Shown here: positions 1-64,000 of the stretch, in pieces | How positions within the stretch are numbered: position 1 is the stretch's first letter | Layout: each line of letters starts with the position of its first letter | Assembly: GCA_013203785.1 (NCBI GenBank) | Contig: JABMPJ010000110.1 | Location: 3,344 to 67,343 of the forward strand | DNA length: 64,000 nucleotides | Reading direction: 5' to 3' | Origin: Lentisphaerota bacterium | GTDB taxonomy: Bacteria; Verrucomicrobiota; Kiritimatiellia; UBA8416; JABMPJ01 | Notes under the pieces: generated by a model | Told to the model about the DNA's origin: nothing | Databases searched by the model: none | What the model saw: the letters and a program-made list of their open reading frames with translations, nothing else | Translations under genes and position numbers: made by a program

Positions 1-349
1 CGACTTTGAGCCCTCTGGCGCGGGCTGCTGTCACAAACTCATCCACGAGATCGCGGCCGCATACCGCCATCGAATTGAAATCCGACAGCTCAGTATCATA
101 CAGCCGGAATCCGTCATGATGCATCGTCGTCAGATTGACGTAGCGCATGCCGCCTGCCACAGCCAAGTCACAGATCCGTTCTGCATCGAACTGGTCAGGC
201 GAAAAACGCTCTGCCAGGGCGCGCATCTCGGCGGCACTCAGTCGCTCACGATTCATGACCCACTCGCCGCGCGCCAGCATGCTGTAGAGCCCAAAATGCA
301 CAAACATCCCATAGCGGGCATTTACAAACCAAGAGTTATCCACATTCAT
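1..349 (-). CDS. Alpha-L-fucosidase (GH29 family), N-terminal part only; runs off the left edge; absent from the supplied ORF track
   Basis: Manual translation from ATG 349: MNVDNSWFVNARYGMFVHFGLYS...GMRYVNLTTMHHDGFRLYDT...GRDLVDEFVTAARARGLKV, containing the GH29 motifs (WF..A+YGMFvH.GlYS; TT.HHDGF.L). In-frame TAA lies 8 codons upstream; GTG 343 is an alternative start. Confidence 0.85.
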   Translation of the reverse strand, partial: MNVDNSWFVNARYGMFVHFGLYSMLARGEWVMNRERLSAAEMRALAERFSPDQFDAERICDLAVAGGMRYVNLTTMHHDGFRLYDTELSDFNSMAVCGRDLVDEFVTAARARGLKV

Positions 350-396
350 TCCTCTGTACCCCTTTGTAGGTTAATCTCAACACATCTCCCCCACCC

Positions 397-1513
397 CTAC
401 CCCTCCGCCGCCTGTTTCTTCAAATAGGCTTCGATAAAGGGTTGGAGTGCCCCATTCAATACTGCGTTTACGTTTGAAGTCTCTTCACTGGTACGGTGAT
501 CTTTGACCATAGTGTAGGGCTGTAGCACGTAGGAGCGGATCTGACTACCCCACGCGATTTCGCCCTTCTGACCATAGAACTTTTCCATGTCCTTGCGCTT
601 CTGATCGAGCGTCCACTCATACACCTTTGCCCGCAAGAGCTTCATGGCCTTGGCGCGATTCTTGTGCTGCGAGCGCTCGGCCTGGCAGGCCACCACAATC
701 CCAGTCGGTAGATGGGTCAGACGCACAGCCGAATCGGTTGTATTTACATGCTGGCCACCCGCTCCACTTGAACGGTAGGTATCGACACGCAGATCGTCAT
801 CCAAGATATCGACCTCGACATCGTCCGCCACCTCGGCCACGACATCAAGGGCCGCAAAACTGGTGTGACGCCGTTTCTGCGAATCAAAGGGGCTGATCCG
901 GACGAGGCGGTGTACCCCGCGTTCGGCCTTCATGTAGCCATAGGCAAAGTCCGCACTGATCAGGAGCGTAGCACTCTTGATGCCCGCTTCATCACCGGCA
1001 GACATCTCCATGACCTCCACACCAAAGCCACTATTTTCGCAGTAGTGCATATACATCCGTAGGAGCATGTCGGCCCAGTCGCACGACTCCGTGCCACCGG
1101 CGCCAGCATGCAACGTCAGGTAGGCATTGCTGCCATCCAGCTCACCGTTAAGCAGCGACTGCATCTCCAGCCGCTCAAAATCTTTTTCAGCCCCGTCCAA
1201 GCTCTCGCCCGCATCCCGCTCGGCCTGCGCACGTTGGACGGCATCCTCCTCAGCTTCGCCTAGCTCGATCAGCATTTCGGCATCTTCGAGTGCCGTGGCC
1301 ACGGCGTTGAACGGCTTGAGAACCGCGCGATAGCGGTTCGTCTCGGCAATGAGGGTGCGCGCCTTGTTGGTGTCGTCCCAGAAACCGGGTTCAGCGGCCA
1401 GGGCTTCCAACGTAGTCACTTTTTCGCTCAGTTCAGCGACGTCAAAGATACCCCCGCATCTCGTCCAAGCGGGAACGCAGCGATTCGAGACGTGGGGTCA
1501 TTTCATCCATCAT
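397..1513 (-). CDS. prfB: Peptide chain release factor 2 with programmed +1 frameshift
   Basis: GGQ motif (SSGAGGQHVN) and SPF motif (RISPFD). The first 23 codons (MMDEMTPRL...MRGYL, ATG 1513 overlapping the lnt stop as ATGA) end in CTT TGA C at 1447-1441; the +1 frame continues DVAELSEKVTTLE into ORF 397..1419. Confidence 0.97.
1441..1456 (-). promoter_or_regulatory. prfB +1 frameshift cassette: internal SD-like GGGGG plus slippery CTT TGA C
   Basis: Minus strand reads CGGGGG TAT CTT TGA C, matching the known RF2 autoregulatory site. Confidence 0.93.
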
Positions 1514-3231
1514 ATCGTGCTCTCTTTCCGGGATGCTCGCCATGCCATGAGACCCGCCACCAGGGCGATGACTGCAGCGGGTATGGCCAGGGGCCAATCC
1601 CCGTAGCGGGTGTAAAATGTTAGGGCCATGTTGTCCCGCGGGACGGCCACGGTCTCCGTTCGACAATCGATCTGCGCCCACTCCTTGCGCTTTAAAATTC
1701 CGAGCGAAGTCTCATCGATTTGTCCTGTGCTGTCAATGAAGCAGGTCATCCCCGTATTAGTGGCCCGCACGGCTGGCACCCGGTTCTCGACACAACGAAA
1801 GACACAATGACTCATATGCTGAACGGCGGCGGAGGAGCCGTCGAACCAGGCGTCGTTGGTCTGATTGATCAGCAGGCGGGCACCATTGCGCACCGCCTTG
1901 CGGGCCACGCCAGCGAAAGCGTCCTCAAAGCATATCAGACTGGAGAAGGAGACCCTCTGTCCCTGCGCATTGCTGACACGGAATACGGTCGCCGTCGTAC
2001 CAGCGCTGCAGCTAAAGCCCAGCGGCTCGAGGCGCCGCACCCAGGCCCAGTGCTTATCGAGGGGCAGATACTCGCCAAAGGGAACGAGATGCTGTTTGCG
2101 GTAGCAGGCCAGGAGCGCCCCGTCCCCACCATAGAGGAAGCTGCTGTTGTAGAGTATCCAGTCCGAGAGCTCGGGCTCAATCGAGACGTCGTTGACATCC
2201 TCTGACGCATCACGTGGGTAGCGCCCGCCGATTTCCATCGCGCCAACCAGAAGTGGTGTCGAGGTCTCGCGCGCCAGCTGCTGAATAAAGGTATCCACCT
2301 CCTGATCGTCCGGCAAAAAACCCGGGACGGCCGTCTCGGGCCACACCACGAGGTCGATCCCAGCCTGTAAGGTTCGAACGATGTCCATGCGCTTCTCCAG
2401 CGCCGCGTATATTTCCTGACCGAAACTCTCCGGCCATTTTTTGAGCTGAGGAATGTTGGGCTGAATCGCCACGACGCGCAACGGGTGGGTCGTGTTGCGC
2501 CGCTCCGCACGCACGGTGCGCACGCGCGTTACGCCGCCAGCCATTACCAACGACAGGATCAACAGCACCACCATCAGCTCAACCTGGACCCGTACCCGTC
2601 GCCCCCCCAGATAGACCCCTCCGACGCGCACCAATAGCAGGGCGATCCCCGTGTTGACGGCCGCTACCACCGCAGAAACGAGAGGAACACCGCCCCATTC
2701 AGCTAGCTGTAGTACCGGCAAGTTACGATATTGACTAATGCCCAGACCGTTCCAAGGGAAGCCGGTTCCGAGCACCCCGCGGATATACTCAAAACCAACC
2801 CACAGTATGGGCACAATAAGTATCATCGATAGCGTACGGAGAAAAGACGGCTCACCCTCACGGCCAGGCTGGTTTGTCACGGCACCAAACGCCCATGCTG
2901 TGGTTGCCGCAAAGGCACCACTGAACAGCCCCATACAGAGCGCCATGGCCAACCAGGCCATTCCGGCCAGGAAAAAGGGGCAGCCCGTGCGGCCCAACCG
3001 CCACAGAAAGAAGAGCGTGATCAGCCAGAAGAGGATGCCGCTAAACCAGCCCCAGCAGAATGCCTGACGAGGTGTTGAAGCCCGTGCCAAAAGGATCAGG
3101 GGAACCAGCGCCAACCAGGCCGCCGTGGCCTCTCCCAGCGGAGGAAAAGCCGTCGCCAGCAAGACCCCCGAGCATATCGCCCCTGCCGCCCGCAAGCTGC
3201 GCGTTGTCAGAAATGGAAATGGGTTTTTCAC
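1510..3231 (-). CDS. lnt: Apolipoprotein N-acyltransferase
   Basis: N-terminal TM helices, GFPWNGLG motif, and nitrilase triad motifs WPE, YRKQHLVPFGE and ICFE. Confidence 0.95.
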   Translation of the reverse strand: MKNPFPFLTTRSLRAAGAICSGVLLATAFPPLGEATAAWLALVPLILLARASTPRQAFCWGWFSGILFWLITLFFLWRLGRTGCPFFLAGMAWLAMALCMGLFSGAFAATTAWAFGAVTNQPGREGEPSFLRTLSMILIVPILWVGFEYIRGVLGTGFPWNGLGISQYRNLPVLQLAEWGGVPLVSAVVAAVNTGIALLLVRVGGVYLGGRRVRVQVELMVVLLILSLVMAGGVTRVRTVRAERRNTTHPLRVVAIQPNIPQLKKWPESFGQEIYAALEKRMDIVRTLQAGIDLVVWPETAVPGFLPDDQEVDTFIQQLARETSTPLLVGAMEIGGRYPRDASEDVNDVSIEPELSDWILYNSSFLYGGDGALLACYRKQHLVPFGEYLPLDKHWAWVRRLEPLGFSCSAGTTATVFRVSNAQGQRVSFSSLICFEDAFAGVARKAVRNGARLLINQTNDAWFDGSSAAVQHMSHCVFRCVENRVPAVRATNTGMTCFIDSTGQIDETSLGILKRKEWAQIDCRTETVAVPRDNMALTFYTRYGDWPLAIPAAVIALVAGLMAWRASRKESTI

Positions 3232-3255
3232 AGCTCCCCTGGTTGGGTGTGAAGC

Positions 3256-3317
3256 CCCTTATGTAGCGTTGGCCGTCCCCGGCCAATGGTTGGCCGAGAC
3301 GGCCAACGCTACAAGGG
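3256..3317. repeat. REPIN-like element: two inverted GTAG-type REP units
   Basis: GTAGCGTTGGCCG-TCCC-CGGCCAA (3263-3286) and its inverted partner GTAGCGTTGGCCG-TCT-CGGCCAA (3312-3290) separated by TGG; the outer 16 bp form a perfect inverted repeat. Confidence 0.75.
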
Positions 3318-3367
3318 ACATGGAGTCTCGTTCATTCGACAATCACCACTCACCATGGCACACGGCT

Positions 3368-6300
3368 TCACTCTCCATGGCATTTTTTGAATTTCTTGCC
3401 ACTGCCACAGGGACAGGGGTCGTTGCGACCGACCTTGTCGTCGTCACGTTGCATGGTGGGGCGCGTGCCCGTCGGCGCGACAGGGGGCAAACCAGAGACC
3501 GTGCCCGGTGACATGCGGGGCGGCGGCATCCCACCACGAGGAGCCCCAGGCTGCGAAGGTCCACCGCCCAACAGAGACACCTCGTCGTGCACGAGGGTCT
3601 GAGGGAGGGCCGACAGGAAGGACTCAAAGGAATCGGCCGACGTGGTGGTACGGAAGGCGGCCGAGGCGATGTCCTGCTTAATCGTGGTCATGAGCTGACC
3701 AAACATCTCAAAGGCCTCGCGCTTGTACTCCACCAACGGGTCACGCTGCCCATAGGCGCGCAGGCCCACACCCTGGCGCAAGGCGTCCATCGAGCGCAGG
3801 TAATCCTGCCACTGCGAATCAATGCTCTGCAGAATGATATGCCGCTCCATGACACCGACGGCACCCGGATCCTCCATCTGAAGCTTCAGTTCGTAGGCCC
3901 GCTCGACCTTGCCGTAGACCCGCTTGGCGATCTCCTCAGAATCAGACGCCTCACTCAAATCCGATGGACGAATCGCGATCGGAAATGTCAATTGGACCCA
4001 TTCAACGAAACGGCGCAGCGACTCCTCGTCTGGATCCGATGGCAGCCCTTCGGACTCCTCCATAATGACGTCGTGAAGAATGTCGTAGAGCTGCTCGCGC
4101 ACCGCCTCGGCACGCACAATATCACCGCGAAAACCGTATATGACCTCACGCTGACGATTCATGACGTCGTCATACTCAAGCGTGCGCTTGCGGATCGAGA
4201 AGTTGTGCTGCTCGACGCGACGCTGGGCGGTCTCGATCGACCGGTTCAGCCAGCGGTGCTCCAGCTCCTGGCCTTCCTCCAGCCCGAGCCGCTCCATGAT
4301 GCCGGCAATGCGGTCCGATCCGAAGAGCCGCATCAGATCGTCCTCCAGTGAGACGTAGAAGCGGGATGACCCCGGATCGCCCTGACGGGCACAGCGTCCG
4401 CGCAGCTGACGGTCAATGCGGCGCGACTCATGCCGTTCGGACGCAATCACGTGCAGGCCAGAGGGGTTCTCCTCCAGTTCAGCGCGCAACGTCTTGCCGC
4501 TCTCAAGACGCTCGTCGAGACCCAATTGCGATTCGATGATGGCGCGGTCGATCTTAACCACCCCCGCGCCCAACTTGATGTCTGTCCCTCGTCCGGCCAT
4601 GTTGGTCGCAATCGTTACGGCCCCGGGCTGTCCCGCCCGCGTCACGATTTCGGCTTCGGCTTCATGGTTCTTTGCGTTCAACACGTTGTGCACGATGCTC
4701 GCTCGCTTGAGCATGCGACTGAGGAGTTCGGATGTATCGACCGTGACGGTGCCCACCAGAACCGGCTGACCCCGATCGTGGCACGCACGGATCTCGTTAA
4801 TGACCGCGGCATACTTCTCGCGCTGCGACTTGTAGACATGGTCGTTTGCATCGACCCGCCTTACGGGACGGTTGGTTGGAATGACGATCGTGTCCAAGTT
4901 GTAGATATCGTGGAACTCGGCCGCTTCGGTTTCCGCCGTACCGGTCATACCGGCCAACTTATCATACATGCGGAAGTAGTTCTGAATCGTGATCGTGGCC
5001 AGGGTTTGCGTCTCGCGCTCAATTTTGACGCCTTCTTTGGCCTCCACCGCTTGGTGCAGACCATCGCTCCAGCGACGGCCAGGCAGGATGCGGCCCGTGA
5101 ACTCGTCCACGATCATGACGTGGTTGTCCTGCACCACGTAGCCGACATCCTTTTCGTAGAGACAGTAGGCCCGAATGAGCTGGTCCACGTTGTGGATCTT
5201 CTCACTGCGATCCGAGTAGGTCTGTTGGACCTCCTGCCGTAGGCGGGTCTTTTCCTGCTCCGAGACATCGTCACCCATACCATCCAACTCCGACATGGCT
5301 GAGATAATGTCGGGCAGCACATAGGCTTCAGGATCAGTCGGGTTGAGTTCTTCGCATCCCTTCTCGGTCAGGCTGGCGTCATGGCCGCGCTCGTCGATCG
5401 TGAAATAGAGCTCCTCGCGAAGCTCACGGGCCTGCTCCTTGCGCATATCGGTCAACATCATGTTTTCGACCTGCTCATGGAGCTTGCGAATGGCCGGATC
5501 CTCCAGCATGTGCATCAACTGCTTATGCTTGGGCATGCCGTGGTAGATCTGATAAAGCAGGAATTGCGCGGCCTCTTTTTCATCGGCAGCCAGGTGCTTG
5601 CGTAACTCCTGAACCATGGCGTTGCAATGCGATCGCTGTTTGCGTACCAGCTGCTCAACGCGCGGCTTTAATTCAAAATACTGGTTAGAGGAATACTGAG
5701 CGGGGCCCGAGATAATCAGGGGGGTGCGTGCCTCATCGATCAGAATGCTGTCGACCTCGTCGATGATCGCATAGAAATGACCACGCTGTACTTGGTGCTG
5801 AGGCTCAAAAGCCATCCCGTTGTCCCGTAGGTAATCAAAACCGAACTCGCTGTTCGTGCCATAGGTGATGTCCTTGGCGTACTCTTCACGCCGCTCATCG
5901 GGCGACATCTGATTCTGAATGCAGCCCACGGTCAGGCCGAGGTATTGCAGGAGCACCCCCATCCACTGCGAATCGCGGCGGGCTAGATAGTCGTTGACCG
6001 TCACGAGGTGAACGCTCTGGCCTGTCAGCGCGTTGAGATAGAGCGGCATCGTCGCGACAAGCGTCTTGCCTTCACCCGTCGCCATTTCGGCGATCTGGGA
6101 GCGATGCAGCACGATGCCTCCGATGAGCTGCACATCAAAGGGCACCATGTCCCAAGACAGTTCATGACCCGAGACCATTTCGGAGGTGCCCACCAATCGA
6201 CGGCAGGCATTCTTCACCACAGCGAAGGCCTCGCACATGATGTCATCCAGCGCCTCTCCGCCGGTCAGCCGCCCCCTGAATTCGTCGGTCTTGCCTTTCA

Positions 6301-6424
6301 GCTCAGACTCAGAAAGCGCCTTGTACTCCTCATCGAGTTCGTTGATACGGGCGACCAGCGGTGCCAGCTTTTTGATGTCGCGCTGGTGCTTGGTGCCAAA
6401 AATCTTCTGAAGCTTGGAAAGCAT
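3368..6424 (-). CDS. secA: Preprotein translocase ATPase SecA
   Basis: EMATGEGKT, IIDEVDS, TNMAGRGTDI, QLRGRCARQGDPG, and C-terminal SEC-C motif GRNDPCPCGSGKKFKKCHG. Confidence 0.99.
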   Translation of the reverse strand: MLSKLQKIFGTKHQRDIKKLAPLVARINELDEEYKALSESELKGKTDEFRGRLTGGEALDDIMCEAFAVVKNACRRLVGTSEMVSGHELSWDMVPFDVQLIGGIVLHRSQIAEMATGEGKTLVATMPLYLNALTGQSVHLVTVNDYLARRDSQWMGVLLQYLGLTVGCIQNQMSPDERREEYAKDITYGTNSEFGFDYLRDNGMAFEPQHQVQRGHFYAIIDEVDSILIDEARTPLIISGPAQYSSNQYFELKPRVEQLVRKQRSHCNAMVQELRKHLAADEKEAAQFLLYQIYHGMPKHKQLMHMLEDPAIRKLHEQVENMMLTDMRKEQARELREELYFTIDERGHDASLTEKGCEELNPTDPEAYVLPDIISAMSELDGMGDDVSEQEKTRLRQEVQQTYSDRSEKIHNVDQLIRAYCLYEKDVGYVVQDNHVMIVDEFTGRILPGRRWSDGLHQAVEAKEGVKIERETQTLATITIQNYFRMYDKLAGMTGTAETEAAEFHDIYNLDTIVIPTNRPVRRVDANDHVYKSQREKYAAVINEIRACHDRGQPVLVGTVTVDTSELLSRMLKRASIVHNVLNAKNHEAEAEIVTRAGQPGAVTIATNMAGRGTDIKLGAGVVKIDRAIIESQLGLDERLESGKTLRAELEENPSGLHVIASERHESRRIDRQLRGRCARQGDPGSSRFYVSLEDDLMRLFGSDRIAGIMERLGLEEGQELEHRWLNRSIETAQRRVEQHNFSIRKRTLEYDDVMNRQREVIYGFRGDIVRAEAVREQLYDILHDVIMEESEGLPSDPDEESLRRFVEWVQLTFPIAIRPSDLSEASDSEEIAKRVYGKVERAYELKLQMEDPGAVGVMERHIILQSIDSQWQDYLRSMDALRQGVGLRAYGQRDPLVEYKREAFEMFGQLMTTIKQDIASAAFRTTTSADSFESFLSALPQTLVHDEVSLLGGGPSQPGAPRGGMPPPRMSPGTVSGLPPVAPTGTRPTMQRDDDKVGRNDPCPCGSGKKFKKCHGE

Positions 6425-6457
6425 GAATCCTCCGGTGCAAAATAATGACGCCGTATG

Positions 6458-7447
6458 CTAGGCCACTGGACCGGCCTTGGCGAGATAATACACCCCGTCC
6501 GCGCGGGTCTCAGCGTTAATCCGATCAGACGCCAAAAGCCCCTCTATGACTCTCTGCGCTGCATCGTCGCTGAGCCCAAACGACGCAGCTATGTCGGCCG
6601 CCGTGCAGGGCCGACGGGCCACCATATTCACGATGTCTCCGTCGGAGCCGGGCGACATCGCCGCGGTCGCACTCTCAAAGCGTGCGATGATCTCCGCACG
6701 GGGCTCAAACAGGTTGGCTAAGTCCGCCAGTGTGGCTTCGGTCACAGCCTGCGCGCCCCTGTGCGCTGGCGGTCTCACGACGGTGTTGAGCTGCACCCGG
6801 TTCGGCGCCATGCTCGCCGCCAGCGTGGCGATCCGCGCCACATCCGCAGGAGCATCATTGACGCCCGCCATAACGAAGACTTCCAACCATATCTGGCCAG
6901 CATACTCTGCGCGCAGGGTGCGCAGTCCCTCAACCATCTGGTCGAAGCGCAGAGCACAATGAGCCCGATTAACCCGCTCGAACGACGCCTGATCCCAGGC
7001 GCTGAGCGACACCTTCACAATGGATGCCCGCGCGGCATCGGCTCGTACCTCGGGAAGGTGCATGAGAGCGCTGTTGGTCAAGAGTGCTGTGGGGATGTTG
7101 CAGCGCGCCGCGATGCCCGCCAGGATAGTCCCACAGCCCGTGTGCAGGGTGGGTTCGCCCGATCCAGCCACCGTAATTATATCGGCGACACCACCGCGCG
7201 CCAACCAGGCATCCAGCTCTGCCAGCACTGCTTTCACCGGAACATAATCGCGGCGTGTAATGGTGTGGCAGGTCGTGGCACCGACCTCGCAAAAAGGGCA
7301 GTCAAACGGACAGGTTTTGACCGGCACCAAGTCGATACCCAGCGAGAGCCCCAGACGACGAGAGGGCACGGGTCCAAAAAGGTACCGGTACCCGCCCTCA
7401 GGTGTATGTGGTGAAGCGTCCACAACGGGACCGACGGGGCGATGCAC
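6458..7447 (-). CDS. Radical SAM Fe-S oxidoreductase (COG0731-like) with a C-terminal winged-helix-like extension
   Basis: FGPVPSRRLGLSLG followed by CPFDCPFC (CxxxCxxC) and the GSGEPTL motif. Confidence 0.85.
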   Translation of the reverse strand: MHRPVGPVVDASPHTPEGGYRYLFGPVPSRRLGLSLGIDLVPVKTCPFDCPFCEVGATTCHTITRRDYVPVKAVLAELDAWLARGGVADIITVAGSGEPTLHTGCGTILAGIAARCNIPTALLTNSALMHLPEVRADAARASIVKVSLSAWDQASFERVNRAHCALRFDQMVEGLRTLRAEYAGQIWLEVFVMAGVNDAPADVARIATLAASMAPNRVQLNTVVRPPAHRGAQAVTEATLADLANLFEPRAEIIARFESATAAMSPGSDGDIVNMVARRPCTAADIAASFGLSDDAAQRVIEGLLASDRINAETRADGVYYLAKAGPVA

Positions 7448-7621
7448 TCAGTCGCCAGCCGAAATGGCCTCGACCGGGCATTCATCGACGCACAGCGCGC
7501 AATCGACGCAGGTCTCAGGATCGATCATGTACTTCTCGTCGCCCTCAGAAATCGCTTCGGACGGACAGACCGGCTCGCAGCTGCCACACTTCGTGCATGA
7601 ATCAGAAATCACGTAGGCCAT
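7448..7621 (-). CDS. 2[4Fe-4S] ferredoxin, 57 aa (start corrected to ATG 7621)
   Basis: MAYVISDSCTKCGSCEPVCP...TCVDCALCVDECP: two CxxCxxCxxxCP motifs. Confidence 0.95.
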   Translation of the reverse strand: MAYVISDSCTKCGSCEPVCPSEAISEGDEKYMIDPETCVDCALCVDECPVEAISAGD

Positions 7622-7711
7622 GTTGACACTCCTATCAGATGTTGTGGTTGCCTCACGGCTTACCGTGAGAGCGGCTAAGATAGCCAAAAGCGCCCAAAGT
7701 CGTCAAGCCCT

Positions 7712-8443
7712 CTACTTACCGAGCGCGAGGCGGTCGGCCAGTCGATCCGGAAGACCGGCAGCAAGGATCTTGGCCTGGGTCGTGGCCAGGTCATAGGTCA
7801 GACGACGAAATTCTATCTCCTTGGTACCCGTATCATAGATCACGTAGGCGCAGCGAGGATCACCATCGCGTGGTTGGCCGACGCTGCCCACGTTGATGAA
7901 GTACTTGTGGCCAATCTCGACCTTGAGGGTTGTACACTCTCTTCGCACCACACGCCCAAGCTTATCAAAAACCACGGGCACATGCGTATGGCCGTAGAAG
8001 CAGACCGACGTGTGCTGGTAATTGAAATGTGATTCGGCCTCGAGCGTATCGAAGACGTACCCCCAGTGGTCCGGCATATCGAGCGTACTGTGTACGAGTG
8101 TGAACCCATCCAGAGTCTGATGCATCTTGAGATGACGCAGGTAGTCAATCTGATCCTGGCTTAGCTGCTCACGGGTCCAACTGATCACCTTGGCCGCGAG
8201 GGGATGAAAATCCTGCAACGACTCATCATGTGAACAGTAGTGATCATGGTTACCGCGAACGACGGCACAGTCGAGCTCGCGGACCTTGTCGAGGCACGCC
8301 GACGGGTCGGCATTATATCCCACTACATCACCCACGGAGACATAACGGGTGATGCCCTGCTCAGCCGCATCCGCAAGTACGGTGCTGAGGGCCTCCCAAT
8401 TTCCGTGTATATCACCCAAGACCGCATAGCGGGCTGACTTCAT
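7712..8443 (-). CDS. Calcineurin-like metallophosphoesterase
   Basis: DIHGN, GDVVGY, GNHD, GHTH and NVGSVGQPRDGD motifs. Confidence 0.92.
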   Translation of the reverse strand: MKSARYAVLGDIHGNWEALSTVLADAAEQGITRYVSVGDVVGYNADPSACLDKVRELDCAVVRGNHDHYCSHDESLQDFHPLAAKVISWTREQLSQDQIDYLRHLKMHQTLDGFTLVHSTLDMPDHWGYVFDTLEAESHFNYQHTSVCFYGHTHVPVVFDKLGRVVRRECTTLKVEIGHKYFINVGSVGQPRDGDPRCAYVIYDTGTKEIEFRRLTYDLATTQAKILAAGLPDRLADRLALGK

Positions 8444-9144
8444 GGGACGTAGTTCCGGTGCAGATTGAGCAAAGTGGTGGCCATGGCAAGGTCATCCGGC
8501 GTTGTGATCTTGATATTGGATGCGAATGATTGAACCAGCCGGACCTTCTGGGAGGTCAACTCAACGGCCGAAGCCTCGTCGGTGATCGTGGCCTTCTGCT
8601 CGGCGACCAATTCGAACGCCCGGTTTAGCAAGCTCAGTTTGAAGGTCTGTGGGGTCTGCGTCGCCCAAAGCTTGGAACGATCCACTGAACGTGTAATCGT
8701 GAGCCCCCGCTCAACATGTTTGACCGTATCCCAGATACGTACGGCCGCAACCCCCGAGCCGTAGCGCTTGGCTGACTGCACTGTTTGAGAGATCAACTCC
8801 GTGGTCACACAGGGACGCGAACCATCGTGTATCGCCACGATCTTGACACCCTCCGGCAGTGCCTCCATCGCATTCTGCACCGAGTTCTGACGCAGGAGAC
8901 CACCGGCCACCACACTCTTCACCTTGGCACACCCGAACATATCGGCAACACCTTGCGCGGCAGCCATACGCCCCTTGCGTGCCACGAGGATCACGCCGTC
9001 AATGTCGTTACACTCCTCAAATGCCATCAAGGAATAGGCCAGCACGGGCCGAGGCCCAAGACTGAGGAAGGCCTTGTCCACGTTCGGCCCCATCTGATCA
9101 CTTTTCCCTGCCGCCAGCACAATCGCATAGTTCATATCAGACAC
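8440..9144 (-). CDS. ispD: 2-C-methyl-D-erythritol 4-phosphate cytidylyltransferase
   Basis: LAAG...K, RQNSV, IHDGSRP, QTPQTF, TDEAS and NIKITTPDDL motifs. Confidence 0.9.
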   Translation of the reverse strand: MSDMNYAIVLAAGKSDQMGPNVDKAFLSLGPRPVLAYSLMAFEECNDIDGVILVARKGRMAAAQGVADMFGCAKVKSVVAGGLLRQNSVQNAMEALPEGVKIVAIHDGSRPCVTTELISQTVQSAKRYGSGVAAVRIWDTVKHVERGLTITRSVDRSKLWATQTPQTFKLSLLNRAFELVAEQKATITDEASAVELTSQKVRLVQSFASNIKITTPDDLAMATTLLNLHRNYVP

Positions 9145-9231
9145 ACTTCTTTCGTAAAACGCATGCTTACATTAGGTGCCCAAGCCCAAGCCCGTCAAGT
9201 GCTTTCGAGTGAATCGAGCCATGCGGGATGC

Positions 9232-9259
9232 TTGACATGCCGACACGATGCACTACGAT
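9232..9259 (+). promoter_or_regulatory. Putative sigma70 promoter of the M42 peptidase gene
   Basis: TTGACA-N16-TACGAT, 45 nt upstream of ATG 9305. Confidence 0.55.
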
Positions 9260-9304
9260 TCACGAACTGGATACTGCAAAAAATAGATTACAGAGGAAAA
9301 CCCC

Positions 9305-10366
9305 ATGAATAAGACAGCCTTAAGCTTTTTTAAAGCCCTGATGGCCACCCCCACCCCCACCGGATGGGAGCATCGTGGCCAGAATGTCGTCGCCGACTAC
9401 ATGAAGACCTATGCTGACACTGTCGAGACGGATGTGCAGGGATGCGTGCATGGCGTCTTGAACCCCACGGCCAACGTGCGCGTCATGCTGGCCGGACACT
9501 GCGATGAAATTGGCCTGATGGTCCAATATATCAGTGACAAAGGACTTCTCACGATGACAGCCCTCGGCGGCGTCAATGTTCCCCTGTTGCAGGCCGAACG
9601 CATCATCATTCACACCGCGAAGGGGCCCATCCCCGGCGTTGTGGGCGTAAAGCCGATCCATTTAATGGATGCCAAGGAGCGTGAGACCGCCGTGACCAAG
9701 ATCTACGAACTGTGGGTCGATATCGGTGCCAAAACTCGCAAGGATGCTGAGAAGGTGGTCGCTCTGGGCGATGTCGCCACCATTGATGCAGGCTGGACCG
9801 ATCTGCGCAACGGGTTGGTGGCCTGCCGTGGTTTTGACAATCGCGTCGGTGCTTTCATCATCACGGATGTGTTGCGCCGTCTGAAGGGCAAGACCCTCAA
9901 GGTGGCCGTCCATGCCGTCAGCACGGTACAGGAAGAGGTCGGTCTGCGCGGTGCGCACACCGCCGCCTTCGCCGTGGATCCCCATATCGGTATCGCCGTC
10001 GATGTCGGTTTTGCAACGGATTACCCCGGCATGAACGAGAAAATTGTCGGCACCGCCAACCTGGGTGATGGTCCTATCCTGCACATGGGCCCCACCTATA
10101 GTCACAAACTGCTTTCGATCATTCAGAAGACGGCGACCAAGGCGAAGATCAAGACGCAGATTCAGCCTGAAGGCCGTGGCACAGGCACCGACGCCTACGC
10201 TATGCAGATGACCCGTGGTGGCGTGGCCGCCGGACTCATTAGCGTCCCCAGTCGCTATATGCACAGCCCGGTCGAGACCATCTCGATCAGTGATGCAGAT
10301 GCCTGTTCGCAGCTCATTGCGGAAACGATCATCGGCCTCACCGGTCGTGAGGTGTTTACGCGCTAG
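9305..10366 (+). CDS. M42 family aminopeptidase (TET/FrvX-like)
   Basis: GHCDE, FDNR, QEEVG, DVG and RYMHS metal-binding motifs. Confidence 0.93.
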   Translation: MNKTALSFFKALMATPTPTGWEHRGQNVVADYMKTYADTVETDVQGCVHGVLNPTANVRVMLAGHCDEIGLMVQYISDKGLLTMTALGGVNVPLLQAERIIIHTAKGPIPGVVGVKPIHLMDAKERETAVTKIYELWVDIGAKTRKDAEKVVALGDVATIDAGWTDLRNGLVACRGFDNRVGAFIITDVLRRLKGKTLKVAVHAVSTVQEEVGLRGAHTAAFAVDPHIGIAVDVGFATDYPGMNEKIVGTANLGDGPILHMGPTYSHKLLSIIQKTATKAKIKTQIQPEGRGTGTDAYAMQMTRGGVAAGLISVPSRYMHSPVETISISDADACSQLIAETIIGLTGREVFTR

Positions 10367-10410
10367 CTAGAACCGGTCCGATAAAGGGCATCAAGGAGGT
10401 TGGGACAAAT

Positions 10411-10445
10411 AACCTTGAACCTTGAACCCAGAACCTAGAACCTCA
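10411..10445 (+). repeat. Five tandem heptamers (AACCTTG family)
   Basis: AACCTTG AACCTTG AACCCAG AACCTAG AACCTCA ending 5 nt before the addB ATG; a partial complement TCAAGGAGGTT lies at 10391-10401. Confidence 0.85.
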
Positions 10446-10450
10446 CGTGC

Positions 10451-13243
10451 ATGCCAGTGTCGTGTCATTTTCTGGGATGGGATCGTCCGCTTACGGAGGG
10501 GGTGCGCGACTTTCTAATTCCGGTACTGCCGACGGGACCGGTCGACTTGGAGCGCGACCTCGTGGTGGTGCCCACGCGCCAGGCCGGGCGCCGTCTGACC
10601 GATGCGCTCGCGCTACGCTGCGGCCAAGCCGGAACCGCTCTCCTGTCGTGCCGTGTCGTTACGCCATCGGTCCTCCTCGGAGCGGCAGATAGCCCACGGA
10701 CGGTCGCTCGCCCGCTGGATGTGCAGAGCTGCTGGATCGACGTGCTGAGTGCGATCAACATCACAACTCTCAGCGGTCTCTTTCCCTCCCCTCCCGCCCA
10801 GGTGGATGCCGAATGGGCTCTGCGCTTCGCCGGTACCATTGAGGATCTGCGACGTGCCCTTCTGGATGGGGGACTCACCATCAGTCGACTCGTCGCCACC
10901 CGTCCCGATGATCTGGCTGAACTCGATCGCTGGCGGGATCTGGCCCTGCTCGAGGACGACTACTTGGCCCGCCTGAGCGCCATGGGCCTTGAGGACCCGG
11001 TCCTGCAGCAGCTCGCCGCCGCTGAGCATCCCCAGATCGATGCTATCGTGCAACGCATCATCGTGGCAGGTGTCCCCGATCCGACAGAGCCATCCATTCG
11101 CGTCCTCAGCGCCCTCGCCGAAAGGCTGGACCTACAGATTCTGATCGCCGCTCCCGAGAGCCACGCCGACGCATTTGATTCATGGGGACGCCCCCGCCGT
11201 GAGATATGGAACCAGCATTCGATCGCCTTTGCGAACCCCGATCAGCAGATCCTGCTGGCCGCCACACCGGCTGACCAGGCAGAGAGGGCGATCGAGCTAC
11301 TCCAGCGTGCCGCCACGGCAGGGAACCAGCCGGCCGCCATCGGCACACCCGATCACGATCTTATTCCGCATATCCAGTCTGCACTCCTCCGCCACGGCGG
11401 TGCCGGGTTTGACCCCTCTGACAAACCCCTGCGCGACCACCCCCTCTTCCACCTGACTGAGGCCTTCGTCAACCTGGCCTCCGACCGGAGCTACGCCGCC
11501 CTCGCCCAGCTTCTTCGTCAGCCCGAGCTACTGAGGTGGATCGAGCATGGTCAGCGCGGTCGTTCCGCCGCCCTTTTGCGCGCACTGGATGACCTCCAAA
11601 ATGAACACATCCCATGGGACCTGAGCGCAGTGCGCCACTGGCTCAGCGGAACCGCAGCCGACGCCCCCCTCTCTCAGACCGTCAACGGGATTGCCGCACA
11701 CCTGCCCGCTCACGGCGCGCCTCTCTCCGCGGCCTTGCGCACCTTTATGCAAGCCGTCCTCGAGCACCGTGCCGTTACGGCCGGATGCGCCGAGGATGAT
11801 GAATTTGAGCGCGCCGCGCGCGGCATCGATAACGTCCTGCACGAGCTGGCCGCAGTGGAGTCACGCACCCCCCTCCCCCTCCGCAACGCCGCGCTGCTTC
11901 TGATGCGCCGCTTGGGCGAGCTGAGCTATAACCGTGAGCGCGATCCGGCTGCTATCGATCTCGACGGTTGGCTTGAGCTACCCTGGAATCCGGCCCCCAC
12001 GCTGATCGTGACTGGCTTCAACGAGGGTATCGTGCCCGCCGCCCCTACCGATAGCGCCTTCCTGACCGATTCATTGAGAACGCTTCTAGGAATGCGCAAT
12101 GACGCCGACACACTCGCGTGCGATACGTTTCTGCTCCAGACCTTGATCGAAGCACGCCGATCCCACGGGACACTCACTCTGATCGTTGGCAAAGTCACCG
12201 ACAGCGGCGATCCGCTACGGCCCTCGCGACTGCTGTTGCGCTGTCCGGATGACGTCCTGCCCGAGCGGGCCGCGATGCTCTTTGCCGACGTGTCAGTGCC
12301 GCGCAGCCGACCGGCACCCACGGTCGCCTTTACGCTCAATCCAGCCCCGCCGGAGGATCTGCCGGCCGACCAACATATCCCCACGGCCCTGTCCGTCACG
12401 GCGTTCAGGGATTATCTGGCCTGTCCTTTCCGCTTCTATCTCCGCCGCATTTTGCGCATGGAACCGCAGGATGACCGCAAGCGTGCCCCCGATGCGCTCG
12501 ACTTCGGCATCATGGTCCACGAGGCCTTGCAACGCATGGGAGAGAACGAGGAGCTGCGCACCTGCAGCGATGCCCGCCTGCTGACCAGCTTTCTGACCGA
12601 ACAGGTCGAGCGCTACGTCACGCGACAGTTCGGTGCCGCCCCCGCCCTACCCATCCGCATGGCCATGCACGCCGCCCAACAGCGACTCGAAGCCGCTGCC
12701 CACGTGCAGGCCACGCTCGCAGCCGACGGATGGGAGATCATCGCCGCCGAGACCGCATTCAGCCGGGAACTGGGAGGACTGACGCTGAAGGGCAAAATCG
12801 ACCGCATTGACCGCCACCGCGACAGCGGCGCCCTGCGCCTGATCGACTACAAGAGTAAGGACACCTCCGAATGGCCTGCGGCCACCCACCTCGGCACACA
12901 GCGCGAAGATACGCCCGAGTTCGCACAGGTTATGGTCGATGGCAAACCGAAACGCTGGATCGATCTACAGCTTCCCCTCTACGCCATCTTCGGTGTCGAG
13001 GCCAGCGAGACCCCGCCGGAGCCAGCCTATTTCAATCTCCCGCGCGCCATCTCCGAAACCGCCCTACTGCCGTGGCCAACCTTTGATGCTGACCTGGCCT
13101 CCTCCGCCCTCGACTGCGCCGAAGCCGTCACCGCCCTGATCCGGGCGGGCACCTTCTGGCCCCCCGCCGAGCGCGTCGACTATGACGACTTTGAATCCCT
13201 CTTCCACGACGGTCTCCACGGATGGAAGGAGCTGGTCTCATGA
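10451..13243 (+). CDS. addB: AddB/RexB-like subunit: inactive helicase-like region plus PD-(D/E)XK nuclease
   Basis: VVVPTRQAGRRL; C-terminal SVTAFRDYLACPFRFY, GKIDRID, IDYKS and QLPLY; lies directly upstream of addA. Confidence 0.85.
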   Translation: MPVSCHFLGWDRPLTEGVRDFLIPVLPTGPVDLERDLVVVPTRQAGRRLTDALALRCGQAGTALLSCRVVTPSVLLGAADSPRTVARPLDVQSCWIDVLSAINITTLSGLFPSPPAQVDAEWALRFAGTIEDLRRALLDGGLTISRLVATRPDDLAELDRWRDLALLEDDYLARLSAMGLEDPVLQQLAAAEHPQIDAIVQRIIVAGVPDPTEPSIRVLSALAERLDLQILIAAPESHADAFDSWGRPRREIWNQHSIAFANPDQQILLAATPADQAERAIELLQRAATAGNQPAAIGTPDHDLIPHIQSALLRHGGAGFDPSDKPLRDHPLFHLTEAFVNLASDRSYAALAQLLRQPELLRWIEHGQRGRSAALLRALDDLQNEHIPWDLSAVRHWLSGTAADAPLSQTVNGIAAHLPAHGAPLSAALRTFMQAVLEHRAVTAGCAEDDEFERAARGIDNVLHELAAVESRTPLPLRNAALLLMRRLGELSYNRERDPAAIDLDGWLELPWNPAPTLIVTGFNEGIVPAAPTDSAFLTDSLRTLLGMRNDADTLACDTFLLQTLIEARRSHGTLTLIVGKVTDSGDPLRPSRLLLRCPDDVLPERAAMLFADVSVPRSRPAPTVAFTLNPAPPEDLPADQHIPTALSVTAFRDYLACPFRFYLRRILRMEPQDDRKRAPDALDFGIMVHEALQRMGENEELRTCSDARLLTSFLTEQVERYVTRQFGAAPALPIRMAMHAAQQRLEAAAHVQATLAADGWEIIAAETAFSRELGGLTLKGKIDRIDRHRDSGALRLIDYKSKDTSEWPAATHLGTQREDTPEFAQVMVDGKPKRWIDLQLPLYAIFGVEASETPPEPAYFNLPRAISETALLPWPTFDADLASSALDCAEAVTALIRAGTFWPPAERVDYDDFESLFHDGLHGWKELVS

Positions 13244-13275
13244 GTAGCGCCTGCCGAGCTCCGTTGATCCAATCT

Positions 13276-13345
13276 GAACATCGAACATCGAGCGAAGAGG
13301 TCCCCGTTTCGATGTTGGACGTTGGATGTTCGATGTTCGATGTTC
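13276..13345. repeat. Heptamer (GATGTTC family) inverted-repeat hairpin in the addB-addA spacer
   Basis: GAACATC GAACATC GA (13276-13291) faces GATGTTG GACGTTG GATGTTC GATGTTC GATGTTC (13311-13345). Confidence 0.85.
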
Positions 13346-13360
13346 GTTTCATTTCTCCTG

Positions 13361-13388
13361 CTGTGTTCATCTGTGTTCATCCGTGGTT
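13361..13388 (+). repeat. Decamer tandem repeat
   Basis: CTGTGTTCAT CTGTGTTCAT CCGTGGTT. Confidence 0.75.
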
Positions 13389-13408
13389 CCATCCCAAAGA
13401 ATCTCCCC

Positions 13409-16400
13409 ATGTCTGATTTCCAACACAAAGCTATCTCCGCCTCAGCCGGGTCAGGCAAGACCTTCCAGCTGGCCGACCGCTTTGTGCGCCTCCTCGCTGC
13501 GGGGGTGCCGCCGGATCGCATTGCGGCCCTGACCTTTTCGCGCAAGGCCGCAGGTGAGATCTTTGACCGTATCGTGGCCCATCTCTGCGCGGCCTGCACC
13601 TCTCCCGCCGAAGCCGCCGCCGTCGCCACGAGGATTGGTCTACCCGCCACCTCCGTCGCGGCCTTCACGGCCGCCCTGCGCGCGATGATGGATCATTTGC
13701 CGCGCCTCCATATCGGCACGCTCGACAGCTTTATTGTTGGCGTGCTGCGCGCTTTCCCGACCGAGCTGGGGGTCCCGACCGATTTCCAGATGCTCGATGA
13801 GAACAGCACAGATGCGGCTCGTATGCGCGAGCGAGTGCTCGACCGCATCTTCAACCCCCTCACGGTTGACCAGGAGATCCAGGCCCGCTTTTTCGAAGCC
13901 TTCAAACAGGCCACCTTCGGTAAGGAGGAGAAGGACATGGAGCGCTACCTGCACCAGTTCGTGCAGACCTACCGTGCCTTCTACCAAGTCCTGCCCCTCA
14001 GCGACGCCTGGGGCGATGAGTCCGTGATATGGCCTGCCGGATCGCGCTGGCTGGTACCCACCGAGAATGTCACCGCCACGGCCAACCGTCTCATTGAACA
14101 GATCGAGGCCAAGGAGTGGCCCACCAAGTTCTCCGAGAGCCTGCAGGAACTCGTCATGGCTGCCGCCCACCACACGCCCGCCTCGCACTGGAACGGGACG
14201 CTATGGCGCAAGACCATTTCCGTTCAAATCATGGAGCAGCTGCCCGAACTGGAGCACGGTCAGCTCTCGATCTCGTACAACCGCAAGGTCTACGAGCTTG
14301 ACGCCGGTATGTGCGCCGGGCTTCTGACCGTCTTGACCCACATGCTCGGTATCGAACTGCGCAACGCCCTGCGGCGCACGGCCGGCATCCACCAGCTTCT
14401 CGACCAGTTTGAGGTTCACTATGATGCTCTGATGCGCCGCTCCGGCAGTATGACATTTGCCGATGCGCAGTACCTGCTCACCGAAGCCAATCGCTATAGC
14501 GATGGTGCCTGCCTCAGCCGGTTGGCGGGCGTTGAGGGACGGCTCTATATTGACTACCGCCTCGACTGCAAGCTCGACCACTGGCTGCTAGACGAGTTTC
14601 AGGATACCAGCGATCTGCAGTGGGCCGTCCTGCGCAATCTGGTGGACGAAATCCTGCAGGACAGCAGTGCCACGCGCAGCTTCTTCTATGTGGGTGACGT
14701 CAAGCAGGCCATTTATGGCTGGCGCGGCGGCAACCCCCATCTCTTTGGCGAAATCCTCTCCGATTATGGCAGCCGGATCACCGAAATGCCCCTGGCGACC
14801 TCCTACCGCTCCGTGCCCGCGATCATTGATACCGTCAACGCGGCCTTCGATGCCCTTCCCGAGGAACGTCTGGGCGCGGCCGTGATCGCACAGTGGAACC
14901 AAACATGGCACCACCATGACTGCGCGCCGCACCTGCACGGGCGCAGCGGATACGCCACCATCGTTGAGCCCCAGCCCCCGCTGGGCCAGACCAAGCCCAG
15001 CGCCGACGACCGCTACCACACCGTAGCCGCGCTCCTGCGGGAGATCGATCCCATACGACGTGGCCTCGAAACCGCCATCCTTGTGCGCCGCAACGAGACG
15101 GGCCGTCTTCTGGTGGATCTCCTACGCCAACGCTGCCCCGACATCCCGGTCACACACGAAGGCAAGGCGACACTGCGCGGGAACGGCGTGGTTGAATTGA
15201 TGCTTTCTCTGCTCGCCTTCGCCGCGCATCCAGGCGATCGCTTTGCCTGGCGCCACATCCAGATGAGTCCGTTAAACGCCCACCTCCAGGCGGAAGGACT
15301 GACGCGCCACTCCCTACCTCTCGTGCTGCTCAGCGATATCCATGCGATCGGTTTCGGTGGGTTCGTACGCACATGGGGCGCGCACCTCACGGCGCAGCAT
15401 CCGCTTGACGCCTACGCGCAACACGGCCTCAACGATCTGGCCGAAGCTGCGGTCCTGTTTGATCGCAGTGGCGACTGCGATCCGGACGCCTTCCGCCAAT
15501 TCATAGATAGCTACGCCCTGCCGGCCACGCCGACGCCACACGTCGTACGGGTCATGACGATTCACCAATCCAAGGGCCTCGGCTTTGACATCGTCATCCT
15601 GCCCGAACTCGACGGTTCCGACATCACGAAAGATCAGCGGCGCTCCATGCTGCTAAGCCGCGATGAAGAGACGCGACGCCCTCAATGGATTCTGAGCCTA
15701 CCCAACACCACCGTCACTGCGGCGGACAGCACGCTCGCTCGTCGACTCGACGCCGCCGACGTTGAGAGCTGCTTTGAGAATCTTTGCGTGCTCTATGTCG
15801 CCATGACACGCGCTAAACGCGGTCTCTACGCCGTCACCAGCTTTGCCGGGCCCACCGCCAAGAGCTTCACCGGCAGCGAATTCATCAAGCAGCAACTGCG
15901 CGATCGTGAGGAGCCCATCACAATTGATGGGTGTCCGGCCACGCTACTCTACGAGTCGGGGGAACGAGACTGGTATCGTGAAAGCCCCATCGCGGCACGC
16001 GATCCTGCGCCAGCTGTTGCGTCCGCACCCAACGCGATTGCCGCCACAGGGTTGCAGCCACTGCAGCGCCTCGAGCCGTCATCGGGCGATCGCACGGCCC
16101 GTGGGGCCGCGTGGCTGTTCAATGAAGCTGCACGCGACGTGCTGGATTTCGGCAGCGCCATTCACGAGCTCTTTGAACAGATCGAATGGATCGAGGAGGC
16201 GGATGTCGAGGCCATCGTCGCCCAATGGCAGACGACCACGCGGGTTTCCGCCGCAGTGGCCCGCGACGCCTTGGCACAATTTCGCGAGGCGCTCATCAGC
16301 CCTGAGGCGATCCAAGCCTTGAGCCGTCCCGCATCACCCACCCGTCTCTGGCGCGAAAAGCGTTTTCATTTTACGAAAGAGGATCGCCTCGTGAGCGGCG

Positions 16401-16636
16401 TCTTCGACCGCGTTGCCATCTCGCTGGACGAGAAGGAGCAGCCGACAGCCGCGATGATCCTCGATTTTAAGAGCGATCAAGTCAGCAGCGACAGCGAACT
16501 CAGCAAGGCGACCGAGCGTCACCGTGAGCAGCTCGCCCTCTACAGCGAGGCGCTCGCCCGCATTCTATCGATCGAGCCCAGCCAGATCACGGCGGGACTA
16601 CTCTTCACCCGCCTGGGCCGAGTCGTGACTTGTTAG
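13409..16636 (+). CDS. addA: AddA/RecB-like SF1A helicase-nuclease (start corrected to ATG 13409)
   Basis: ASAGSGKT, LTFSRKAAGE, GTLDSF, LDEFQDT, VGDVKQAIYGWRG, MTIHQSKGLGFD, LYVAMTRAK; nuclease SGVFDRV, LDFKSD, QLALY. Confidence 0.92.
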   Translation: MSDFQHKAISASAGSGKTFQLADRFVRLLAAGVPPDRIAALTFSRKAAGEIFDRIVAHLCAACTSPAEAAAVATRIGLPATSVAAFTAALRAMMDHLPRLHIGTLDSFIVGVLRAFPTELGVPTDFQMLDENSTDAARMRERVLDRIFNPLTVDQEIQARFFEAFKQATFGKEEKDMERYLHQFVQTYRAFYQVLPLSDAWGDESVIWPAGSRWLVPTENVTATANRLIEQIEAKEWPTKFSESLQELVMAAAHHTPASHWNGTLWRKTISVQIMEQLPELEHGQLSISYNRKVYELDAGMCAGLLTVLTHMLGIELRNALRRTAGIHQLLDQFEVHYDALMRRSGSMTFADAQYLLTEANRYSDGACLSRLAGVEGRLYIDYRLDCKLDHWLLDEFQDTSDLQWAVLRNLVDEILQDSSATRSFFYVGDVKQAIYGWRGGNPHLFGEILSDYGSRITEMPLATSYRSVPAIIDTVNAAFDALPEERLGAAVIAQWNQTWHHHDCAPHLHGRSGYATIVEPQPPLGQTKPSADDRYHTVAALLREIDPIRRGLETAILVRRNETGRLLVDLLRQRCPDIPVTHEGKATLRGNGVVELMLSLLAFAAHPGDRFAWRHIQMSPLNAHLQAEGLTRHSLPLVLLSDIHAIGFGGFVRTWGAHLTAQHPLDAYAQHGLNDLAEAAVLFDRSGDCDPDAFRQFIDSYALPATPTPHVVRVMTIHQSKGLGFDIVILPELDGSDITKDQRRSMLLSRDEETRRPQWILSLPNTTVTAADSTLARRLDAADVESCFENLCVLYVAMTRAKRGLYAVTSFAGPTAKSFTGSEFIKQQLRDREEPITIDGCPATLLYESGERDWYRESPIAARDPAPAVASAPNAIAATGLQPLQRLEPSSGDRTARGAAWLFNEAARDVLDFGSAIHELFEQIEWIEEADVEAIVAQWQTTTRVSAAVARDALAQFREALISPEAIQALSRPASPTRLWREKRFHFTKEDRLVSGVFDRVAISLDEKEQPTAAMILDFKSDQVSSDSELSKATERHREQLALYSEALARILSIEPSQITAGLLFTRLGRVVTC

Positions 16637-16726
16637 GGCGGCAGGGGGCCGACCATTTTAGGTGCGCACAAAAATCCAGCAACTGGGTTAATAGCAGAGA
16701 CGCATGCGGGGTCAAGCCCCTCTTTC

Positions 16727-16864
16727 AATGTCCAACAGCCCACAAGGAACTCCCAATATCCAAGGCGGCGAGAAGAGGGAATGGTGTGCCTAGGTGCTCT
16801 CCATTCGCATTACTCGCTCGCTTGCCTTGTTCGGTTGGATATTCCTTGTTGGCTATTGGACATT
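16727..16864. repeat. About 138-nt imperfect hairpin with heptamer-built arms (AATATCC/AACAAGG family)
   Basis: Left arm AATGTCC|AACAGCC|CACAAGG|AACTCCC|AATATCC|AA; reverse complement of right arm AATGTCC|AATAGCC|AACAAGG|AATATCC|AA; extra inner pairing CAAGGC/GCCTTG and GAATGG/CCATTC. Confidence 0.85.
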
Positions 16865-17033
16865 CAATCAGGAATGATGCAGATTTGGGCTTAAATCTGA
16901 ATTTGTGGGTTTTTCCAGGAGACCATCTTCGTGCTTGCCGCCAACAACAAAGCGTGGCTAACTTGGGGCACATAGTGAGCCTCCCATCATGGGCAGGCTG
17001 GTGAGCGGCTTGGGCTGCAGAAAGGACATCATC

Positions 17034-17447
17034 GTGAAGAAAAACATCGTACCGATCGTCTGTCTCCTATTGGCGACATATCTCGTGGGCGGGTGTGCAG
17101 GCAAGTATGCGGACGTCAAGAAGGCGAGCAGTAAGTTCACCAAGACGACCGAGGCCTATGTCGCCGAGCTCGACAAAGCGAGCGATGCCAAGAGTGTAGC
17201 CAAGGCCATTAACAGCTATGCCGATGCCATGGAGAAGATCATGCCCGATATGCAAAGACTCTCCGAGAAGTACCCGGAGATGAAGGGCAACGGGACACCC
17301 CCAAAGGGCTTGGAAGAGGTCAAAGCGGAAGCCGAAGCGGCTGGCAGAAAAATGGCAGGCAGCTTCATGAAGTTGATGCCTTACATGAACGACCCGGAGG
17401 TCCGCAAAGCCCAGGAACGTTTGGGTGCCGTCATGGCGCGGCCGTAA
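17034..17447 (+). CDS. Small helical lipoprotein of unknown function (start GTG 17034)
   Basis: AAAGGA RBS; MKKNIVPIVCLLLATYLVGG-C lipoprotein signal; helical Lys/Ala/Glu-rich body. Confidence 0.75.
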   Translation: MKKNIVPIVCLLLATYLVGGCAGKYADVKKASSKFTKTTEAYVAELDKASDAKSVAKAINSYADAMEKIMPDMQRLSEKYPEMKGNGTPPKGLEEVKAEAEAAGRKMAGSFMKLMPYMNDPEVRKAQERLGAVMARP

Positions 17448-17510
17448 AGACTCGTCCGCCCTTTCATATGGATGGCTGAGCACCGCATCTGGGGCAGGAG
17501 CGACCAGCCG

Positions 17511-18755
17511 CTATCCATGGGTCACAACATCCATTGCGATAGCGGCCCACTCGGTCAGGCGCTGCGGTTCATAGCGGACGGTGCTGATGTCCTTCAGGAT
17601 GAACTCGACAGCGCAACCATGTGCGCTGCACGCCTCCATCGTCTCGCACAGGTCTCTGCGAACGGCATCGTGATCGAAACGGCTCGTGGCCACCAGCGCC
17701 GGACTGGGCTTACGTGAGTAGACATAGTCCGTGCCAATTTCAGCCGCGCCGCGCGCCTGGTTGACCCAAGGACTCATCGATATCTTGCGCACGTTGGGGA
17801 TCTGGCGTACTTCATCCATCTTGGAGTCCAGCGGCTCACAGCAGCCATAGTATACGAGGCCAAACCGCTCGAAGATCCGCCTGACATAGTCGACCTCAAA
17901 TTCCTTGTACATAGCAGGCGACACGCTTCCCAGCATCTGCGCGAGGCCACATCCCCAGATATCCTGTGTGCGCGGTTCACCGGATTCATGGTCCGCGGAG
18001 GGCAACTCGTCGGTATAGGCACCTGTACAGTGAATCATCGTCTGCGGGCCAGAGAGCAATCCCTGCGCTTCGAGCTGGTCGAGCATGCTCAGGTAGCCAT
18101 CGGTCATGCGGGTCAGCATGCGATGCACAAAGTCCGGACGGTCCACGAGCGCATAGAGTGCATCCTCGACACTCATCCAGGTGGAGATGGGGTCCCACAG
18201 CGAGGCAAAGGGGAAGCATCCGTCAAGGCGGACCTCCAGGATGCCATCGAATAGCTCATGGGCAAGCGCGAGACGTTGCTCGGTCTTGGCCACATCGTGG
18301 CTGATCTGCGGTGCGAGGATCTTCTCAAGGTCCGCATCGGTCTCAAACTGGTTCTCGTAGAGGTGTCCCACCACAGAATTGGTAGGATCGGTGACGGCGA
18401 CGGTATCCTTGCTGCCGATTCCGAAGCCCATACCGACGACCGCCTTGGGGACAACCATAAAGGGCTCCACAACCCTATCGACGGGAAAGTGGTGCCAGTG
18501 GTACAGGATCTGGCGCAATTGGCTCTCGTACTGGCGACACGCCTCCTCCTCGCACCGCAGGGTCAGCTCATCGTCGAGGTTCATCTCGTTCCAGCAGACC
18601 TGATCAATCATGACCATCGGCCGCTCCATGGCCAAGCCATTGAGCTTCCGCCACAGTCGACGCTTCTCCTCTTGAACGGGTAACGCAGCGAGCTCGGCAA
18701 CCTGAGACGCCAGCGCCTGAATGATATCGCGATCTTCTCGCTTCACTGTGGTCAT
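17511..18755 (-). CDS. Uroporphyrinogen decarboxylase / MtaA-methyltransferase-like TIM-barrel protein of unknown substrate
   Basis: Start ATG 18755 follows GGAGG; motifs HCTGAYTDEL, AQMLGSVSPAMYKEF, YYGCCEPLD, KISMSPW, SRKPSP and EFILKDIST. Confidence 0.65.
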   Translation of the reverse strand: MTTVKREDRDIIQALASQVAELAALPVQEEKRRLWRKLNGLAMERPMVMIDQVCWNEMNLDDELTLRCEEEACRQYESQLRQILYHWHHFPVDRVVEPFMVVPKAVVGMGFGIGSKDTVAVTDPTNSVVGHLYENQFETDADLEKILAPQISHDVAKTEQRLALAHELFDGILEVRLDGCFPFASLWDPISTWMSVEDALYALVDRPDFVHRMLTRMTDGYLSMLDQLEAQGLLSGPQTMIHCTGAYTDELPSADHESGEPRTQDIWGCGLAQMLGSVSPAMYKEFEVDYVRRIFERFGLVYYGCCEPLDSKMDEVRQIPNVRKISMSPWVNQARGAAEIGTDYVYSRKPSPALVATSRFDHDAVRRDLCETMEACSAHGCAVEFILKDISTVRYEPQRLTEWAAIAMDVVTHG

Positions 18756-18771
18756 GTCTTGGCCTCCGCTG

Positions 18772-19641
18772 TTAATTGCCACCCAAACTGACGATATCGT
18801 CCTGGTGAGAGGCGTCATCGCTGTCTGGCCGAGGGTTGTGCTCCCACCGGCCCGTAGGATCTTCCCCTCGGCAGATGATGGCATGGACACTTTCTTTCCA
18901 GTGCTCGTCAACGATGCGCACCTCGGGTGGACAGAAGCGGAGGGTCAAGCCACAGCGGCGTCGGTCGGATGCGTTTGGCTCAGATCCGTGGGCCAGCATA
19001 TCGGCATGCAGCGAGATCTGGCCCGCCTTGAGGATATCGGAGACGGGCTCACCCAGAGAGGCGACATCCACGATCTCCTGGTCCAGAACAGCGGGACCCT
19101 CCGCAGCCCGCCAACGGAGTGGCCCCATGTCATGGGTACGGGGAATGAACCGCATCGCGGCGTTCTCCTCGTCGGCATCATCGATGGCGAGCCACACCGT
19201 AACCGTGCGGGCTGGCGACAACTTCCAGTAGCTCGCATCCTGGTGCCACGGCACGCGCTTCTCATCATGGGGCATCTTGCAGAAGTAGTGTGTCGCCCAG
19301 CAGATGATATTGGGTCCCACGATGTCCTCCACCACGTCCAGTATCCGCTCCGCCATGCAGAGATCATAGATCCCCGCGCAGCGCGTCTGGTAACAGTTGA
19401 GCGCATAGGCATTGCGCCCTTCAGACTGGGCCAGCAGGCCATTGAAGTAGGCTCGATTCTGCTCGGCCTCGCGTGGCGAAAAGAGGTTAAGCGGAAAAAG
19501 ATATCCCTCGCGATTGTAGAAATCCACCTGCGAGGGCGTGAGGGTACGGGGGGCCTCATTGTTGACAGGCTTGAACGAGAGGTCAGTGTTGTGTTTTGTC
19601 ACGGAACAATCTCCACTTAGACGAATGCTCTGCTTGGCCAT
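18772..19641 (-). CDS. Phytanoyl-CoA dioxygenase (PhyH) family Fe(II)/2OG oxygenase
   Basis: WHQD (HxD), TVWLAIDDADEENAAMRFIPRTH, HGSEPN..DRRR. GTG 19602 after GGAG is the likely true start. Confidence 0.9.
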   Translation of the reverse strand: MAKQSIRLSGDCSVTKHNTDLSFKPVNNEAPRTLTPSQVDFYNREGYLFPLNLFSPREAEQNRAYFNGLLAQSEGRNAYALNCYQTRCAGIYDLCMAERILDVVEDIVGPNIICWATHYFCKMPHDEKRVPWHQDASYWKLSPARTVTVWLAIDDADEENAAMRFIPRTHDMGPLRWRAAEGPAVLDQEIVDVASLGEPVSDILKAGQISLHADMLAHGSEPNASDRRRCGLTLRFCPPEVRIVDEHWKESVHAIICRGEDPTGRWEHNPRPDSDDASHQDDIVSLGGN

Positions 19642-19714
19642 TCGAGAGAACGATACTTGCCTCGTATTGATACTTCTTGCAGTTCTTTGACAATTTATTG
19701 TTCTATATTGATAT

Positions 19715-20560
19715 ATGAAGCGAATGCACTTTCATCTGGATGACTTTATAGGAAAGGGGGAGTGCTTCCACTTCGGTCGATCCCGTCTGGAACGCACCCG
19801 ACGTCCACTGAGCGTCCACGACCACAACTACGTTGAGTGTTTCTGGATCACGTCAGGCGCGGCGCTCCATTGGGTCAACGGTCACCGCCTACGCCTCACG
19901 GAAGGGAGTATGGTATTCATGAGGCCGGCCGATTCCCACGCACTCACCGGCACATCCGCCGAGCACTGCATCACCCCCAACATCGCGTTTCCTTCTGCAA
20001 CCGCCATGCACCTGAAAGAGCGCTATCCCGAGACCTGCGCCGACCGCTATTTCTGGTCGATCGATGCGATGCCCGCGGTGGTATCTCTGGACAGTCGCGC
20101 CCTTCAGCAGCTCGGAGAACTCGAAATAGAGATCGAGCGAGGCGATCGCTCACGCCTCTCGGTTGAGCGCTTCTTGCTTCAGCTCATCTGTCAGATCCTG
20201 CGCGAGCCGGACCATGTCCGTCCGGGCACGCCAGCGTGGTTAACCCAGGCCTGCCGAGCCACGGCCGACCCACAGATCTTCAGAGCGGGTGCCGCTGGCT
20301 TTGTTAAGGCGGCCGGCCGTGCTCACGAGCACGTCTGCCGTTCAGCCCAACAACATCTCGGCCTATCGCCATCCGCCTACGTGAATCAGCAGCGCATGAA
20401 CTGGGCGGCCCGACAGCTCGCAGGAACAGACCGGCAAATCATCGAGATTGCGGGCGACTGTGGCCTCGACAATCTCAGCCATTTCTACAGGCTCTTCCGC
20501 ACCCACCACCACACCACACCGCGCCGATACCGACTGCTGCACCAAGCGAACATCGTGTAG
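19715..20560 (+). CDS. AraC/RhaR-family transcriptional regulator, divergent from phyH
   Basis: N-terminal cupin (HDHNYVECFWI) and C-terminal double HTH (IIEIAGDCGLDNLSHFYRLFR...TPRRYR). Confidence 0.92.
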   Translation: MKRMHFHLDDFIGKGECFHFGRSRLERTRRPLSVHDHNYVECFWITSGAALHWVNGHRLRLTEGSMVFMRPADSHALTGTSAEHCITPNIAFPSATAMHLKERYPETCADRYFWSIDAMPAVVSLDSRALQQLGELEIEIERGDRSRLSVERFLLQLICQILREPDHVRPGTPAWLTQACRATADPQIFRAGAAGFVKAAGRAHEHVCRSAQQHLGLSPSAYVNQQRMNWAARQLAGTDRQIIEIAGDCGLDNLSHFYRLFRTHHHTTPRRYRLLHQANIV

Positions 20561-20591
20561 GAACGTCATAGGGAGCGCTCCTCTTTCCGCA

Positions 20592-21200
20592 TCATGACTC
20601 ATGCTCGAGCTTGCCAAGGCGGTGCATGCTTTCCAGGTCATCCGTGTCCTGTGGTCGGTATTTCGCGATTGTCGTCCTGACCGCAGCAACCGATGCCTCG
20701 TCGGCACAGCCCAGCATGCGGCTGATGTCCGCCAGGTCCTGTAGTCTCCCCGACTCAAGCTTCATCAACACGAGGAAAGGCAGGCTGACGAAAGGATGGC
20801 TATCGGCGTCTCGCACCGCTGTATTCAAGGCATCGCTCACCCACGTGCCGTCCAAGGCGATCACGTCCAGGATACGTCCTTTCGGTAAGCGCCATGAGCT
20901 GCGGCCAATCGTCAGCGGCCCTGCTCGCTCACACCCCGCAGCCTCCAGTCGGGCTTCGACCCGCTTCAGATCCTCGCCCAAGATGAGGAGGTCCGTATCG
21001 AGGGTCATACGCTGAGGCATATAGAGTGCCGTTGCTAAACCGCCCACGATGGCATATTTGATGCCCTCTAGATTGGGAAGTTCCTCACCGCAACCGTACG
21101 AGGCATGCGCTTCACGGACCAAGGCGTCTAGACGGCCCGAACCTGGCGCCGCTCGCCGCCGCGCCATCTCCAAAAGCCGTGTTCGATCCTCTCTTTTCAT
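20592..21200 (-). CDS. Minimal nucleotidyltransferase (AbiEii/DUF6036-like superfamily)
   Basis: IVGGLATALY..QRMTLDTD (GG..DxD) and LMKLESGRLQDLADI. Confidence 0.7.
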   Translation of the reverse strand: MKREDRTRLLEMARRRAAPGSGRLDALVREAHASYGCGEELPNLEGIKYAIVGGLATALYMPQRMTLDTDLLILGEDLKRVEARLEAAGCERAGPLTIGRSSWRLPKGRILDVIALDGTWVSDALNTAVRDADSHPFVSLPFLVLMKLESGRLQDLADISRMLGCADEASVAAVRTTIAKYRPQDTDDLESMHRLGKLEHES

Positions 21201-21296
21201 AATAGGAAATAGACCCAGAACCGCTGGCTGGGTCGAGCCCTACCGGAGGAGCCAGGGCCGTTTGTCACGGCTGAGACATGACTCATGGGGCGAGCC

Positions 21297-21594
21297 TCAG
21301 ATTCTCTCTTGCCATCTCTTCGGATTGCGCTTCGCATGAAAGACGGAAAGAACGACGACACGCTCGTCGTCCTCAACATAAGAAGATTTCGTAAGGAAAG
21401 CGGCGCGTCAGTGCGCGACGAACAGTGCGATGCACCCGAGGAAACTGGTGTGGAGACCTCAGAATCGAGTTCAGAATCGCCTCCACGCAGAGCAGGAATT
21501 CGGCCCCCAAGCCGGGAACGCAGTCCTCGTACCAATCGAATGCGTCCGTCAATTCCACTTCTGCTTCAGGACGGACGATGAGGCGTAGCCTCAT
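21297..21594 (-). pseudogene. ParE/RelE-family toxin interrupted by a 1-nt insertion
   Basis: Frame 1 ends ...RRFPYEIF-LC* at 21373. Removing one T at ATC TTC T TAT restores YVEDDERVVVLSVFHAKRNPKRWQERI* (stop 21299-21297), a typical ParE C-terminus, giving 98 aa. Confidence 0.85.
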
Positions 21595-21812
21595 CTCCTG
21601 CTCCGGATCCGTTCCCGCACCATTCCCCAGGGCGCTCCCTCGTTCGGGTCTTGGTGGTACGCATTCAGACGCTTGTCCAACTCCGCCCGGTCTTCCTCGG
21701 TCAGAGGAACTTCATCAGGCAGTTCGGCAATGCTGTCCCAGATATCCTCGACCATCTGGATGCGCTCGGGAACGCTCAGGCTTATCACATCTGCTATAGC
21801 GAGTGTACTCAT
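21591..21812 (-). CDS. Putative addiction-module antitoxin (TIGR02574-like)
   Basis: LSVPERIQMVEDIWDSI...ELDKRLNAY...W; its stop overlaps the toxin start by 4 nt. Confidence 0.85.
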   Translation of the reverse strand: MSTLAIADVISLSVPERIQMVEDIWDSIAELPDEVPLTEEDRAELDKRLNAYHQDPNEGAPWGMVRERIRSRR

Positions 21813-21846
21813 GATGAGGGTACCCTAACATGGGGCCGGTCAGCCT

Positions 21847-21939
21847 TCAATCTTTTGCTTCTTCAAGGATCAGGTTTATTGCGCCCGACAAGCTGTTGAG
21901 TGGTTCGGATTTGCTCTTCCCTTGGCCGTTGGCACCGGG
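21847..21939 (-). pseudogene. 5'-truncated HicB-like antitoxin remnant
   Basis: Manual translation PGANGQGKSKSEPLNSLSGAINLILEEAKD* resembles the HicB core (PG..gQG.T.eEAl.nl.eAI.L.LE); there is an upstream in-frame stop and no start codon. Confidence 0.55.
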
Positions 21940-22079
21940 TCGAGCGAGGGTCGCACCTGGATTTTGGATTTGGGCGGTTCAGTAGTGACCAATGACCCCA
22001 TGAAGACAACCCCTCCGCCATTCAAACCACCTTCGACTGGCACCCAGGAGTGGGTAGCCAGCCGCGTCGGTTTGCCTCT

Positions 22080-23957
22080 CTAGTCTTTGGGGCGCATGCT
22101 GGCCAGGGGGGAGAGGTATCCGAAGTGGGCCAGGCGCTTGGAGATGATCTTCATGTCGCCTTTCAGCACGGCCACCCGCAGGCCTTCCACTTTGAGACTG
22201 TGTTTGCGCAGGATGGGGTCGGATGAAAACAGGTGACGGATTTCCTCGTCGCTATCGATTCTGAGCACCACGCGATCCGGCTCGAGCTCCAAGGGCGCTA
22301 TTCGACTCAGAGAGCTCTCGAAGAAGCGTTCCCAAAGCGGGGGTGGCGTGTCAGAAATGACGCGACGGAAGAGGGTGATGCGGGCTTCAAGCTCCTGGCG
22401 CGAAGCGCAGCCGCCAAGAAGTGATTTGTGCGTCATGTGGTAGTGGCCGGGCGTGAGGGCCGCCATGAACTGCTTGAGCGCCAGCTCGGTCAGGGGATCG
22501 ATATCGTGACAGGTGGCGAGCAGTCGGGCGTGATCAAGCACCACGACGGCGTGGCGTGGTTCATCACTCTCAATATTGTAGGTCTTGCGCTGGCCGAACA
22601 CGTACTCCCCCAGCGGGGTCAGCCGTATCCCCCGCAGTCCGTCGAACGGGCTGAGAAAGGGCTTCTGGGGGCGACAGTAGTCGTCGTTGTGCGGGACGTC
22701 GTAGGCGATTTCGGCCATACCCAGAGCGGCGAGGAAGAATCCGAACCCCTTCAGCAGTGGCTTTACCGCCAGTGCAAACTCGTTGCGGTGGGTGATAAAG
22801 ACGCGATCTGGCCAGTCGTCTTCGGTCCGGCTCACACGCACATCGAAGCCTATGGGGGAGTCGAGAAACAGACTAGGTGCGGCGTCGCGCAACTGGTGGT
22901 AGCGTTCTATATTCCTGAACGAGACCCAGCGGTTACCGGGCAATTCGGCAAAGCAGGCCGCCACTCTCTTCACGCCGTCCTTGTCATAATCGATCCAAGA
23001 TCGCCGCGCGCCCAGCAGGTAGTCTTGCAGTTCCTCTGCAAAGAAGGCAGGGAGAGCCATCAGGACCTTGAATAGCGATTTCACGGGAGCAGCCTCAATG
23101 GAGGCCAGGAGCAACTCACGCGCTTTAGCCCCTGCAAACGCCATGGCGCCCACGAGCAGTCGCGTGCGCAGCAACTCCAGGTCCTTGTCGGGCGCTTTCT
23201 CGAAGAACTCCGTGCCGGGGGTCATGTCCCGTATGTGCCGCATGCAGGGCCGGGATATCTTTTCGGACTTGGTGTATTTGAGATGCCCCTGCTGGATGTA
23301 TTCGGCGACCAACTTCATATCGCTGACGGCCCGCTGTGCGCAAGTGTAGCGCATGGCACCGTCGACCATGTCATCCAGCGGCAGCAGCTCGAAATCATCC
23401 GGGGGGGGGGTAGCGGGTTTTAAGACACGACGAAGTGCAGGCGGCAAGCAGACCTGGAAGTTCGATTTCTCCGGCGTGCTATCGCGGGCGTAGCGATAAC
23501 CCCAACTGCGGTCCCCGTCTCTTGTCAAGCAGACGAATCCCTGCTCCTGCCGCAGGACAAAGGGATCGTAATACCACTCCCGCTTATCGGGGTTCACGTC
23601 GGCTAGCTTGATCCCGAGCGCCTCTTCCGCATCGGGCAGCGGCATCTCGTTCTGCCATACCAATAGGCTGAGTGCGGCCTGGGTCTTATCGGGAAGCGAC
23701 TCATAGAAGAGTCGGCACATCTCTCGATTCTCAAGCACCTCAAGAAGGAGGATGGCCAGATACCCCTTCTTCGGAATTTTGGCTTTGCCATGGAGTTGTG
23801 CATCCTCTACCTGGCGCAGTGTGTCGGGGTGGGCTTGCACCAGGCGCTCAAGACTCACTGCCCAGATCCATTTTAGAAACGTGGCGGGATACAGATTGAA
23901 CAAGACCGCTTCGAGTGGCCCGTCCATGTTTTCCTGTTGGGTGAAGTGGGTCGGCAT
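22080..23957 (-). CDS. Hypothetical protein with a C-terminal XPB/Ssl2 helicase-associated (Helicase_C_3 / p52-like) domain
   Basis: C-terminal pattern YHMTHKSLLGG...ITLFRRVISDTPPPLWERFF...VVLRIDSDEEIRHLFSSDPIL...LAHFGYL; 8 nt downstream of the Snf2 gene. Confidence 0.5.
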   Translation of the reverse strand: MPTHFTQQENMDGPLEAVLFNLYPATFLKWIWAVSLERLVQAHPDTLRQVEDAQLHGKAKIPKKGYLAILLLEVLENREMCRLFYESLPDKTQAALSLLVWQNEMPLPDAEEALGIKLADVNPDKREWYYDPFVLRQEQGFVCLTRDGDRSWGYRYARDSTPEKSNFQVCLPPALRRVLKPATPPPDDFELLPLDDMVDGAMRYTCAQRAVSDMKLVAEYIQQGHLKYTKSEKISRPCMRHIRDMTPGTEFFEKAPDKDLELLRTRLLVGAMAFAGAKARELLLASIEAAPVKSLFKVLMALPAFFAEELQDYLLGARRSWIDYDKDGVKRVAACFAELPGNRWVSFRNIERYHQLRDAAPSLFLDSPIGFDVRVSRTEDDWPDRVFITHRNEFALAVKPLLKGFGFFLAALGMAEIAYDVPHNDDYCRPQKPFLSPFDGLRGIRLTPLGEYVFGQRKTYNIESDEPRHAVVVLDHARLLATCHDIDPLTELALKQFMAALTPGHYHMTHKSLLGGCASRQELEARITLFRRVISDTPPPLWERFFESSLSRIAPLELEPDRVVLRIDSDEEIRHLFSSDPILRKHSLKVEGLRVAVLKGDMKIISKRLAHFGYLSPLASMRPKD

Positions 23958-23965
23958 GTGGTGTC

Positions 23966-26806
23966 CTAACCAAGCATATCATCAATGTCTTGTTCGGTGA
24001 GAGCCTTCAAGGCCACACCATCGCTTGAGATCACTGAATCGAAGAGCGCCTGCTTACGGGTCTGCAACTCCACAATCTTCTCTTCAATGGACTCCCTGGC
24101 AATCAATTTGTAAGTGAAAACAGATTTGTCCTGCCCAATGCGGTGGGTCCGGTCGATCGCCTGCACTTCTGCGGCCGAATTCCACCAGGGATCGAAGATG
24201 AAGACCATGTCGGCGGCGGTGAGGTTCAGCCCAACACCGCCGGTTTTGAGCGTCATGAGAAAGACCTTTGTGGCGTGTCGTATCTGGAATTGCTTCACCA
24301 GTGCTTCTCGGTTGCTGGTGGCACCCGTCATGACCAGGTGCTCGATCCCAGATTCCGCAAGATCGGAGGCCACCGCTTCAATGGTCGCCAGGAAATTCGT
24401 AAAGACCAAGGCCTTGTGCCCGTTGGAGACGGCATCCTTCAGCCGATCCATGAGGACCTCCCGCTTGGGCGAAATAATGGAGCCCTCGCTCTTGGCTTCC
24501 GGGATGGATGCTATCTGCCGAAGCTCCATGAGGGCTTCCAGAATAAAGAAGCGGCTTTTCTGCATTCCCTCGTCCGCAATACGCTGCTTAATGGTTTGGT
24601 AGTAGAACCGCCGGCGGGCGTCGTACATCGTCCGCTGCGTGTCGCTCATATCCACGTACAGAATCTGGTCGATCTTATCGGGCAGGTCTTTGAGCACATC
24701 ACGCTTCAGGCGACGCAGGATAAAGGGGTATATCTTCCTGCGAAGCTCACGGGCGGCATCGCGGTCATCATGCTGATGGATCGGCACGGCATAGTCGCGA
24801 TTGAACTCCGTCGCGGAACCGAACATGGCGGGGTTCAGAAATCGGAACAGAGAATAGAGCTCGCCCAAGTTGTTCTCGATCGGGGTCCCGCTCAAGGCCA
24901 GGCGGTGCTTGGCTTTGAGCATCAGCACAGCCTTCGTCGTCTGTGCGTCACTGTTCTTGATGGCCTGTGATTCATCGAGGATCACATAGAGAAACTGGCG
25001 CTTCATGAAGGCCTCGATGTTGTTACGCAGCATGCCGTATGTGGTCAACACCAGATGACGTTGCATGGCCGACTCCAGATCGCGCGCGGCGCCGTGGTAG
25101 ACCTGGTGCTGCAGGGCGGGGCAAAACGCAGTGATCTCTCGCTGCCAATTGAAGAGTAGGCTGCGCGGCATAACCAGCAAGGAGGGAGTCTTCTGGTTGG
25201 GATAGAGCCGTGCCAGCAGGGCAATCGTCTGAATGGTTTTCCCGAGACCCATGTCATCCGCCAGGCAGCCGCCCAGGTTGTGCTCATGCAGATAGAGAAG
25301 CCATTTCAGGCCGTCCAGCTGATAGGGTCGAAGCGTGCCCGTTATGGGTGGCATCTTTATCCGCTTCCGCGGAAGGTCGTTGAAGCCCTGAAAGACCGCA
25401 CGGGCTTTGGCGAAAGAGGCCTCCGTGGCGTTCTCGTCGATCAGATCTTCAATCAGGGGCAAATCAAAGAAGGAGACCTTGACGCCTTGCTCGTGTTTAT
25501 GAAAGAGGCGCTTCAATTTGGAGAGATAATCGGAGTTAAGTACGGCGTGCGTACCGTCACTCAGCGTCACATAGCGGTTCTTGCGGTGTTGCGCCAGGAC
25601 CTCTAGCAGAGAGAACCGTTCGCCTTCGATCTCCAGGTCGGCATCGCCCTCCAAGAAGTCGATGCCATAGCCCATCTTGAGCGTCAGCTTGGGAACAGCG
25701 GACCTCACTTTGTAGGTGCTCAGTGTTTCCGCGCCCAGGAGCGCATAGCGCTGGGCCAGATCCGCCAGCTCATGCGTCAGAAATCGCTCCGCCAGATCCT
25801 TTCCCAGCACAAAGCCGCTCTCGTCGGCGTAGAGCAGCGCGCCGCTCTTGTCATCCAGAGCTTTCTGATGAGCGGTGAGCCGTCGGGTCAGACGCTTGCG
25901 CTCCTCGGTCATGGAGCTATAGACCACGGTGCGCACCACGATGGTGGATTCGGCCTCATTGATCGCGGCAACGCGTGTTATATCGTACTCGCGAACAAAA
26001 TCTACAGGCAAGCGTGGCAGTGTATGCACCACGTCCAGATGAAGCGCACCAGATTCATCTACCTGCTCGAACATGAGGGCGACCGAGGCAGGGGTATCCT
26101 CGCCGGCGACGACCCGGTAGTCGCCGTACCGAACGGAGACCCCTGTGAAGTGCGAGAACAGCAGGGAGAGGGAGCGTTCCAGCATGGGTTCCGGCAGCTG
26201 ATCATTGAAAAGCGGCAACAGTCGGCAGTTCTCGCCCATGGGAGACGTTTCATAGATCTGGGAACCAAGCAACACATGCGTTTCGTTGATAATTTTGAAC
26301 CCATCGAGGTCGGCACGCTCCTCTCCTTCACGCACGAGGGTGAGCTGCCCCGTGATCCACACAGGAGCCCGGCGGGTGTCCGCAACAAGGTCCAGCATGA
26401 GCTCGGCGTGATCGGGCGCGAATGTGATTGCCCGCATATCAGCGTCCACCAGTGCATTGCAATTCCGCAGCAGCCACATCAGATGTCCGTGCGTATGGAG
26501 GTATATGTGCTCGAGATTCTCATCCCACCCGACAAAAGCCTCTTGGCGCTCGCGGGCCGCATTGACGGCCTTGAGAAGGTCGCGCATGGCCCCCCGACAG
26601 GCACGGTGGTCCATCTCGCTGGGGCGGCCCTTCTTGTCTACGATCTCAAGATAGGCTCCGCTTTCGTCAAAAAGCAGCTGTATAGCAGGCGCGCCTCCAC
26701 CAGCGTTCGTGGATGAAAGCGGACCATCCATGCGCCGAAGGGCACTAAATAGGGGAGAGCCCATGTGTGAGTCGTCCGATATGGCCATGCGAGGTTGTAC
26801 ACGCAA
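23966..26806 (-). CDS. Snf2/Swi2-family SF2 ATPase
   Basis: LADDMGLGKT, ILDESQAIKN, LSGTPIENN, LRRLKRDV, TGGVGLNLTAAD and DPWWN..QAIDRTHRIGQ. Confidence 0.95.
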   Translation of the reverse strand: MRVQPRMAISDDSHMGSPLFSALRRMDGPLSSTNAGGGAPAIQLLFDESGAYLEIVDKKGRPSEMDHRACRGAMRDLLKAVNAARERQEAFVGWDENLEHIYLHTHGHLMWLLRNCNALVDADMRAITFAPDHAELMLDLVADTRRAPVWITGQLTLVREGEERADLDGFKIINETHVLLGSQIYETSPMGENCRLLPLFNDQLPEPMLERSLSLLFSHFTGVSVRYGDYRVVAGEDTPASVALMFEQVDESGALHLDVVHTLPRLPVDFVREYDITRVAAINEAESTIVVRTVVYSSMTEERKRLTRRLTAHQKALDDKSGALLYADESGFVLGKDLAERFLTHELADLAQRYALLGAETLSTYKVRSAVPKLTLKMGYGIDFLEGDADLEIEGERFSLLEVLAQHRKNRYVTLSDGTHAVLNSDYLSKLKRLFHKHEQGVKVSFFDLPLIEDLIDENATEASFAKARAVFQGFNDLPRKRIKMPPITGTLRPYQLDGLKWLLYLHEHNLGGCLADDMGLGKTIQTIALLARLYPNQKTPSLLVMPRSLLFNWQREITAFCPALQHQVYHGAARDLESAMQRHLVLTTYGMLRNNIEAFMKRQFLYVILDESQAIKNSDAQTTKAVLMLKAKHRLALSGTPIENNLGELYSLFRFLNPAMFGSATEFNRDYAVPIHQHDDRDAARELRRKIYPFILRRLKRDVLKDLPDKIDQILYVDMSDTQRTMYDARRRFYYQTIKQRIADEGMQKSRFFILEALMELRQIASIPEAKSEGSIISPKREVLMDRLKDAVSNGHKALVFTNFLATIEAVASDLAESGIEHLVMTGATSNREALVKQFQIRHATKVFLMTLKTGGVGLNLTAADMVFIFDPWWNSAAEVQAIDRTHRIGQDKSVFTYKLIARESIEEKIVELQTRKQALFDSVISSDGVALKALTEQDIDDMLG

Positions 26807-26873
26807 ATGCCCGGTGACCTCAAGCCCGCACGTTCAGCTTGACGCACGTCGGGGCACGGGTAATCCTGATGTG

Positions 26874-28058
26874 ATGAATACGAAGGAGACAACAACACTC
26901 GACTCGGCGCAAGCCATCCTGACCCGTCTGGTCCAGTGTCCAAGTGTGAATCCGGCCGGTCGGGAGCCTATAGCCCCCCCCTACGGGGAAGGCCGCATGG
27001 CGGCGTTGCTTTCGGAACAGCTGAAAGACATGGGCGGTGAGGTTAGGACCGACGAAGTGCTACCGGGGCGACTCAACGTTTGGTCCCGATTTGCGGGCAG
27101 AGACCGCTCACGCACCATATTGCTCGATGCCCACAGTGACACGGTCAGCCATCTCCATATGAGTGTGGATCCCTTCGGTGCGGAGGTGCGCGAGGGGCGG
27201 CTCTTTGGGCGAGGCGCCTGCGACACGAAGGGGCCCATGGCCGCCATGCTGCTAGCCCTTGAGAGCGCCGTTCGGTCGGGACGGCTGGCGCATGATGTAA
27301 TATTTGCTGCGACGTGTGATGAGGAAAATGGCGGCCGCGGGGCCAGACACCTCGTGACAAGAGGGCTTCAAGCGGATTTCGCGATATCGGCAGAACCGAC
27401 CGAGCTCCAGCTGGTTTGGCGCCACAAGGGCATCCAGCGCGGACGCATCACCTTGCACGGCATGGCCGCCCACTCCTCGACCCCCGCACGCGGTCACAAT
27501 GCCATCTATCCTGCCGCGCGTCTGGTCGGTCAGCTTGAGGCCATGGCGGCCGCCCTCTCCGCAGGCAAGTCCGATGCTGAACTTGGCACGGCCACACTTG
27601 CGGTCACCACGATGCATGGAGGAACGGCGGCCAACATCATCCCCGACAGCTGTGTCTTGGATGTAGACCGGCGTGTGCTGCCCTCTGAAGACATCGATGC
27701 GATCAGGCTGGCGATCGAGGAACTGGTTCATCGCGCTTGCGCCGCCGACCCCTGGTGCACCCCGTCAATCGACTGGACCCAGCACTACCCCTCGCTGGGG
27801 AGTTCACCCACGGCCCCCGCGCTCCTGGCCCTCGAAACGGCACTGCGAACTGTAACCGGCACGGCGCAGCGCAGCGTAGCCGCCTATGGCACCAATGCTG
27901 GCTTCTATGCCCAGGCAGGCATCCCCTCCGTGGTCTTTGGTCCGGGCAGCATTGCGGACGCCCACACCGCTGCTGAATCAATCTCCCTCGCCGAGGTCGT
28001 CAGCGCTGCCAAGGTGATCGAGCAGTTCCTCTGCACACCCATCGTGGACACCCAATAA
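26874..28058 (+). CDS. M20/ArgE-DapE family deacylase (start ATG 26874)
   Basis: DAHSDTV, GRGACDTKG, DEE, AEPT and terminal AH..E motifs. Confidence 0.9.
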   Translation: MNTKETTTLDSAQAILTRLVQCPSVNPAGREPIAPPYGEGRMAALLSEQLKDMGGEVRTDEVLPGRLNVWSRFAGRDRSRTILLDAHSDTVSHLHMSVDPFGAEVREGRLFGRGACDTKGPMAAMLLALESAVRSGRLAHDVIFAATCDEENGGRGARHLVTRGLQADFAISAEPTELQLVWRHKGIQRGRITLHGMAAHSSTPARGHNAIYPAARLVGQLEAMAAALSAGKSDAELGTATLAVTTMHGGTAANIIPDSCVLDVDRRVLPSEDIDAIRLAIEELVHRACAADPWCTPSIDWTQHYPSLGSSPTAPALLALETALRTVTGTAQRSVAAYGTNAGFYAQAGIPSVVFGPGSIADAHTAAESISLAEVVSAAKVIEQFLCTPIVDTQ

Positions 28059-28150
28059 CACATCGCGCCGAAACGCATGGCTTTCTCGCCTTGCTTCAAG
28101 GCCTCGTTATCCTCTATCTTCGCGCAGGTTACGAATAGGAGGAGCGTGTC

Positions 28151-29107
28151 ATGAATGATCAGGACGGTGCTGTAGAGCCCTACGACGAAAATGCGACAGA
28201 CGTAGGAGATCCCGGAACGGTGCCTCCGAAGATCGAGGAGCCGGAGACCGAAGCGTCTCAAGAATCAACTGCCGCCAAGACGAAAAACATGTTGGGCTCC
28301 ATGGGCGATTACTTTTCGTCCGCTCGCTTCAACCCCCTCGCTGTGGTGGACCTGTTGGATGACGTGATCGACTGGGCACGCCGGGTTTTTCCGATGGAGA
28401 CATTCGACGGGCTCGCCTCAGCGCTCGTCAAATACGGGCACTTGGCGCTGATTGTGGCCGAAATTTCCTGTGTCGTTCTCGGCCTTACGGCGGCGATCAA
28501 GCTCGGCAACTGGCGCCTCCTCCCGGCTGGCGTGGGGGTCGGTCTGCTCCTTGTGATCCTGCAGTATACGGCCAGCCGCTTTATGGATGCGGGACAGCGA
28601 CTGCTGGACAGCTCGCCCAGCCGCCTTGGGTCGACGGCCTTCATGGACTGCCTGGCCCTGCTCATGGAAGTCATTGGAATCTGCCTCTTTTTCACCTACT
28701 GGATCCAAAGCGGATGGGGCGGTTTTTTTGTGGGACTCACCATGTGGGCGCTGTGCGACGCGATCGCCTATGTCGCCCTTCATCCGGCCATGGTCAACAT
28801 CGAGGTCGGCGGCGAGGTGCGCGCCGGTGAAGAAGCGATCGGTATTATGTCCCTCGGCGTTAAGACCATCGTACGACTCGTCCCTATGGCCTTTGGCATT
28901 GGGGCCATCCTGGGCACGGTGGCCCTTATCGTCGGCACCTTCGGATTGATGAAGAGTGGTGATCCTGATAGCGCCCTGTTGGCCCTGCGCCTGATTGCGC
29001 TCTGCGTACTGTTTCCCTTCTTGAGCTATATTCTTTTCGCCTTCTACCACCTCCTGATCGACTTGCTGCGCGCCATCCTGGTGTTGCCGCAGACTTTGGA
29101 TAAATAG
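28151..29107 (+). CDS. Multi-pass membrane protein of unknown function
   Basis: GGAGG RBS, acidic disordered N-terminus, about 7 hydrophobic segments; 13 nt upstream of ugd. Confidence 0.7.
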   Translation: MNDQDGAVEPYDENATDVGDPGTVPPKIEEPETEASQESTAAKTKNMLGSMGDYFSSARFNPLAVVDLLDDVIDWARRVFPMETFDGLASALVKYGHLALIVAEISCVVLGLTAAIKLGNWRLLPAGVGVGLLLVILQYTASRFMDAGQRLLDSSPSRLGSTAFMDCLALLMEVIGICLFFTYWIQSGWGGFFVGLTMWALCDAIAYVALHPAMVNIEVGGEVRAGEEAIGIMSLGVKTIVRLVPMAFGIGAILGTVALIVGTFGLMKSGDPDSALLALRLIALCVLFPFLSYILFAFYHLLIDLLRAILVLPQTLDK

Positions 29108-29120
29108 GAACATTCCACAT

Positions 29121-30425
29121 ATGAAGATTACGATTGTTGGAACCGGCTATGTCGGCCTGGTGACGGGGACCACCTTTGCAGAGATTGGGCATGACGTCCT
29201 GTGCATCGACAACGACGCCAAGAAAATCGGCAAACTAGAAGCTGGCGTCATGCCCATCTACGAAGAGGGACTCGAAGCGATGGTCACGGCCAATGTCGCG
29301 GCCGGGCGCCTTAAGTTTTCCACGTCCATCGCCGAGGGCACCGCGTTCGCTGAGGTCATCTTCATCGCGGTCGGCACCCCTCCGGGCTATCAGGGCGAGG
29401 CCAACATGTCCTACGTGGAGAGCGTGGGTCGCGAAGTGGCCGAACATATGACGACCTATCGGCTGCTGGTCGAGAAGAGCACGGTCATTGTCAACACCAA
29501 CGAGCAGCTCACCCGGACGATGAACAAGTACCTCAAAGGGGACATCCCCTTTGATATTGCCTCCAACCCCGAGTTCCTGCGCGAGGGCTCCGCGATCAAG
29601 GATGCCTTCAAACCCGACCGCGTCGTGGTGGGTGTCGAAAGCGACCGCGCCGGTGATCTCCTGCGCGAGATTTACGCCCCTATCGTGGAACGCAGCGGTT
29701 GTGAGTATCTACAGATGGATATCGCCAGCGCCGAGCTTACCAAGCATGCCTCCAACTCCTTCCTGGCCATGAAGATCTCCTTCATCAACGCCGTCAGCCG
29801 GATCTGTGAGCTGACCGGGGCCGATATCACGAAGGTCGCGCACGGCATGGGCCTCGACGCGCGCATCGGCACCCATTTTCTCAACGCAGGCGTCGGCTAT
29901 GGTGGCTCCTGCTTCCCCAAGGACGTCGATGCCTTTGTTCGTATGGGCGACGAAGTGGGCTACAGCCTCGACCTTCTGAAGGAGGTCCAGCGCATCAACG
30001 TTCAACAGCGTGAACATGTCATGCGCAAGCTCAAACAGGAGATGTGGGTGCTACAAGATAAGCGGGTGGCTGTGTTTGGTCTCGCCTTCAAGCCGGGCAC
30101 CGATGATATCCGCGAATCACCCTCCCTCTACTTCGTGCCGCAATTGATCGAGCAGAAGGCCCAGCTTTCGCTGTGGGACCCGATCGCACGCGAGAAATTC
30201 GACGAAGAGTTCCCGGGCTTGACGTACGACGACGATCTGCTTGCCTGCGCCAAGGATGCCGATGTGCTGCTGATCCTGACCGATTGGCCCGAGATCCGCG
30301 CCCTCGACCTGGCGGCTTTGAAAGCCACGATGCGTTGCCCCATCATCATCGACGGGCGCAACATCTTCGACGTCGCCCAAATGGCCGAACTTGGATTCAC
30401 CTACCATTCGGTGGGAAGAGAGTAG
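29121..30425 (+). CDS. ugd: UDP-glucose 6-dehydrogenase
   Basis: GTGYVGL, NPEFLREG, GYGGSCFPKD (catalytic Cys) and FKPGTDDIRESP. Confidence 0.95.
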   Translation: MKITIVGTGYVGLVTGTTFAEIGHDVLCIDNDAKKIGKLEAGVMPIYEEGLEAMVTANVAAGRLKFSTSIAEGTAFAEVIFIAVGTPPGYQGEANMSYVESVGREVAEHMTTYRLLVEKSTVIVNTNEQLTRTMNKYLKGDIPFDIASNPEFLREGSAIKDAFKPDRVVVGVESDRAGDLLREIYAPIVERSGCEYLQMDIASAELTKHASNSFLAMKISFINAVSRICELTGADITKVAHGMGLDARIGTHFLNAGVGYGGSCFPKDVDAFVRMGDEVGYSLDLLKEVQRINVQQREHVMRKLKQEMWVLQDKRVAVFGLAFKPGTDDIRESPSLYFVPQLIEQKAQLSLWDPIAREKFDEEFPGLTYDDDLLACAKDADVLLILTDWPEIRALDLAALKATMRCPIIIDGRNIFDVAQMAELGFTYHSVGRE

Positions 30426-30434
30426 ATTCAAGGG

Positions 30435-30463
30435 TTGACCTCCTCTTGCAAGCACGGCATCAT
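30435..30463 (+). promoter_or_regulatory. Putative sigma70 promoter of rpsU
   Basis: TTGACC-N17-CATCAT. Confidence 0.45.
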
Positions 30464-30544
30464 GCGCGTTCGTCTTTGACTGATGGACCCGTTTTGCTGT
30501 CAACCGGGGTTCTGGTCTGGAAGGGAGCGTGATTAGAGACTGTT

Positions 30545-30724
30545 ATGCAAGTAAAAGTAAAACGGGGAGAACCCGTCGAAAAGGCCCTCAAGCGGCTTAA
30601 AAAAGTCATGGATAAAGAGGGCGTGATGAAGCAGCTTCGCGCCAACCGCTTCTTTGAGAAACCCAGCGAGAAAAAACGCAAGAAATCAGCACGCGCCCGT
30701 TCACGGGCGGCGCAGGATAGCTAG
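30545..30724 (+). CDS. rpsU: 30S ribosomal protein bS21, 59 aa; absent from the ORF track
   Basis: Manual translation MQVKVKRGEPVEKALKRLKKVMDKEGVMKQLRANRFFEKPSEKKRKKSARARSRAAQDS*. Confidence 0.95.
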   Translation: MQVKVKRGEPVEKALKRLKKVMDKEGVMKQLRANRFFEKPSEKKRKKSARARSRAAQDS

Positions 30725-30763
30725 TCCGTTGCTGCAGGCGTTTAACGTAGTGAATTCCAATAG

Positions 30764-30798
30764 GGCTCCTCGGCAGCAACTGTCGAGGAGCCTTTCTT
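30764..30798 (+). terminator. Intrinsic terminator after rpsU
   Basis: GGCTCCTCGGCAG-CAA-CTGTCGAGGAGCC stem followed by TTTCTT. Confidence 0.75.
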
Positions 30799-30811
30799 GT
30801 GAGCCCCCACA

Positions 30812-31753
30812 ATGAAGTTCTCAGTCTCCACCCACTGGAATGCCTTCGCGCACGATAGCGGCGAGGGCATTATTGACGACATCCTCGAGCTGGGACTGGA
30901 TACTGTCGAGCTGGGTTATGATCTGAGGATGGACCAGGTCCCCGGTATACGACGTCGCGTCGAGGAGGGCGCTGTGCGCGTCCGCAGTGTACACAACTAC
31001 TGCCCCACCCCGGTCGGGGCCATGCGCGGCCATCCCGAGATCTTCCTGATGAGCAGCGAAGATGAGCGCACGCGCAACAGCGCCGTGCTCCACATCAGCA
31101 ACACGATTCAATTTGCAGCCGAGCTCGGTGCCGAGGTCGTCGTCGTCCACGCTGGCCGTGTCAGCATGCGCCATCTTTCTTCCAAGCTGCTGCGCCTTTA
31201 CGCCGACGGCGAGCAGTATTCCAAGCGCTATGAGAAGATGCGTACCAAGCTATTCATGAAACGAGAGAAGCTCGCCGCTGGCTGCCTGGAGCGCATCACA
31301 GGCTGCCTGACCGAACTGCTGCCCTTCCTTGAAAAGCACAATATCCGTATGGGGATCGAAAATCTGCCATCGTGGGAGGTGGTCCCCAATGAGTCGGAAC
31401 TGATGCAGCTCATGGAAACATTTGACTCTCCGCACATTTGCGCCTGGCACGATACTGGACATGGTCGCCTGCGTGAAATCCTGGGGTTCTCCAGCGCCAC
31501 GCGCTGGCTGGAGAAGTATGGTTCGCGCTTGACTGGCATGCACATTCACGATGTATCGGCCGCCGGCCAGGACCACGTCATGCCGCCCCTAGGCACCATG
31601 GATTTTACGGCTTTCAAGCCCTTTATCCGCTCTGATATGGTGCTGGCCTTTGAGCCCGCTCCAGGCACCCCGGCCGCCGAGGTAAGCGAAGGACTTCGCA
31701 TTGTGGGCGAGGCATGGCGTGACGACAGCAGTGCAGGAGAAGAAGAGCGATGA
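30812..31753 (+). CDS. Sugar phosphate isomerase/epimerase (xylose-isomerase-like TIM barrel)
   Basis: SVHN, VVVHAG, IEN, HDTGH, HIHD and FEP metal-site motifs. Confidence 0.8.
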   Translation: MKFSVSTHWNAFAHDSGEGIIDDILELGLDTVELGYDLRMDQVPGIRRRVEEGAVRVRSVHNYCPTPVGAMRGHPEIFLMSSEDERTRNSAVLHISNTIQFAAELGAEVVVVHAGRVSMRHLSSKLLRLYADGEQYSKRYEKMRTKLFMKREKLAAGCLERITGCLTELLPFLEKHNIRMGIENLPSWEVVPNESELMQLMETFDSPHICAWHDTGHGRLREILGFSSATRWLEKYGSRLTGMHIHDVSAAGQDHVMPPLGTMDFTAFKPFIRSDMVLAFEPAPGTPAAEVSEGLRIVGEAWRDDSSAGEEER

Positions 31754-32685
31754 AGGTGCTGATTACCGGTGCGGCTGGCTTCGTGGGGAAACACCTCATT
31801 CATGAGCTGAGGGCCCACAACCACAACTGTATCGCTTCTGACCGAGTAATCGTGAACCCCGTAGCAGGTGCCATGTCCAACGAAGCCGTGGATATCTGCG
31901 ACGGCACGGCCGTGAATGAACTCATCGCGCGTACGCAGCCCGATGCCTGCATCCACATGGCCGGCATCACCTCTGTGAACGAAGGCGCGGTCAACCCCGA
32001 CCTCATGCTCGCGGTCAACGTGCGCGGCACCACCAACCTGCTCGACGCGATCCGCGTCCATGCGCCTGAGACCCGCCTGCTCACGACCTCGACGGCACAC
32101 GTCTACGGCACCCCTCCGCGCGATCAGGCCTTGACCGAACATTCCCCACTCGCACCACTGAGCATGTATGCCATTTCCAAAGCCGCGGCCGATTTGGCGA
32201 CACTGGCCTACGCCAACCACTTCGGTCTACAGGCCATGGTTGCGCGCCCTAACAATCACACCGGGCCAGGACAACAGACCCGTTTTGTGGTGGCCGCCTT
32301 CGCCCAACAGGTGCGAGATATTGCGGTGGGTGCGAGCGAACCGGTGATCCGGGTGGGCAATCTTGAGAGCGAGCGCAACTTCACCGATGTACGCGATGTC
32401 GTCAGAGCCTACCGGCTCCTGATTGAGGCCGGAGAGCCCGGTCAGGCCTACAACGTCTCATCCCAACACACCGAACGGATCGGCGATATGCTCAAGAAGC
32501 TCTGCCGCATGGGGGGCGTCTCTCCCCGCTTCGACAGCGACCCGGATCTGGTCCGGCCGACCGACTGGTCACCGCGTCTGGACACCACGCGCTTGGAACA
32601 GGTCACGGGCTGGAAGCCTGAAATCAGCTTTGAAGAGACGCTGCAGGACATGCTGAACGTGACGCAAAAGAAGACGCAACCATGA
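31750..32685 (+). CDS. NAD(P)-dependent epimerase/dehydratase, Rmd/GDP-sugar reductase-like
   Basis: TGAAGFVG, YAISK (YxxxK), NHTGPGQ and GNLESERNFTDVRDVV.AY. Confidence 0.85.
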   Translation: MKVLITGAAGFVGKHLIHELRAHNHNCIASDRVIVNPVAGAMSNEAVDICDGTAVNELIARTQPDACIHMAGITSVNEGAVNPDLMLAVNVRGTTNLLDAIRVHAPETRLLTTSTAHVYGTPPRDQALTEHSPLAPLSMYAISKAAADLATLAYANHFGLQAMVARPNNHTGPGQQTRFVVAAFAQQVRDIAVGASEPVIRVGNLESERNFTDVRDVVRAYRLLIEAGEPGQAYNVSSQHTERIGDMLKKLCRMGGVSPRFDSDPDLVRPTDWSPRLDTTRLEQVTGWKPEISFEETLQDMLNVTQKKTQP

Positions 32686-33683
32686 AAAAGAAGATCGGAT
32701 CACTCCTACAACTCGTGATCGGCGTGGGCCTGATCGTCTTCATCTTTGCCCGCATGGATAACCGGGCGGATATGATCGAGGCCTTGCGCACCGGCGCACG
32801 CCACTGGCCCATGATGGTCCTGGGTATTGGCGGGTTCTTCTTCTGCCTTCTGCTCTGCATGATCCGCTGGAAGCTGCTCCTCGATGCGCGCGGCATGCGG
32901 CTCTCCTTCGGGCGCATTTTTCAGCTCTACTTTGTGGGCCATTTTTTCAACTCCTTCATGTTTGGCTCCACTGGCGGCGATGTGGTCAAGGCGTGGTTCG
33001 TCACGCGCGAGATGCCTGACCGCAAAACGGAGGCAGTCGCCACCGTCTTTCTTGATCGTCTCATCGGCCTCTCTGCGCTGGTGATTCTGACCGTGACCAT
33101 CATGTTGATCCGTCTTCCTTTCTTCCTCGCGCATGAGGCCACACGATGGTCGCTGGTTTTCTTCGGTGGCCTGCTGCTGGGGATGATTGGCTTTCTGGCC
33201 GTCACCTTTGGTCACAACTGGCTGGAGCAGTGGAGCTTCTTCAAACGGATAGAGGAGCGCACGGCTCTGGGTGCCATCATCACGAAAGCCTACACCACGA
33301 TCCGCGAATGCATGAAGCAGCCCGCGCTTCTGGCCAAGACGCTCATCATCTCGATTGTCAACCATCTGATTCTAATCTGTTGCGCCTACTTCCTGGGACG
33401 CGGACTGGAGATCGACCTCAATCTGATCGGCTATCTAACCGTGTTTCCGGTCATCAATGCCGTGGCCGCGATACCGGCCACGCCGGGTGGTCTGGGCACG
33501 CGCGAGACCGCTGCCATATTTCTTCTGGGCGTCCTGGGAGTACCCGAAACGCGGGCCGTTCCGCTCTCGCTGCTGGTCTATGGTGCCGTCCTCTTCTGGA
33601 GTCTTTTCGGGGGCATTATATACATGATCTATGTAGCCCAGCATGGCAAACGCGTGGGGGATATGTCAGAGGGCGGCGAGTAG
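32682..33683 (+). CDS. Lysylphosphatidylglycerol-synthase TM / flippase-like (UPF0104) membrane protein
   Basis: RWKLLL, GHFFNSF..GSTGGDVVKA, DRLIGL and PATPGGLGTRE. Confidence 0.85.
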   Translation: MKKKIGSLLQLVIGVGLIVFIFARMDNRADMIEALRTGARHWPMMVLGIGGFFFCLLLCMIRWKLLLDARGMRLSFGRIFQLYFVGHFFNSFMFGSTGGDVVKAWFVTREMPDRKTEAVATVFLDRLIGLSALVILTVTIMLIRLPFFLAHEATRWSLVFFGGLLLGMIGFLAVTFGHNWLEQWSFFKRIEERTALGAIITKAYTTIRECMKQPALLAKTLIISIVNHLILICCAYFLGRGLEIDLNLIGYLTVFPVINAVAAIPATPGGLGTRETAAIFLLGVLGVPETRAVPLSLLVYGAVLFWSLFGGIIYMIYVAQHGKRVGDMSEGGE

Positions 33684-34973
33684 CGCCGCCGCAAGTGCTG
33701 GCAGGCCAGGGTCGCGTGCTCCCATCACGAGCAGGCTGTCACCTTCACGCGCCTCCGCTGCGATCCACGCCGGCAGGGCGGCGGGCTCCAGAACCAGCGC
33801 AGGTGCAGTCCCAGTCTCACGCATGCGCTCAACCAACATTTCAGAGGACACCGAGCGATCCGCTGTTCCGCCCGCATCAAAGACCGGCAGAAGAACCAAC
33901 CTGTCGCCGTCCCCACACAGCGCGTTGAACGTTTCGGACAGAGCCTCCATCATCAACCTGAGCGGACCGTAGCCGTGTGGCCGCCAGACGGCCAATACCC
34001 GCCCTCCGCCCTGGCGCACGGCCTGCCACGCCGCCGTGATTTTGGCCGGGTTGTGCGCATAGTCATCGAAGACCCGAATCCCGCGGGCCTTGCCTACGCA
34101 CTCCAGACGACGATGCAATCCGGGAAAACTGGCCAAGGCCAACGCCACCCGATCGAGCGGACAACCCATTCGCTCACACAGCCGCACCGCCAACCAGGCA
34201 TTGGCACCATTGTGACGGCCGGGCAACGGGATGGTGAAGGCATGATCAGCATAGCAGAATGTGCTCGATCCGGCATGGACCTCGGGATCGAACCCATCCA
34301 TTAGCACCGGATCATCCACCACGCTAACAGCACCGACTGCCGCACGCCGCGCGAAGAGGCGAAAGAGGGCCCGAGCCTCATCGACGCCAAAATGGTCCTC
34401 GGAGACGTTGGTGACTACGCCCCAGTCGAAGGTATAGGCGTTGAGCGTGCGGTCGCTCTCATCGGCCTCGATCACCCAGAGATTCGAGGCCCCCATCCGC
34501 ACATTACCTACGCGGTTCGCCGCCCGCCAGGCGGGAACGATGGCCCCATTGACGACAGTGGGATCGAGTCCCAATTCCTGAAACACCCACCCGATCATGC
34601 CTGTGACCGTGCTCTTACCCGACGTACCAGTGATGGCGACTACATGCTTACCCTCAAGGCAGGCGGCCAATACATCGGAGCGATGCTGCACGGCCACCCC
34701 GTGACGCTGGGCGGCGAGGAGAGCCGGGTTGTCCGCTTCTATCGCGGTACTGTGTATGACCCGTGCCGTCGCGGGCGTAATGGCCGCCCCATCCTGCGGG
34801 ACGAGTTCAACGCCGGCCGCAGCCAGAGCGCTGCATATCTCGGAGGAATCGCCATCATCCCGACAGCGGTCGGATCCCGTGACTCGATCCCCGCGTGCCA
34901 GAAGCAGCTGTGCGAGCGCACTCATCCCGATGCCGGCCACACCCACCACATGGCTATGCTGCGCTTCGTTCAT
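33666..34973 (-). CDS. murC: UDP-N-acetylmuramate--L-alanine ligase-like (MurC/Mpl family)
   Basis: GVAGIGMSALA, GSD, GTSGKST, EADESD, PGRHN, RRLE and DDYAHNP. Confidence 0.75.
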   Translation of the reverse strand: MNEAQHSHVVGVAGIGMSALAQLLLARGDRVTGSDRCRDDGDSSEICSALAAAGVELVPQDGAAITPATARVIHSTAIEADNPALLAAQRHGVAVQHRSDVLAACLEGKHVVAITGTSGKSTVTGMIGWVFQELGLDPTVVNGAIVPAWRAANRVGNVRMGASNLWVIEADESDRTLNAYTFDWGVVTNVSEDHFGVDEARALFRLFARRAAVGAVSVVDDPVLMDGFDPEVHAGSSTFCYADHAFTIPLPGRHNGANAWLAVRLCERMGCPLDRVALALASFPGLHRRLECVGKARGIRVFDDYAHNPAKITAAWQAVRQGGGRVLAVWRPHGYGPLRLMMEALSETFNALCGDGDRLVLLPVFDAGGTADRSVSSEMLVERMRETGTAPALVLEPAALPAWIAAEAREGDSLLVMGARDPGLPALAAALLAAL

Positions 34974-35019
34974 GCATGGAACTATAGCAAGAGATCACGC
35001 GATAACAACAGCGGGACCT

Positions 35020-35763
35020 TTAGAACCGATAGGTCGCGGAGAGCGATGCGTGCAGGCGGTCGCCGAAACCAGCTTCGAGATCGATCAACCAGTGCGCATT
35101 CAGACCGGTGGCGATACCCACCGCGCCATTCCAGCTCTCTTTCTGCTCAAACTCAACCTTGTAGTCGACCATGCCAAAGACAGGAACCGTGATGTTGCCC
35201 TCATGTCGCTCCTCCGCCTGCTGGAACATACCGCCGACCCAGACTGCGCCGTAGCGACCAGCCCACCCCAGTCTGGGCTCGACGATCCAGACCTTCACGC
35301 TGGATGTGCTCGTATCCAACTCCGTCTCCATCATGGCCGCGGTGAGCGAGAGAAACCATGCATCCCATCCGCCCGCTAGTGTAATACCCCCACCGTAGAC
35401 CACGCCATCGTAGTCGACCGAGAGTCCCGGAATGAGATCCGTCTCCACGTCTGTGGTTCCATCTACGCGCCCCAAAATCCCGAAACAATTCAAAAAAGGG
35501 AGTACCCACACATCGAGCTTGAGATTGGTCTCTCTGACCTCGTTATCAATTAAGATGTTCTCAAGTGCCGCCAAGTCATCCGCAAGGACATTGACTTTGA
35601 GGCTGGTAAGGTTGTAGCCCTGGTTCTGATAGTAGTAATTCACCCCCACACCAAACGGGAGCGGTAGACGGTTGTCCGGGAGGACGGACGACGTCGTCAC
35701 CGGCTCAGATTGTGCTAGCGTGACGGCGCCCATCAGAAATAGAATCACTGCATACGGCCTCAT
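35020..35763 (-). CDS. Putative outer-membrane beta-barrel protein
   Basis: Signal peptide, alternating aromatic beta-strands (DVWVLPFLNCFG), C-terminal ATYRF. Confidence 0.7.
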   Translation of the reverse strand: MRPYAVILFLMGAVTLAQSEPVTTSSVLPDNRLPLPFGVGVNYYYQNQGYNLTSLKVNVLADDLAALENILIDNEVRETNLKLDVWVLPFLNCFGILGRVDGTTDVETDLIPGLSVDYDGVVYGGGITLAGGWDAWFLSLTAAMMETELDTSTSSVKVWIVEPRLGWAGRYGAVWVGGMFQQAEERHEGNITVPVFGMVDYKVEFEQKESWNGAVGIATGLNAHWLIDLEAGFGDRLHASLSATYRF

Positions 35764-35901
35764 GGTATCCCCCTTTCTTATAGCGTGAGCCTATCACAAT
35801 GCCACGGGCAGACCAGTGCGTTTTGGACTCTCTTCGGAAAAGGGCTTTCAGAATCGGCCGCACTTCGCTATACCTCACGCACGTCACAGAGGACACGGGC
35901 T

Positions 35902-36753
35902 ATGCTGGATTTGGGATTGATAGAGATAGCCGCCCGAATTGTGAGCGGAACCCTCATCGGGTTCTGCATCGGATTGACCGGCGTCGGCGGCGGCGTGTTG
36001 GTGATTCCGACCCTGACGCTGCTCTTTAAGCTTCCGCCATCCACCGCGGTGGGCACGGCTAGTCTGTATGCCTTCCTGACCAAGGTGGCCGCGACGGTCC
36101 ACCATTGCAGACTCAAAAACATTGCCGCACGAACGGCGGCGTGGTTTCTCGTGGGTGCCGTCCCAGCCACGATTACGATCGCGGCTCTAATCACGCGGAC
36201 GCTCGCTCGACTGGAGGGCGATTCTTCTGCCATACAGACGTTTCAGGGCAACCTGAGGCTTTTCATCGCCTGCCTCATCCTCCTTTCCTGCGTCATGCTC
36301 ATCGTCAACATGATCCGGGGCCTACGCCGTACGGACGAAGAGCGAGGCCCGAGTGGTTTGGCCGCCGCGATTGCGGTCCGGCCGGCCCTGCACAAGCAAC
36401 TGGCGATCGGACTCGGGGCTCTGGTCGGCGGACTCATCGGTGCCACCTCTGTAGGCGGCGGAGTCATCATGGTTCCATTGCTGATCTTTGTCTTCGGTCT
36501 CTCCTCCAGCCAAACAGTCGGGACCTCAATCCTAATTGCGGCCGTGCTGACACCGGTGACCTCGGCGATATACCTGATCGGTGGTGAGATCGATCTCGGA
36601 ACCGCCATCAGCATGGCGGCCGGTTCGATGGTCGGGGTGCCCTTCGGCAGTCGGCTCTCCGTACGCCTCCCCGAGAACACGCTCAAAGCCGTCGTCGTGG
36701 GTGTCGTGGTCGTGGCCGCACTTCTCATGCTCGCAGGCAACGGCAGCACCTGA
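35902..36753 (+). CDS. TauE/SafE family sulfite exporter (start ATG 35902)
   Basis: Duplicated GLTGVGGG / GATSVGGG halves, AVGT motifs and about 8 TM segments. Confidence 0.88.
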   Translation: MLDLGLIEIAARIVSGTLIGFCIGLTGVGGGVLVIPTLTLLFKLPPSTAVGTASLYAFLTKVAATVHHCRLKNIAARTAAWFLVGAVPATITIAALITRTLARLEGDSSAIQTFQGNLRLFIACLILLSCVMLIVNMIRGLRRTDEERGPSGLAAAIAVRPALHKQLAIGLGALVGGLIGATSVGGGVIMVPLLIFVFGLSSSQTVGTSILIAAVLTPVTSAIYLIGGEIDLGTAISMAAGSMVGVPFGSRLSVRLPENTLKAVVVGVVVVAALLMLAGNGST

Positions 36754-36859
36754 TATCCGAAGGGATACTCGTCACTCGATCCATCGCAGAGGGGGCAACC
36801 GTGGCCGGACGCACCTTAGTCGGTTGCGGACCGTGACTGACCCGGGGTGACGCGCGACG

Positions 36860-37306
36860 TCAGCAGGCGACTTTGATCACGATTTTGTGGAGGCGGCCCT
36901 CAGCCACCATCGGAGCATGCGCGTCAGCGGGATAGAAGATGGCGAACTGCCCGGTATTGACCTGCACCCAGCTATCCGGTCGGTCATCAAAGAACTGAAG
37001 ATCCTTCTCCGCATCGTAAGGGGCTGAGGGCTCCTGGCAGGTCCCACGCGGCTTCCAGCCCATGGTTTCGGGCCCAGTGAGCACCACCTGAATATCGATA
37101 TAGCGGTTGTGGACCTCCAGAGCGGCCTGATCTACAGGACGGCCAGCAGCACGCATCACCACGGCATAGAGAGTCTCGCCACTGATATCAAGACGCCCAT
37201 CAGGCAGCTCCGACAGGTCCGGACGGGCAAGAAAGCACACGGCATCTGCAAAGCGTGGGTGTAGGGCGGCGTAGTTTATCAACTGCGGAAGGTCATCGAG
37301 TATCAT
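36860..37306 (-). CDS. YhcH/YjgK/YiaL (NanQ-like) protein
   Basis: EVHNRYIDIQ, YDAEKD.QFF and FYPADAHAP motifs. Confidence 0.9.
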   Translation of the reverse strand: MILDDLPQLINYAALHPRFADAVCFLARPDLSELPDGRLDISGETLYAVVMRAAGRPVDQAALEVHNRYIDIQVVLTGPETMGWKPRGTCQEPSAPYDAEKDLQFFDDRPDSWVQVNTGQFAIFYPADAHAPMVAEGRLHKIVIKVAC

Positions 37307-37420
37307 GCGGCTTGTCCCTTTCTTTTGGCCATCATAACAGGCCGTAGAGGCCCTTCGTCAACACCCGAGCTACTGACATGCAACGCGGATTCAGCGGGGG
37401 CTTGATAGACGACGCGTATC

Positions 37421-39193
37421 GTGCAAGACTACTCCTCCCAACCTACAAACAGGGAGCCACAGATGAAGATGTCCGTACTCAGTCGAATCAGCACAACCAT
37501 CGTCCTCACCGCGTTCGTGACTGCGGTCGCATCGGCGACCAGCGCCCCTACGATTGAGAAGCCCGCCGTGTTGGAGGATGCGATGATCTCCATCACCGTC
37601 TCCGATCTCCAAGGAGTAATGGACGGCATCGGCTCCGTCGCCGTCCAGGTATCTCCGATGATGAATAGCGTGATGCTGAAAAGCTTGCTGGGTATGCAGG
37701 TCGGTGATCCACAGCTTTTAGGTCTCCCCCCCGGTAAAGGCCTCGCCATCGTTGCAATGGACCCACAGCACGTTTTTGGCGTCATCGAGATCGCTGAGGC
37801 CCAACTCGCAGGCTATACGGCCAAGCTGGAAACCATGGGCATGCAGCACCGTTACCAGAAGGGTCTGCTGGTCGTGGCCAAGACCGCCGAGGCGCTGGCC
37901 ACAGGTATCGCTACGGCCCCAGACGTAAGCCGCACGCTCCTGGCCACGCGCAGCCCAACGCTCCGTATCGCCATGCAACCGGCCGCCTATATCGCCGCCA
38001 ACCGCGAGCAGATCCAGGCCATGCTGGCGATGCTGCCCGCGACCATGGCCACGAGCATGCAGGCCGCCCAGCAGGCCAACCCCTCGGTCAAGGCCCCTAA
38101 TATTTCCCGCATCCTCGAAGGCGAGCTTCTGGTCCTGCTCTCCATTATGGAGCAGGTAGCCGCAGTCGAGGTCATTCTGGCCCCGAAGGACGGCTCCCTT
38201 CGTATCAGCAAGGTCATCGATCCCATGGCGGGGAGCCGACTGGCCGCCCTCTGCAACGCCCCGACCCGCAACCACTGGAATAGCAGAGTCCAGGCCGCAG
38301 CCAGCCGGGATGGTGCCATTGTCGTCGACTTCTGCATTGAGAACACCGAAGCCCTGGCCGCATTTGTAGATGCCGAAACCGAAGCCCTGATCAAAGCCAT
38401 GAAGCTCGAAGGTGCCGTGAGCGCCAGCATCCGGACCTTCACGCAACAATACATGGCGCTCTGTGGGGGAACGATTTCGGAGAGCATCTTTGGCGGCAAA
38501 GAGCCCGGTCTCAACATCGATTATGTGATGGAGATCAACGATGAATCAGCCGCCTTGGACCTGCTCAGGAGCATGTCATCCGAGCTGGAGGCTAGTGGCT
38601 TCATGAAGCTGTATGCCGACATGGGCATGCCCATATCTTTCAGCTTTATGGAGAACGTGCGTGAGTACAAGGGGGTCAATATACACCGCTTCAGCACCGG
38701 CATCTCCATGGAGAACATACCCGCCATGCAGCAACAACAGATGGCCGCCATGAACCTGACCAATATGCAGTACGAAGTCGCCATACTTGATGGCGTCATG
38801 GCCTACACCATGGGCGAAACCATGATGGGCAGTGTGATCGACCGACTCCAGACACCGCCAGCGACGGCGCCGTCTCTGGCCGCGCGTGTGATATTCCCCG
38901 ATGGTGGCTTCTGCTATAGCGACATTGATATGGGTCGCTACATGGCCTTTATGACATCGTTCGTGCCCGCGATGCCCAATAACCCCTTAGAGCTGATGGC
39001 GCCGCTCCTTAAGGACGCCGCCCCGATCACTTCGGCGGGCTATCGCAACAATGGCCGCTTCGAATGGGGCCTACATATCCCGGGCAGCCTGCTGCAAAGC
39101 ATTGGAAAGGCGGCCATGGCCATGCAGATGCAACGCCTGCAGACCCGACCGGCCCGGCCACCGCAGCCCGCCCTCCCTGCCCACCAGCCATAA
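37421..39193 (+). CDS. Secreted hypothetical protein (DUF3352-like fold possible); likely start 37463
   Basis: Signal peptide ending VASA; repeated beta-alpha segments; no catalytic motif recognised. Confidence 0.6.
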   Translation: MQDYSSQPTNREPQMKMSVLSRISTTIVLTAFVTAVASATSAPTIEKPAVLEDAMISITVSDLQGVMDGIGSVAVQVSPMMNSVMLKSLLGMQVGDPQLLGLPPGKGLAIVAMDPQHVFGVIEIAEAQLAGYTAKLETMGMQHRYQKGLLVVAKTAEALATGIATAPDVSRTLLATRSPTLRIAMQPAAYIAANREQIQAMLAMLPATMATSMQAAQQANPSVKAPNISRILEGELLVLLSIMEQVAAVEVILAPKDGSLRISKVIDPMAGSRLAALCNAPTRNHWNSRVQAAASRDGAIVVDFCIENTEALAAFVDAETEALIKAMKLEGAVSASIRTFTQQYMALCGGTISESIFGGKEPGLNIDYVMEINDESAALDLLRSMSSELEASGFMKLYADMGMPISFSFMENVREYKGVNIHRFSTGISMENIPAMQQQQMAAMNLTNMQYEVAILDGVMAYTMGETMMGSVIDRLQTPPATAPSLAARVIFPDGGFCYSDIDMGRYMAFMTSFVPAMPNNPLELMAPLLKDAAPITSAGYRNNGRFEWGLHIPGSLLQSIGKAAMAMQMQRLQTRPARPPQPALPAHQP

Positions 39194-39245
39194 GGTTGAC
39201 CGAGGTGCTATATTTCTGAATGTTTAGCCTTAGAAGGGAGCGGAT

Positions 39246-40553
39246 ATGGGGACGAGGATGTTGGGGTGGATGGCGCTGTTCATGCTGGTACTAACGGGCA
39301 CCACGCTCGCGGCCGATGCCACTGTAGCAGCCGTCGAGGTTGACACGGGAACGACGGCCTGGATGTTGACCGCAACGGGACTCGTACTCCTCATGGTTCC
39401 TGGCTTGGCCATGTTCTATGGAGGACTGGTCCGGACCAAAAACGTGCTGGGCACGATGATGCACAGTTTCGCGGCGATGGCTATCGTCGGCACCCTCTGG
39501 ATGGTGTGCGGCTACTCAATGGCCTTCGGTCCCAGTGTTCTGGGTGGATGGTTCGGATGGAACTGGGACTTTTTCTTTTTGAAAGGCATTGACGAGTCGA
39601 TCCTGCCGGATTCGCGTATCCCGGAGTACGTCTACGCCATGTTTCAGGGCAAGTTCGCCATCATCACCCCAGCCCTGATCGCGGGTGCCTTCGCAGAACG
39701 TGTCAAGTTTCGCGGCTACTGTATCTTCATTGCCCTCTGGAGCCTCCTCGTCTACAACCCGCTCTGCCACTGGGTGTGGGCATCGGACGGATTCCTCTTT
39801 AAGAAGGGTGCTATCGACTTCGCGGGCGGCACCGTCATCCATATCTCGGCCGGTGCGGCCGCCTTGGTCGCAGCGCTCTACCTGGGTGCACGGCGCGGCT
39901 ACCCACGGATCGGACAGACACCCAATAATCTAGTCATGACCCTGATGGGTGCAGGCATCCTCTGGGTCGGCTGGTTCGGCTTCAACGCCGGATCGAGCGT
40001 CGCGAGTGGACTCAAGACCGCCCAAGCCCTCACCGTGACACAGGTCTCGGCTGCTGCCGGGGCCCTCTCCTGGATGGTGATAGAGGGGTTGCTGCACAAG
40101 AAGGCCACCACCTTGGGCTTCGTCTCCGGCGTCCTTGCAGGCCTCGTGGCAATTACCCCGGCGGCTGGCGATGTACAGCCCTGGGGCGCGCTTATTCTGG
40201 GTGCCGTCGCATCGGTACTCTGCTATTTCGCAATCGAAATGAAGAGCAAGCTGGGCTACGACGATACCCTTGATGTCTTTGGTATCCACGGTGTTGCCGC
40301 ACTGTGGGGTGGGATTGGCCTGGCCCTGGTGCTACGCCCGGGGGCCGGGTGCGGGGACTTCTTTCACCAGCTCTGGGTGCAGACCGAGGGCTGCCTGGTC
40401 AGTCTGCTCTACTCGGCAGGCATGACACTCGTGCTATTGGTGTTGGTTCAGAAGACCGTCGGCTTCCGTCTGACCCCGTCCGAAGAGATGGCCGGCATGG
40501 ATCACAGCCTTCACAGCGAGCACGGATACGGCATGGTCAATCTCAACTCCTAA
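39246..40553 (+). CDS. amtB: Ammonium transporter
   Basis: FQGKFAIITPAL, CHWVW, DFAGGTVIH, GWFGFNAGS and DDTLDVFGIHG. Confidence 0.97.
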   Translation: MGTRMLGWMALFMLVLTGTTLAADATVAAVEVDTGTTAWMLTATGLVLLMVPGLAMFYGGLVRTKNVLGTMMHSFAAMAIVGTLWMVCGYSMAFGPSVLGGWFGWNWDFFFLKGIDESILPDSRIPEYVYAMFQGKFAIITPALIAGAFAERVKFRGYCIFIALWSLLVYNPLCHWVWASDGFLFKKGAIDFAGGTVIHISAGAAALVAALYLGARRGYPRIGQTPNNLVMTLMGAGILWVGWFGFNAGSSVASGLKTAQALTVTQVSAAAGALSWMVIEGLLHKKATTLGFVSGVLAGLVAITPAAGDVQPWGALILGAVASVLCYFAIEMKSKLGYDDTLDVFGIHGVAALWGGIGLALVLRPGAGCGDFFHQLWVQTEGCLVSLLYSAGMTLVLLVLVQKTVGFRLTPSEEMAGMDHSLHSEHGYGMVNLNS

Positions 40554-40579
40554 CCCCTCGGACTGAACGGAGAATCACT

Positions 40580-40915
40580 ATGAAACTGGTCACGGCCATC
40601 ATTCAGGAAGCCAAGCTGGACGAGGTCCGCGAGGCTCTCATTGCCGCTGAGATTACTCGCATTACTGTAAGCCGGGTTGACGGCCACGGCCGACAGGAAG
40701 AAGTGGAGGTCTATCGCGGCCAAGTGGTCGTACCCAACCTCATCCCAAAGGTGGAGCTCAAAATCGCCTGCAACGATGACTTTGTGGAAACCACGGTTGA
40801 GGCCATTCTCGGCTCCGCGGGTACCGGGAGCGTGGGCGACGGCAAGATCTTCATCACACCGCTCGAAGCGTGTATCCGCATCCGCACCGGGGAACGCGGC
40901 ACCCAGGCGATCTGA
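40580..40915 (+). CDS. glnK: PII nitrogen regulator (start ATG 40580)
   Basis: MKLVTAII, GHGRQ, YRG, PKV and TGSVGDGKIF...IRIRTGERG; follows amtB. Confidence 0.95.
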   Translation: MKLVTAIIQEAKLDEVREALIAAEITRITVSRVDGHGRQEEVEVYRGQVVVPNLIPKVELKIACNDDFVETTVEAILGSAGTGSVGDGKIFITPLEACIRIRTGERGTQAI

Positions 40916-40932
40916 GCGCCGGCAGACGGGCG

Positions 40933-42036
40933 TCAGACCTTGCAGAGCATGTCGCGGCGGTAGAGCTCGCGCATCATGTCACAATCCAGGGCGTGACCCG
41001 CTTTGTAGGAGACGATACGGCCCACGAAGCGGCCACGATCGATCAGGGCAATCGCCGCCAAGAGGTCAAGCGTGGCGCGATGCCAAACCGCCTCGAGCGA
41101 CTTGCCCTCATGCATGAGCCGGGGCGAGTTGAAGTAGCGTCTTGGTCCTGCCACGAGTACATTGTTTCCCGTATAGCCCGTGTTGCGCGTATCGGCAAAC
41201 AACTTCCCGATGGTCTTGCAGTAGAACATCATTAGAAAGGTCGTATTCGTACGCGCAATAGAGCCGTGGCGAAAGGTTCCGGACGTGACCGTAAAACGGA
41301 TACGCTGTTTACGTATGGCTGAATTAAAATCGATGGCGCAGTCCACATCCATCTCAAGCCGCCCATTCTCAGGAGGAAGCAGGGTCAGGAATCGGCCACT
41401 CTTGCTGACGATGGTGACGGGCTCCTTTACCGTGACCCGGTTTGCCGGGCGATCAATCGTCGTCATGCCTACGCGTTCCACGGCCTCAACCAGTCCGAGG
41501 CTGGCGTCATCGAACAAAGGGGGATCGCCAGAATCCATCCTGATCATCACGTTGTCCAGGCCGAGTCCGGCACGCACGGCGATGATGTGCTCCACGAGAC
41601 GCATATAGTTATGCGGCGAGCCGCTGCGTAGTACTATGTTGCGCACCGTGTTCCATACATTCTCGATAGAGACATGAATCGGCAGTTCATGGCGCCGGTC
41701 GACACGGTCGAACCACCAGCCCTCCCGGTCGGTAGGCTCGAACGTGAGCGTGCGATGAGCCTTTCCGAAGAAAGTTCCGGGACCGGTCACGGAAAAGGAA
41801 CCCGCAAGCGTGGTCTGATTCGAGGCAAATCCGGAGGCCTCACCCCACTGCAGTTCTTGGTCTACCGGGAGGGTCTCAAGCTCGGCCACGGATCGGCGCA
41901 ACACCTCCGCATCTCCGCCTAACAATCGTCCAGTCTGCAAGCCACTCATAGGCGCCCCATCACAGTTCACTCCAAAAAAGTCAGGGCACTGTACCCCATG
42001 CACACATGGAGCGGAAGCCAGAAGTCGGACGTCCAT
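40933..42036 (-). CDS. lpxC: Divergent UDP-3-O-acyl-GlcNAc deacetylase (LpxC-like); true start may be 41949
   Basis: G.G.F.G, VEHI, LDNVMI, PLFDDAS, ART, H..LD and KAGH motifs in LpxC order. Confidence 0.75.
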
Positions 42037-42099
42037 GCGGCCTGCTCGGAGATCGGAAGCGCTGGCCTCGGGCGCAGAACTGTGGTTTACTCTTGCGCC

Positions 42100-42531
42100 A
42101 TGAAATTGACAGTCAAGAAACTCACGCCGGATGCCCTACTCCCCGTCTATGCTCACCCCGGGGATGCAGGCATGGATCTACATGCGAATGAGGCGCTGAC
42201 GCTGCAACCAGGCGAATCCGGATTGGTGCGGACCGGCATTGCGATTGCGCTGCCGCCCGGCACGGAGGCGCAGGTACGCCCGCGCAGTGGCCTGGCGCTC
42301 AAGCATGGTATCAGCATTCTGAACGCACCAGGCACGATTGATGAAGGGTACCGCGGTGAAGTGGGCGTGATCCTGATCAACCACGGCTCATCGCTCTACG
42401 CGGTCGAAAAAGGCATGCGCATCGCCCAGATGGTCATTCAGCCCGTCCTCCGCGTGGATATCGTCGCAGCTGATGAACTCTCCGACACCCAACGCGGGCG
42501 AGGCGGGTTTGGTTCAACCGGCAGCCGCTGA
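42100..42531 (+). CDS. dut: dUTP diphosphatase (start ATG 42100)
   Basis: [26 protein letters not shown] and [10 protein letters not shown]. Confidence 0.97.
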
Positions 42532-43920
42532 GTGGGCGGCCTGCAGAGGCAGGGTGGACTGCTCACACGGCAGAACCATCGTGAACGTGGTGCCCCGTCC
42601 CGGAGTCGTATCGACGCTCAACGTGCCCTTGTGGGCTCGAACGATACCGATCACTGAGGCGAGACCTAATCCCCGCCCATCGGTCTTGGTCGAAAAGAAC
42701 GGATCAAACATACGGCTCAGGGTCTGCTCATCGATACCCGTGCCAGTATCCTTTACATCCAGGCAGACATAGGGCCCAGCCGGCAGGTGATCGTCGACAC
42801 AGCTCGACTGTAGGAACTCGCAGCCTAGATCACGTACCACCGTGCTGACCGTCACGTGTCCAGTCTCCTCCCCAATCGACTGTGAGGCATTGAGTAACAG
42901 GTTCATCACGACCTGCTGAATCTGCACCATGTCCCCTCGCACGACCGGTAGCTTCTCGTCCAAATGACAGTGCAACGAGACCTTGCTGCCCAGGGAGACG
43001 CCGATCAAGCGGGCCGTCTTGCTGACTATCTCTGACACATTGAGCGATTCGATCGTGAATTCAGCATCCCCGGCATAAGCCAGCATTTGGCGGCAGAGCG
43101 CCGCGGCCCGGTCCGAGGCCGCCAGCATGCTCTCCAAATTGGTAGCGGCCCTGGAGCCTGCTTCGATGCCAGATTTCAGCAACTCGCCGTTGCCCTGAAT
43201 CACCGTCAGCAGATTGTTAAAATCATGCGCCACGCCACCAGCCAGGAGCCCCAGGCTCTCCATCTTCTGCTGTAGTTCAATCCGTTTTCGGAGCTGTTCA
43301 CGCCGCTCCACCGACTCCTTACGCTCGCTAATATCGCGCAGGAGCAATACCGCACCAGTACGCCCTCCAATCTCCGCGGCAATGATCTCGAGAGGAAATG
43401 TTTCACCGGTACGGCGCTTGCCCCGCGCCTCACCGATATGGAACCCTTCGTTCTCAAGGGCCTCGTAAATTTCACGCGGACGATCGCGGCTGACCCGCCG
43501 GTCGAAATAGAGCAACTCGCTTTTGCTACCCACGACCTCTTCAGGGCGGTAGCCGAACATACGCTCAACCGAGGAATTGCACATTTGGATATCCCGGTTG
43601 GGAAGCACCACCAATAGCACGTCGGGACTAATAGCGGAGATGATAGACTCCAGCTCACCCCGTGAGACGGAGGCGGTACGCCAGCGAAGAAACGCGAGAA
43701 CGAGCAGGAAGAGCAGCCAGAAGAAAAGGCCATTAATTAGGATGTCCATCACGTGTATGCGGGCGTAGACATTGAAAAAATTGTACAATCCGCGCGAGAA
43801 ATTGATCGCAATGTTGAGGACGCCCAGTATCGCCGCGACACCCAGCGCCAAACAGAGGTCGATCAGCGGCCGCCGACCCTTGGGCTTGACGAACATGCCT
43901 CGTTCCATGGTCCCCCCCAA
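42514..43920 (-). CDS. Membrane-anchored PAS sensor histidine kinase without a receiver domain
   Basis: Two N-terminal TMs, PAS/PAC, HDFNNLL H-box, [22 protein letters not shown] and GRGLGL. Confidence 0.92.
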
Positions 43921-44267
43921 TCTGCAGGCTTAAAATACGTAGGGAGGTTACGTCCTCAGACATTGAAAAGCAATGAGAAATCGGAGGTCGCGGAGGCGCG
44001 GTGAAGAAGGTGCTCTCCTCCAGAATGGCACCAGTCGGAAAGGACCGGACTGTCCCACTATACTCCAGGTGTGAGGGGCCTCTCGCCCTCCCCACCAAAA
44101 AGGCACACAGGATTTTTTGGGAGACACGCCTGCCTCAGCCGCCGCGGTGGCTGAGGGGCGCCACAAATGCGAGTGACCGACAGAAAAAGGGTCTTGCAGA
44201 GCGCGTGTACGCGCAGTAGAAACATCGGTGACGAGGTCGATTGTAGGAAAGCAATGGGGAAAACGCT

Positions 44268-44678
44268 ATGATGACACAGCATGCGAATAAGATAGGAATC
44301 GGCGTGTTAGTGCTCGCCGCCATGGTGGCAGGATGTCACACCACGCCGCCCACGGCGCGCGGTAAGCTCTGCATTGATGTCGTCGGCCAAGACAGCGGCG
44401 ATGGTGTGGCCACGGTCCATCTTGACGGCGAACAGGAATGTGAGGTCTCCATGCTGGCGGGAAAAGACTTCTTCCTTTTCTGCCCGGCCGGAAAACACCG
44501 GTTCAAGATCGAGGCGGAGGGGCATGCAGCCTACGAAGGCGATGTCAATATAAGACCTGGCAAGACTTCATGGATCAGCGTCGAGCTCAAGCGCCCCGCC
44601 CCAGAACCCGCGGCAAACACTGCAGCCGATGCTCAGCCTAAAGCAGAGGTAAGCCCACGGGAATTGAATCCATTTTAA
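44268..44678 (+). CDS. Small lipoprotein with a PEGA-like beta-sandwich
   Basis: Lipobox VAG-C; pattern VHLDGE...AGKHRFKIEAEGHAAYEGDVNIRPGKT. Confidence 0.65.
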   Translation: MMTQHANKIGIGVLVLAAMVAGCHTTPPTARGKLCIDVVGQDSGDGVATVHLDGEQECEVSMLAGKDFFLFCPAGKHRFKIEAEGHAAYEGDVNIRPGKTSWISVELKRPAPEPAANTAADAQPKAEVSPRELNPF

Positions 44679-44801
44679 AGTTGCAGAAATCAGTGCGTCG
44701 GCTATCGTGCCGGACGAGTGGGATCTTGCGTCTTCCCGTGGAGGGACCGAGACGCAGCCATCCTGTGACAACAGTTGACAACATAATAACAGAAAGAGGA
44801 C

Positions 44802-45407
44802 ATGATTATGTGTGATAGCGTAGCATCACTGGTTACCAAAGAGGCACCGGATTTCACAGCGACGGCGGTCATGGCAGACGATTCGTTTGCAGACGTTACG
44901 TTGTCGAGTTTCAAGGGCAAGTTTGTGCTCCTTTTCTTCTACCCCCTCGATTTCACCTTCGTATGCCCCTCCGAAATCATTGCGTTTGACAAGGCCGCCA
45001 AGCAGTTTGAGGAACGCAACACGGTCGTGCTGGGCTGCTCGGTCGATTCCCATTTCAGCCACTGGGCCTGGCGGCAGACACCCCTCAACAAGGGCGGCAT
45101 CGGCAAGATCAGTTTTCCGCTCGTGGCGGACATCAAGAAAGATATCGCTCGCTCCTATGGCGTATTGCTCAATGACTCCGTGGCACTGCGCGGGCTCTTT
45201 CTGATCGATACGCACGGCGTGGTGCGGCATGCCCTTGTGAACGATCTACCGCTTGGACGCAGCGTGGCTGAGGCGCTGCGAACGCTCGATGCCCTCCAGT
45301 TTGTGGAAGAGCATGGTGACGTCTGCCCCGCAAATTGGCAGAAGGGCGACAAGACCATGACACCGACCGCAGAGGGTGTGGCCACCTACCTCGCCAACGA
45401 GGCCTAA
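44802..45407 (+). CDS. ahpC: Typical 2-Cys peroxiredoxin
   Basis: FYPLDFTFVCPSE (peroxidatic Cys) and VCPANW (resolving Cys). Confidence 0.95.
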   Translation: MIMCDSVASLVTKEAPDFTATAVMADDSFADVTLSSFKGKFVLLFFYPLDFTFVCPSEIIAFDKAAKQFEERNTVVLGCSVDSHFSHWAWRQTPLNKGGIGKISFPLVADIKKDIARSYGVLLNDSVALRGLFLIDTHGVVRHALVNDLPLGRSVAEALRTLDALQFVEEHGDVCPANWQKGDKTMTPTAEGVATYLANEA

Positions 45408-45461
45408 GGGGTCCCGCTAAAAACGCGGCGCAGATGGCGTGGCGTTAGCGATTCTATTGGT

Positions 45462-46202
45462 ATGGATAGAGCCATCGACATGCGAGGGGTCACGGTTTCA
45501 TTCCCCTCTCCGGGGGGTGCCGTCATGGCTCTGTCCGGGCTCGATCTCACGGTCGAGCCTGGACAGGTCTTCGGCTTCCTTGGTCCCAACGGAGCAGGCA
45601 AGACCACAGCCATGCATGTGCTGCTGGGCTTTATCGACGCCACCGCCGGTGAGGCCCGTCTGTTCGGGCATGATGTGCGTGAATCCATTGCCCGCCAACG
45701 TATTGGCTACCTGCCTGAGCACCCCGACACGTACCGGTTCTTGACCGGTCGAGAGCTACTGGACCTCACGGCACGACTCTTTAAACTGCGTGGCGCAGCC
45801 CGTCGTCGGCGTGTCGAGGAGTCGCTGGCCACAGTGGGACTGTACGAAGCCGCAAGCCGCCGCATCGCAACCTACTCACGGGGAATGATGCAGCGCATCT
45901 GCCTGGCCCAGGCCCTCATTAACGATCCCGATCTCGTCATACTGGATGAGCCCACCGGCGGGCTCGATCCAATGGGCCGCATGGATATTCGCCGCATCAT
46001 TGGTGAGCTGCGTGATCGGGGCAAGACCGTCTTCTTCTCCTCGCACGAATTGTCTGAGGTGGAACTGGTCTGCGACACCATTGCGATTCTCTGCCACGGG
46101 CGTATTGTCGCCCAGGGACCGGCGGCCAGTCTGGTCGCCCCCGGCGAGCATCTTGAGCAGGTATTCATGAAGGTCATCGCCGAGGCGGAGGTCGCCACAT
46201 GA
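45462..46202 (+). CDS. ABC transporter ATP-binding protein (PilH/XapD-like)
   Basis: GPNGAGKT, YSRGM, ILDEP and SSH. Confidence 0.93.
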   Translation: MDRAIDMRGVTVSFPSPGGAVMALSGLDLTVEPGQVFGFLGPNGAGKTTAMHVLLGFIDATAGEARLFGHDVRESIARQRIGYLPEHPDTYRFLTGRELLDLTARLFKLRGAARRRRVEESLATVGLYEAASRRIATYSRGMMQRICLAQALINDPDLVILDEPTGGLDPMGRMDIRRIIGELRDRGKTVFFSSHELSEVELVCDTIAILCHGRIVAQGPAASLVAPGEHLEQVFMKVIAEAEVAT

Positions 46203-46993
46203 TCCGCATCCTGACCGTTGCACGCGTGGTCTGGCTCGACGTCATCCGTCGCAAGGACGTCTACGTACTTTTGATTCTGCTGGCCATCTTGTTGTTGGCT
46301 CTGGTCAGCATGAATTTGTTCGGCTTCGGCGGGGCCACGGCCTACGTGGCCGATATCGGTTTGCTCATGAGCTGGCTCTTTGCCTGGGTGCTCAGCTTGT
46401 CGATCGGCTGTCGTCTGCTGCCTCAGGAAGAGAGCCGCGGAACCATCTTCGCCCTCTTGGCCAAACCCGTTACCCGTCTTGAGCTCATTGTGGGCAAATG
46501 GCTCGGAGCCTGTAGCGTGGTAGGACTCGCCACGGTCTGCTTTTATGCCCTTGTCTTCGGGGTCAGCATGCTCCGCGGCTGGTCGTTACCCATTGTTGTA
46601 GCCCTACAGGCCGTCGCGCTGCACGCCGGGGTCATTGGGATGATCGTGGCGATCGCCATCATGTTCTCAACACGACTCAACAGTGATGCCTCCGCGACGC
46701 TGGCCGGAGCCTTGACGGCCACCTCCTTCCTGGTCGTCCCCCGCATCCCCGAGTTTGTCGCCCAGGCCGGCCAGCTACGCGGCGGCATACTCCTCTTCCT
46801 GTACAACCTGCTGCCCCATTTTGAGATCTTTGATCTACGTATGCGAGTCCTACACGGCTATGCGGCCGTACCGGCAGGAACCTTTGCGCTGGTCCTGGGC
46901 TACGGCGTGCTCGTCACGACCATCTGCCTTGCCATCGGCTGGGCCGCATACCGCCACAAGCGTTTTACGCGTGGAAGCCTAAGCGGTTACTGA
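46199..46993 (+). CDS. ABC-2 type permease (PilI/NosY-like)
   Basis: EESRGTIFALLAKPVTRLELIVGKWLG motif, about 6 TMs, ATGA overlap with the ATPase gene. Confidence 0.88.
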   Translation: MIRILTVARVVWLDVIRRKDVYVLLILLAILLLALVSMNLFGFGGATAYVADIGLLMSWLFAWVLSLSIGCRLLPQEESRGTIFALLAKPVTRLELIVGKWLGACSVVGLATVCFYALVFGVSMLRGWSLPIVVALQAVALHAGVIGMIVAIAIMFSTRLNSDASATLAGALTATSFLVVPRIPEFVAQAGQLRGGILLFLYNLLPHFEIFDLRMRVLHGYAAVPAGTFALVLGYGVLVTTICLAIGWAAYRHKRFTRGSLSGY

Positions 46994-47030
46994 GCACACG
47001 CCTCGGTTTTGCGAGGTTATCGGTTCGATA

Positions 47031-47894
47031 TTGATGAGTAAACGACAACTAGGTTACGTCATGACCCTGCTGATCGGAGGGGCATTTGCGCTCTCATGCC
47101 ACATCATGGCTCGCACCCCCCCGCTTCGCTCCAATGAGGAGCACTCCGCCGGGGCAGCGCTCCTGGGTGAGAGCCGACTGGGAGTAGGCCTCTATTTCTA
47201 CGAGATGGCCGACCTCTATTTTCATTGTGGAGTCGGTCACGCCACGCATGAGGGTATCGAGGATACCTGGTTCCAGGAGCGCCTGCATGTGCTGCGCCCC
47301 AGCCTGCACCAACACGCCGAAGGGCAGTCTTCGCGTGAGATCGTTCCATGGTTGCTTATGGCGGCTAAAATGAATCCGCATGCGCTCGACTTGATCCTTG
47401 TGGGTGCGTTCTGGCTCCACCACGAAGCCGGTGAGCTTGCCATGGCACAGCAGCTACTGATCGAGGCACAGATCGCCAATCCGTACCAATACGAGATCCA
47501 ACTTGAGCGGGGCAGACTCTACCTCCACATGGGCAACGTCGCGGCAGCACGCGATCGCTTCAATGCCGCCCTCGCCTTCTGGCCGAGCGACCGACCTCCT
47601 GATGATCCCGCTGCGCGCAACGACAAGGCGCGCCTCTTGCTCTACCGCAGCTTGGTCCACGAGGTCGAGGGCGAGAAAGACCAGGCCATCGCAGCACTGC
47701 GCGAAAGCCTGCGACTCTACCCCGAGCGCGTTCATCTAGAGGAGCGTATCGCCACACTGGAGGCTGGCGACGAACCCGCCCTGCTTGGCCCCCACATATG
47801 GAATAATCTATTGCAAAGTGAGGGAAAACGCAGCATCCTCTGTGGAGCTGTCGAGAGCGAGGCACATGTGCACAGTGAGGATTGTCATCACTGA
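47031..47894 (+). CDS. Membrane-anchored TPR protein
   Basis: N-terminal TM followed by TPR-like repeats (LERGRLYLHMGNVAAARDRFNAAL; AIAALRESLRLYP). Confidence 0.75.
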   Translation: MMSKRQLGYVMTLLIGGAFALSCHIMARTPPLRSNEEHSAGAALLGESRLGVGLYFYEMADLYFHCGVGHATHEGIEDTWFQERLHVLRPSLHQHAEGQSSREIVPWLLMAAKMNPHALDLILVGAFWLHHEAGELAMAQQLLIEAQIANPYQYEIQLERGRLYLHMGNVAAARDRFNAALAFWPSDRPPDDPAARNDKARLLLYRSLVHEVEGEKDQAIAALRESLRLYPERVHLEERIATLEAGDEPALLGPHIWNNLLQSEGKRSILCGAVESEAHVHSEDCHH

Positions 47895-47935
47895 TCGGCC
47901 CGAGCACGAACGAGACAGCGGCCGGAAGATCAATT

Positions 47936-48745
47936 ATGTATCTTGAGTTCTACGGACTTAACGAGTTCCCCTTCAACATCACGCCTGACCCCCGCTTTCT
48001 CTATTTTGCCCAGCATCACCGCGAAGCCTACAACCATCTGATGTACGGGATCATGCAGCGCAAGGGGTTCATAGAACTCACGGGCGAGGTTGGTTCGGGA
48101 AAGACGACCCTGTGCCGAGCCGTGCTGGCTGACCTTGACCACAGTGTCGAAACCGCCCTTATTTTGAATCCCTCCCTGACCGAAACCCAACTCCTACGCT
48201 CCATGCTCAACGACTTCGGGCTCGAGGCGGGTGGTCGCGACAGACTGGCTTACATTGAGCGACTCAACCGTTTTCTGCTCGAACGCAACCACGAGGGCAT
48301 CAACGTCGCCCTAGTGATCGACGAAGCCCAGAATCTCTCGCCACAGCTGATGGAACAGGTCCGCCTGCTCTCCAATCTCGAGACCGATCAGCACAAACTC
48401 ATGCAAATCGTTCTGTGCGGCCAGCCCGAGCTGCGCGAGCGTCTCTCACGTCCGGATCTACGCCAGCTGCGTCAGCGCATTACGGTACGCTACCATATCC
48501 CCCCCTTGACACTGGATGACACCGTCAACTACATCGAGCACCGTCTTGGCGTCGCGGGCGCTAACGGCGGTGTGATCTTTGAGGACGCTGCCGTCCGCGA
48601 AGTGCATCGCTACGCCAAGGGCGGACCGCGGTTGATCAACGCGGTGTGTGACAACGCACTGCTCGCCGGCTATGTTAACCGCGTCCACAGAATTGACGCC
48701 AAGTGTATCAAAAAAGCCATTAGGCAGTTAGAAGGCATAGCATGA
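47936..48745 (+). CDS. ExeA/GspA-type AAA ATPase without a PG-binding domain (start ATG 47936)
   Basis: MYLEFYGLNEFPF.ITPDP, TGEVGSGKT, IDEAQ, GQPEL..L..LRQRI and G.PRLIN.CDNALL. Confidence 0.9.
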   Translation: MYLEFYGLNEFPFNITPDPRFLYFAQHHREAYNHLMYGIMQRKGFIELTGEVGSGKTTLCRAVLADLDHSVETALILNPSLTETQLLRSMLNDFGLEAGGRDRLAYIERLNRFLLERNHEGINVALVIDEAQNLSPQLMEQVRLLSNLETDQHKLMQIVLCGQPELRERLSRPDLRQLRQRITVRYHIPPLTLDDTVNYIEHRLGVAGANGGVIFEDAAVREVHRYAKGGPRLINAVCDNALLAGYVNRVHRIDAKCIKKAIRQLEGIA

Positions 48746-49644
48746 GCCTTATTCAGGAAGCCTTGCGAAGACAGCAGGAAGAGGAATCAGGCGGGAGCGC
48801 TATCCCCGAACAGACGTCGCCTAGCGCACCGCCAAGCCCGCCCAGTCCACCGACCAGTCCACCGCCCAGCGCACCCCCAGCTGCCATTCCCGTTCCCCCG
48901 ATGCCATCGCCTCCGAGCCCGGCGCAGCCCCCTGCGCCCGCTCCAGTTCCAGCCGCCGCTATTCCACCTGTGCCGCCTCCCGCCATACAGAGAATCCCGC
49001 CGTCCGGCATCCCTCCCCTGCCTTCTCCCATCATTGGAAGCGCTGCCGAGGCGAGTGGTCGAGCCAAGAAGAATGACAAGGCCCCACGTCCACCCAAACC
49101 GCAGCGGGAGCCAAGGGAAAGAGGGGCGTTGCCGACCCTCTTTGGCATCCTGCTCGTGATCCTCCTTCTGGTTGGCGGGGCCGTCTGGATGGTCATGTTT
49201 GCGCTCGACCAGTGGCAACACTCCAAGAGTAGAGAGGCGGACGATGCCCCCCTCGCGGGCGCTCCAGCGCTCGATCCGGCCGCCGCGGCCCAATCACCTG
49301 ATGCCGAGCGGGCCATCGTCGCAACAGCGAGCGACCCCATGATTGCAAAACCAGTCATGGACCCAACCGCTGCCCGTGCGGCCATGCAGGCCACCCCGCC
49401 TGCGCCCCCACCAGCTGTAGCGGCGACTCAGCCCAAGTCCGTCATGCCGGTCGAATGGCCTGACTTAACGCTACAGGGAGTGATCGGTCGGGGCGCCAAC
49501 GGTTCTGCCATCTTGAACAACAGTGTCCTGGCGGTCAACGAACTGATCAAAGGGGTCCGTGTGGCGGCGGTACGCCAACAGGGCGTCGAACTTGAATTCG
49601 GTGGCGAGCGACGCTTCATCAAGGTCGGCACATCTACTCGCTAG
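48742..49644 (+). CDS. ExeB/GspB-like Pro-rich bitopic protein
   Basis: MSLIQEALRR N-terminus, Pro-rich tracts, one TM, C-terminal LTLQGVI...AILNN...V beta domain; ATGA overlap with the ExeA-like gene. Confidence 0.75.
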   Translation: MSLIQEALRRQQEEESGGSAIPEQTSPSAPPSPPSPPTSPPPSAPPAAIPVPPMPSPPSPAQPPAPAPVPAAAIPPVPPPAIQRIPPSGIPPLPSPIIGSAAEASGRAKKNDKAPRPPKPQREPRERGALPTLFGILLVILLLVGGAVWMVMFALDQWQHSKSREADDAPLAGAPALDPAAAAQSPDAERAIVATASDPMIAKPVMDPTAARAAMQATPPAPPPAVAATQPKSVMPVEWPDLTLQGVIGRGANGSAILNNSVLAVNELIKGVRVAAVRQQGVELEFGGERRFIKVGTSTR

Positions 49645-49702
49645 CATCCTGCCTCCTAAATGCAGGACACGCGGGAGTTGAGACCTATCGCCCAACCGGG
49701 CA

Positions 49703-50569
49703 TTACGTCTCGGCTTTTACCTCTACCTCGATCTCGGCAATTCGAGCCACGGCATCATCGAACTCCGAGGCACGCGTGACAAAGAAGTGGCAGGGCCGCC
49801 CCGCCAACGTCTCAACATCACTGCGAAGTCCAGTGTCGTAAGGATTCATTACGACCGCCAGCGCGTGCGATCCAAAAAAATCGAATACCAATGCACCACG
49901 TCGCACCACGAAATCGAGCGCAAGTAGTACGCCGACCTCTTTGGGGATATCAAAACTACCCAGCGCCACATAGGGTACCCCGCAGTCTTGCGAGACATAG
50001 GCGATCAGCCGGTCCACCCCCTTAAAACCACGCGCCTCCATAGCGTGCAGCACGGACACGGTGGCAGAGGCATCACTTCCTGACATTTCGGTCACATCCT
50101 GCACCGCCGAGGCATACTCTTCCTGCGTGATCTCGCCGGCCTGCAGTAGGTTCCATGCAAAGGCCAGCTCCTCCGACATGTTGGGGTTCATGTTTACGGT
50201 CCGCGCGACCGTCGATGGAAAAGGCGATACGGCCGTCCCCGCGCCATCATCGGGCGTCGAGGCCATCGCTTCAATTTTGGCCGCCAACGCGACGCCTTCC
50301 GCATCGCCAGCGCTCAACTCACGCAGGCGGTCCAGCAGCTCAAGCGCTTCCACGTGCGCCCCTTCGGCCACCAAAACGCGGCCCAAGCGCAAAACGTACT
50401 CGTAGGAGCGAGCGTGATCGCCGATCTGACCATAGGCGTGTGAAAGCGTTTCCAGTGACGCCCTATCCTCCGGCATGGCCTCAAGGATCTGCTCAAAAGC
50501 GGCGATGGCAGACCAGACCTCATCCTCGAGCTGCTTTCTACCTTTGTCGCTGCTCTCTTCGGTCGCCAT
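49703..50569 (-). CDS. TPR-like N-terminus plus stand-alone MshEN/T2SSE_N-like domain, no ATPase (start ATG 50569)
   Basis: AIAAFEQILEAMPED TPR; LLQAGEITQEEYASAVQD helix; then PYVALGSF..PKEV..LL..DFVVRRGALVF...AVVMNPYD. Confidence 0.65.
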   Translation of the reverse strand: MATEESSDKGRKQLEDEVWSAIAAFEQILEAMPEDRASLETLSHAYGQIGDHARSYEYVLRLGRVLVAEGAHVEALELLDRLRELSAGDAEGVALAAKIEAMASTPDDGAGTAVSPFPSTVARTVNMNPNMSEELAFAWNLLQAGEITQEEYASAVQDVTEMSGSDASATVSVLHAMEARGFKGVDRLIAYVSQDCGVPYVALGSFDIPKEVGVLLALDFVVRRGALVFDFFGSHALAVVMNPYDTGLRSDVETLAGRPCHFFVTRASEFDDAVARIAEIEVEVKAET

Positions 50570-50684
50570 CGTTGAGTGCCCCCGTAATCCTTCCATTCCC
50601 GTCCTGCCATGGCTATGTAACACCTTCAAGGGGTGAAATTCAAGGTTCAACCTTATTGCTCTATTCGTTGAACAGCCTTGAACG

Positions 50685-50700
50685 CGGCACGGCTTTTGCT
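50685..50700 (+). promoter_or_regulatory. sigma54 (-24/-12) promoter of pilBC
   Basis: CGGCACGGCTTTTGCT with exact GG-N10-GC spacing, 37 nt upstream of ATG 50738. Confidence 0.7.
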
Positions 50701-50737
50701 ATGTTGTGGTTGTTCCTCACCATGCAGAAGGTCGAAT

Positions 50738-52447
50738 ATGGGCAAAAACCCCTACAGCGGGAAGATCACGGATATTCTGATCAGAACCGCCGGTGTCACT
50801 CCCGACGCCCTCGCCGCAGCTGAAGAGCGCGCACTCAAAAAAGGCGAGCGACTCGAAAAACACCTCGTCGAACACGGCGTCGTGGGAGCCGAGGCCATGG
50901 TCCTGGCCCTCTCCGAGTATCTTGGTCTGGCACCTATGAACGTCAAGCACTTTACTCCGCATCAGCATCTGCTCGAATTGATACCGCGTGAGATGATGAA
51001 GAAGCAGATGATTGTTCCCGTTGCCCGCGTAGCCAAACAGCTCTCGGTGGCGGTCTCCGACCCGTTTGACCTGCCGGGACTGGATGAGCTGGCCTCCATC
51101 ACCGGTCTCAAGGTGGTCCCCATGGTGGCGGTCGAAGGCGATATTGCGGAACTGTTGGGTCGCCTCTTTGCCGAGACCTCACAGGGCCTCGACATGGAAG
51201 AACTGATGCGCGACGACAGCGACGTCCAGATTCTTGAGGGCGACAGCGAAGAGCAGAGCCTGGATGAAATGCTGGAGACCGCCGAGGGCGCCCCGGTCAT
51301 TCGCATGGTCAATATGATGCTGGTTGAAGCCTTGCGTACCGGTGCCAGTGACATACACATCGAGCCCATGGAGAAGCAAGTTCGGCTACGGTACCGCATT
51401 GACGGCAAGCTCGTCGAGCGACCGGGACCGCCTAAAAACTTACAGAATGCCGTGATATCACGCGTCAAGATCATGTCCGATCTCGACATCGCTGAGCGGC
51501 GCGTTCCCCAGGATGGGCGTTTCAACATCAAGGCCCTCGGCAAGGAAGTTGATTTGCGTATCAGTATTCTCCCCACCGTCCACGGTGAGAAGGTCGTCAT
51601 GCGTACGCTCGACAAGACCACGCTCTCCCCCAGTCTGTCTGCTCTCGGACTGGACCCCTATTCCGAACGCTGCATGACTCATGCCATCGCCCAGCCGCAC
51701 GGCATCATCCTTGTGACCGGACCAACCGGTAGTGGCAAGACCACCACGCTCTATTCGTGTCTGCAGGAGCTCAACCAACCCGACGTCAACATTATCACGT
51801 GCGAAGATCCTGTGGAATACCAGCTTCAGGGAGTCAACCAGGTCCAGATGCACTCGGAGGTTGGTCTGACCTTCTCGTCGGCTCTGCGTTCTATCTTGCG
51901 GCAGGACCCGGACATCGTACTCGTGGGCGAGATCCGCGATGGCGAGACGGCTGAGATCGCCATCAAAGCCGCCCTGACGGGCCACCTGGTTCTGAGCACC
52001 CTGCATACCAACAGTGCACCTGGCGCGGTGACGCGACTGATCGACATGGGTATTGAGCCCTTCATGCTGGGCTCCGCGCTTGTACTGGCCCAGGCCCAGC
52101 GGCTCTATCGCAAGCTCTGTCCCGCCTGCAAGAAGCCGGAACCCGTCGCGCCAGACGTACTAGAGCAGAACCACATCGACCCCAACTTCTTTGACGGCGT
52201 GACGCTCTACCGACCCGGGTCCTGTCCCCGTTGCACCAGCGGTTTCAAGGGGCGCGGTGCCATCATGGAGGTGTTGTTGCTTAATGATGACATCCGTAAC
52301 GCCATCATTCGAGGAGCCAACACAGCCGAGATTTTCAAGTTGGGGCTGGATGCGGGCATGGTCTCGCTCAAGCAGGCAGGCCTGACGCGGGTCAAGGATG
52401 GGCTAACGAGTCTAGCCGCCTCCATAGAAGTCACAGGCGGAGACTAG
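50738..52447 (+). CDS. pilB: Type IV pilus assembly ATPase PilB/GspE (start ATG 50738)
   Basis: ASDIHIEP, RRVPQDGR, GPTGSGKT, EDPVE, LRQDPD.ILVGEIRD, TGHLVLSTLH, and the Zn tetracysteine CPAC...CPRC. Confidence 0.95.
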   Translation: MGKNPYSGKITDILIRTAGVTPDALAAAEERALKKGERLEKHLVEHGVVGAEAMVLALSEYLGLAPMNVKHFTPHQHLLELIPREMMKKQMIVPVARVAKQLSVAVSDPFDLPGLDELASITGLKVVPMVAVEGDIAELLGRLFAETSQGLDMEELMRDDSDVQILEGDSEEQSLDEMLETAEGAPVIRMVNMMLVEALRTGASDIHIEPMEKQVRLRYRIDGKLVERPGPPKNLQNAVISRVKIMSDLDIAERRVPQDGRFNIKALGKEVDLRISILPTVHGEKVVMRTLDKTTLSPSLSALGLDPYSERCMTHAIAQPHGIILVTGPTGSGKTTTLYSCLQELNQPDVNIITCEDPVEYQLQGVNQVQMHSEVGLTFSSALRSILRQDPDIVLVGEIRDGETAEIAIKAALTGHLVLSTLHTNSAPGAVTRLIDMGIEPFMLGSALVLAQAQRLYRKLCPACKKPEPVAPDVLEQNHIDPNFFDGVTLYRPGSCPRCTSGFKGRGAIMEVLLLNDDIRNAIIRGANTAEIFKLGLDAGMVSLKQAGLTRVKDGLTSLAASIEVTGGD

Positions 52448-52460
52448 AGAGGATGCGCGC

Positions 52461-53648
52461 GTGAGTCCAGTTGTCAAACAGAACAATCGTACCGTTGCCA
52501 ACGAAGGCCGTGGTACGACCACCCCGAAGAAGCAGCAGCTGCGTGGCCAGCGCGCACCAACCCCCGGGAGCAAACCGCGTAAGAAGCGCGGCCATGTTCC
52601 TGGAGCCAAGAAAATTGCCAATGATTCGCTGCCCGGCTTCTCACGCCAGCTCAGCGCCATGCTGACGGCAGGCATGCCTATCGTGGCCGCCCTTGAGGCC
52701 CTCCAGGAACAGACCGACAACCCCAATTTCAAGACCGTCATCCAGCAGGTCCGAGGCGCCATCGAGAACGGATCGGCCTTCTCTGAATCCCTGCGCCTAT
52801 TCCCCACCATTTTTAATGACCTCTACGCCAACATGGTGCGTGGTGGCGAGAGCGGAGGCTCACTTGCCGAAGTCGTGGGTCGATTGGCCGGCTTCCTCGA
52901 GGAGAGCGCCAAATTGCGGCGCAAGGTCAAATCAGCCATGATGTACCCGGTCATCGTGCTCTGTATTGCCTTTACCATTGCTATCGGCATGATTGTATTC
53001 ATCGTGCCCGTTTTTGGTGCGATGTTCGCTGATTTTGGGGCGGATTTACCTGCCCCAACACAGGCCTTGCTGGATGTAAGTGACTTCCTCCGCAGCTATG
53101 GAGTCTACGTCGCGGTGGTGGCAATCACAGTCATCGTACTCTTCAAGAGATGGAAGAAGACTGAGAACGGGGCCTATGCATTTGACAATTTCGTCCTGCG
53201 CTTTCCCGTGTTTGGCGAGCTCAATAAAAAGGTGGCTGCCGCCCGCTTCTCTCGTACCTTTGGCCAGCTGATTCGAAGCGGTGTCCCTATCCTGAGCGCC
53301 CTTGAGATCTGCTCGGGTGCAACGGGCAATAAAGTGGCGGGGCGCATCGTGCTGGAAGCGCGCGAGTCTGTTGAGAAAGGCGAACCCCTCTCCAGCGCTA
53401 TGCTTACCCAGACCGTCTTTCCCATCATGATGGTGCGCATGCTACAGGCCGGTGAGAAGACCGGCAAGATCGATGAGATGATGGAGAGCATCGCCGACTT
53501 CTATGACGACGAAGTTGAAACCATGCTGAGCGGTCTGACCTCGTTGCTTGAACCGCTCCTGATGGTCTTCCTCGGCGTCATCATTGGTGGCATCGTGCTC
53601 TGTATGTTCCTCCCCATCTTCAAGATGGGTGAAGTCGTGGGCGGGTAA
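52461..53648 (+). CDS. pilC: Type IV pilus platform protein PilC/GspF
   Basis: FSRQLSAML.AG, GGESGGSL, AMMYP, AGEKTGKID and LEPLLMV. Confidence 0.95.
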   Translation: MSPVVKQNNRTVANEGRGTTTPKKQQLRGQRAPTPGSKPRKKRGHVPGAKKIANDSLPGFSRQLSAMLTAGMPIVAALEALQEQTDNPNFKTVIQQVRGAIENGSAFSESLRLFPTIFNDLYANMVRGGESGGSLAEVVGRLAGFLEESAKLRRKVKSAMMYPVIVLCIAFTIAIGMIVFIVPVFGAMFADFGADLPAPTQALLDVSDFLRSYGVYVAVVAITVIVLFKRWKKTENGAYAFDNFVLRFPVFGELNKKVAAARFSRTFGQLIRSGVPILSALEICSGATGNKVAGRIVLEARESVEKGEPLSSAMLTQTVFPIMMVRMLQAGEKTGKIDEMMESIADFYDDEVETMLSGLTSLLEPLLMVFLGVIIGGIVLCMFLPIFKMGEVVGG

Positions 53649-53767
53649 GCCTTTGGCACTATTCTAGAATTTGAGAAAAACACCTTTACCACGGTGTCAC
53701 TCGACGCCTATACTTTCCCCAAGTACGAACAGAGGCAAGAACCCGACCGACCAAGTGAGATGTTTTC

Positions 53768-55135
53768 ATGGCCAAGATCCTCCTAGTTGATGATGAACCC
53801 AGTATCCTGAGCGTCCTCAGCACGCTTCTTAAAGCCGAGAGTTATGATGTGCAACCCGTTCTGGGGGGAGAAAATGCCACCGAACTGATCGGCACGGGCG
53901 ACTTCGACCTGATGATTACGGATATCCGCATGAGCCCGGTCAATGGCATGGAACTCCTCAAGCAGGCCCATGATCAGTGTCCTGGCATGTCAGTGATTAT
54001 GCTTACAGCTTACGGGTCGGTCGAAACCGCCATCGAAGCCCTGAAATTGGGTGCTTTTGACTATGTGACCAAGCCCTTCAAGGTCGATGAGCTGCTTATC
54101 ACTGTGCAGCGGGCGATCGATTACAATAAGGCCATTTCTGAGAACGCAGACCTTAAGGCGCAGCTCAACACGCGCTACCACCTTAAGAATATTGTGGCTG
54201 AAAGCCGGGCCATGCAAAGCGTTTGCGACATGATTCAGCGCGTTGCTCCCACAGATGCCACTGTCCTTATCGGTGGCGAGAGCGGCACCGGCAAGGAGCT
54301 TGTCGCCAAGGCAATCCACGCCTACAGTCGGCGCAAAGATAAGAAATTTGTGGCCGTCAACTGCGCGGCCCTGCCCGAGCCCCTGCTCGAATCGGAGATG
54401 TTCGGCCACGTCAAAGGCGCATTTACGGGGGCGTCGAGTGACAAGGAAGGGCTTCTGGAGGCGGCCAGCGGCGGCACGATCATGCTTGATGAGATTTCCT
54501 CCATGCCACTCAGCATCCAGGGCAAGTTGCTACGCGTACTCCAAGAGAAGGAGGTCCGTCGCGTCGGAAGCAATAGCGACATCCCTATTGATGCCCGCGT
54601 CCTGGCCGCCACCAACACCTCGCTTGAGGAGATGATCAAGCAAGGTACCTTTCGCGAAGACCTCTACTATCGATTGAGCGTCATTCCGATCGAGATCCCC
54701 CCCTTGCGCGACCGCCCCGAAGACATCATGCCTCTCGTCTACCACGTCATTAAGCGCGAAACCATGGAAGGCCATACGCCGCCAGTACTAGATCCAGAGG
54801 TCGCCGCCATTCTGGAATCCTATACGTGGCCCGGTAATGTGCGCGAACTTGAAAACACAGTGACACACGCCCTGACCTTCTCCCAAAATGGGAAAGTCAC
54901 AAAGGCAGACCTCCCGGCCAAAGTCGCTGCGGCCCCAGTGCGAAGCAGCACCTCCACGGGCATTGCCGACGACGGCGACCGAGGCAAGTCTCTTAAAGCC
55001 TTTCTCCGGGCCAAGGAGAAGGAGTATCTCCAGCATGTTCTATCACTCTCCGGCGGTGATAAAGAAGAAGCGGCCAAAACGCTAAAAATTAGTCTCGCGA
55101 CTCTCTACCGCAAACTCCCCGAGAACGTAGAGTAG
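53768..55135 (+). CDS. pilR: sigma54-dependent response regulator (PilR/NtrC-like)
   Basis: REC (VDDE, ITD, DYVTKP), GESGTGKE, GAFTGA, WPGNVREL and a Fis-type HTH (ISLATLYRKL); lies between pilC and the pilin gene. Confidence 0.85.
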   Translation: MAKILLVDDEPSILSVLSTLLKAESYDVQPVLGGENATELIGTGDFDLMITDIRMSPVNGMELLKQAHDQCPGMSVIMLTAYGSVETAIEALKLGAFDYVTKPFKVDELLITVQRAIDYNKAISENADLKAQLNTRYHLKNIVAESRAMQSVCDMIQRVAPTDATVLIGGESGTGKELVAKAIHAYSRRKDKKFVAVNCAALPEPLLESEMFGHVKGAFTGASSDKEGLLEAASGGTIMLDEISSMPLSIQGKLLRVLQEKEVRRVGSNSDIPIDARVLAATNTSLEEMIKQGTFREDLYYRLSVIPIEIPPLRDRPEDIMPLVYHVIKRETMEGHTPPVLDPEVAAILESYTWPGNVRELENTVTHALTFSQNGKVTKADLPAKVAAAPVRSSTSTGIADDGDRGKSLKAFLRAKEKEYLQHVLSLSGGDKEEAAKTLKISLATLYRKLPENVE

Positions 55136-55208
55136 ATTCTCAATAGAGAGAATTCAAATTCCACAGGCACCCCGCCGGGTCCATCTCTTAATGCCTCATA
55201 CAGCGGAG

Positions 55209-55236
55209 CAATATTGGACAACGCTGTCCAATATTG
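55209..55236. promoter_or_regulatory. Perfect 12-bp inverted repeat, candidate upstream activator site for pilA
   Basis: CAATATTGGACA-ACGC-TGTCCAATATTG, about 180 nt upstream of the sigma54 site. Confidence 0.5.
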
Positions 55237-55412
55237 AACTGATAAGATGTCATACAAGAGAACATCTGGTCATATTTGCACAACTGAGAAGAATACACCA
55301 GATTTAGAGAGAGTCATAAACAAGACATAAAACTATCATATTGAGAAATAGAGAACCTCAAAGTCAGTCCTGAGAACCGATTTTCACAAAAAACAGAGAC
55401 GCCCATTACACT

Positions 55413-55428
55413 TGGCACGGCCACTGCT
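55413..55428 (+). promoter_or_regulatory. sigma54 (-24/-12) promoter of pilA
   Basis: TGGCACGGCCACTGCT with GG-N10-GC spacing in an AT-rich 360-nt spacer. Confidence 0.8.
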
Positions 55429-55495
55429 TTATTAATCCGCCGTAACGACTTAATAACGGGCAAGTTCGCAGCCCACTAACCGAGAGGAGAATGCG

Positions 55496-55852
55496 ATGAA
55501 CAAGAAGAACCTGGGTTTCACACTCGTAGAGATCATGATCGTGGTCGCGATCATCGGCCTGTTGGCCGCTATTGCAATTCCTTCCTTTGTGAAGGCTCGT
55601 AATACGTCACAGCAGAATGCCTGCGTCAACAACCTCCGTCAGATCGACGGCGGCAAAGAGCAGTGGGCGATGGCCGACAGGCAGAGCGATGGCGCCGCAG
55701 TCATCACCGCGTCCGTCAATGAGTACATTAAGGGCAACACGACTCCTGAGTGCCCCGGTGCCGGCACCTATATATACGGTAACATTGGTTCCAACCCGGC
55801 CTGCGATGGTGTGACGGTTACGTCGCATGTCTTCGCCGGTGGTGGTGCGTGA
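55496..55852 (+). CDS. pilA: Type IVa major pilin-like protein
   Basis: Class III signal MNKKNLG|FTLVEIMIVVAIIGLLAAIAIP; GAGGAG RBS; own promoter and terminator. Confidence 0.88.
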   Translation: MNKKNLGFTLVEIMIVVAIIGLLAAIAIPSFVKARNTSQQNACVNNLRQIDGGKEQWAMADRQSDGAAVITASVNEYIKGNTTPECPGAGTYIYGNIGSNPACDGVTVTSHVFAGGGA

Positions 55853-55866
55853 TCGACCGAGTCTGA

Positions 55867-57483
55867 TCATATACTGGGAGAAGCCCCGCTTCGGCGGGGC
55901 TTTTCTTTTGTCCGGCGCACTTCAGCCAGATTGCGCTGGGCCATGTCCAGTTCGGGGCGCAAGCGGACGGCCTCAGCGAAACAGCGTTCGGCCCCCACAG
56001 CGTCGCCCTGCTGAATACGAGCCACGCCGATATAGTTATAGGCAAGGGCGTAGTGACGGGCATCGCGGTAAAGCAGAGTCCCCTCTGCATTCGTCCCCCA
56101 CGCCGGAATGTCCCCGGCCTCTAACTCCTTGCAGTAGCTCAAACGTGCGACCACCGTCCTGCTGACGCTCTCGGCATCGGCCAAGCGTCCCTCTGTCAGT
56201 AGCGCGCTCGCCAGATTCAGACAGGCCCGGTGATTAGTGGGCCGCACCGCTACCACATTCTCCCACATCGACAAAGGCGATTGATAGACTCGGTTGCGCT
56301 GATGTGTTAGCCCCCCTTCCACCGCAACCAGAACCAGAACCACCACCACCGCTGCTCGCGTGCTTCGTTGCGACCGCATGGCGCCACGAAAAAGCCAATA
56401 GGAACCCAGTACGAACGCCCCGATCACAGCAGCCAGGGGGAGATACATACGATGCTCGAAGGCTGCATCTGGCACAGAGATCACACTCGAAGTGGGCGCC
56501 AGAATCGCGAAGAACCAGAGACCTATGAATGCGTGGGGGCGCCCACGCAGACATAAGAGTAGCGTCCACGCACCCAGAGCCACCAGGAGCGTGCCCGGCC
56601 CGATCACCGTTTGCCACGACGTCACAAGAGGCCAGCCGTAGTCAAAACAGAGATGGACCGGCAGCAGGCTTAGTTTGAGATAGTGCGGAATGACCTCCAT
56701 CTGGGTCAGGAGATACTGTAGCGGTGAGACCGCCAAGGTTACCCCCTGCCCCTCCACCGCCACCGCATCAAACATCTGTCGCGCCAGCAGGGCCGAGCAG
56801 ACCAGCGTCAGCCACAGCCCCATATGTACCCCCCAGCGCCGCCGCATCACCGCACTCGGAGAGGGCCCCACCACCCACAGATCGTAGAGCAGCACAACCA
56901 AGGGCGCCATCAACATGACCTCTTTGGTACCCGTGCCGAGTAGGCAGCACAGCACCGACAGGCCAAACCACACTCGTCCTCGACGTGCTCCATCCGCCTC
57001 TACTCCTCGAACGAAGGTATACATTGTGGCAAGAAAAGAGAGCCCCATCAGCGACTCGTAGCGTTGACAGATATAAGTGACACTCTCAGTCTGGAGTGGG
57101 TGTACCGACCACAACACTGCCACCGAGCCAGCCAGGAAGGGTGCATGTCGAGCCCACACCGCGCCTGACCGGGGCAAAAGCAGCGTTCGTCGCAGCCAAC
57201 CGAATAGCAGCAGCGCAGCTCCTATATGGATCAGCAGGTTGACCGCGTGGTAGTCAGCCACACGCAGTTCACCCACGGCATAGTTCAGCTTAAAGCTGAG
57301 GTTGACCAGCCATCGGCCCACCAGCACCACCGGCCACACGGTCCGCATGTCGGGATTCTGCACGATGATGAGGCCATCATCGAATAGAAAGGGGTTCCCA
57401 AATGCGTCAACATACGCCAGCACCGTTGCCGTCACGATGACCAGCGGCACCCAGAGACGCCATCTTATTCCATCTATATTCAT
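55867..57483 (-). CDS. TMTC-like GT-C membrane glycosyltransferase with C-terminal TPRs
   Basis: PFLFDD acidic motif after TM1, HAVNLLIH, HPLQTESVTYICQRYESL, KEVM, EHRMYLPLA and C-terminal TPRs. Confidence 0.75.
   Translation of the reverse strand: MNIDGIRWRLWVPLVIVTATVLAYVDAFGNPFLFDDGLIIVQNPDMRTVWPVVLVGRWLVNLSFKLNYAVGELRVADYHAVNLLIHIGAALLLFGWLRRTLLLPRSGAVWARHAPFLAGSVAVLWSVHPLQTESVTYICQRYESLMGLSFLATMYTFVRGVEADGARRGRVWFGLSVLCCLLGTGTKEVMLMAPLVVLLYDLWVVGPSPSAVMRRRWGVHMGLWLTLVCSALLARQMFDAVAVEGQGVTLAVSPLQYLLTQMEVIPHYLKLSLLPVHLCFDYGWPLVTSWQTVIGPGTLLVALGAWTLLLCLRGRPHAFIGLWFFAILAPTSSVISVPDAAFEHRMYLPLAAVIGAFVLGSYWLFRGAMRSQRSTRAAVVVVLVLVAVEGGLTHQRNRVYQSPLSMWENVVAVRPTNHRACLNLASALLTEGRLADAESVSRTVVARLSYCKELEAGDIPAWGTNAEGTLLYRDARHYALAYNYIGVARIQQGDAVGAERCFAEAVRLRPELDMAQRNLAEVRRTKEKPRRSGASPSI
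55881..55909 (+). terminator. Strong intrinsic terminator after pilA
   Basis: AAGCCCCGC-TTCG-GCGGGGCTT followed by a U-rich tract. Confidence 0.9.
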
Positions 57484-57520
57484 CGCGAGCTCCTAAGGAG
57501 GGACGGGAGGTTCATGTAGC

Positions 57521-59554
57521 ATGAATCGCACGCGGCCGGCAAGTGTCCCGTGCGCAATTCAGGCTTGCGGGAGCTACCAGCACGCGGCACAATGCGTTAT
57601 GAGCAACACAATTGAGAACCATCGTACTACGCTCTCACTTGCCATTCTGATGTCCATCGCACTCTCAGCACTTCCGTTGCAGGGCGAGGGATATCGAGAC
57701 TGGCTCAAGAAGGATGCCAGCGCGGCCAGCCGCTTCGATACCCCGAAGGCGGACGAACCAGAAACAGAGCCGCCTGTCGCCGCACCCGCCGATCGCCCGT
57801 CGGCAGAACCCCCTCGCCCTGTGGAGCCGCCAGAACAGCCGGCACACCCACAGCCACTATCGGACACACACGCAACCGCACCTGCGCAGGCCATGGCTTT
57901 GGCCCGCGATGGCAGCTCGCCACTACATCCCTTCGTCAAACGCGCGGTCTTGGGCCTGCACGAAGGCAAGGATGCCTCTGAGAGCAACTACGTCTGCGTC
58001 ATCAACAGTGGTATTAACGCCCTGATCCTGCGACTGCACCTGATCCGTAATGCCAAGGTCAGTATAGACGTGCAAACGTTCATCTACGACAACGATGAGG
58101 TCGGGCGCCTGCTGACCTACGAATTCATTCAGGCAGCCAAGCGAGGCGTGAAGGTCCGAATCATCGCCGACCACCTCGCTTCGGCACGTGACCGTGAGGC
58201 TATAGCCTTTCTCGCCACGGTACACCCTAATCTGCGAATCAAGCACTACCGACCCGTCGCGGGTCGCATGGAACCCTCTCAACTCCAGGAGACCATCGAC
58301 GGAATTATCCCGAACCGCACAAACCAACGCATGCATAACAAGCTCTTTTTGGTGGATGACATGATCGGCATTACGGGGGGGAGAAATATAGAGAATTGCT
58401 ACTACGATTTCAGCACCCAGACCAACTTCAAGGACCGCGATGTGATGCTGATCGGACCCGTCGCACTCGATATGAAAGTATCCTTTAACGCATTCTGGAA
58501 CTTCAAACACTCAGTCAGCAGCCGTGACCTCCCTGATGTGCGCTCGCTGATCAAGTCAGGCAAATACAGTCGGCCCGAGACCCTCGCTGACTTTCATATC
58601 GACAGTCGTTTCGACACCGTCAACCGCTTGGCCGATAGTCGTGAGTATATCCAAGAGGCCTTTGCCCACCGGCTCGTCAAACCACGCCGCGTCGTACTGC
58701 TGGCCGATAAACCCGGCAAGAACCGAAAGTTCTTCTTTTTCTCCGGTGGAGGACGCATTACCGAGCAACTGGCAGAGACCCTCCAACTGGCCGAGGAGAG
58801 TCTCGTTATCCAGTCACCTTATCTCGTTCTCGACCGCAAGGCACGTAAGCTCCTGCGTTCACTCAAGAAAAAGCACGACGGACTACGGATTATACTGTCG
58901 TCCAACAGTTTTTCTGCAACAGACAGCGTCATCGCCTATTCCGCCAATTACCGTATGCGCTCCTCTTATATCGAGGATGTTGGTGTTGAAGTATACGAAT
59001 ACAAGCCCCACCCAGAAGACCTTCTGCACGTCCTACCCTCCTTTCCCGAGCTGGAGGCGCGCGCACAGGAGGAGGGCAAGGAGAAGCGACCACACCTCTG
59101 CATCCATGCCAAATCACTCGTAATCGATGATCGTCACACCTTTATTGGCTCCTACAATCTTGATCCACGTTCAGCCAACCTAAACACCGAATTGGGACTC
59201 CTGATTGACGACCCCGTGGTCGCGACCTGGGTCAAGAACGACATTCTCCGCGACTGTCTGCCGCGCAATAGCTGGGTGATTGCCAAGCGTCGTATGCCCC
59301 TCAACCTGGACGATGTCAACCGGCTCGTTGAGGGCACGCTGCGGCACACCCCTCTCGATATCTGGCCTATTCGTAATACCACGAGCTTCGATCTCATACC
59401 CAATCGACCTGCTGTACCGCCTTTCCACCCCGACTTCTACGACTGTTATCGTGAGACCGGTGACTTTCCGGGTGCCTCCAAGGACCTTAGCGGCAAGGAG
59501 ATCATCACGCGCATCCTCAAAGTCATCAGCAGCCCCGCCCAGGGACTGTTCTGA
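57521..59554 (+). CDS. Phospholipase D family protein (ClsC/YmdC-like) with a signal/anchor and Pro-rich linker; true start may be 57599
   Basis: Two HKD motifs (MHNKLFLVD, IHAKSLVID), GGRNI, GSYNLDPRSANLNTELG and SIDVQTFI. Confidence 0.9.
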   Translation: MNRTRPASVPCAIQACGSYQHAAQCVMSNTIENHRTTLSLAILMSIALSALPLQGEGYRDWLKKDASAASRFDTPKADEPETEPPVAAPADRPSAEPPRPVEPPEQPAHPQPLSDTHATAPAQAMALARDGSSPLHPFVKRAVLGLHEGKDASESNYVCVINSGINALILRLHLIRNAKVSIDVQTFIYDNDEVGRLLTYEFIQAAKRGVKVRIIADHLASARDREAIAFLATVHPNLRIKHYRPVAGRMEPSQLQETIDGIIPNRTNQRMHNKLFLVDDMIGITGGRNIENCYYDFSTQTNFKDRDVMLIGPVALDMKVSFNAFWNFKHSVSSRDLPDVRSLIKSGKYSRPETLADFHIDSRFDTVNRLADSREYIQEAFAHRLVKPRRVVLLADKPGKNRKFFFFSGGGRITEQLAETLQLAEESLVIQSPYLVLDRKARKLLRSLKKKHDGLRIILSSNSFSATDSVIAYSANYRMRSSYIEDVGVEVYEYKPHPEDLLHVLPSFPELEARAQEEGKEKRPHLCIHAKSLVIDDRHTFIGSYNLDPRSANLNTELGLLIDDPVVATWVKNDILRDCLPRNSWVIAKRRMPLNLDDVNRLVEGTLRHTPLDIWPIRNTTSFDLIPNRPAVPPFHPDFYDCYRETGDFPGASKDLSGKEIITRILKVISSPAQGLF

Positions 59555-59579
59555 CAGGGCTCGCCCCTCCCCTTGACTT

Positions 59580-60788
59580 ATGTACACAACGGGGCGATCA
59601 TTTCGCCCCATGGAGAAGCTACCCCCAACCGACGAGGCTAATCGGCGGCGCAACCGCCTGATCGTAGTTGCCGTGATCTGCTTCCTGGCCCTGCTGCCCT
59701 CCCTCTTGGCTTGGCTGGTCAATCTTGACATAGCACTTCAGGTTGTGGCTCCCGCATGGCAGAGCTTGGTCGGCGAAAACCCAGCGGGTTTACTTGGAGC
59801 GCTCGCCTCGCTGGCAGGGGACTACAGCACCATTTCCACTCTGGTGCCCGTGCTACTCTTCGCCTTCCCTATGATTCAGGCATTCCGTATTTTACGTCGC
59901 CCTTGCGACGACCGCGCCTCGATCCATGCCATGCGGGCCCTGCCCTACCCCGCTCACTTCCCCTTCTTCCTGGTTATGCTTGGCCTCACCGGTACGCTCT
60001 ACGGTCTCTGGATCGGCCTGAGCGTCAGTGGCGTTTCCGGCGTGGCCAAAGGGGTCCCCTCTGCGGAAGATCTGCCCGTTGTTCTGGAGCGTCTGCTGGA
60101 CGGCACCGCCACGGCACTGCTTAGCTCGTTGCTCGGCCTAATCGGTGCTTTCTTGGCCGCCAAGCCTTTTCCTTTTCTCTTTGAGCAGGCCGCCTGCCTC
60201 GACCCGATTGAGGAGGAACGCTCGCTGGCAGAAACAATCGACCACCTTACACGCGATCTTAAGGCCCTTAGCGCTGCGAGCCGTGAGTTCAGTACCACCC
60301 TACATCCCGCGGCCGTCACAGGTGTCCTCGAGGCGATCGCATCCATGGAGACCGCCGTCACCCGCCAGACCGAAGCCACAGAGGGATCGCGCGGCGCTAT
60401 CGAGGCAGTCGAAGCAGCCGTTAGCAACCAAAGCGAGACGAGCCAACAGACACTGCAGACCATGCAACGCATCGAAGTTGCGGAGCGTGAGAGTGCGGTG
60501 TGCCTCCAAAAGATCGACGGCATCGCAACGGTCGTCAGTAACACGGCGCGGTGCATTGACCAGATGGGCGTACTATGCGAAAAATTGATAGACACGGAGC
60601 TTGGCATGGCCGACACGCTCAACCGCCTCTTAGGTGAAATGCAAGCTGAACGCCGGGAATCAGCGGTACATCTCACCGCCCTGCGCGGCACCATTGAGAG
60701 TGAAGCCACCGACGCGCGCAGTGAGCGTACGCGACTTCGCAAAGCGTTCGCCGCCTACGTGGGAGGCTTGGCCCGTGGCGACGACTGA
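59580..60788 (+). CDS. MotA/TolQ/ExbB/ZorA-like ion-channel subunit with a long helical cytoplasmic tail; true start may be 59610
   Basis: TM hairpin FPFFLVMLGLTGTLYGLWIGL ... LLDGTATALLSSLLGLIGA matches the stator-family signature and is followed by about 190 aa of heptad-like helix. Confidence 0.7.
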   Translation: MYTTGRSFRPMEKLPPTDEANRRRNRLIVVAVICFLALLPSLLAWLVNLDIALQVVAPAWQSLVGENPAGLLGALASLAGDYSTISTLVPVLLFAFPMIQAFRILRRPCDDRASIHAMRALPYPAHFPFFLVMLGLTGTLYGLWIGLSVSGVSGVAKGVPSAEDLPVVLERLLDGTATALLSSLLGLIGAFLAAKPFPFLFEQAACLDPIEEERSLAETIDHLTRDLKALSAASREFSTTLHPAAVTGVLEAIASMETAVTRQTEATEGSRGAIEAVEAAVSNQSETSQQTLQTMQRIEVAERESAVCLQKIDGIATVVSNTARCIDQMGVLCEKLIDTELGMADTLNRLLGEMQAERRESAVHLTALRGTIESEATDARSERTRLRKAFAAYVGGLARGDD

Positions 60789-61515
60789 CTATAATGCTGC
60801 ACACGCCGCCCGCCAGATCGACGCACTGGTCAACCGTTCCCAGACGCGCCTCTACACGCACAGTCCCAACGATGTTTTGGTGCAGATTGCCCTGCCCCTT
60901 ATCCTCATCCTCGCCATTACCACTCGCCTGACCATGGTGGCGTCCAACATGAACGCTCAAAAGGACATGGTACCGGCCGTGATGGAACTATGGAAACAGG
61001 AGCTCATCATGCGCATCGACCGCGCGCTGGATGCATGGGAGGCCGAGGCGAACCTGGCCATGTTTCCCGACTTCACTCGAATCCAGTGGGCCGACGCCTG
61101 GCCCAGCGACGAGCGCTACCAGCAGCTCTGCCGCAAGGCCCAGGAGCTGAACGATCCTCATGCCCTACAGGAATATATCCTCGCAACGGCCTTGGCCAGC
61201 CAGGAAGTGGAGAGTGCGGCCGCCTTGAACGCCATGGCCCCCGGCCAGGATCTCGCCTTACACCCCGGCAGCCCGGAGGCGGCCTATGCCGAGGCATATA
61301 TTGCCCAGCGTCGCGCCCAGTGGCAGGAGAGCATTGAGCGACTTCAATGGGAAACCGTCGGTCATGTGGCCATCCATCTCCCCGTGGGTCCCGACGCGGG
61401 CGCCGCCGATGCCAAGGCCCAGCTGCAGCGCATAGCGGTCGGATTGCAGCAACAGGGTTACCCCCTGATGGCGGCGGTGCGGGGCGAATACGGTACCGAG
61501 GAAGAAACACCATGA
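60775..61515 (+). CDS. MotB/ExbD/ZorB-like single-TM subunit (start GTG 60775)
   Basis: GGGAGG RBS; overlaps the upstream stop by 14 nt; single TM SPN-D33-VLVQIALPLILILAI with Asp at the TM start; helical C-terminal part with no recognisable OmpA motif. Confidence 0.55.
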   Translation: MATTDYNAAHAARQIDALVNRSQTRLYTHSPNDVLVQIALPLILILAITTRLTMVASNMNAQKDMVPAVMELWKQELIMRIDRALDAWEAEANLAMFPDFTRIQWADAWPSDERYQQLCRKAQELNDPHALQEYILATALASQEVESAAALNAMAPGQDLALHPGSPEAAYAEAYIAQRRAQWQESIERLQWETVGHVAIHLPVGPDAGAADAKAQLQRIAVGLQQQGYPLMAAVRGEYGTEEETP

Positions 61516-63800
61516 GAACGGTTTGGCTGCTCCTTCTGCTTATGGCACCACTCGTCCGAGCCGACGAGAGCGCCCTCTCCGCACGTGATCGCGCCAAGCG
61601 GCAGCTCGCCGTGCGCGCCGCCGCCCAGAAAATTGTCGATACCCTCCAGAGTGGCGTCGACGTCAGCGAAAGCGAAGCGCGCCGCCTTAGCGCGGTCCTC
61701 GGAGCAACGATGCGGGCCGACGTCCATGCACATGCCGCGCCGGAAGCCAGCCTCACCCTCTGCCGCACCCTCCTGGATGACGAGCGCCGTCAGGCCATCA
61801 ACCAATGGGTCGACGACGCCATCAGCCGCGCGCGCGAGCAGACCGCTCTACCGCTCGAGAGGGACGACATTCTGCGACACGTGGGCAGCGACTGGGCAGA
61901 GCGGGTGGCCGAAGATGCCAAGCGTTTTGCCGACAAGCACCTCACCACGCTCTTCGGCCTGGCCCGCCAGCAGAGCGTGGCCCTGCAGCGCGACGAGCTA
62001 AAGGATCGCATCACAATGCCATCCGAAGCCGACCTCAACGCCCGGCTCACCGTCTTGGACGAGAGTTTGGGCCATCACCCCCCTACCCCTAGTGATCTGG
62101 ATGGCCTCACGGCGTGGCTGGCTTCCTTAGCAAGCCCGGCCTCGCAGCCACTCTTTGAGGAGGTGGCGCACAGCACGCGTGAAGCGGCCGACCAGATAAC
62201 CCAGCGCGTTAAGTTGCAGTACCAGCAACAGCTGACCGCCCTTGGCAAAGCGGCCACAGCACTCCCGCCAACGGCGATTGAGGCCGACAGTATTCGCGCG
62301 GCCCTGATGCAAGCGACCCACACGGCGATCCAAGCCTTCCGGGTTGAGGAACGGCGCAACCGTCCCGCGTCACGCACCACGATCTATGGGCCCCTGACTC
62401 TCATCGCGCGTGAAGCCACCCGCCAGGCCGGTGCCCTCCAGGAAGAACGACTGGTCGCCGCCATTCAGGAGCAGGGCGACCTGCCGATTGAGGCCGATGC
62501 CATTGAGAGCGTCCTGCGCTCTGACCTGAAAGCCCACCGCGATCCCAAGCAGAGTCGCAGCCTCCTCATCACCCGCTACGCCACCGAGCTACGCCCTCTC
62601 CTGACCACCCGCCTGGCCACCTTAGCCGCCCGCCCGGACGACTCGGCCTTCCGAAGCCGACTGGACGCCCTGATCACCGGGAACAAGCGCATCTCCCTCG
62701 CCGTCGACCAACAGGTGGCTAAGACCCTCACGCCTCTACTCGCATCGGCCCGTCGTAAGGTCGCCCAAAGCCAGCTAGCGCTCCTGTTCAGACAGGACCC
62801 CACAACCATTGAGGCTCTCACCCCCGACGCCGTCCAAGCGGTTTGGACCACCAGCCGCTGCGAGGTAGTCCAACACTATAGTGAGGCATGGGAGTCGCTT
62901 GTGGCGGCGGGTCTACTCCCTGACCCCCAGGCGTCGGACATTCTGATCGAGGAGGCCCGCAGCGAAACCATCGCCACGGCCAACCGCCTCATTCCGGTGG
63001 CCTGTCGCTCCATGCGCGAGCAGGCCAACCACCTGGCGACGCTTGAACAGGAGTGGACCGCCTCACTCCGCAAGGATGTCGCGTCGGGGCGCTCCCTCGA
63101 GAAGATTACGACCGACTGGACCCATGAACTGGATCGCCGCTGGCGCACCCATGCCGAGATGCAAAAGCTGCCCTACCCCGATCTCTTTGCCCTAACCCTA
63201 GAGCTACTCGACAAGACGGTTCGCAAGCTTTTCGAGACACGCCAAGCCGAAATGACCGAGGAAACCGCTGCAGTCGAGACGCCTGCCGAGGCGGCACCCG
63301 AAGAGGAGGAGCTCATTGAAGAGCCCCCGCCTCCGCCTGAGGAGACGCCCGAGGAGTCGACCAACATGGCCATTGAGGAACTCCTTGAAACGCTCGACTT
63401 CGTGCTCTACTTCCGCGATGACCGCAACGGCCGCAGCGAAGCACTCCTGCTCAACGGCGAGGGCAGCCCGACCCGCCTGCTGTTCGATCCTGGCGATGTC
63501 CAGGCTGCCGTCGAAGCCGTTTACGCAGCCGTTATACCGGCCATCGAGCGCGCCACGCGGGGCAAAGCCAAGGCCGCGCCGGAACGCAAAGGCCTCCTGG
63601 CGTTCTTCCAGAAGCCCCGCTCGATCGAGATGAAGGTGGCCGTCCTGGTAGGCAGTGAGGATGTGCGTCACATGATGAGCATTCTGCTACGCAACCGGGT
63701 CGAACTTTTCGTGGCCGACTGGAATGCGAACCCCTCCAACACCCCCCTCGAACTGGAGTGGGAGGACAATCTGGAAGTGGCACCCGGAAGCGGCGGGTGA
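61512..63800 (+). CDS. Large secreted alpha-helical protein of unknown function, 762 aa (start ATG 61512)
   Basis: ATGA overlap with the previous stop; signal peptide MRTVWLLLLLMAPLVRA|D; about 580 aa helical body, Glu/Pro linker and small C-terminal alpha/beta domain. Confidence 0.75.
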   Translation: MRTVWLLLLLMAPLVRADESALSARDRAKRQLAVRAAAQKIVDTLQSGVDVSESEARRLSAVLGATMRADVHAHAAPEASLTLCRTLLDDERRQAINQWVDDAISRAREQTALPLERDDILRHVGSDWAERVAEDAKRFADKHLTTLFGLARQQSVALQRDELKDRITMPSEADLNARLTVLDESLGHHPPTPSDLDGLTAWLASLASPASQPLFEEVAHSTREAADQITQRVKLQYQQQLTALGKAATALPPTAIEADSIRAALMQATHTAIQAFRVEERRNRPASRTTIYGPLTLIAREATRQAGALQEERLVAAIQEQGDLPIEADAIESVLRSDLKAHRDPKQSRSLLITRYATELRPLLTTRLATLAARPDDSAFRSRLDALITGNKRISLAVDQQVAKTLTPLLASARRKVAQSQLALLFRQDPTTIEALTPDAVQAVWTTSRCEVVQHYSEAWESLVAAGLLPDPQASDILIEEARSETIATANRLIPVACRSMREQANHLATLEQEWTASLRKDVASGRSLEKITTDWTHELDRRWRTHAEMQKLPYPDLFALTLELLDKTVRKLFETRQAEMTEETAAVETPAEAAPEEEELIEEPPPPPEETPEESTNMAIEELLETLDFVLYFRDDRNGRSEALLLNGEGSPTRLLFDPGDVQAAVEAVYAAVIPAIERATRGKAKAAPERKGLLAFFQKPRSIEMKVAVLVGSEDVRHMMSILLRNRVELFVADWNANPSNTPLELEWEDNLEVAPGSGG

Positions 63801-63811
63801 GAGGAGGAAGC

Positions 63812-64000
63812 ATGCCGTTACCTGTCCCCACAACTGTGGATGCGATTGATTGGGCGCAGTGGTCTCCGACCGAGGATGCCACGCTACTTTTCGTGATCAA
63901 CGACAGCTCCATTCTGCTGATTCACAAACTGCGCGGGCTGGGTAAGGGTAAGATCAACGGACCGGGCGGCCGCACCGAGCCGGGCGAGACGGCCCACCAC
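63812..64000 (+). CDS. NUDIX hydrolase (MutT/MTH1-like 8-oxo-dGTPase), partial at the right edge
   Basis: GAGGAGG RBS; manual translation ...ILLIHKLRGLGKGKINGPGGRTEPGET, the start of the Nudix box. Confidence 0.85.
   Translation, partial: MPLPVPTTVDAIDWAQWSPTEDATLLFVINDSSILLIHKLRGLGKGKINGPGGRTEPGETAHH

Follow-up and report, generated by a model that had tools for sequence, protein, structure and literature searches.

Why are addB and addA, in one Kiritimatiellia genome, accompanied on every side by blocks of 7-nt repeats? In the window, a 64,000-nt stretch of that genome, the preliminary description had placed a 7-mer block before addB, between addB and addA, and after addA, and we found all three at those places. 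To explain them, we compared the genome under study (G000, a 4-Mb Kiritimatiellia MAG with a fragmented assembly) with its congeners G001–G005. The three blocks are probably separate copies, each from a different family, of small non-coding dispersed elements with 7-periodic inverted arms.

Three heptamer blocks around addB and addA

All features described here lie on the + strand. Site 1 (10411–10445) is a direct array of five AACCTTG-type heptamers (AACCTTG AACCTTG AACCCAG AACCTAG AACCTCA), scored by TRF as 4.7 copies of period 7. It begins 45 nt after the stop codon of an M42 peptidase gene (10366) and is followed, after 6 nt, by the addB ATG (10451). An inverted-repeat search of this site found no partner arm, and its RNA fold was not better than that of shuffled sequences (z = −0.7). 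The array is a single copy in G000, and its unit type recurs in three sister species, as a full hairpin in G004 and as arrays in G003 and G002. addB (10451–13243) encodes a 930-residue PD-(D/E)XK nuclease subunit with the Pfam domains PDDEXK_1 and RecC_C and shares 60–68% identity with its congener orthologues.

Site 2, in the addB–addA spacer, is a hairpin with unequal arms. Its left arm (13276–13294) carries 2.3 GAACATC units (13276–13291) and a GAGCG extension, and its right arm (13308–13346) consists of 5.6 GATGTTC-type units (TCGATGT TGGACGT TGGATGT TCGATGT TCGATGT TCG). The outermost 16 nt pair perfectly, the minimum-energy fold has a 20-bp stem (−38.4 kcal/mol, z = −4.1), and the loop of 17–38 nt contains no ORF. 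An intrinsic terminator consists of a GC-rich stem and, immediately after it, a U-run. A scan for such sites flagged the right arm with its tail, CGTTTCATTT; however, terminator-like sites were in total as numerous as expected from shuffled sequence, and in other copies from the site 2 family the stem is not consistently followed by a T-run. A separate dispersed motif (13361–13395; CTGTGTTCAT ×2.5 and then CCGTGGTTCCATCCC; TRF period 10) lies 14–48 nt upstream of the addA ATG and occurs at 10 genome loci within three mismatches. addA (13409–16636) encodes a 1075-residue protein with a UvrD-type helicase and a C-terminal PD-(D/E)XK nuclease (Pfam UvrD helicase and PDDEXK_1), 67–76% identical to its congener orthologues; its start is the ATG at 13409 rather than the TTG at 13322, which falls inside the repeat.

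Site 3 (16726–16865, about 140 nt) is one copy of a family that we call A, with a left arm at 16726–16765, a right arm at 16825–16865, and a 59-nt loop between them (16766–16824) that holds an inner hairpin (GGGAATGG/CCATTCGC) and no ORF. The arms are about 79% complementary across 38 nt and fold into a rod-like structure (−66.6 kcal/mol, z = −6.8). TRF missed this site because its period sits in a CCAA/TTGG core that recurs at 7-nt spacing, the units themselves being non-identical (GAATATC/CAACAGC). Hairpin arms had initially been said to differ by whole units, which holds for site 2, where the difference is about three units, but not for site 3, whose arms are equal in length with their inner halves one heptad out of register. 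Likewise, the three blocks do represent distinct families, yet "unrelated" should be qualified, since all three contain a (G/C)AAC-type core that recurs every 7 nt.

A genome-wide population of 7-periodic elements

The genome-wide scan suggested in the preliminary description revealed a strong excess of period 7, beyond what chance would give, with 36 arrays at a TRF score of at least 50 (period 6, six arrays; period 8, one array). About 130 loci have such elements, most of them outside coding sequence and with 4–5 units per arm. Among the 84 arrays scoring at least 40, 73 were non-coding or lay in the opening 150 nt of an ORF whose call was over-extended, and the arm copy number peaked sharply at four (n = 25) and five (n = 37) units. 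Inverted pairing was the rule, arrays occurring as X...rc(X) pairs 8–170 nt apart, and at least 36 different unit sequences were present. The arrays thus have the features of heptameric arrays of the Rehm 2015 type, namely at least three tandem units, a period-7 excess, 4–5-unit arms, and convergent pairs. No G-tract of the G-quadruplex (GGGNATC) kind occurs in the AACCTTG, GAACATC, or GAATATC/CAACAGC units.

None of the three blocks is peculiar to addAB, and sites 2 and 3 belong to large families. The GAACATC family of site 2 is the commonest heptamer family of the genome (35 TRF arrays; at least 25 loci); many copies have a variant unit in the same, third place of the arm, and at least seven near-identical copies of at least 130 nt break the assembly at contig ends. 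A BLAST search of the genome with site 3 returned 37 hit clusters, about 35 of them genuine copies of family A, and 27 complete copies were gathered from G000 and G001. Each family A arm is built of five heptads that differ from one another but keep their order across about 35 loci, which excludes independent local slippage as their source. Between G000 and G001, copies at non-orthologous loci were about 85–90% alike by eye, and the proteins of the two genomes are about 75% identical. As in MITEs, terminal inverted repeats are combined with many conserved dispersed copies (about 35 loci for site 3, at least 25 for site 2).

The gene calls came from a crude ORF picker, so the gene-context statistics are approximate. 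Nowhere else in the genome are three junctions in a row occupied, as they are at addAB (permutation test for at least one such run, P ~0.04). Occupancy per junction was alike for co-directional (2.8%), convergent (2.7%), and divergent (2.6%) gene pairs; element density per kb of spacer was 0.207 for co-directional and 0.103 for divergent pairs (chi-square on counts, P ~0.05).

Comparison with the congeners showed that the addB–addA boundary is occupied in five of the six, by a different unit each time. In the sixth, G004, and in most outgroups, addB and addA overlap in an ATGA-type arrangement. In G000 and G005, the addB stop codon is followed by a hairpin; G001 and G003 have a single direct array (42 nt, six units) that is translated as a 14–15-residue AddB tail, with the stop/start overlap retained. 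In G000, the 166-nt insert with its strong hairpin breaks the ancestral overlap, so that translational coupling of AddB and AddA has probably been lost in this species. Occupancy in five of six exceeds what free insertion and loss would lead one to expect, a hint of a hotspot or of selection acting on some feature there. Elsewhere, an orthologous junction is filled in G001 (C51:99862–100076, 214 nt, with an element) and empty in G000 (C133:4896–4920, 24 nt), another carries unrelated hairpins at the same place in the two genomes, and decayed arrays persist at orthologous junctions. Judging from these sequence comparisons, both gain and loss of elements have occurred between species. The junction comparison proposed at the outset yielded both occupied and empty alleles, but no gene-filled allele of any addAB site in the five congeners.

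Four-helix-bundle genes and competing explanations

A link between such repeats and four-helix-bundle genes had been suggested in the preliminary description, and it is borne out in this genome. A genome search for PF05635 found only four loci (on C227, C110, C141, and C25), and each of the four lies between inverted tandem arrays. The units are heptamers at three of these loci and 12/15-mers at the fourth; the three heptamer-armed proteins score as TIGR02436 against NCBIfam. In the congeners, arrays were seen by eye on both sides of 9 of the 19 four-helix-bundle loci listed. The inverted arms of tandem short units at sites 2 and 3 match the design of the four PF05635 loci in G000, although no PF05635 gene lies between the arms at either site.

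We consider it doubtful that each gene-less hairpin is the internal-deletion remnant of a TIGR02436 cassette once present there, the scar interpretation offered initially. Such an origin would account for the architecture shared with the armed C227, C110, and C141 cassettes, and for the unit families that gene-less elements have in common with armed genes. In G000 this family is AATTCAG, the left arm ending in AGGAGTCAGA-ATG in both kinds of element; in G004 it is CGGAGGT, seen as arms at four-helix-bundle loci; and in G002 it is AACACCT, in an array downstream of one four-helix-bundle locus. Against such an origin stand BLAST searches, in which the interiors of gene-less GAACATC and family A elements had no homology to any of 30 four-helix-bundle loci of the genus, the conserved 75-nt interior of the gene-less AATTCAG elements, which is their own and unrelated to the gene, and a ratio of gene-less loci to armed genes of about 30 to 1; nor does any congener have a gene at the three addAB sites. 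A role of the arrays as docking sites, in which the 4–5 heptads of each arm would bind an oligomeric DNA- or RNA-binding protein such as a pentameric four-helix-bundle protein, would fit the unit number, the arming of every four-helix-bundle gene in the genome, and the homopentameric Xanthomonas homologue cited in PMC4990558. We regard this role as very improbable, as at least 36 unit sequences would face only four gene loci, and G005 has the junction hairpin but no PF05635 hit (in a genome 71% complete). Equally improbable is that the blocks are plain, functionless microsatellites produced by replication slippage in place, without transfer between loci. The whole-unit difference between the site 2 arms, the one-heptamer difference between Coxiella strains (PMC4990558), the decayed arrays, and the single-copy state of site 1 are what slippage would produce, but it would not give non-identical units in a fixed order at many loci, near-identical copies at several loci, copy numbers tightly peaked at 4–5 rather than broadly distributed, or inverted pairing as the rule. 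The shared arm order largely refutes such an origin for sites 2 and 3.

The blocks might instead be selected RNA hairpins, the one in the spacer and perhaps that 3′ of addA being cut by RNase III or protecting 3′ ends and so tuning AddB relative to AddA. The recurrent occupation of the boundary by unrelated units, set against the overlap in G004 and most outgroups, the post-stop hairpins of G000 and G005, and the unrelated G001 and G000 hairpins at another junction all speak for such selection; the doubled density between co-directional genes would likewise fit a role at the transcript level. Moreover, the stem of the Coxiella IVS is cut by RNase III at the first heptamer (PMC4990558), and the Xanthomonas repeats are transcribed (PMC4692102). 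On balance we think this unlikely: the hairpin is not conserved, being replaced in G001 and G003 by a translated direct array, site 1 has no significant structure, and occupancy per junction is independent of gene orientation. Furthermore, among 21 co-directional hairpins the sense strand folded better in 11 and the antisense strand in 10 (Wilcoxon P = 0.93), and this lack of strand preference fits a DNA-level or neutral element better than a strand-specific RNA. Among sequencing runs, this sequence was found only in DNA metagenomes.

The reading that we favor, MITE-like dispersed elements, agrees with the shared mechanism class proposed initially and draws on the fixed arm order, the near-identical copies at several loci, the conservation between congeners at non-orthologous sites, and the filled and empty junctions. 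The elements would spread as selfish modules, gain and lose whole units by slippage, which would explain the three-unit difference between the site 2 arms, and persist at gene boundaries, where they would do little harm. Those at addAB would be co-transcribed, and in the RNA, sites 2 and 3 would fold into long double-stranded stems open to cleavage by RNase III, by analogy with the heptamer-bearing IVS stem of Coxiella 23S rRNA. Any effect on AddB:AddA expression would then be a side effect rather than the cause of their presence, and nothing shows that the three blocks regulate addAB. We counted against the MITE-like reading the singleton state of site 1 without a partner arm, the five-of-six boundary occupancy, the co-directional density, and the negative findings on transposases, target-site duplications, and movement given next.

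Near-identical copies lose their similarity exactly at the outer motif, where no target-site duplication was apparent, and the filled/empty pairs are too diverged to give exact ends. An outer palindrome, CGCTACWTTGMRTGGG, surrounds some heptamer elements (about 25 loci) and is absent from the three addAB sites. No transposase gene enclosed by a pair of outer motifs was found, a weak absence given the fragmented assembly, and no actual movement of elements was seen. A REP/BIME system mobilized by a RAYT would have short palindromes with GTAG/CTAC tips that also flank the cognate Y1 transposase gene; here, the 12 Y1_Tnp loci have no flanking heptamer arrays but different palindromes. A broader scheme would unite these elements in one mobile system, in which gene-less hairpins, including the addAB three, are the non-autonomous majority and armed TIGR02436 cassettes the autonomous members, whose protein recognizes 4–5-heptad arrays. 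Insertion would favor stop/start boundaries of co-transcribed genes, as a post-stop hairpin (G000, G005) or an in-frame tail (G001, G003), with addB–addA as a recurrent target. We offer this scheme as a speculation that is rather unlikely to be correct as a whole.

Relation to known repeats

To our knowledge, heptamer repeats are the one bacterial simple-repeat class that is both over-represented and still unexplained; the heptanucleotides of Calothrix PCC7601 are the cyanobacterial STRR. Gene-less hairpins, solo arrays, translated arrays within genes, and armed four-helix-bundle genes all occur together in this genome. With its filled and empty junctions, the genus offers a useful natural series in which to study whether the elements are mobile, what mobilizes them, and whether the four-helix-bundle protein plays a part; the practical message for addAB itself is modest. 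Correia and ERIC elements are MITE-like small dispersed repeats that are transcribed into hairpins, and the present elements resemble this class in their size (about 100–250 nt), inverted arms, dozens of intergenic copies, sequence kept across loci and species, and presence or absence at orthologous sites. They differ from it in their internally 7-periodic arms, and neither a target-site duplication nor an autonomous partner was found in the fragmented assembly.

MITEs and REPs are among the repeat classes listed by Rehm et al. 2015 (PMC4692102), who described intergenic inverted heptamer repeats in Xanthomonas (GGGAATC; 70–75 gene-less inverted pairs) and Nostoc (GGGGAYT) and cited the three tandem heptanucleotides of Calothrix PCC7601. 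Shared with the Xanthomonas and Nostoc repeats are tandem 7-nt units, non-coding over-representation, genome-wide spread, arms that tend to have about four units, numerous convergent inverted pairs capable of forming stem-loops, enrichment between same-direction genes, and a length that varies between related species while the single or paired type is retained. Unlike those genomes, each with one unit family, the present one has dozens, and some arms are non-identical heptads in a fixed order; its units lack G-tracts, so the G-quadruplex explanation is inapplicable here. That paper names no gene-family link, unlike the four-helix-bundle association seen here.

In Geobacter metallireducens, Aklujkar et al. 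2009 (PMC2700814) reported five tandem MTYCTGA units on opposite strands and four-unit GGACCGG elements. As here, four- or five-unit heptamer arrays occur at dozens of intergenic and some intragenic places, frequently as opposite-strand pairs at variable distance, and MTYCTGA matches the ATTCTGA/CTCCTGA units of our AATTCAG family; the annotation of the Geobacter sites treats them as putative regulatory RNAs or putative binding sites of a global regulator, and the host phylum differs. Gene-less heptamer pairs are thus already published for Xanthomonas, Nostoc, and Geobacter. The ORF-bearing IVS of Coxiella burnetii 23S rRNA, which encodes S23p (Warrier et al. 2016, PMC4990558), has a long stem, cut by RNase III, and terminal inverted repeats containing tandem heptamers whose number varies between strains. 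Unlike this IVS, the addAB elements have no ORF and lie in mRNA spacers rather than in 23S rRNA; the gene that the IVS encloses is a PF05635/TIGR02436 gene, of the same family that is armed in the present genome.

Heptamer repeats around addB and addA

The window's contig (C88) belongs to a 4.0-Mb assembly of 229 contigs with 59.5% G+C (G000), and the publicly available sequences closest to its AddA come from Kiritimatiellia MAGs. The addB and addA gene calls of the preliminary description were borne out by their domains: the 930-aa addB product contains PDDEXK_1 and RecC_C, and the 1075-aa addA product contains a UvrD-type helicase followed by a C-terminal PDDEXK_1 nuclease. Judged by homology, addA starts at ATG 13409 and not at TTG 13322, which lies within the repeat.

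The heptamer-repeat blocks noticed before addB (site 1), between addB and addA (site 2), and after addA (site 3) were confirmed. At site 1 (10411-10445), five AACCTTG-type units form a direct array whose 3' end lies 6 nt 5' of the addB ATG; the array lacks an inverted partner and folded no more stably than shuffled controls (z = -0.7). Site 2 forms a hairpin in which 2.3 GAACATC units (13276-13291) are separated by a short loop from 5.6 complementary units (13308-13346), with a minimum-energy fold of -38.4 kcal/mol and a 20-bp stem (z = -4.1). Site 3 (16726-16865) folds into a rod of 140 nt with arms of about 40 nt on each side of a 59-nt centre that carries its own small hairpin (-66.6 kcal/mol, z = -6.8); the 7-periodicity of its arms comes from a recurring CCAA core, and the units are not identical. 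Rfam yielded no matches in the entire window at gathering thresholds. A separate dispersed motif, 2.5 copies of CTGTGTTCAT followed by CCGTGGTTCCATCCC, was observed just 5' of the addA start (13361-13395). It occurs at ten loci genome-wide, five of them inside 8 kb on contig C111 and some with an upstream inverted partner, and could be related to the heptamer hairpins, with a period of 10, or serve as a regulatory box.

A genome-wide population of 7-periodic elements

Scanning the whole genome for 7-periodic inverted repeats, with tandem arrays called by TRF, revealed a strong period-7 excess, paired inverted arrays, and 133 element loci. At a score of at least 50, there were 36 period-7 arrays versus 6, 1, and 7 arrays of periods 6, 8, and 9, respectively. 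At a score of at least 40, 73 of 84 arrays were intergenic, at a gene edge, or at most 150 nt into an ORF call, and ORF calls of the last kind probably start too early. The arrays represent 36 canonical units, led by GAACATC (35 arrays), CGGAGGT (12), and CTGAATT (8), and are usually arranged as pairs of a unit and its reverse complement 8-170 nt apart, with arm lengths peaking sharply at 4-5 units. Automatic placement left 57 of the element loci, many of them at contig ends, without an assigned gene-to-gene spacer. Elements occupy 79 of 2857 gene-to-gene spacers (2.8%); those next to addB and addA form the sole run of three consecutive occupied ones, and at least one such run is expected in about 4% of permutations. 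The elements are thus not specific to addAB, and the three sites are ordinary examples of a 7-periodic hairpin repeat class.

Within the GAACATC family, to which site 2 belongs, many members have in common an arm of five units, the third of which is a variant. Seven or more near-identical copies of at least 130 nt are located at the ends of contigs, evidently having interrupted the assembly there. In two DNA metagenome runs (X2 and X3), summed contig depth within 13203-13433 reached 3500-4100 over the GATGTTC arm versus about 3-5 in the flanks; many other sequences in these freshwater metagenomes must therefore carry GATGTTC-type arrays in abundance. The family of site 3 (family A) comprises about 35 loci, with the arm consensus GAATATC CAACAGC CAACAAG GAATATC CAACCGA CCAAGG and a centre that often contains GCGAATGG...CCATTCGC. 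Complete family-A copies at non-orthologous places in G000 and the same-genus genome G001 were about 85-90% identical by eye, above the identity of only about 75% between the proteins of these genomes. The site 1 array occurs once in G000, and its AACCTTG-type unit forms a full hairpin in the congener G004 and arrays in G003 and G002.

Some elements were found in larger arrangements. An outer palindrome, (G)GYTCTTCGCTACWTTGMRTGGG, was seen at about 25 loci, most of which are ends of contigs (e.g., C68:20513-20528, C96:67-82 and 2439-2454, and C1:165-180), and flanks a GAACATC hairpin in some cases and a family-A element in others; a pair of copies at C1:165 stands back to back and empty. This arrangement looks like nested small repeat elements. 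Inverted heptamer arrays also lie 0.7 kb apart at C97:16226-17015, where they enclose what by eye resemble transposase-like gene fragments, and 1.8 kb apart at C126:6939-8806, with GGCGATTCTTCGCCGCTG 3' of both pairs.

Four-helix-bundle genes and the origin of the elements

The preliminary description had associated such repeats with four-helix-bundle genes, and this association was borne out: a PF05635 search gave five matches at four loci, each of which lies between inverted tandem arrays. The arms consist of GAATTCA-type heptamers (C227), ACAGGAG/CCCTGAC-type heptamers (C110), GGTGTCG heptamers (C141), and, around a tandem pair of domains at C25:3790-4790, 12/15-nt units of the GAAGATCGGGAC type. 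An NCBIfam scan confined to the three heptamer-armed proteins gave TIGR02436 scores of 120, 79, and 68 bits (cut-off, 24). The five congeners have 0-21 PF05635 matches each, and 9 of 19 loci inspected by eye had arrays on both sides, with periods of 7, 8, or 12. CGGAGGT-type arms flank a four-helix-bundle locus in G004 and an AACACCT-type array lies 3' of one in G002; both unit families also occur without a gene in G000. No relevant literature pairing the protein of 23S rRNA intervening sequences (IVSs) or TIGR02436 with heptamers was found.

Several variants of these loci were observed. Arrays of C25's type lie upstream of a C25-like tandem locus in G004 (L053, C4), and G002 has a homologous tandem locus (L055, C25). 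Four-helix-bundle genes in G001 (L049, C66) and G003 (L054, C284) have arms of 8-nt period (CGAACAGC/CGAACATT), the units of which resemble the GAACATC heptamer plus one base. In G000, CAGGAGT/CAGAATT-type arrays at C214:10894-10921, C227:1480-1515, and C114:10005-10035 end in AGGAGTCAGA-ATG, so that the last unit is a Shine-Dalgarno-like sequence directly before a start codon; this ATG opens a host gene (C214), the four-helix-bundle gene (C227), or a 4-codon stub (C114).

We considered what the repeats around addAB might be. Clusters of Chi sites were rejected because the arrays occur genome-wide and consist of many different units. Independent local slippage is excluded for family A because a fixed order of non-identical heptads recurs at dozens of loci; on sequence grounds, these loci are copies of one master sequence. 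The preliminary description had proposed scars of a mobile cassette. Of that interpretation, the element class and the link to four-helix-bundle genes stood, with support for placing the gene-less elements in one class with the armed genes; the scar reading is unsupported because gene-less interiors are unlike those of the cassettes. BLAST found no homology between these interiors and 30 four-helix-bundle loci of the genus, and the AATTCAG elements have a conserved 75-nt interior of their own. By eye only, gene-less elements and four-helix-bundle loci were seen to share a short GAAGTGGG after the last unit, a similarity that did not reach significance.

The addB-addA boundary, function, and related elements

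A comparison of addAB junctions across relatives recovered both empty and occupied boundaries. In G004, addB and addA are joined by a plain ATGA stop/start overlap without an insert, and in most outgroups the genes overlap in a similar way or are separated by a short spacer free of heptamer arrays. Of the six species (G000-G005), five have an occupied boundary, with a different unit in each and three different modes of occupation. Six GTCGGAG-type units (42 nt) in G001 are translated as a 14-residue AddB tail and six AACTCAG-type units in G003 likewise extend AddB, the overlap being kept in both; in G002, a weak 7-periodic stretch spans a TTGA overlap; in G005, AAGACAC-type units form a hairpin in a 130-nt spacer 3' of the stop; and G000 has 166 nt with the GAACATC hairpin, an insert that removed the ancestral overlap. 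Representatives of two further families in the order have a spacer (L007 of G030, 4358-4620; L009 of G013, 4208-4588) of 260-370 nt with long non-heptamer inverted repeats, and various kinds of hairpin element seem to accumulate at the boundary. No array was found 5' of addB in G001-G004, the four congeners with a locus extending to that point, and arrays 3' of addA were found in G002 only (ATYCTGA at the stop; 12 AACCTTG/AACCTGA units about 600 nt beyond). Against three relatives' loci (L001, L004, L005), synteny over 16637-16990 stops directly 3' of addA, with site 3 at the break; the gene that follows addA in G001, G002, and G004 (about 167 aa in G001, MSYDLEQARVH...) has no homologue in the G000 assembly. 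Within the addA coding sequence of G001 (C51:96863-96894, in L028), an in-frame array of 4.6 CCCGACA units encodes PPTPDTQHPAPA in the variable linker preceding the nuclease domain.

As background, we used 109 other orthologous junctions between G000 and G001, G003, G004, and G005, in which base occupancy was 13%, 9%, 5%, and 5%, respectively. An automatic count found 20 junctions occupied in either genome (19 without the addB-addA boundary of G004) and one in both, which is too pessimistic for co-occupancy as judged by eye: about 4 of 11 G001-occupied junctions also hold something in G000 (one orthologous family-A copy, one unrelated hairpin, and two decayed arrays), and occupancy is therefore partly inherited. 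Some junctions are clearly filled in one genome and empty in the other; one of them spans 214 nt in G001, where it carries a family-A element, and 24 nt in G000. The repeated occupation of addB-addA hints at a hotspot or selection and is statistically not compelling; because of this retention, roughly one third by eye, we claim no strong statistical support for a hotspot.

We found no evidence of an addAB-specific role from metagenome contigs, neighbour orientation, strand folding, or terminator features. Among sequencing runs, the locus was present only in three DNA metagenome runs of a single study, in which contigs break within the right arm of site 2; no repeat copy-number variants were seen in these contigs, and two contig joints with short sides probably represent other copies of the repeats. 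Occupancy per junction was equal for co-directional, convergent, and divergent neighbours; per kb of spacer, it was twice as high for co-directional as for divergent ones (hand chi-square, P ~0.05), the same trend as that of Xanthomonas heptamer repeats (PMC4692102). Since G:U pairs would favour one strand under RNA-level selection, we compared sense and antisense folds of 21 hairpins between co-directional genes; no bias was found (11 versus 10, P = 0.93), and thus no sign of transcript-level selection on G:U pairs. Members of the GAACATC family are probably not standard terminators because a consistent T-run is missing.

No transposase with the same ends as the elements was found in the fragmented assembly. 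Y1 (IS200/RAYT-like) transposases were rejected as the mobilising enzyme, none of 12 loci being flanked by heptamer arrays or the outer CGCTAC palindrome. These Y1_Tnp loci (245-355 aa; e.g., C135:5817-6875, C222:13677-14744, and C114:5925-6959) are an unusually large set, and those on C135 and C222 have REP-like palindromes of their own on either side (GGGGTCRGYCCT...).

If co-transcribed with their neighbours, sites 2 and 3 would form long double-stranded stems of the kind cut by RNase III, an enzyme that cuts the heptamer-bearing stem of the Coxiella IVS (PMC4990558). Gene-less 7-periodic hairpin elements have been published from Xanthomonas, Nostoc, and Geobacter (PMC4692102, PMC2700814), and a gene-bearing heptamer element in rRNA has been published from Coxiella (PMC4990558). 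The elements of G000 belong to the same class as these and add to it a new phylum and new unit families.

Follow-up and report, generated by a model that had tools for sequence, protein, structure and literature searches.

A putative ion-driven motor with its own exported partner, encoded by a three-gene cassette of the PVC group

We found three adjacent genes, here called A, B and C, that look like a new family within the known kind of 5:2 motors. They lie at positions 59580-63800 of the window, i.e., the whole 64,000-nucleotide stretch of Lentisphaerota bacterium DNA that was analyzed. Judged from their sequences, they do not appear to be Zorya, Tol, Ton, Mot or Gld systems. On balance, A-B-C is probably a self-contained, envelope-spanning module that has an ion-driven rotary motor of the MotAB/ZorAB type at its core and is coupled to the state of the envelope. 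The triad would thus be an apparently undescribed relative of flagellar-stator and Zorya motors that nearly always occurs with its own exported partner. The open reading frames share one strand:

59610..60788, + strand: gene A, membrane subunit of the MotA/ExbB/ZorA superfamily (profile evidence), 392 aa (402 aa if started at ATG 59580)
60775..61515, + strand: gene B, single-pass membrane protein, 246 aa, GTG start; the public call is also 246 aa
61512..63800, + strand: gene C, predicted exported partner, 762 aa, ATG start at 61512

Public annotations start A at ATG 59610, and the N-termini of its homologues also favor this site over ATG 59580. The GTG start of B at 60775 has the sequence GGGAGG 8 nt upstream. 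A and B overlap by 14 nt (the TGA of A is at 60786-60788), and B and C overlap in an ATGA, where the ATG of C at 61512 lies across the TGA of B. Among homologous loci, the A-B junction overlaps in 30 of 43 and the B-C junction in 19 of 37, and nearly all remaining junctions are at most 20 nt. An earlier, sequence-only reading of this DNA had proposed three overlapping, coupled genes, and the overlaps and the tight junctions kept among homologues confirm this.

Hydropathy indicates four membrane segments in A, with a conserved GLTGTLYG...GTATALLSS hairpin. Its features are as follows:

59658..59894, + strand: A membrane segments 1 and 2, residues 17-35 and 77-95 (hydropathy), separated by an acidic loop
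59943..60167, + strand: A pore hairpin, residues 112-186, PYPxHFPFFLVMLGLTGTLYGL ... GTATALLSSLxGLIGAF
59994-59996 and 60105-60107, + strand: codons of A T129 and A T166, respectively
60195..60785, + strand: A cytoplasmic coiled-coil tail, residues 196-392 (197 aa), from alignment and heptad periodicity

The motifs LGLTGTLYGL and GTATALLSSLLGLIGAF are invariant across 41 homologues. In the alignment, W35, N38, D71, S73 and T77, in the region of segments 1 and 2, are also invariant, and the Asp that corresponds to D71 by its motif (D65 of alignment A6) is shared by all of 79 remoter relatives. The hairpin aligns to residues 133-192 of ZorA, with T129 opposite Thr147 and T166 opposite Ser184; together, a Pro, a Gly, T129, a Tyr and T166 of A align to ZorA P136, G146, T147, Y149 and S184. 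Thr147 and Ser184 of ZorA form the ion filter, which contacts Asp26 of ZorB (PMC11946911).

The tail is present in every family member, varies from 152 to 240 aa (median 189) and has a hydrophobic periodicity of 3.53 residues across the family. Its base and tip (ERxxLRKAF) are conserved, while the middle varies in sequence and length. Given that both termini of A are predicted to be inside, the tail is expected to be cytoplasmic, and its constant presence points to a cytoplasmic role. The best PDB matches of the full-length A profile are chemoreceptor signalling bundles, which the tip of the ZorA tail was likewise reported to resemble (PMC11946911). The hairpin and the helical tail of about 190 residues, both noticed in the sequence-only reading, are therefore borne out by the 41 invariant hairpins and the 197-residue, heptad-periodic tail.

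On the evidence of sequence profiles, A is a member of the MotA/ExbB/ZorA superfamily, and its matches to ZorA models are weak but specific. Every direct match of A to a known family is far under the curated cut-off: ZorA2 (E=1e-7) and ZorA1 (E=1.7e-4) in PADLOC, and ZorA_4 in NCBIfam (E=7.6e-4, 18.5 bits versus a cut-off of 500). A itself has no Pfam match. A profile of its membrane part has ZorA proteins as its top four PDB chains, and recovers 138 proteins among 1.84 billion representatives. When 79 remoter full-length relatives were scanned, 47 matched Pfam MotA_ExbB (best E=7.8e-11) and 18 matched ZorA2. With hhalign, A matches E. coli ExbB (P=5.7e-4, 140 columns) and TolQ (P=9.7e-4), and nothing was found for E. 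coli MotA. The proposal that A is a stator-superfamily protein with a ZorA-like tail is upheld by the PADLOC, NCBIfam, PDB and transitive MotA_ExbB matches; the MotA/ExbB-family profile matches on which it depended were found.

The features of B are a membrane helix and a periplasmic domain:

60871..60939, + strand: B membrane helix, whose first residue is Asp33 (codon 60871-60873); motif SPNDVLVQIALPLILILAI
60970..61494, + strand: B periplasmic domain (residues 66-240), helical throughout and rich in Trp; a GYPLL motif lies close to its end

Hydropathy and charge place the N-terminus of B inside, followed by one membrane helix, whose region reads SPND33VLVQIALPLILILAI. All 37 homologues have one hydrophobic segment and a K/R-rich N-terminus, and neither N32 nor D33 varies in any of 37 locus-derived or 42 database homologues, in agreement with the single helix starting at Asp33 that had been read from the sequence. 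The predicted conservation of Asp33 holds in the core family only; remoter clades have Glu, Asn or Ser at this position, and those with Asn or Ser have an Asp 3-5 residues upstream.

B is a candidate axle (MotB/ZorB-like) subunit, given its position, size, topology and Asp, and not homology. It has no sequence match in Pfam, PADLOC, NCBIfam or PDB, and hhalign found nothing against E. coli TolR, ExbD or MotB. AlphaFold2 models the periplasmic domain as helices only, with pLDDT >90 over most of it, and Foldseek gives no PDB match at E<=0.001 (TM-score at most 0.26 among the 50 matches listed). Both Pfam and this confident all-helical model bear out the claim that B lacks an OmpA domain. As modeled, a novel helical periplasmic domain replaces the peptidoglycan-binding domain.

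C consists of four parts:

61512..61562, + strand: C signal peptide, residues 1-17, predicted cut after VRA; it begins MRTVWLLLLLMAPLVRA, with DE following the cut
61581..63278, + strand: C helical body, residues 24-589 (~565), from AlphaFold2 and alignment
63279..63368, + strand: C acidic, Pro/Glu-rich disordered linker, residues 590-619, pLDDT <50
63372..63767, + strand: C end domain, residues 621-752, alpha/beta, strand order b-b-b-a-b-a-b

A heuristic detects a short, variable n-h-c signal peptide in 33 of 37 C homologues; the other four are three start-codon miscalls and one borderline case. The body opens with a conserved basic helix, (P)KxRAKxxLAxRAAA, and pLDDT is ~90 for residues 24-430 and lower for 430-589. 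The low-complexity linker varies in length and is present in all aligned homologues. The end domain (pLDDT about 70-80) has the motif SxxVRHxMSILLR and conserved residues D629, S715, R719, H720, S723, R727 and W750. Its fold matches are weak, with RNase H-like folds at a probability of up to 0.41 and E>0.7. C has no sequence match in Pfam, PADLOC, NCBIfam or PDB, and the models of B and C match no PDB or viral fold at E<=0.001. The sequence-only description of C as a 762-aa secreted helical protein holds for the signal peptide and residues 24-589, but the last ~140 residues form an alpha/beta domain. Its designation as a dedicated exported partner is sustained by the signal peptide and by conservation beside A-B. 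As far as the sequences tell, C is exported to the same compartment as the periplasmic domain of B and is inherited with A-B.

The order A-B-C, with C immediately following B, is kept in 42 of 44 species genomes, all in the PVC group, to whose phyla the core family is confined. The other two species (L033 and L039) have A-B without C nearby. The triad also occurs in remoter metagenomic clades (L053, L055, L061 and L062), and in clade L052, A and B are followed by a third gene that begins at the contig end. The expected joint conservation of the three genes is therefore observed. By contrast, the pilus, PLD and NUDIX neighbors are not conserved at homologous loci, which speaks against the suggested link to the T4P locus. 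Searches with Pfam, PADLOC, NCBIfam and hhalign found no ZorC/D/E/F/G, TonB/TolA or flagellar genes at the locus, as previously noted, and the cassette has no cytoplasmic partner gene. Since C is vaguely TolA/TonB-like in architecture, the absence of TonB/TolA holds for homology, but not necessarily for analogy.

By analogy with the family, two B helices would be ringed by five A subunits in the inner membrane. Ions might pass between Asp33 of B and the hydroxyls of A, namely T129 in segment 3 and T166, T168, S172 and S173 in segment 4, and their passage would rotate the A ring and its ~190-residue coiled-coil tail relative to B. The periplasmic face of the motor is the predicted docking site of C, whose helical body, flexible acidic linker and end domain could link the motor to outer envelope layers. 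C may act as an anchor, a sensor or both, a part played elsewhere by OmpA-like domains, TolA or TonB. The module is predicted to link conditions in the outer envelope with the membrane motor and its cytoplasmic tail. The most probable role is an accessory envelope function, and not motility, canonical Tol/Ton or canonical Zorya.

It is possible, if less probable, that the triad is a Tol/Ton-like energizer, in which the motor works on or through C in the periplasm for an outer-membrane or cell-wall task (tethering, uptake or export) and the tail serves only assembly or regulation. The gene order mirrors tolQ-tolR-tolA and exbB-exbD-tonB, the dedicated accessory mass is entirely periplasmic, and the membrane part of A matches ExbB and TolQ about equally to ZorA. 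In outline, C is also TolA/TonB-like: a Pro/Glu-rich linker joins its long stretch of helix to a small end domain of the alpha/beta type. However, the signal peptide of C is variable and cleavable, whereas TolA and TonB engage their motors via a conserved membrane anchor. By hhalign, no homology of B or C to TolR/ExbD or TolA was found, and Pfam gave no ExbD, TonB_C or TolA match. The family is also rare, with 103 clusters among 5.8 billion proteins, and so would not be a housekeeping Tol replacement. Moreover, this explanation gives no reason for the universally kept tail of A.

We consider it unlikely that the triad is a Zorya-like anti-phage system, in which B and C would sense envelope damage and start the motor, after which the tail would recruit effectors encoded elsewhere or the channel would drain the membrane potential. 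ZorA proteins are the nearest known models for A, and a coiled-coil tail with a conserved tip and a likeness to chemoreceptor bundles is otherwise a Zorya hallmark. The cassette is also compact and patchily distributed with changing flanks, and a TIR-domain gene adjoins one remote triad. However, no nuclease or other effector and no match to the Zorya accessory proteins is present at the locus, and B lacks the peptidoglycan-binding domain that Zorya requires (PMC11946911). The flanks are unrelated between loci, consist of genes for transporters and metabolism and do not resemble defence islands; strong matches to defence models were limited to 5 of 112 neighboring ORFs. The family was not found on the viral contigs or plasmids searched, and its PVC-only core is unlike defence systems spread by transfer. 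The anti-phage role suggested earlier thus gains no support from gene neighborhoods, viral contigs or plasmids.

It is very improbable that A and B are not a motor but serve as a passive channel or scaffold, or merely share a helical hairpin, with C just a co-transcribed periplasmic protein: the direct family matches of A are weak, B and C are orphans and the Asp column is not conserved in remoter clades, but the pore hydroxyls and Asp are invariant in the core family, MotA_ExbB and ZorA are specifically enriched among remoter matches, and the three-gene synteny with overlapping stops and starts persists although C identity between lineages is only 21-29%.

We now compare the putative A-B-C motor with known systems. 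Like the MotAB/PomAB stators, A has four segments with both termini inside, and B has one helix with an Asp. Unlike in these stators, segments 2 and 3 of A are not separated by a large torque-generating domain in the cytoplasm, the plug, linker and OmpA-like domain are all missing from B, flagellar genes are absent nearby and hhalign to E. coli MotA is negative. GldLM/PorLM, which function in gliding and type IX secretion, are also 5:2-type motors whose non-channel parts reach far into the periplasm. However, the B-like subunit of GldLM itself serves as the periplasmic shaft, and GldL has two helices. The two systems come from different phyla, and no relation between their sequences was detected.

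The "generic ion transporter" relatives of MotAB (mBio 2025, PMC12505986) resemble the triad in their non-flagellar A/B operons and extra A domains of unknown function, but those described have an Exb/Tol scaffold and compact peptidoglycan-binding B domains. The phylogenies of that paper exclude Zorya-like proteins, and the text considered here mentions no triad from the PVC group whose third protein is exported.

Like the triad, TolQ-TolR-TolA and ExbB-ExbD-TonB are encoded in the order channel, axle, long partner that spans the periplasm, and the membrane part of A has weak profile matches to TolQ/ExbB. C and the partners in those systems also have in common a region that is helical or extended, a segment rich in Pro/Glu and a small alpha/beta domain at the C-terminus. 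The triad differs in that C is predicted to be soluble after signal-peptide cleavage, without a conserved membrane anchor, the ExbD/TolR fold is absent from B, and ExbB and TolQ have no coiled-coil tail. The cassette also lacks TolB/Pal or a TonB-dependent partner, and is rare and accessory.

ZorAB (Zorya types I-III; PDB 8QYD/8QYH) provides the best-scoring models for A, although these scores are far under the ZorA family cut-offs. The pore hairpins can be aligned, ion-filter positions (Thr and Ser/Thr) included. In both systems, the last membrane helix of the A subunit is followed by a long coiled-coil tail in the cytoplasm, the B subunit has a single helix whose Asp lies close to the cytoplasmic end, and the A gene is adjacent to, and coupled with, the B gene. 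However, A has four segments and a ~20-residue cytoplasmic loop, whereas ZorA has three helices and a ~80-residue membrane-proximal domain with a beta-hairpin and a Ca2+ site. The tail of A is about 190 aa, versus about 500 aa in E. coli ZorA. The predicted periplasmic domain of B is novel and all-helical, whereas ZorB has an OmpA-like peptidoglycan-binding dimer. Finally, the third gene encodes a predicted exported protein, in place of the cytoplasmic DNA-binding protein or nuclease of Zorya.

The candidate motor is encoded by three coupled genes on the + strand: A, a stator-like membrane subunit; B, a candidate axle subunit; and C, an exported partner.

59580-63800, + strand: A, B and C, head-to-tail ORFs
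59580..60788, + strand: gene A, an ORF of 402 aa from ATG 59580 or 392 aa from ATG 59610
Start GTG 60775, + strand: gene B, with GGGAGG eight bases upstream and a 14-nt overlap with the A stop
Start ATG 61512, + strand: gene C, with GAGGAAG upstream and an ATGA overlap with the B stop

Both overlaps were described in the sequence-only reading of this DNA, and both are present. Public gene calls choose ATG 59610 as the start of A, and its homologues also begin there. Residues of A are numbered in this 392-aa form; the numbers of the 402-aa form used in the sequence-only reading are higher by ten.

A, B and C, and no other gene, are inherited as a unit. Relatives of A form 103 90% clusters among 5.8 billion proteins, and the few with a source name come from Kiritimatiellia/Kiritimatiellota, Verrucomicrobia or Opitutales. 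Among 185,579 species, each represented by a single genome, a scan yielded 44 loci, whose hosts are Kiritimatiellia, Opitutales/Puniceicoccaceae, Victivallales/Lentisphaeraceae and unclassified PVC bins. The carriers include Kiritimatiellota isolates in culture (B12222 and B1221; L004/L047 and L032). Searches with tblastn and HMMs recovered the order A-B-C in 42 of these 44 species loci, wherever the contig is long enough, which bears out the idea that the three genes are conserved together. The A-B junctions overlap in 30 of 43 cases, mostly by 4 or 8 nt, and the B-C junctions in 19 of 37, usually by 4 nt; the gaps at almost all other junctions are no longer than 20 nt. The flanks of the triad are unrelated from lineage to lineage. 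Clustering of all flanking ORFs revealed no recurrent neighbor beyond lineage-local synteny and no further conserved gene, and several apparent neighbor clusters proved to be antisense or alternative-frame ORFs within A, B or C. In a Victivallales bin (L016, 8775-8881), B and C seem to be joined in one ORF, but this is due to a stretch of N in the scaffold and is not a real fusion. The runs that bear the locus are freshwater DNA metagenomes only, and they provided no RNA evidence for it.

Remoter relatives of A (E 1e-27 to 1e-8) are followed by a match to the B HMM and, where the contig reaches, by a match to the C HMM. These loci are L053, L055, L061, L062 and L052; in the last, only the first 72 nt of the third gene lie on the contig. 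Therefore, the triad is old and extends well past the core family. The L053 triad (155-5695, 6339-7559) adjoins a diversity-generating retroelement that comprises a reverse transcriptase, a bAvd accessory protein and a 1199-aa kinase/NACHT/FGE-sulfatase protein. The L061 triad (382-7562) is low in G+C and encodes an A of 448 aa, a B of 305 aa and a C-like protein of 546 aa, with a TIR_2-domain protein and a TPR protein upstream.

Two species have A-B without C nearby (L033 and L039). The large ORFs near A-B at these loci were rejected as versions of C: that of L033 is Tex, and that of L039 is an OmpA-family membrane protein. The latter, encoded by the gene after B (2772-5105), has 777 aa. Its N-terminal region is GYF-like and its C-terminal end is an OmpA-like wall-binding domain; a long coiled coil and a single membrane helix are also present. 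In this single case, the OmpA-like protein might stand in for C.

The A protein has four hydrophobic segments (residues 17-35, 77-95, 117-135 and 162-180), as do 36 of 41 family members. Its N-terminus and 2-3 loop are basic, and loops 1-2 and 3-4 are acidic. Given this charge distribution, both termini, and hence the tail, are predicted to be cytoplasmic. Segments 3 and 4 are nearly invariant across the family. They contain the motifs quoted in the sequence-only reading, LGLTGTLYGL and GTATALLSSLLGLIGAF, both of which we located in the sequence, and the pore-helix hydroxyls T129, T166, T168, S172 and S173 are invariant in the family alignment. Segment 2 is followed by the pore hairpin after only some 20 residues. 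The ZorA-like tail proposed earlier is also present, as a coiled coil. It comprises 197 residues here and 152-240 across the family, and its hydrophobicity is strongest at a period of 3.53 residues, with 4.5 times the mean power, a heptad-like pattern. The base and tip of the tail are conserved, and the middle varies in sequence and length; in the tail of the L053 homolog, the heptad LSTQNDL recurs in tandem about six times. D71 (59820-59822), where segment 2 starts on the periplasmic side, lies in the motif D-x-S-T-[IV]-[ST] and does not vary within the core family. In all 79 aligned remoter relatives, the Asp matched to it by this motif is likewise invariant. This residue may be part of an ion entry site or of a partner contact.

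Pfam gave no match to A, and the curated threshold of PF01618 (MotA_ExbB) was not reached among 18 trimmed family members, where the best E-value was 1.1. The PADLOC models ZorA2 (E=1e-7) and ZorA1 (E=1.7e-4) both matched the hairpin, and the NCBIfam models antiphage_ZorA_4 (E=7.6e-4, 18.5 bits against a cut-off of 500) and ZorA_2 (9.4 bits against 100) scored far below their cut-offs. When the whole A profile was searched against the PDB, the coiled coil dominated and the best matches were chemoreceptor signaling bundles, a likeness that has also been reported for the tip of the ZorA tail (PMC11946911). Because the tail swamped this search, we trimmed the profile to the membrane part. The top four matches were then ZorA chains (8QYH, 8QYY, 8QYK and 8QYD; E=0.011-0.07). 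In this alignment, a P, a G, T129, a Y and T166 of A stand opposite P136, G146, Thr147, Y149 and Ser184 of ZorA, of which Thr147 and Ser184 form the ion filter that touches ZorB Asp26 (PMC11946911).

The membrane-part profile matched 138 proteins at E<=0.001 among 1.84 billion representatives. When 79 of the remoter proteins in this set, all of full length, were scanned, Pfam recognized MotA_ExbB in 47 (best E=7.8e-11), and ZorA2 matched 18 (best E=6e-11). Comparison by hhalign with single E. coli sequences aligned A to ExbB (P=5.7e-4, 140 columns) and TolQ (P=9.7e-4), and found nothing for MotA. Composition can inflate the E-values of membrane and coiled-coil proteins, and the case for A therefore rests on three grounds: MotA_ExbB and ZorA are specifically enriched in the remoter hits, the alignment agrees at the level of single residues, and the operon partner is conserved. 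We conclude that A belongs to the MotA/ExbB/ZorA superfamily, in which it is divergent and nearest to ZorA-like proteins, and that it stays below every curated family threshold. The profile link expected by the sequence-only reading was thus recovered by profile and transitive search, though not at curated thresholds.

The B protein, like all 37 members of its family, has a single membrane segment and a K/R-rich N-terminus. The segment begins at Asp33 (SPND33VLVQIALPLILILAI), as had been stated. N32 and D33 are invariant in the core family, in sets of 37 and of 42 sequences. The expected conservation of Asp33 does not extend to all remoter clades: L053 retains Asp, but the column is Glu in L052, Asn in L061 and Ser in L062. 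An Asp occurs five residues upstream of the Asn in L061 and three residues upstream of the Ser in L062. In the L052 homolog (1202-2014), the Glu lies in the sequence SPIELLAH and is in the position of the pore carboxylate.

Beyond the membrane, the AlphaFold2 model of B has pLDDT >90 over most of residues 70-240, and this region consists of helices only. Neither B nor 37 homologs searched singly matched Pfam, and B matched nothing in PADLOC or NCBIfam. The B profile found nothing among PDB sequences, Foldseek found no PDB match to the model at E<=0.001, and hhalign found nothing in E. coli TolR, ExbD or MotB (P>0.2 for TolR and ExbD). These results agree with the earlier claim that B has no OmpA-like domain. 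Because B matches no known family or fold, it is called a candidate B subunit based on its position, size, topology and Asp, and not on homology to known B subunits.

The C protein begins with MRTVWLLLLLMAPLVRA, with the predicted cut just before the DE that follows. Its N-terminal hydrophobic stretch is short, spanning by a heuristic 11-27 uncharged residues (mostly 14-23) across the family; it is preceded by K/R and is not conserved in sequence. These are the features of a signal peptide that is cleaved off, and C is predicted to be exported. By the same heuristic, they occur in 33 of 37 homologs; the exceptions are three start-codon miscalls and one borderline case. A conserved basic helix, (P)KxRAKxxLAxRAAA, follows. 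The AlphaFold2 model of C, which was built on only 13 sequences and has a mean pLDDT of 78, divides the protein into four parts:

Residues 24-430: helical body, modeled with confidence
From there to residue 589: further helical part, modeled less confidently
Residues 590-619: disordered, Glu/Pro-rich linker
Residues 621-752: alpha/beta end domain (b-b-b-a-b-a-b) with a conserved SxxVRHxMSILLR patch

The sequence-only reading had described C as a secreted helical protein. The signal peptide and helical body fit this description, but the last part is an alpha/beta domain. C has no match in Pfam, PADLOC or NCBIfam, and 28 homologs searched singly against Pfam likewise gave none. Its profile found nothing among PDB sequences, hhalign found nothing in E. 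coli TolA, and Foldseek found no match to the model in PDB or BFVD at E<=0.001. The only hint for the end domain comes from weak Foldseek matches to RNase H-like folds, with probabilities no higher than 0.41. The RNase H-like strand order is a weak indication of fold, and no acidic catalytic set is conserved, so we do not take the domain for a nuclease.

The surroundings of the triad in the window include the following genes.

49703-55852: type IV pilus (T4P)/type II secretion-like gene set, with an MshEN-domain protein on the - strand
50678-52447: PilB/GspE-like ATPase
52461-53648: PilC/GspF-like platform protein
53768-55135: sigma-54 response regulator
55496-55852: N-methyl prepilin
55867-57483, - strand: multi-pass membrane protein of 538 aa with C-terminal TPR repeats, between the pilin and PLD genes
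57521-59554: phospholipase D (PLD)-family protein of 677 aa with two domains, 25 nt upstream of A
63812-64000: NUDIX hydrolase, 11 nt downstream of C

The adjacent pilus genes had led to the suggestion of an envelope- or pilus-linked energizer, of which we reject the pilus link. The PilB, PilC, pilin and regulator neighbors are confined to the window's own contigs, and the adjacency is not conserved in related loci, where the only pilus-like gene is an unrelated PilB-like gene in one locus, at a distance of about 5 kb and on the opposite strand. The PLD and NUDIX genes were also rejected as members of the system: they accompany A-B-C only in the closest relatives (L008-L010), where A is 59-61% identical, and are missing from the other loci. 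The PLD protein itself is cardiolipin synthase-like, with generic matches to DISARM DrmC models. In the 538-aa membrane protein, Pfam recognizes the TPR repeats only.

Taken together, the family has conserved pore residues and a conserved Asp, a predicted cytoplasmic tail on A, and a C gene that is inherited with A-B. The extra domain of B and the C protein are predicted to lie in the periplasm, and B has no wall-binding fold. A motor with a periplasmic partner is a somewhat probable explanation, within which information or force could pass in either direction. C would dock onto the periplasmic face of the motor, and its body, flexible linker and end domain could link the motor to outer envelope layers. 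C would thereby take the role held elsewhere by OmpA-like domains, TolA or TonB. The tail of A might be an output, as in Zorya, or an assembly or regulatory element. The most economical interpretation of the function is an accessory role in the envelope.

An anti-phage defense system has little support. Two remote triads lie near a TIR gene and a diversity-generating retroelement, respectively, but these are single cases and the cassette lacks an effector. Among the 112 nearest flanking ORFs of 40 loci, only five have strong PADLOC matches. Most of the 112 that have a match encode transporters or metabolic and envelope-biosynthesis enzymes, e.g., MFS, Na/H antiporter, TonB-dependent receptors, sugar isomerase-like barrels, LptF/G and polysaccharide synthesis. 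Moreover, no relatives of A were found on viral contigs or plasmids, both of which were searched.

It is also conceivable, though doubtful, that 5:2 motor machinery has, next to motility, Tol/Ton energy transfer and Zorya defense, a fourth functional class, which A-B-C represents. A soluble exported protein, as opposed to a membrane-anchored or wall-binding domain, would tie the rotary unit to the outer envelope, and the tail would report or regulate that tie. If so, the periplasmic domain of B and C would be new folds and a new form of motor-envelope coupling, and PVC bacteria would own a private trans-envelope machine. Finally, a replacement of housekeeping Tol/Ton is unlikely because the family is rare.

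To our knowledge, 5:2 ion motors are known from a handful of contexts (flagella, gliding/type IX secretion, Tol, Ton and Zorya), and every newly found one has uncovered another use of membrane potential outside the cytoplasm. The present family keeps the pore chemistry and has all peripheral parts swapped for proteins without detectable relatives or solved folds. It poses the questions of how such a motor is anchored and read out without a wall-binding domain, and what purpose a ZorA-type tail serves without an attached effector. Three families of "hypothetical proteins", which occur in Kiritimatiellia, Opitutales and Victivallales/Lentisphaerae, also gain a plausible role as a motor with a periplasmic partner, and the compact three-gene unit could be transferred to a model host.

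Our literature search found no description of such a triad. In the available excerpts of a survey of non-flagellar MotAB relatives, Zorya-like proteins are excluded from the phylogenies and no such triad is described (PMC12505986).

A-B-C is not Zorya: it lacks the wall-binding domain, the membrane-proximal cytoplasmic domain and the effectors, and A stays below the model cut-offs. A shares the long cytoplasmic coiled-coil tail, although this is shorter than that of E. coli ZorA (residues 223-729). Between TM1 and TM2, ZorA has helices H1-H3, a beta-hairpin and a Ca2+ site (PMC11946911), a domain missing in A. ZorB has an OmpA-like peptidoglycan-binding domain, whereas B lacks one and is all-helical in its AlphaFold2 model. 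The Zorya effectors ZorC/D, ZorE or ZorF/G are cytoplasmic; A-B-C lacks them, and C has a signal peptide. The absence of zorC/D/E/F/G reported from the sequence alone holds up, as C has no PADLOC match and the operon has no further conserved gene.

Nor is A-B-C a Tol/Ton system, given that it has neither an ExbD fold nor an anchored partner. B has no ExbD/TolR-type domain (no Pfam match in 37 members; all-helical model). TolA and TonB are anchored by a conserved N-terminal membrane helix, whereas the hydrophobic stretch of C is short and unconserved. C also lacks TonB_C and TolA domain III (no Pfam match; nothing by hhalign to TolA). Canonical TolQ, ExbB and MotA genes were not detected by tblastn in the window or the related loci.

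Finally, A-B-C is neither Mot nor Gld. Compared to MotAB, A lacks the torque-generating cytoplasmic domain, B lacks the plug and OmpA-like domain, and there is no flagellar gene context. In the superfamily, two B helices are ringed by five A subunits, (de)protonation of the B carboxylate beside A hydroxyls rotates A relative to B, and work requires that B, or a partner, be held by the envelope (PMC11946911). B has the features of such a subunit: a single N-in membrane helix, a conserved Asp by its cytoplasmic end and a gene adjoining A. By analogy, A-B-C is predicted to work like a ZorAB, MotAB or ExbBD/TolQR unit.
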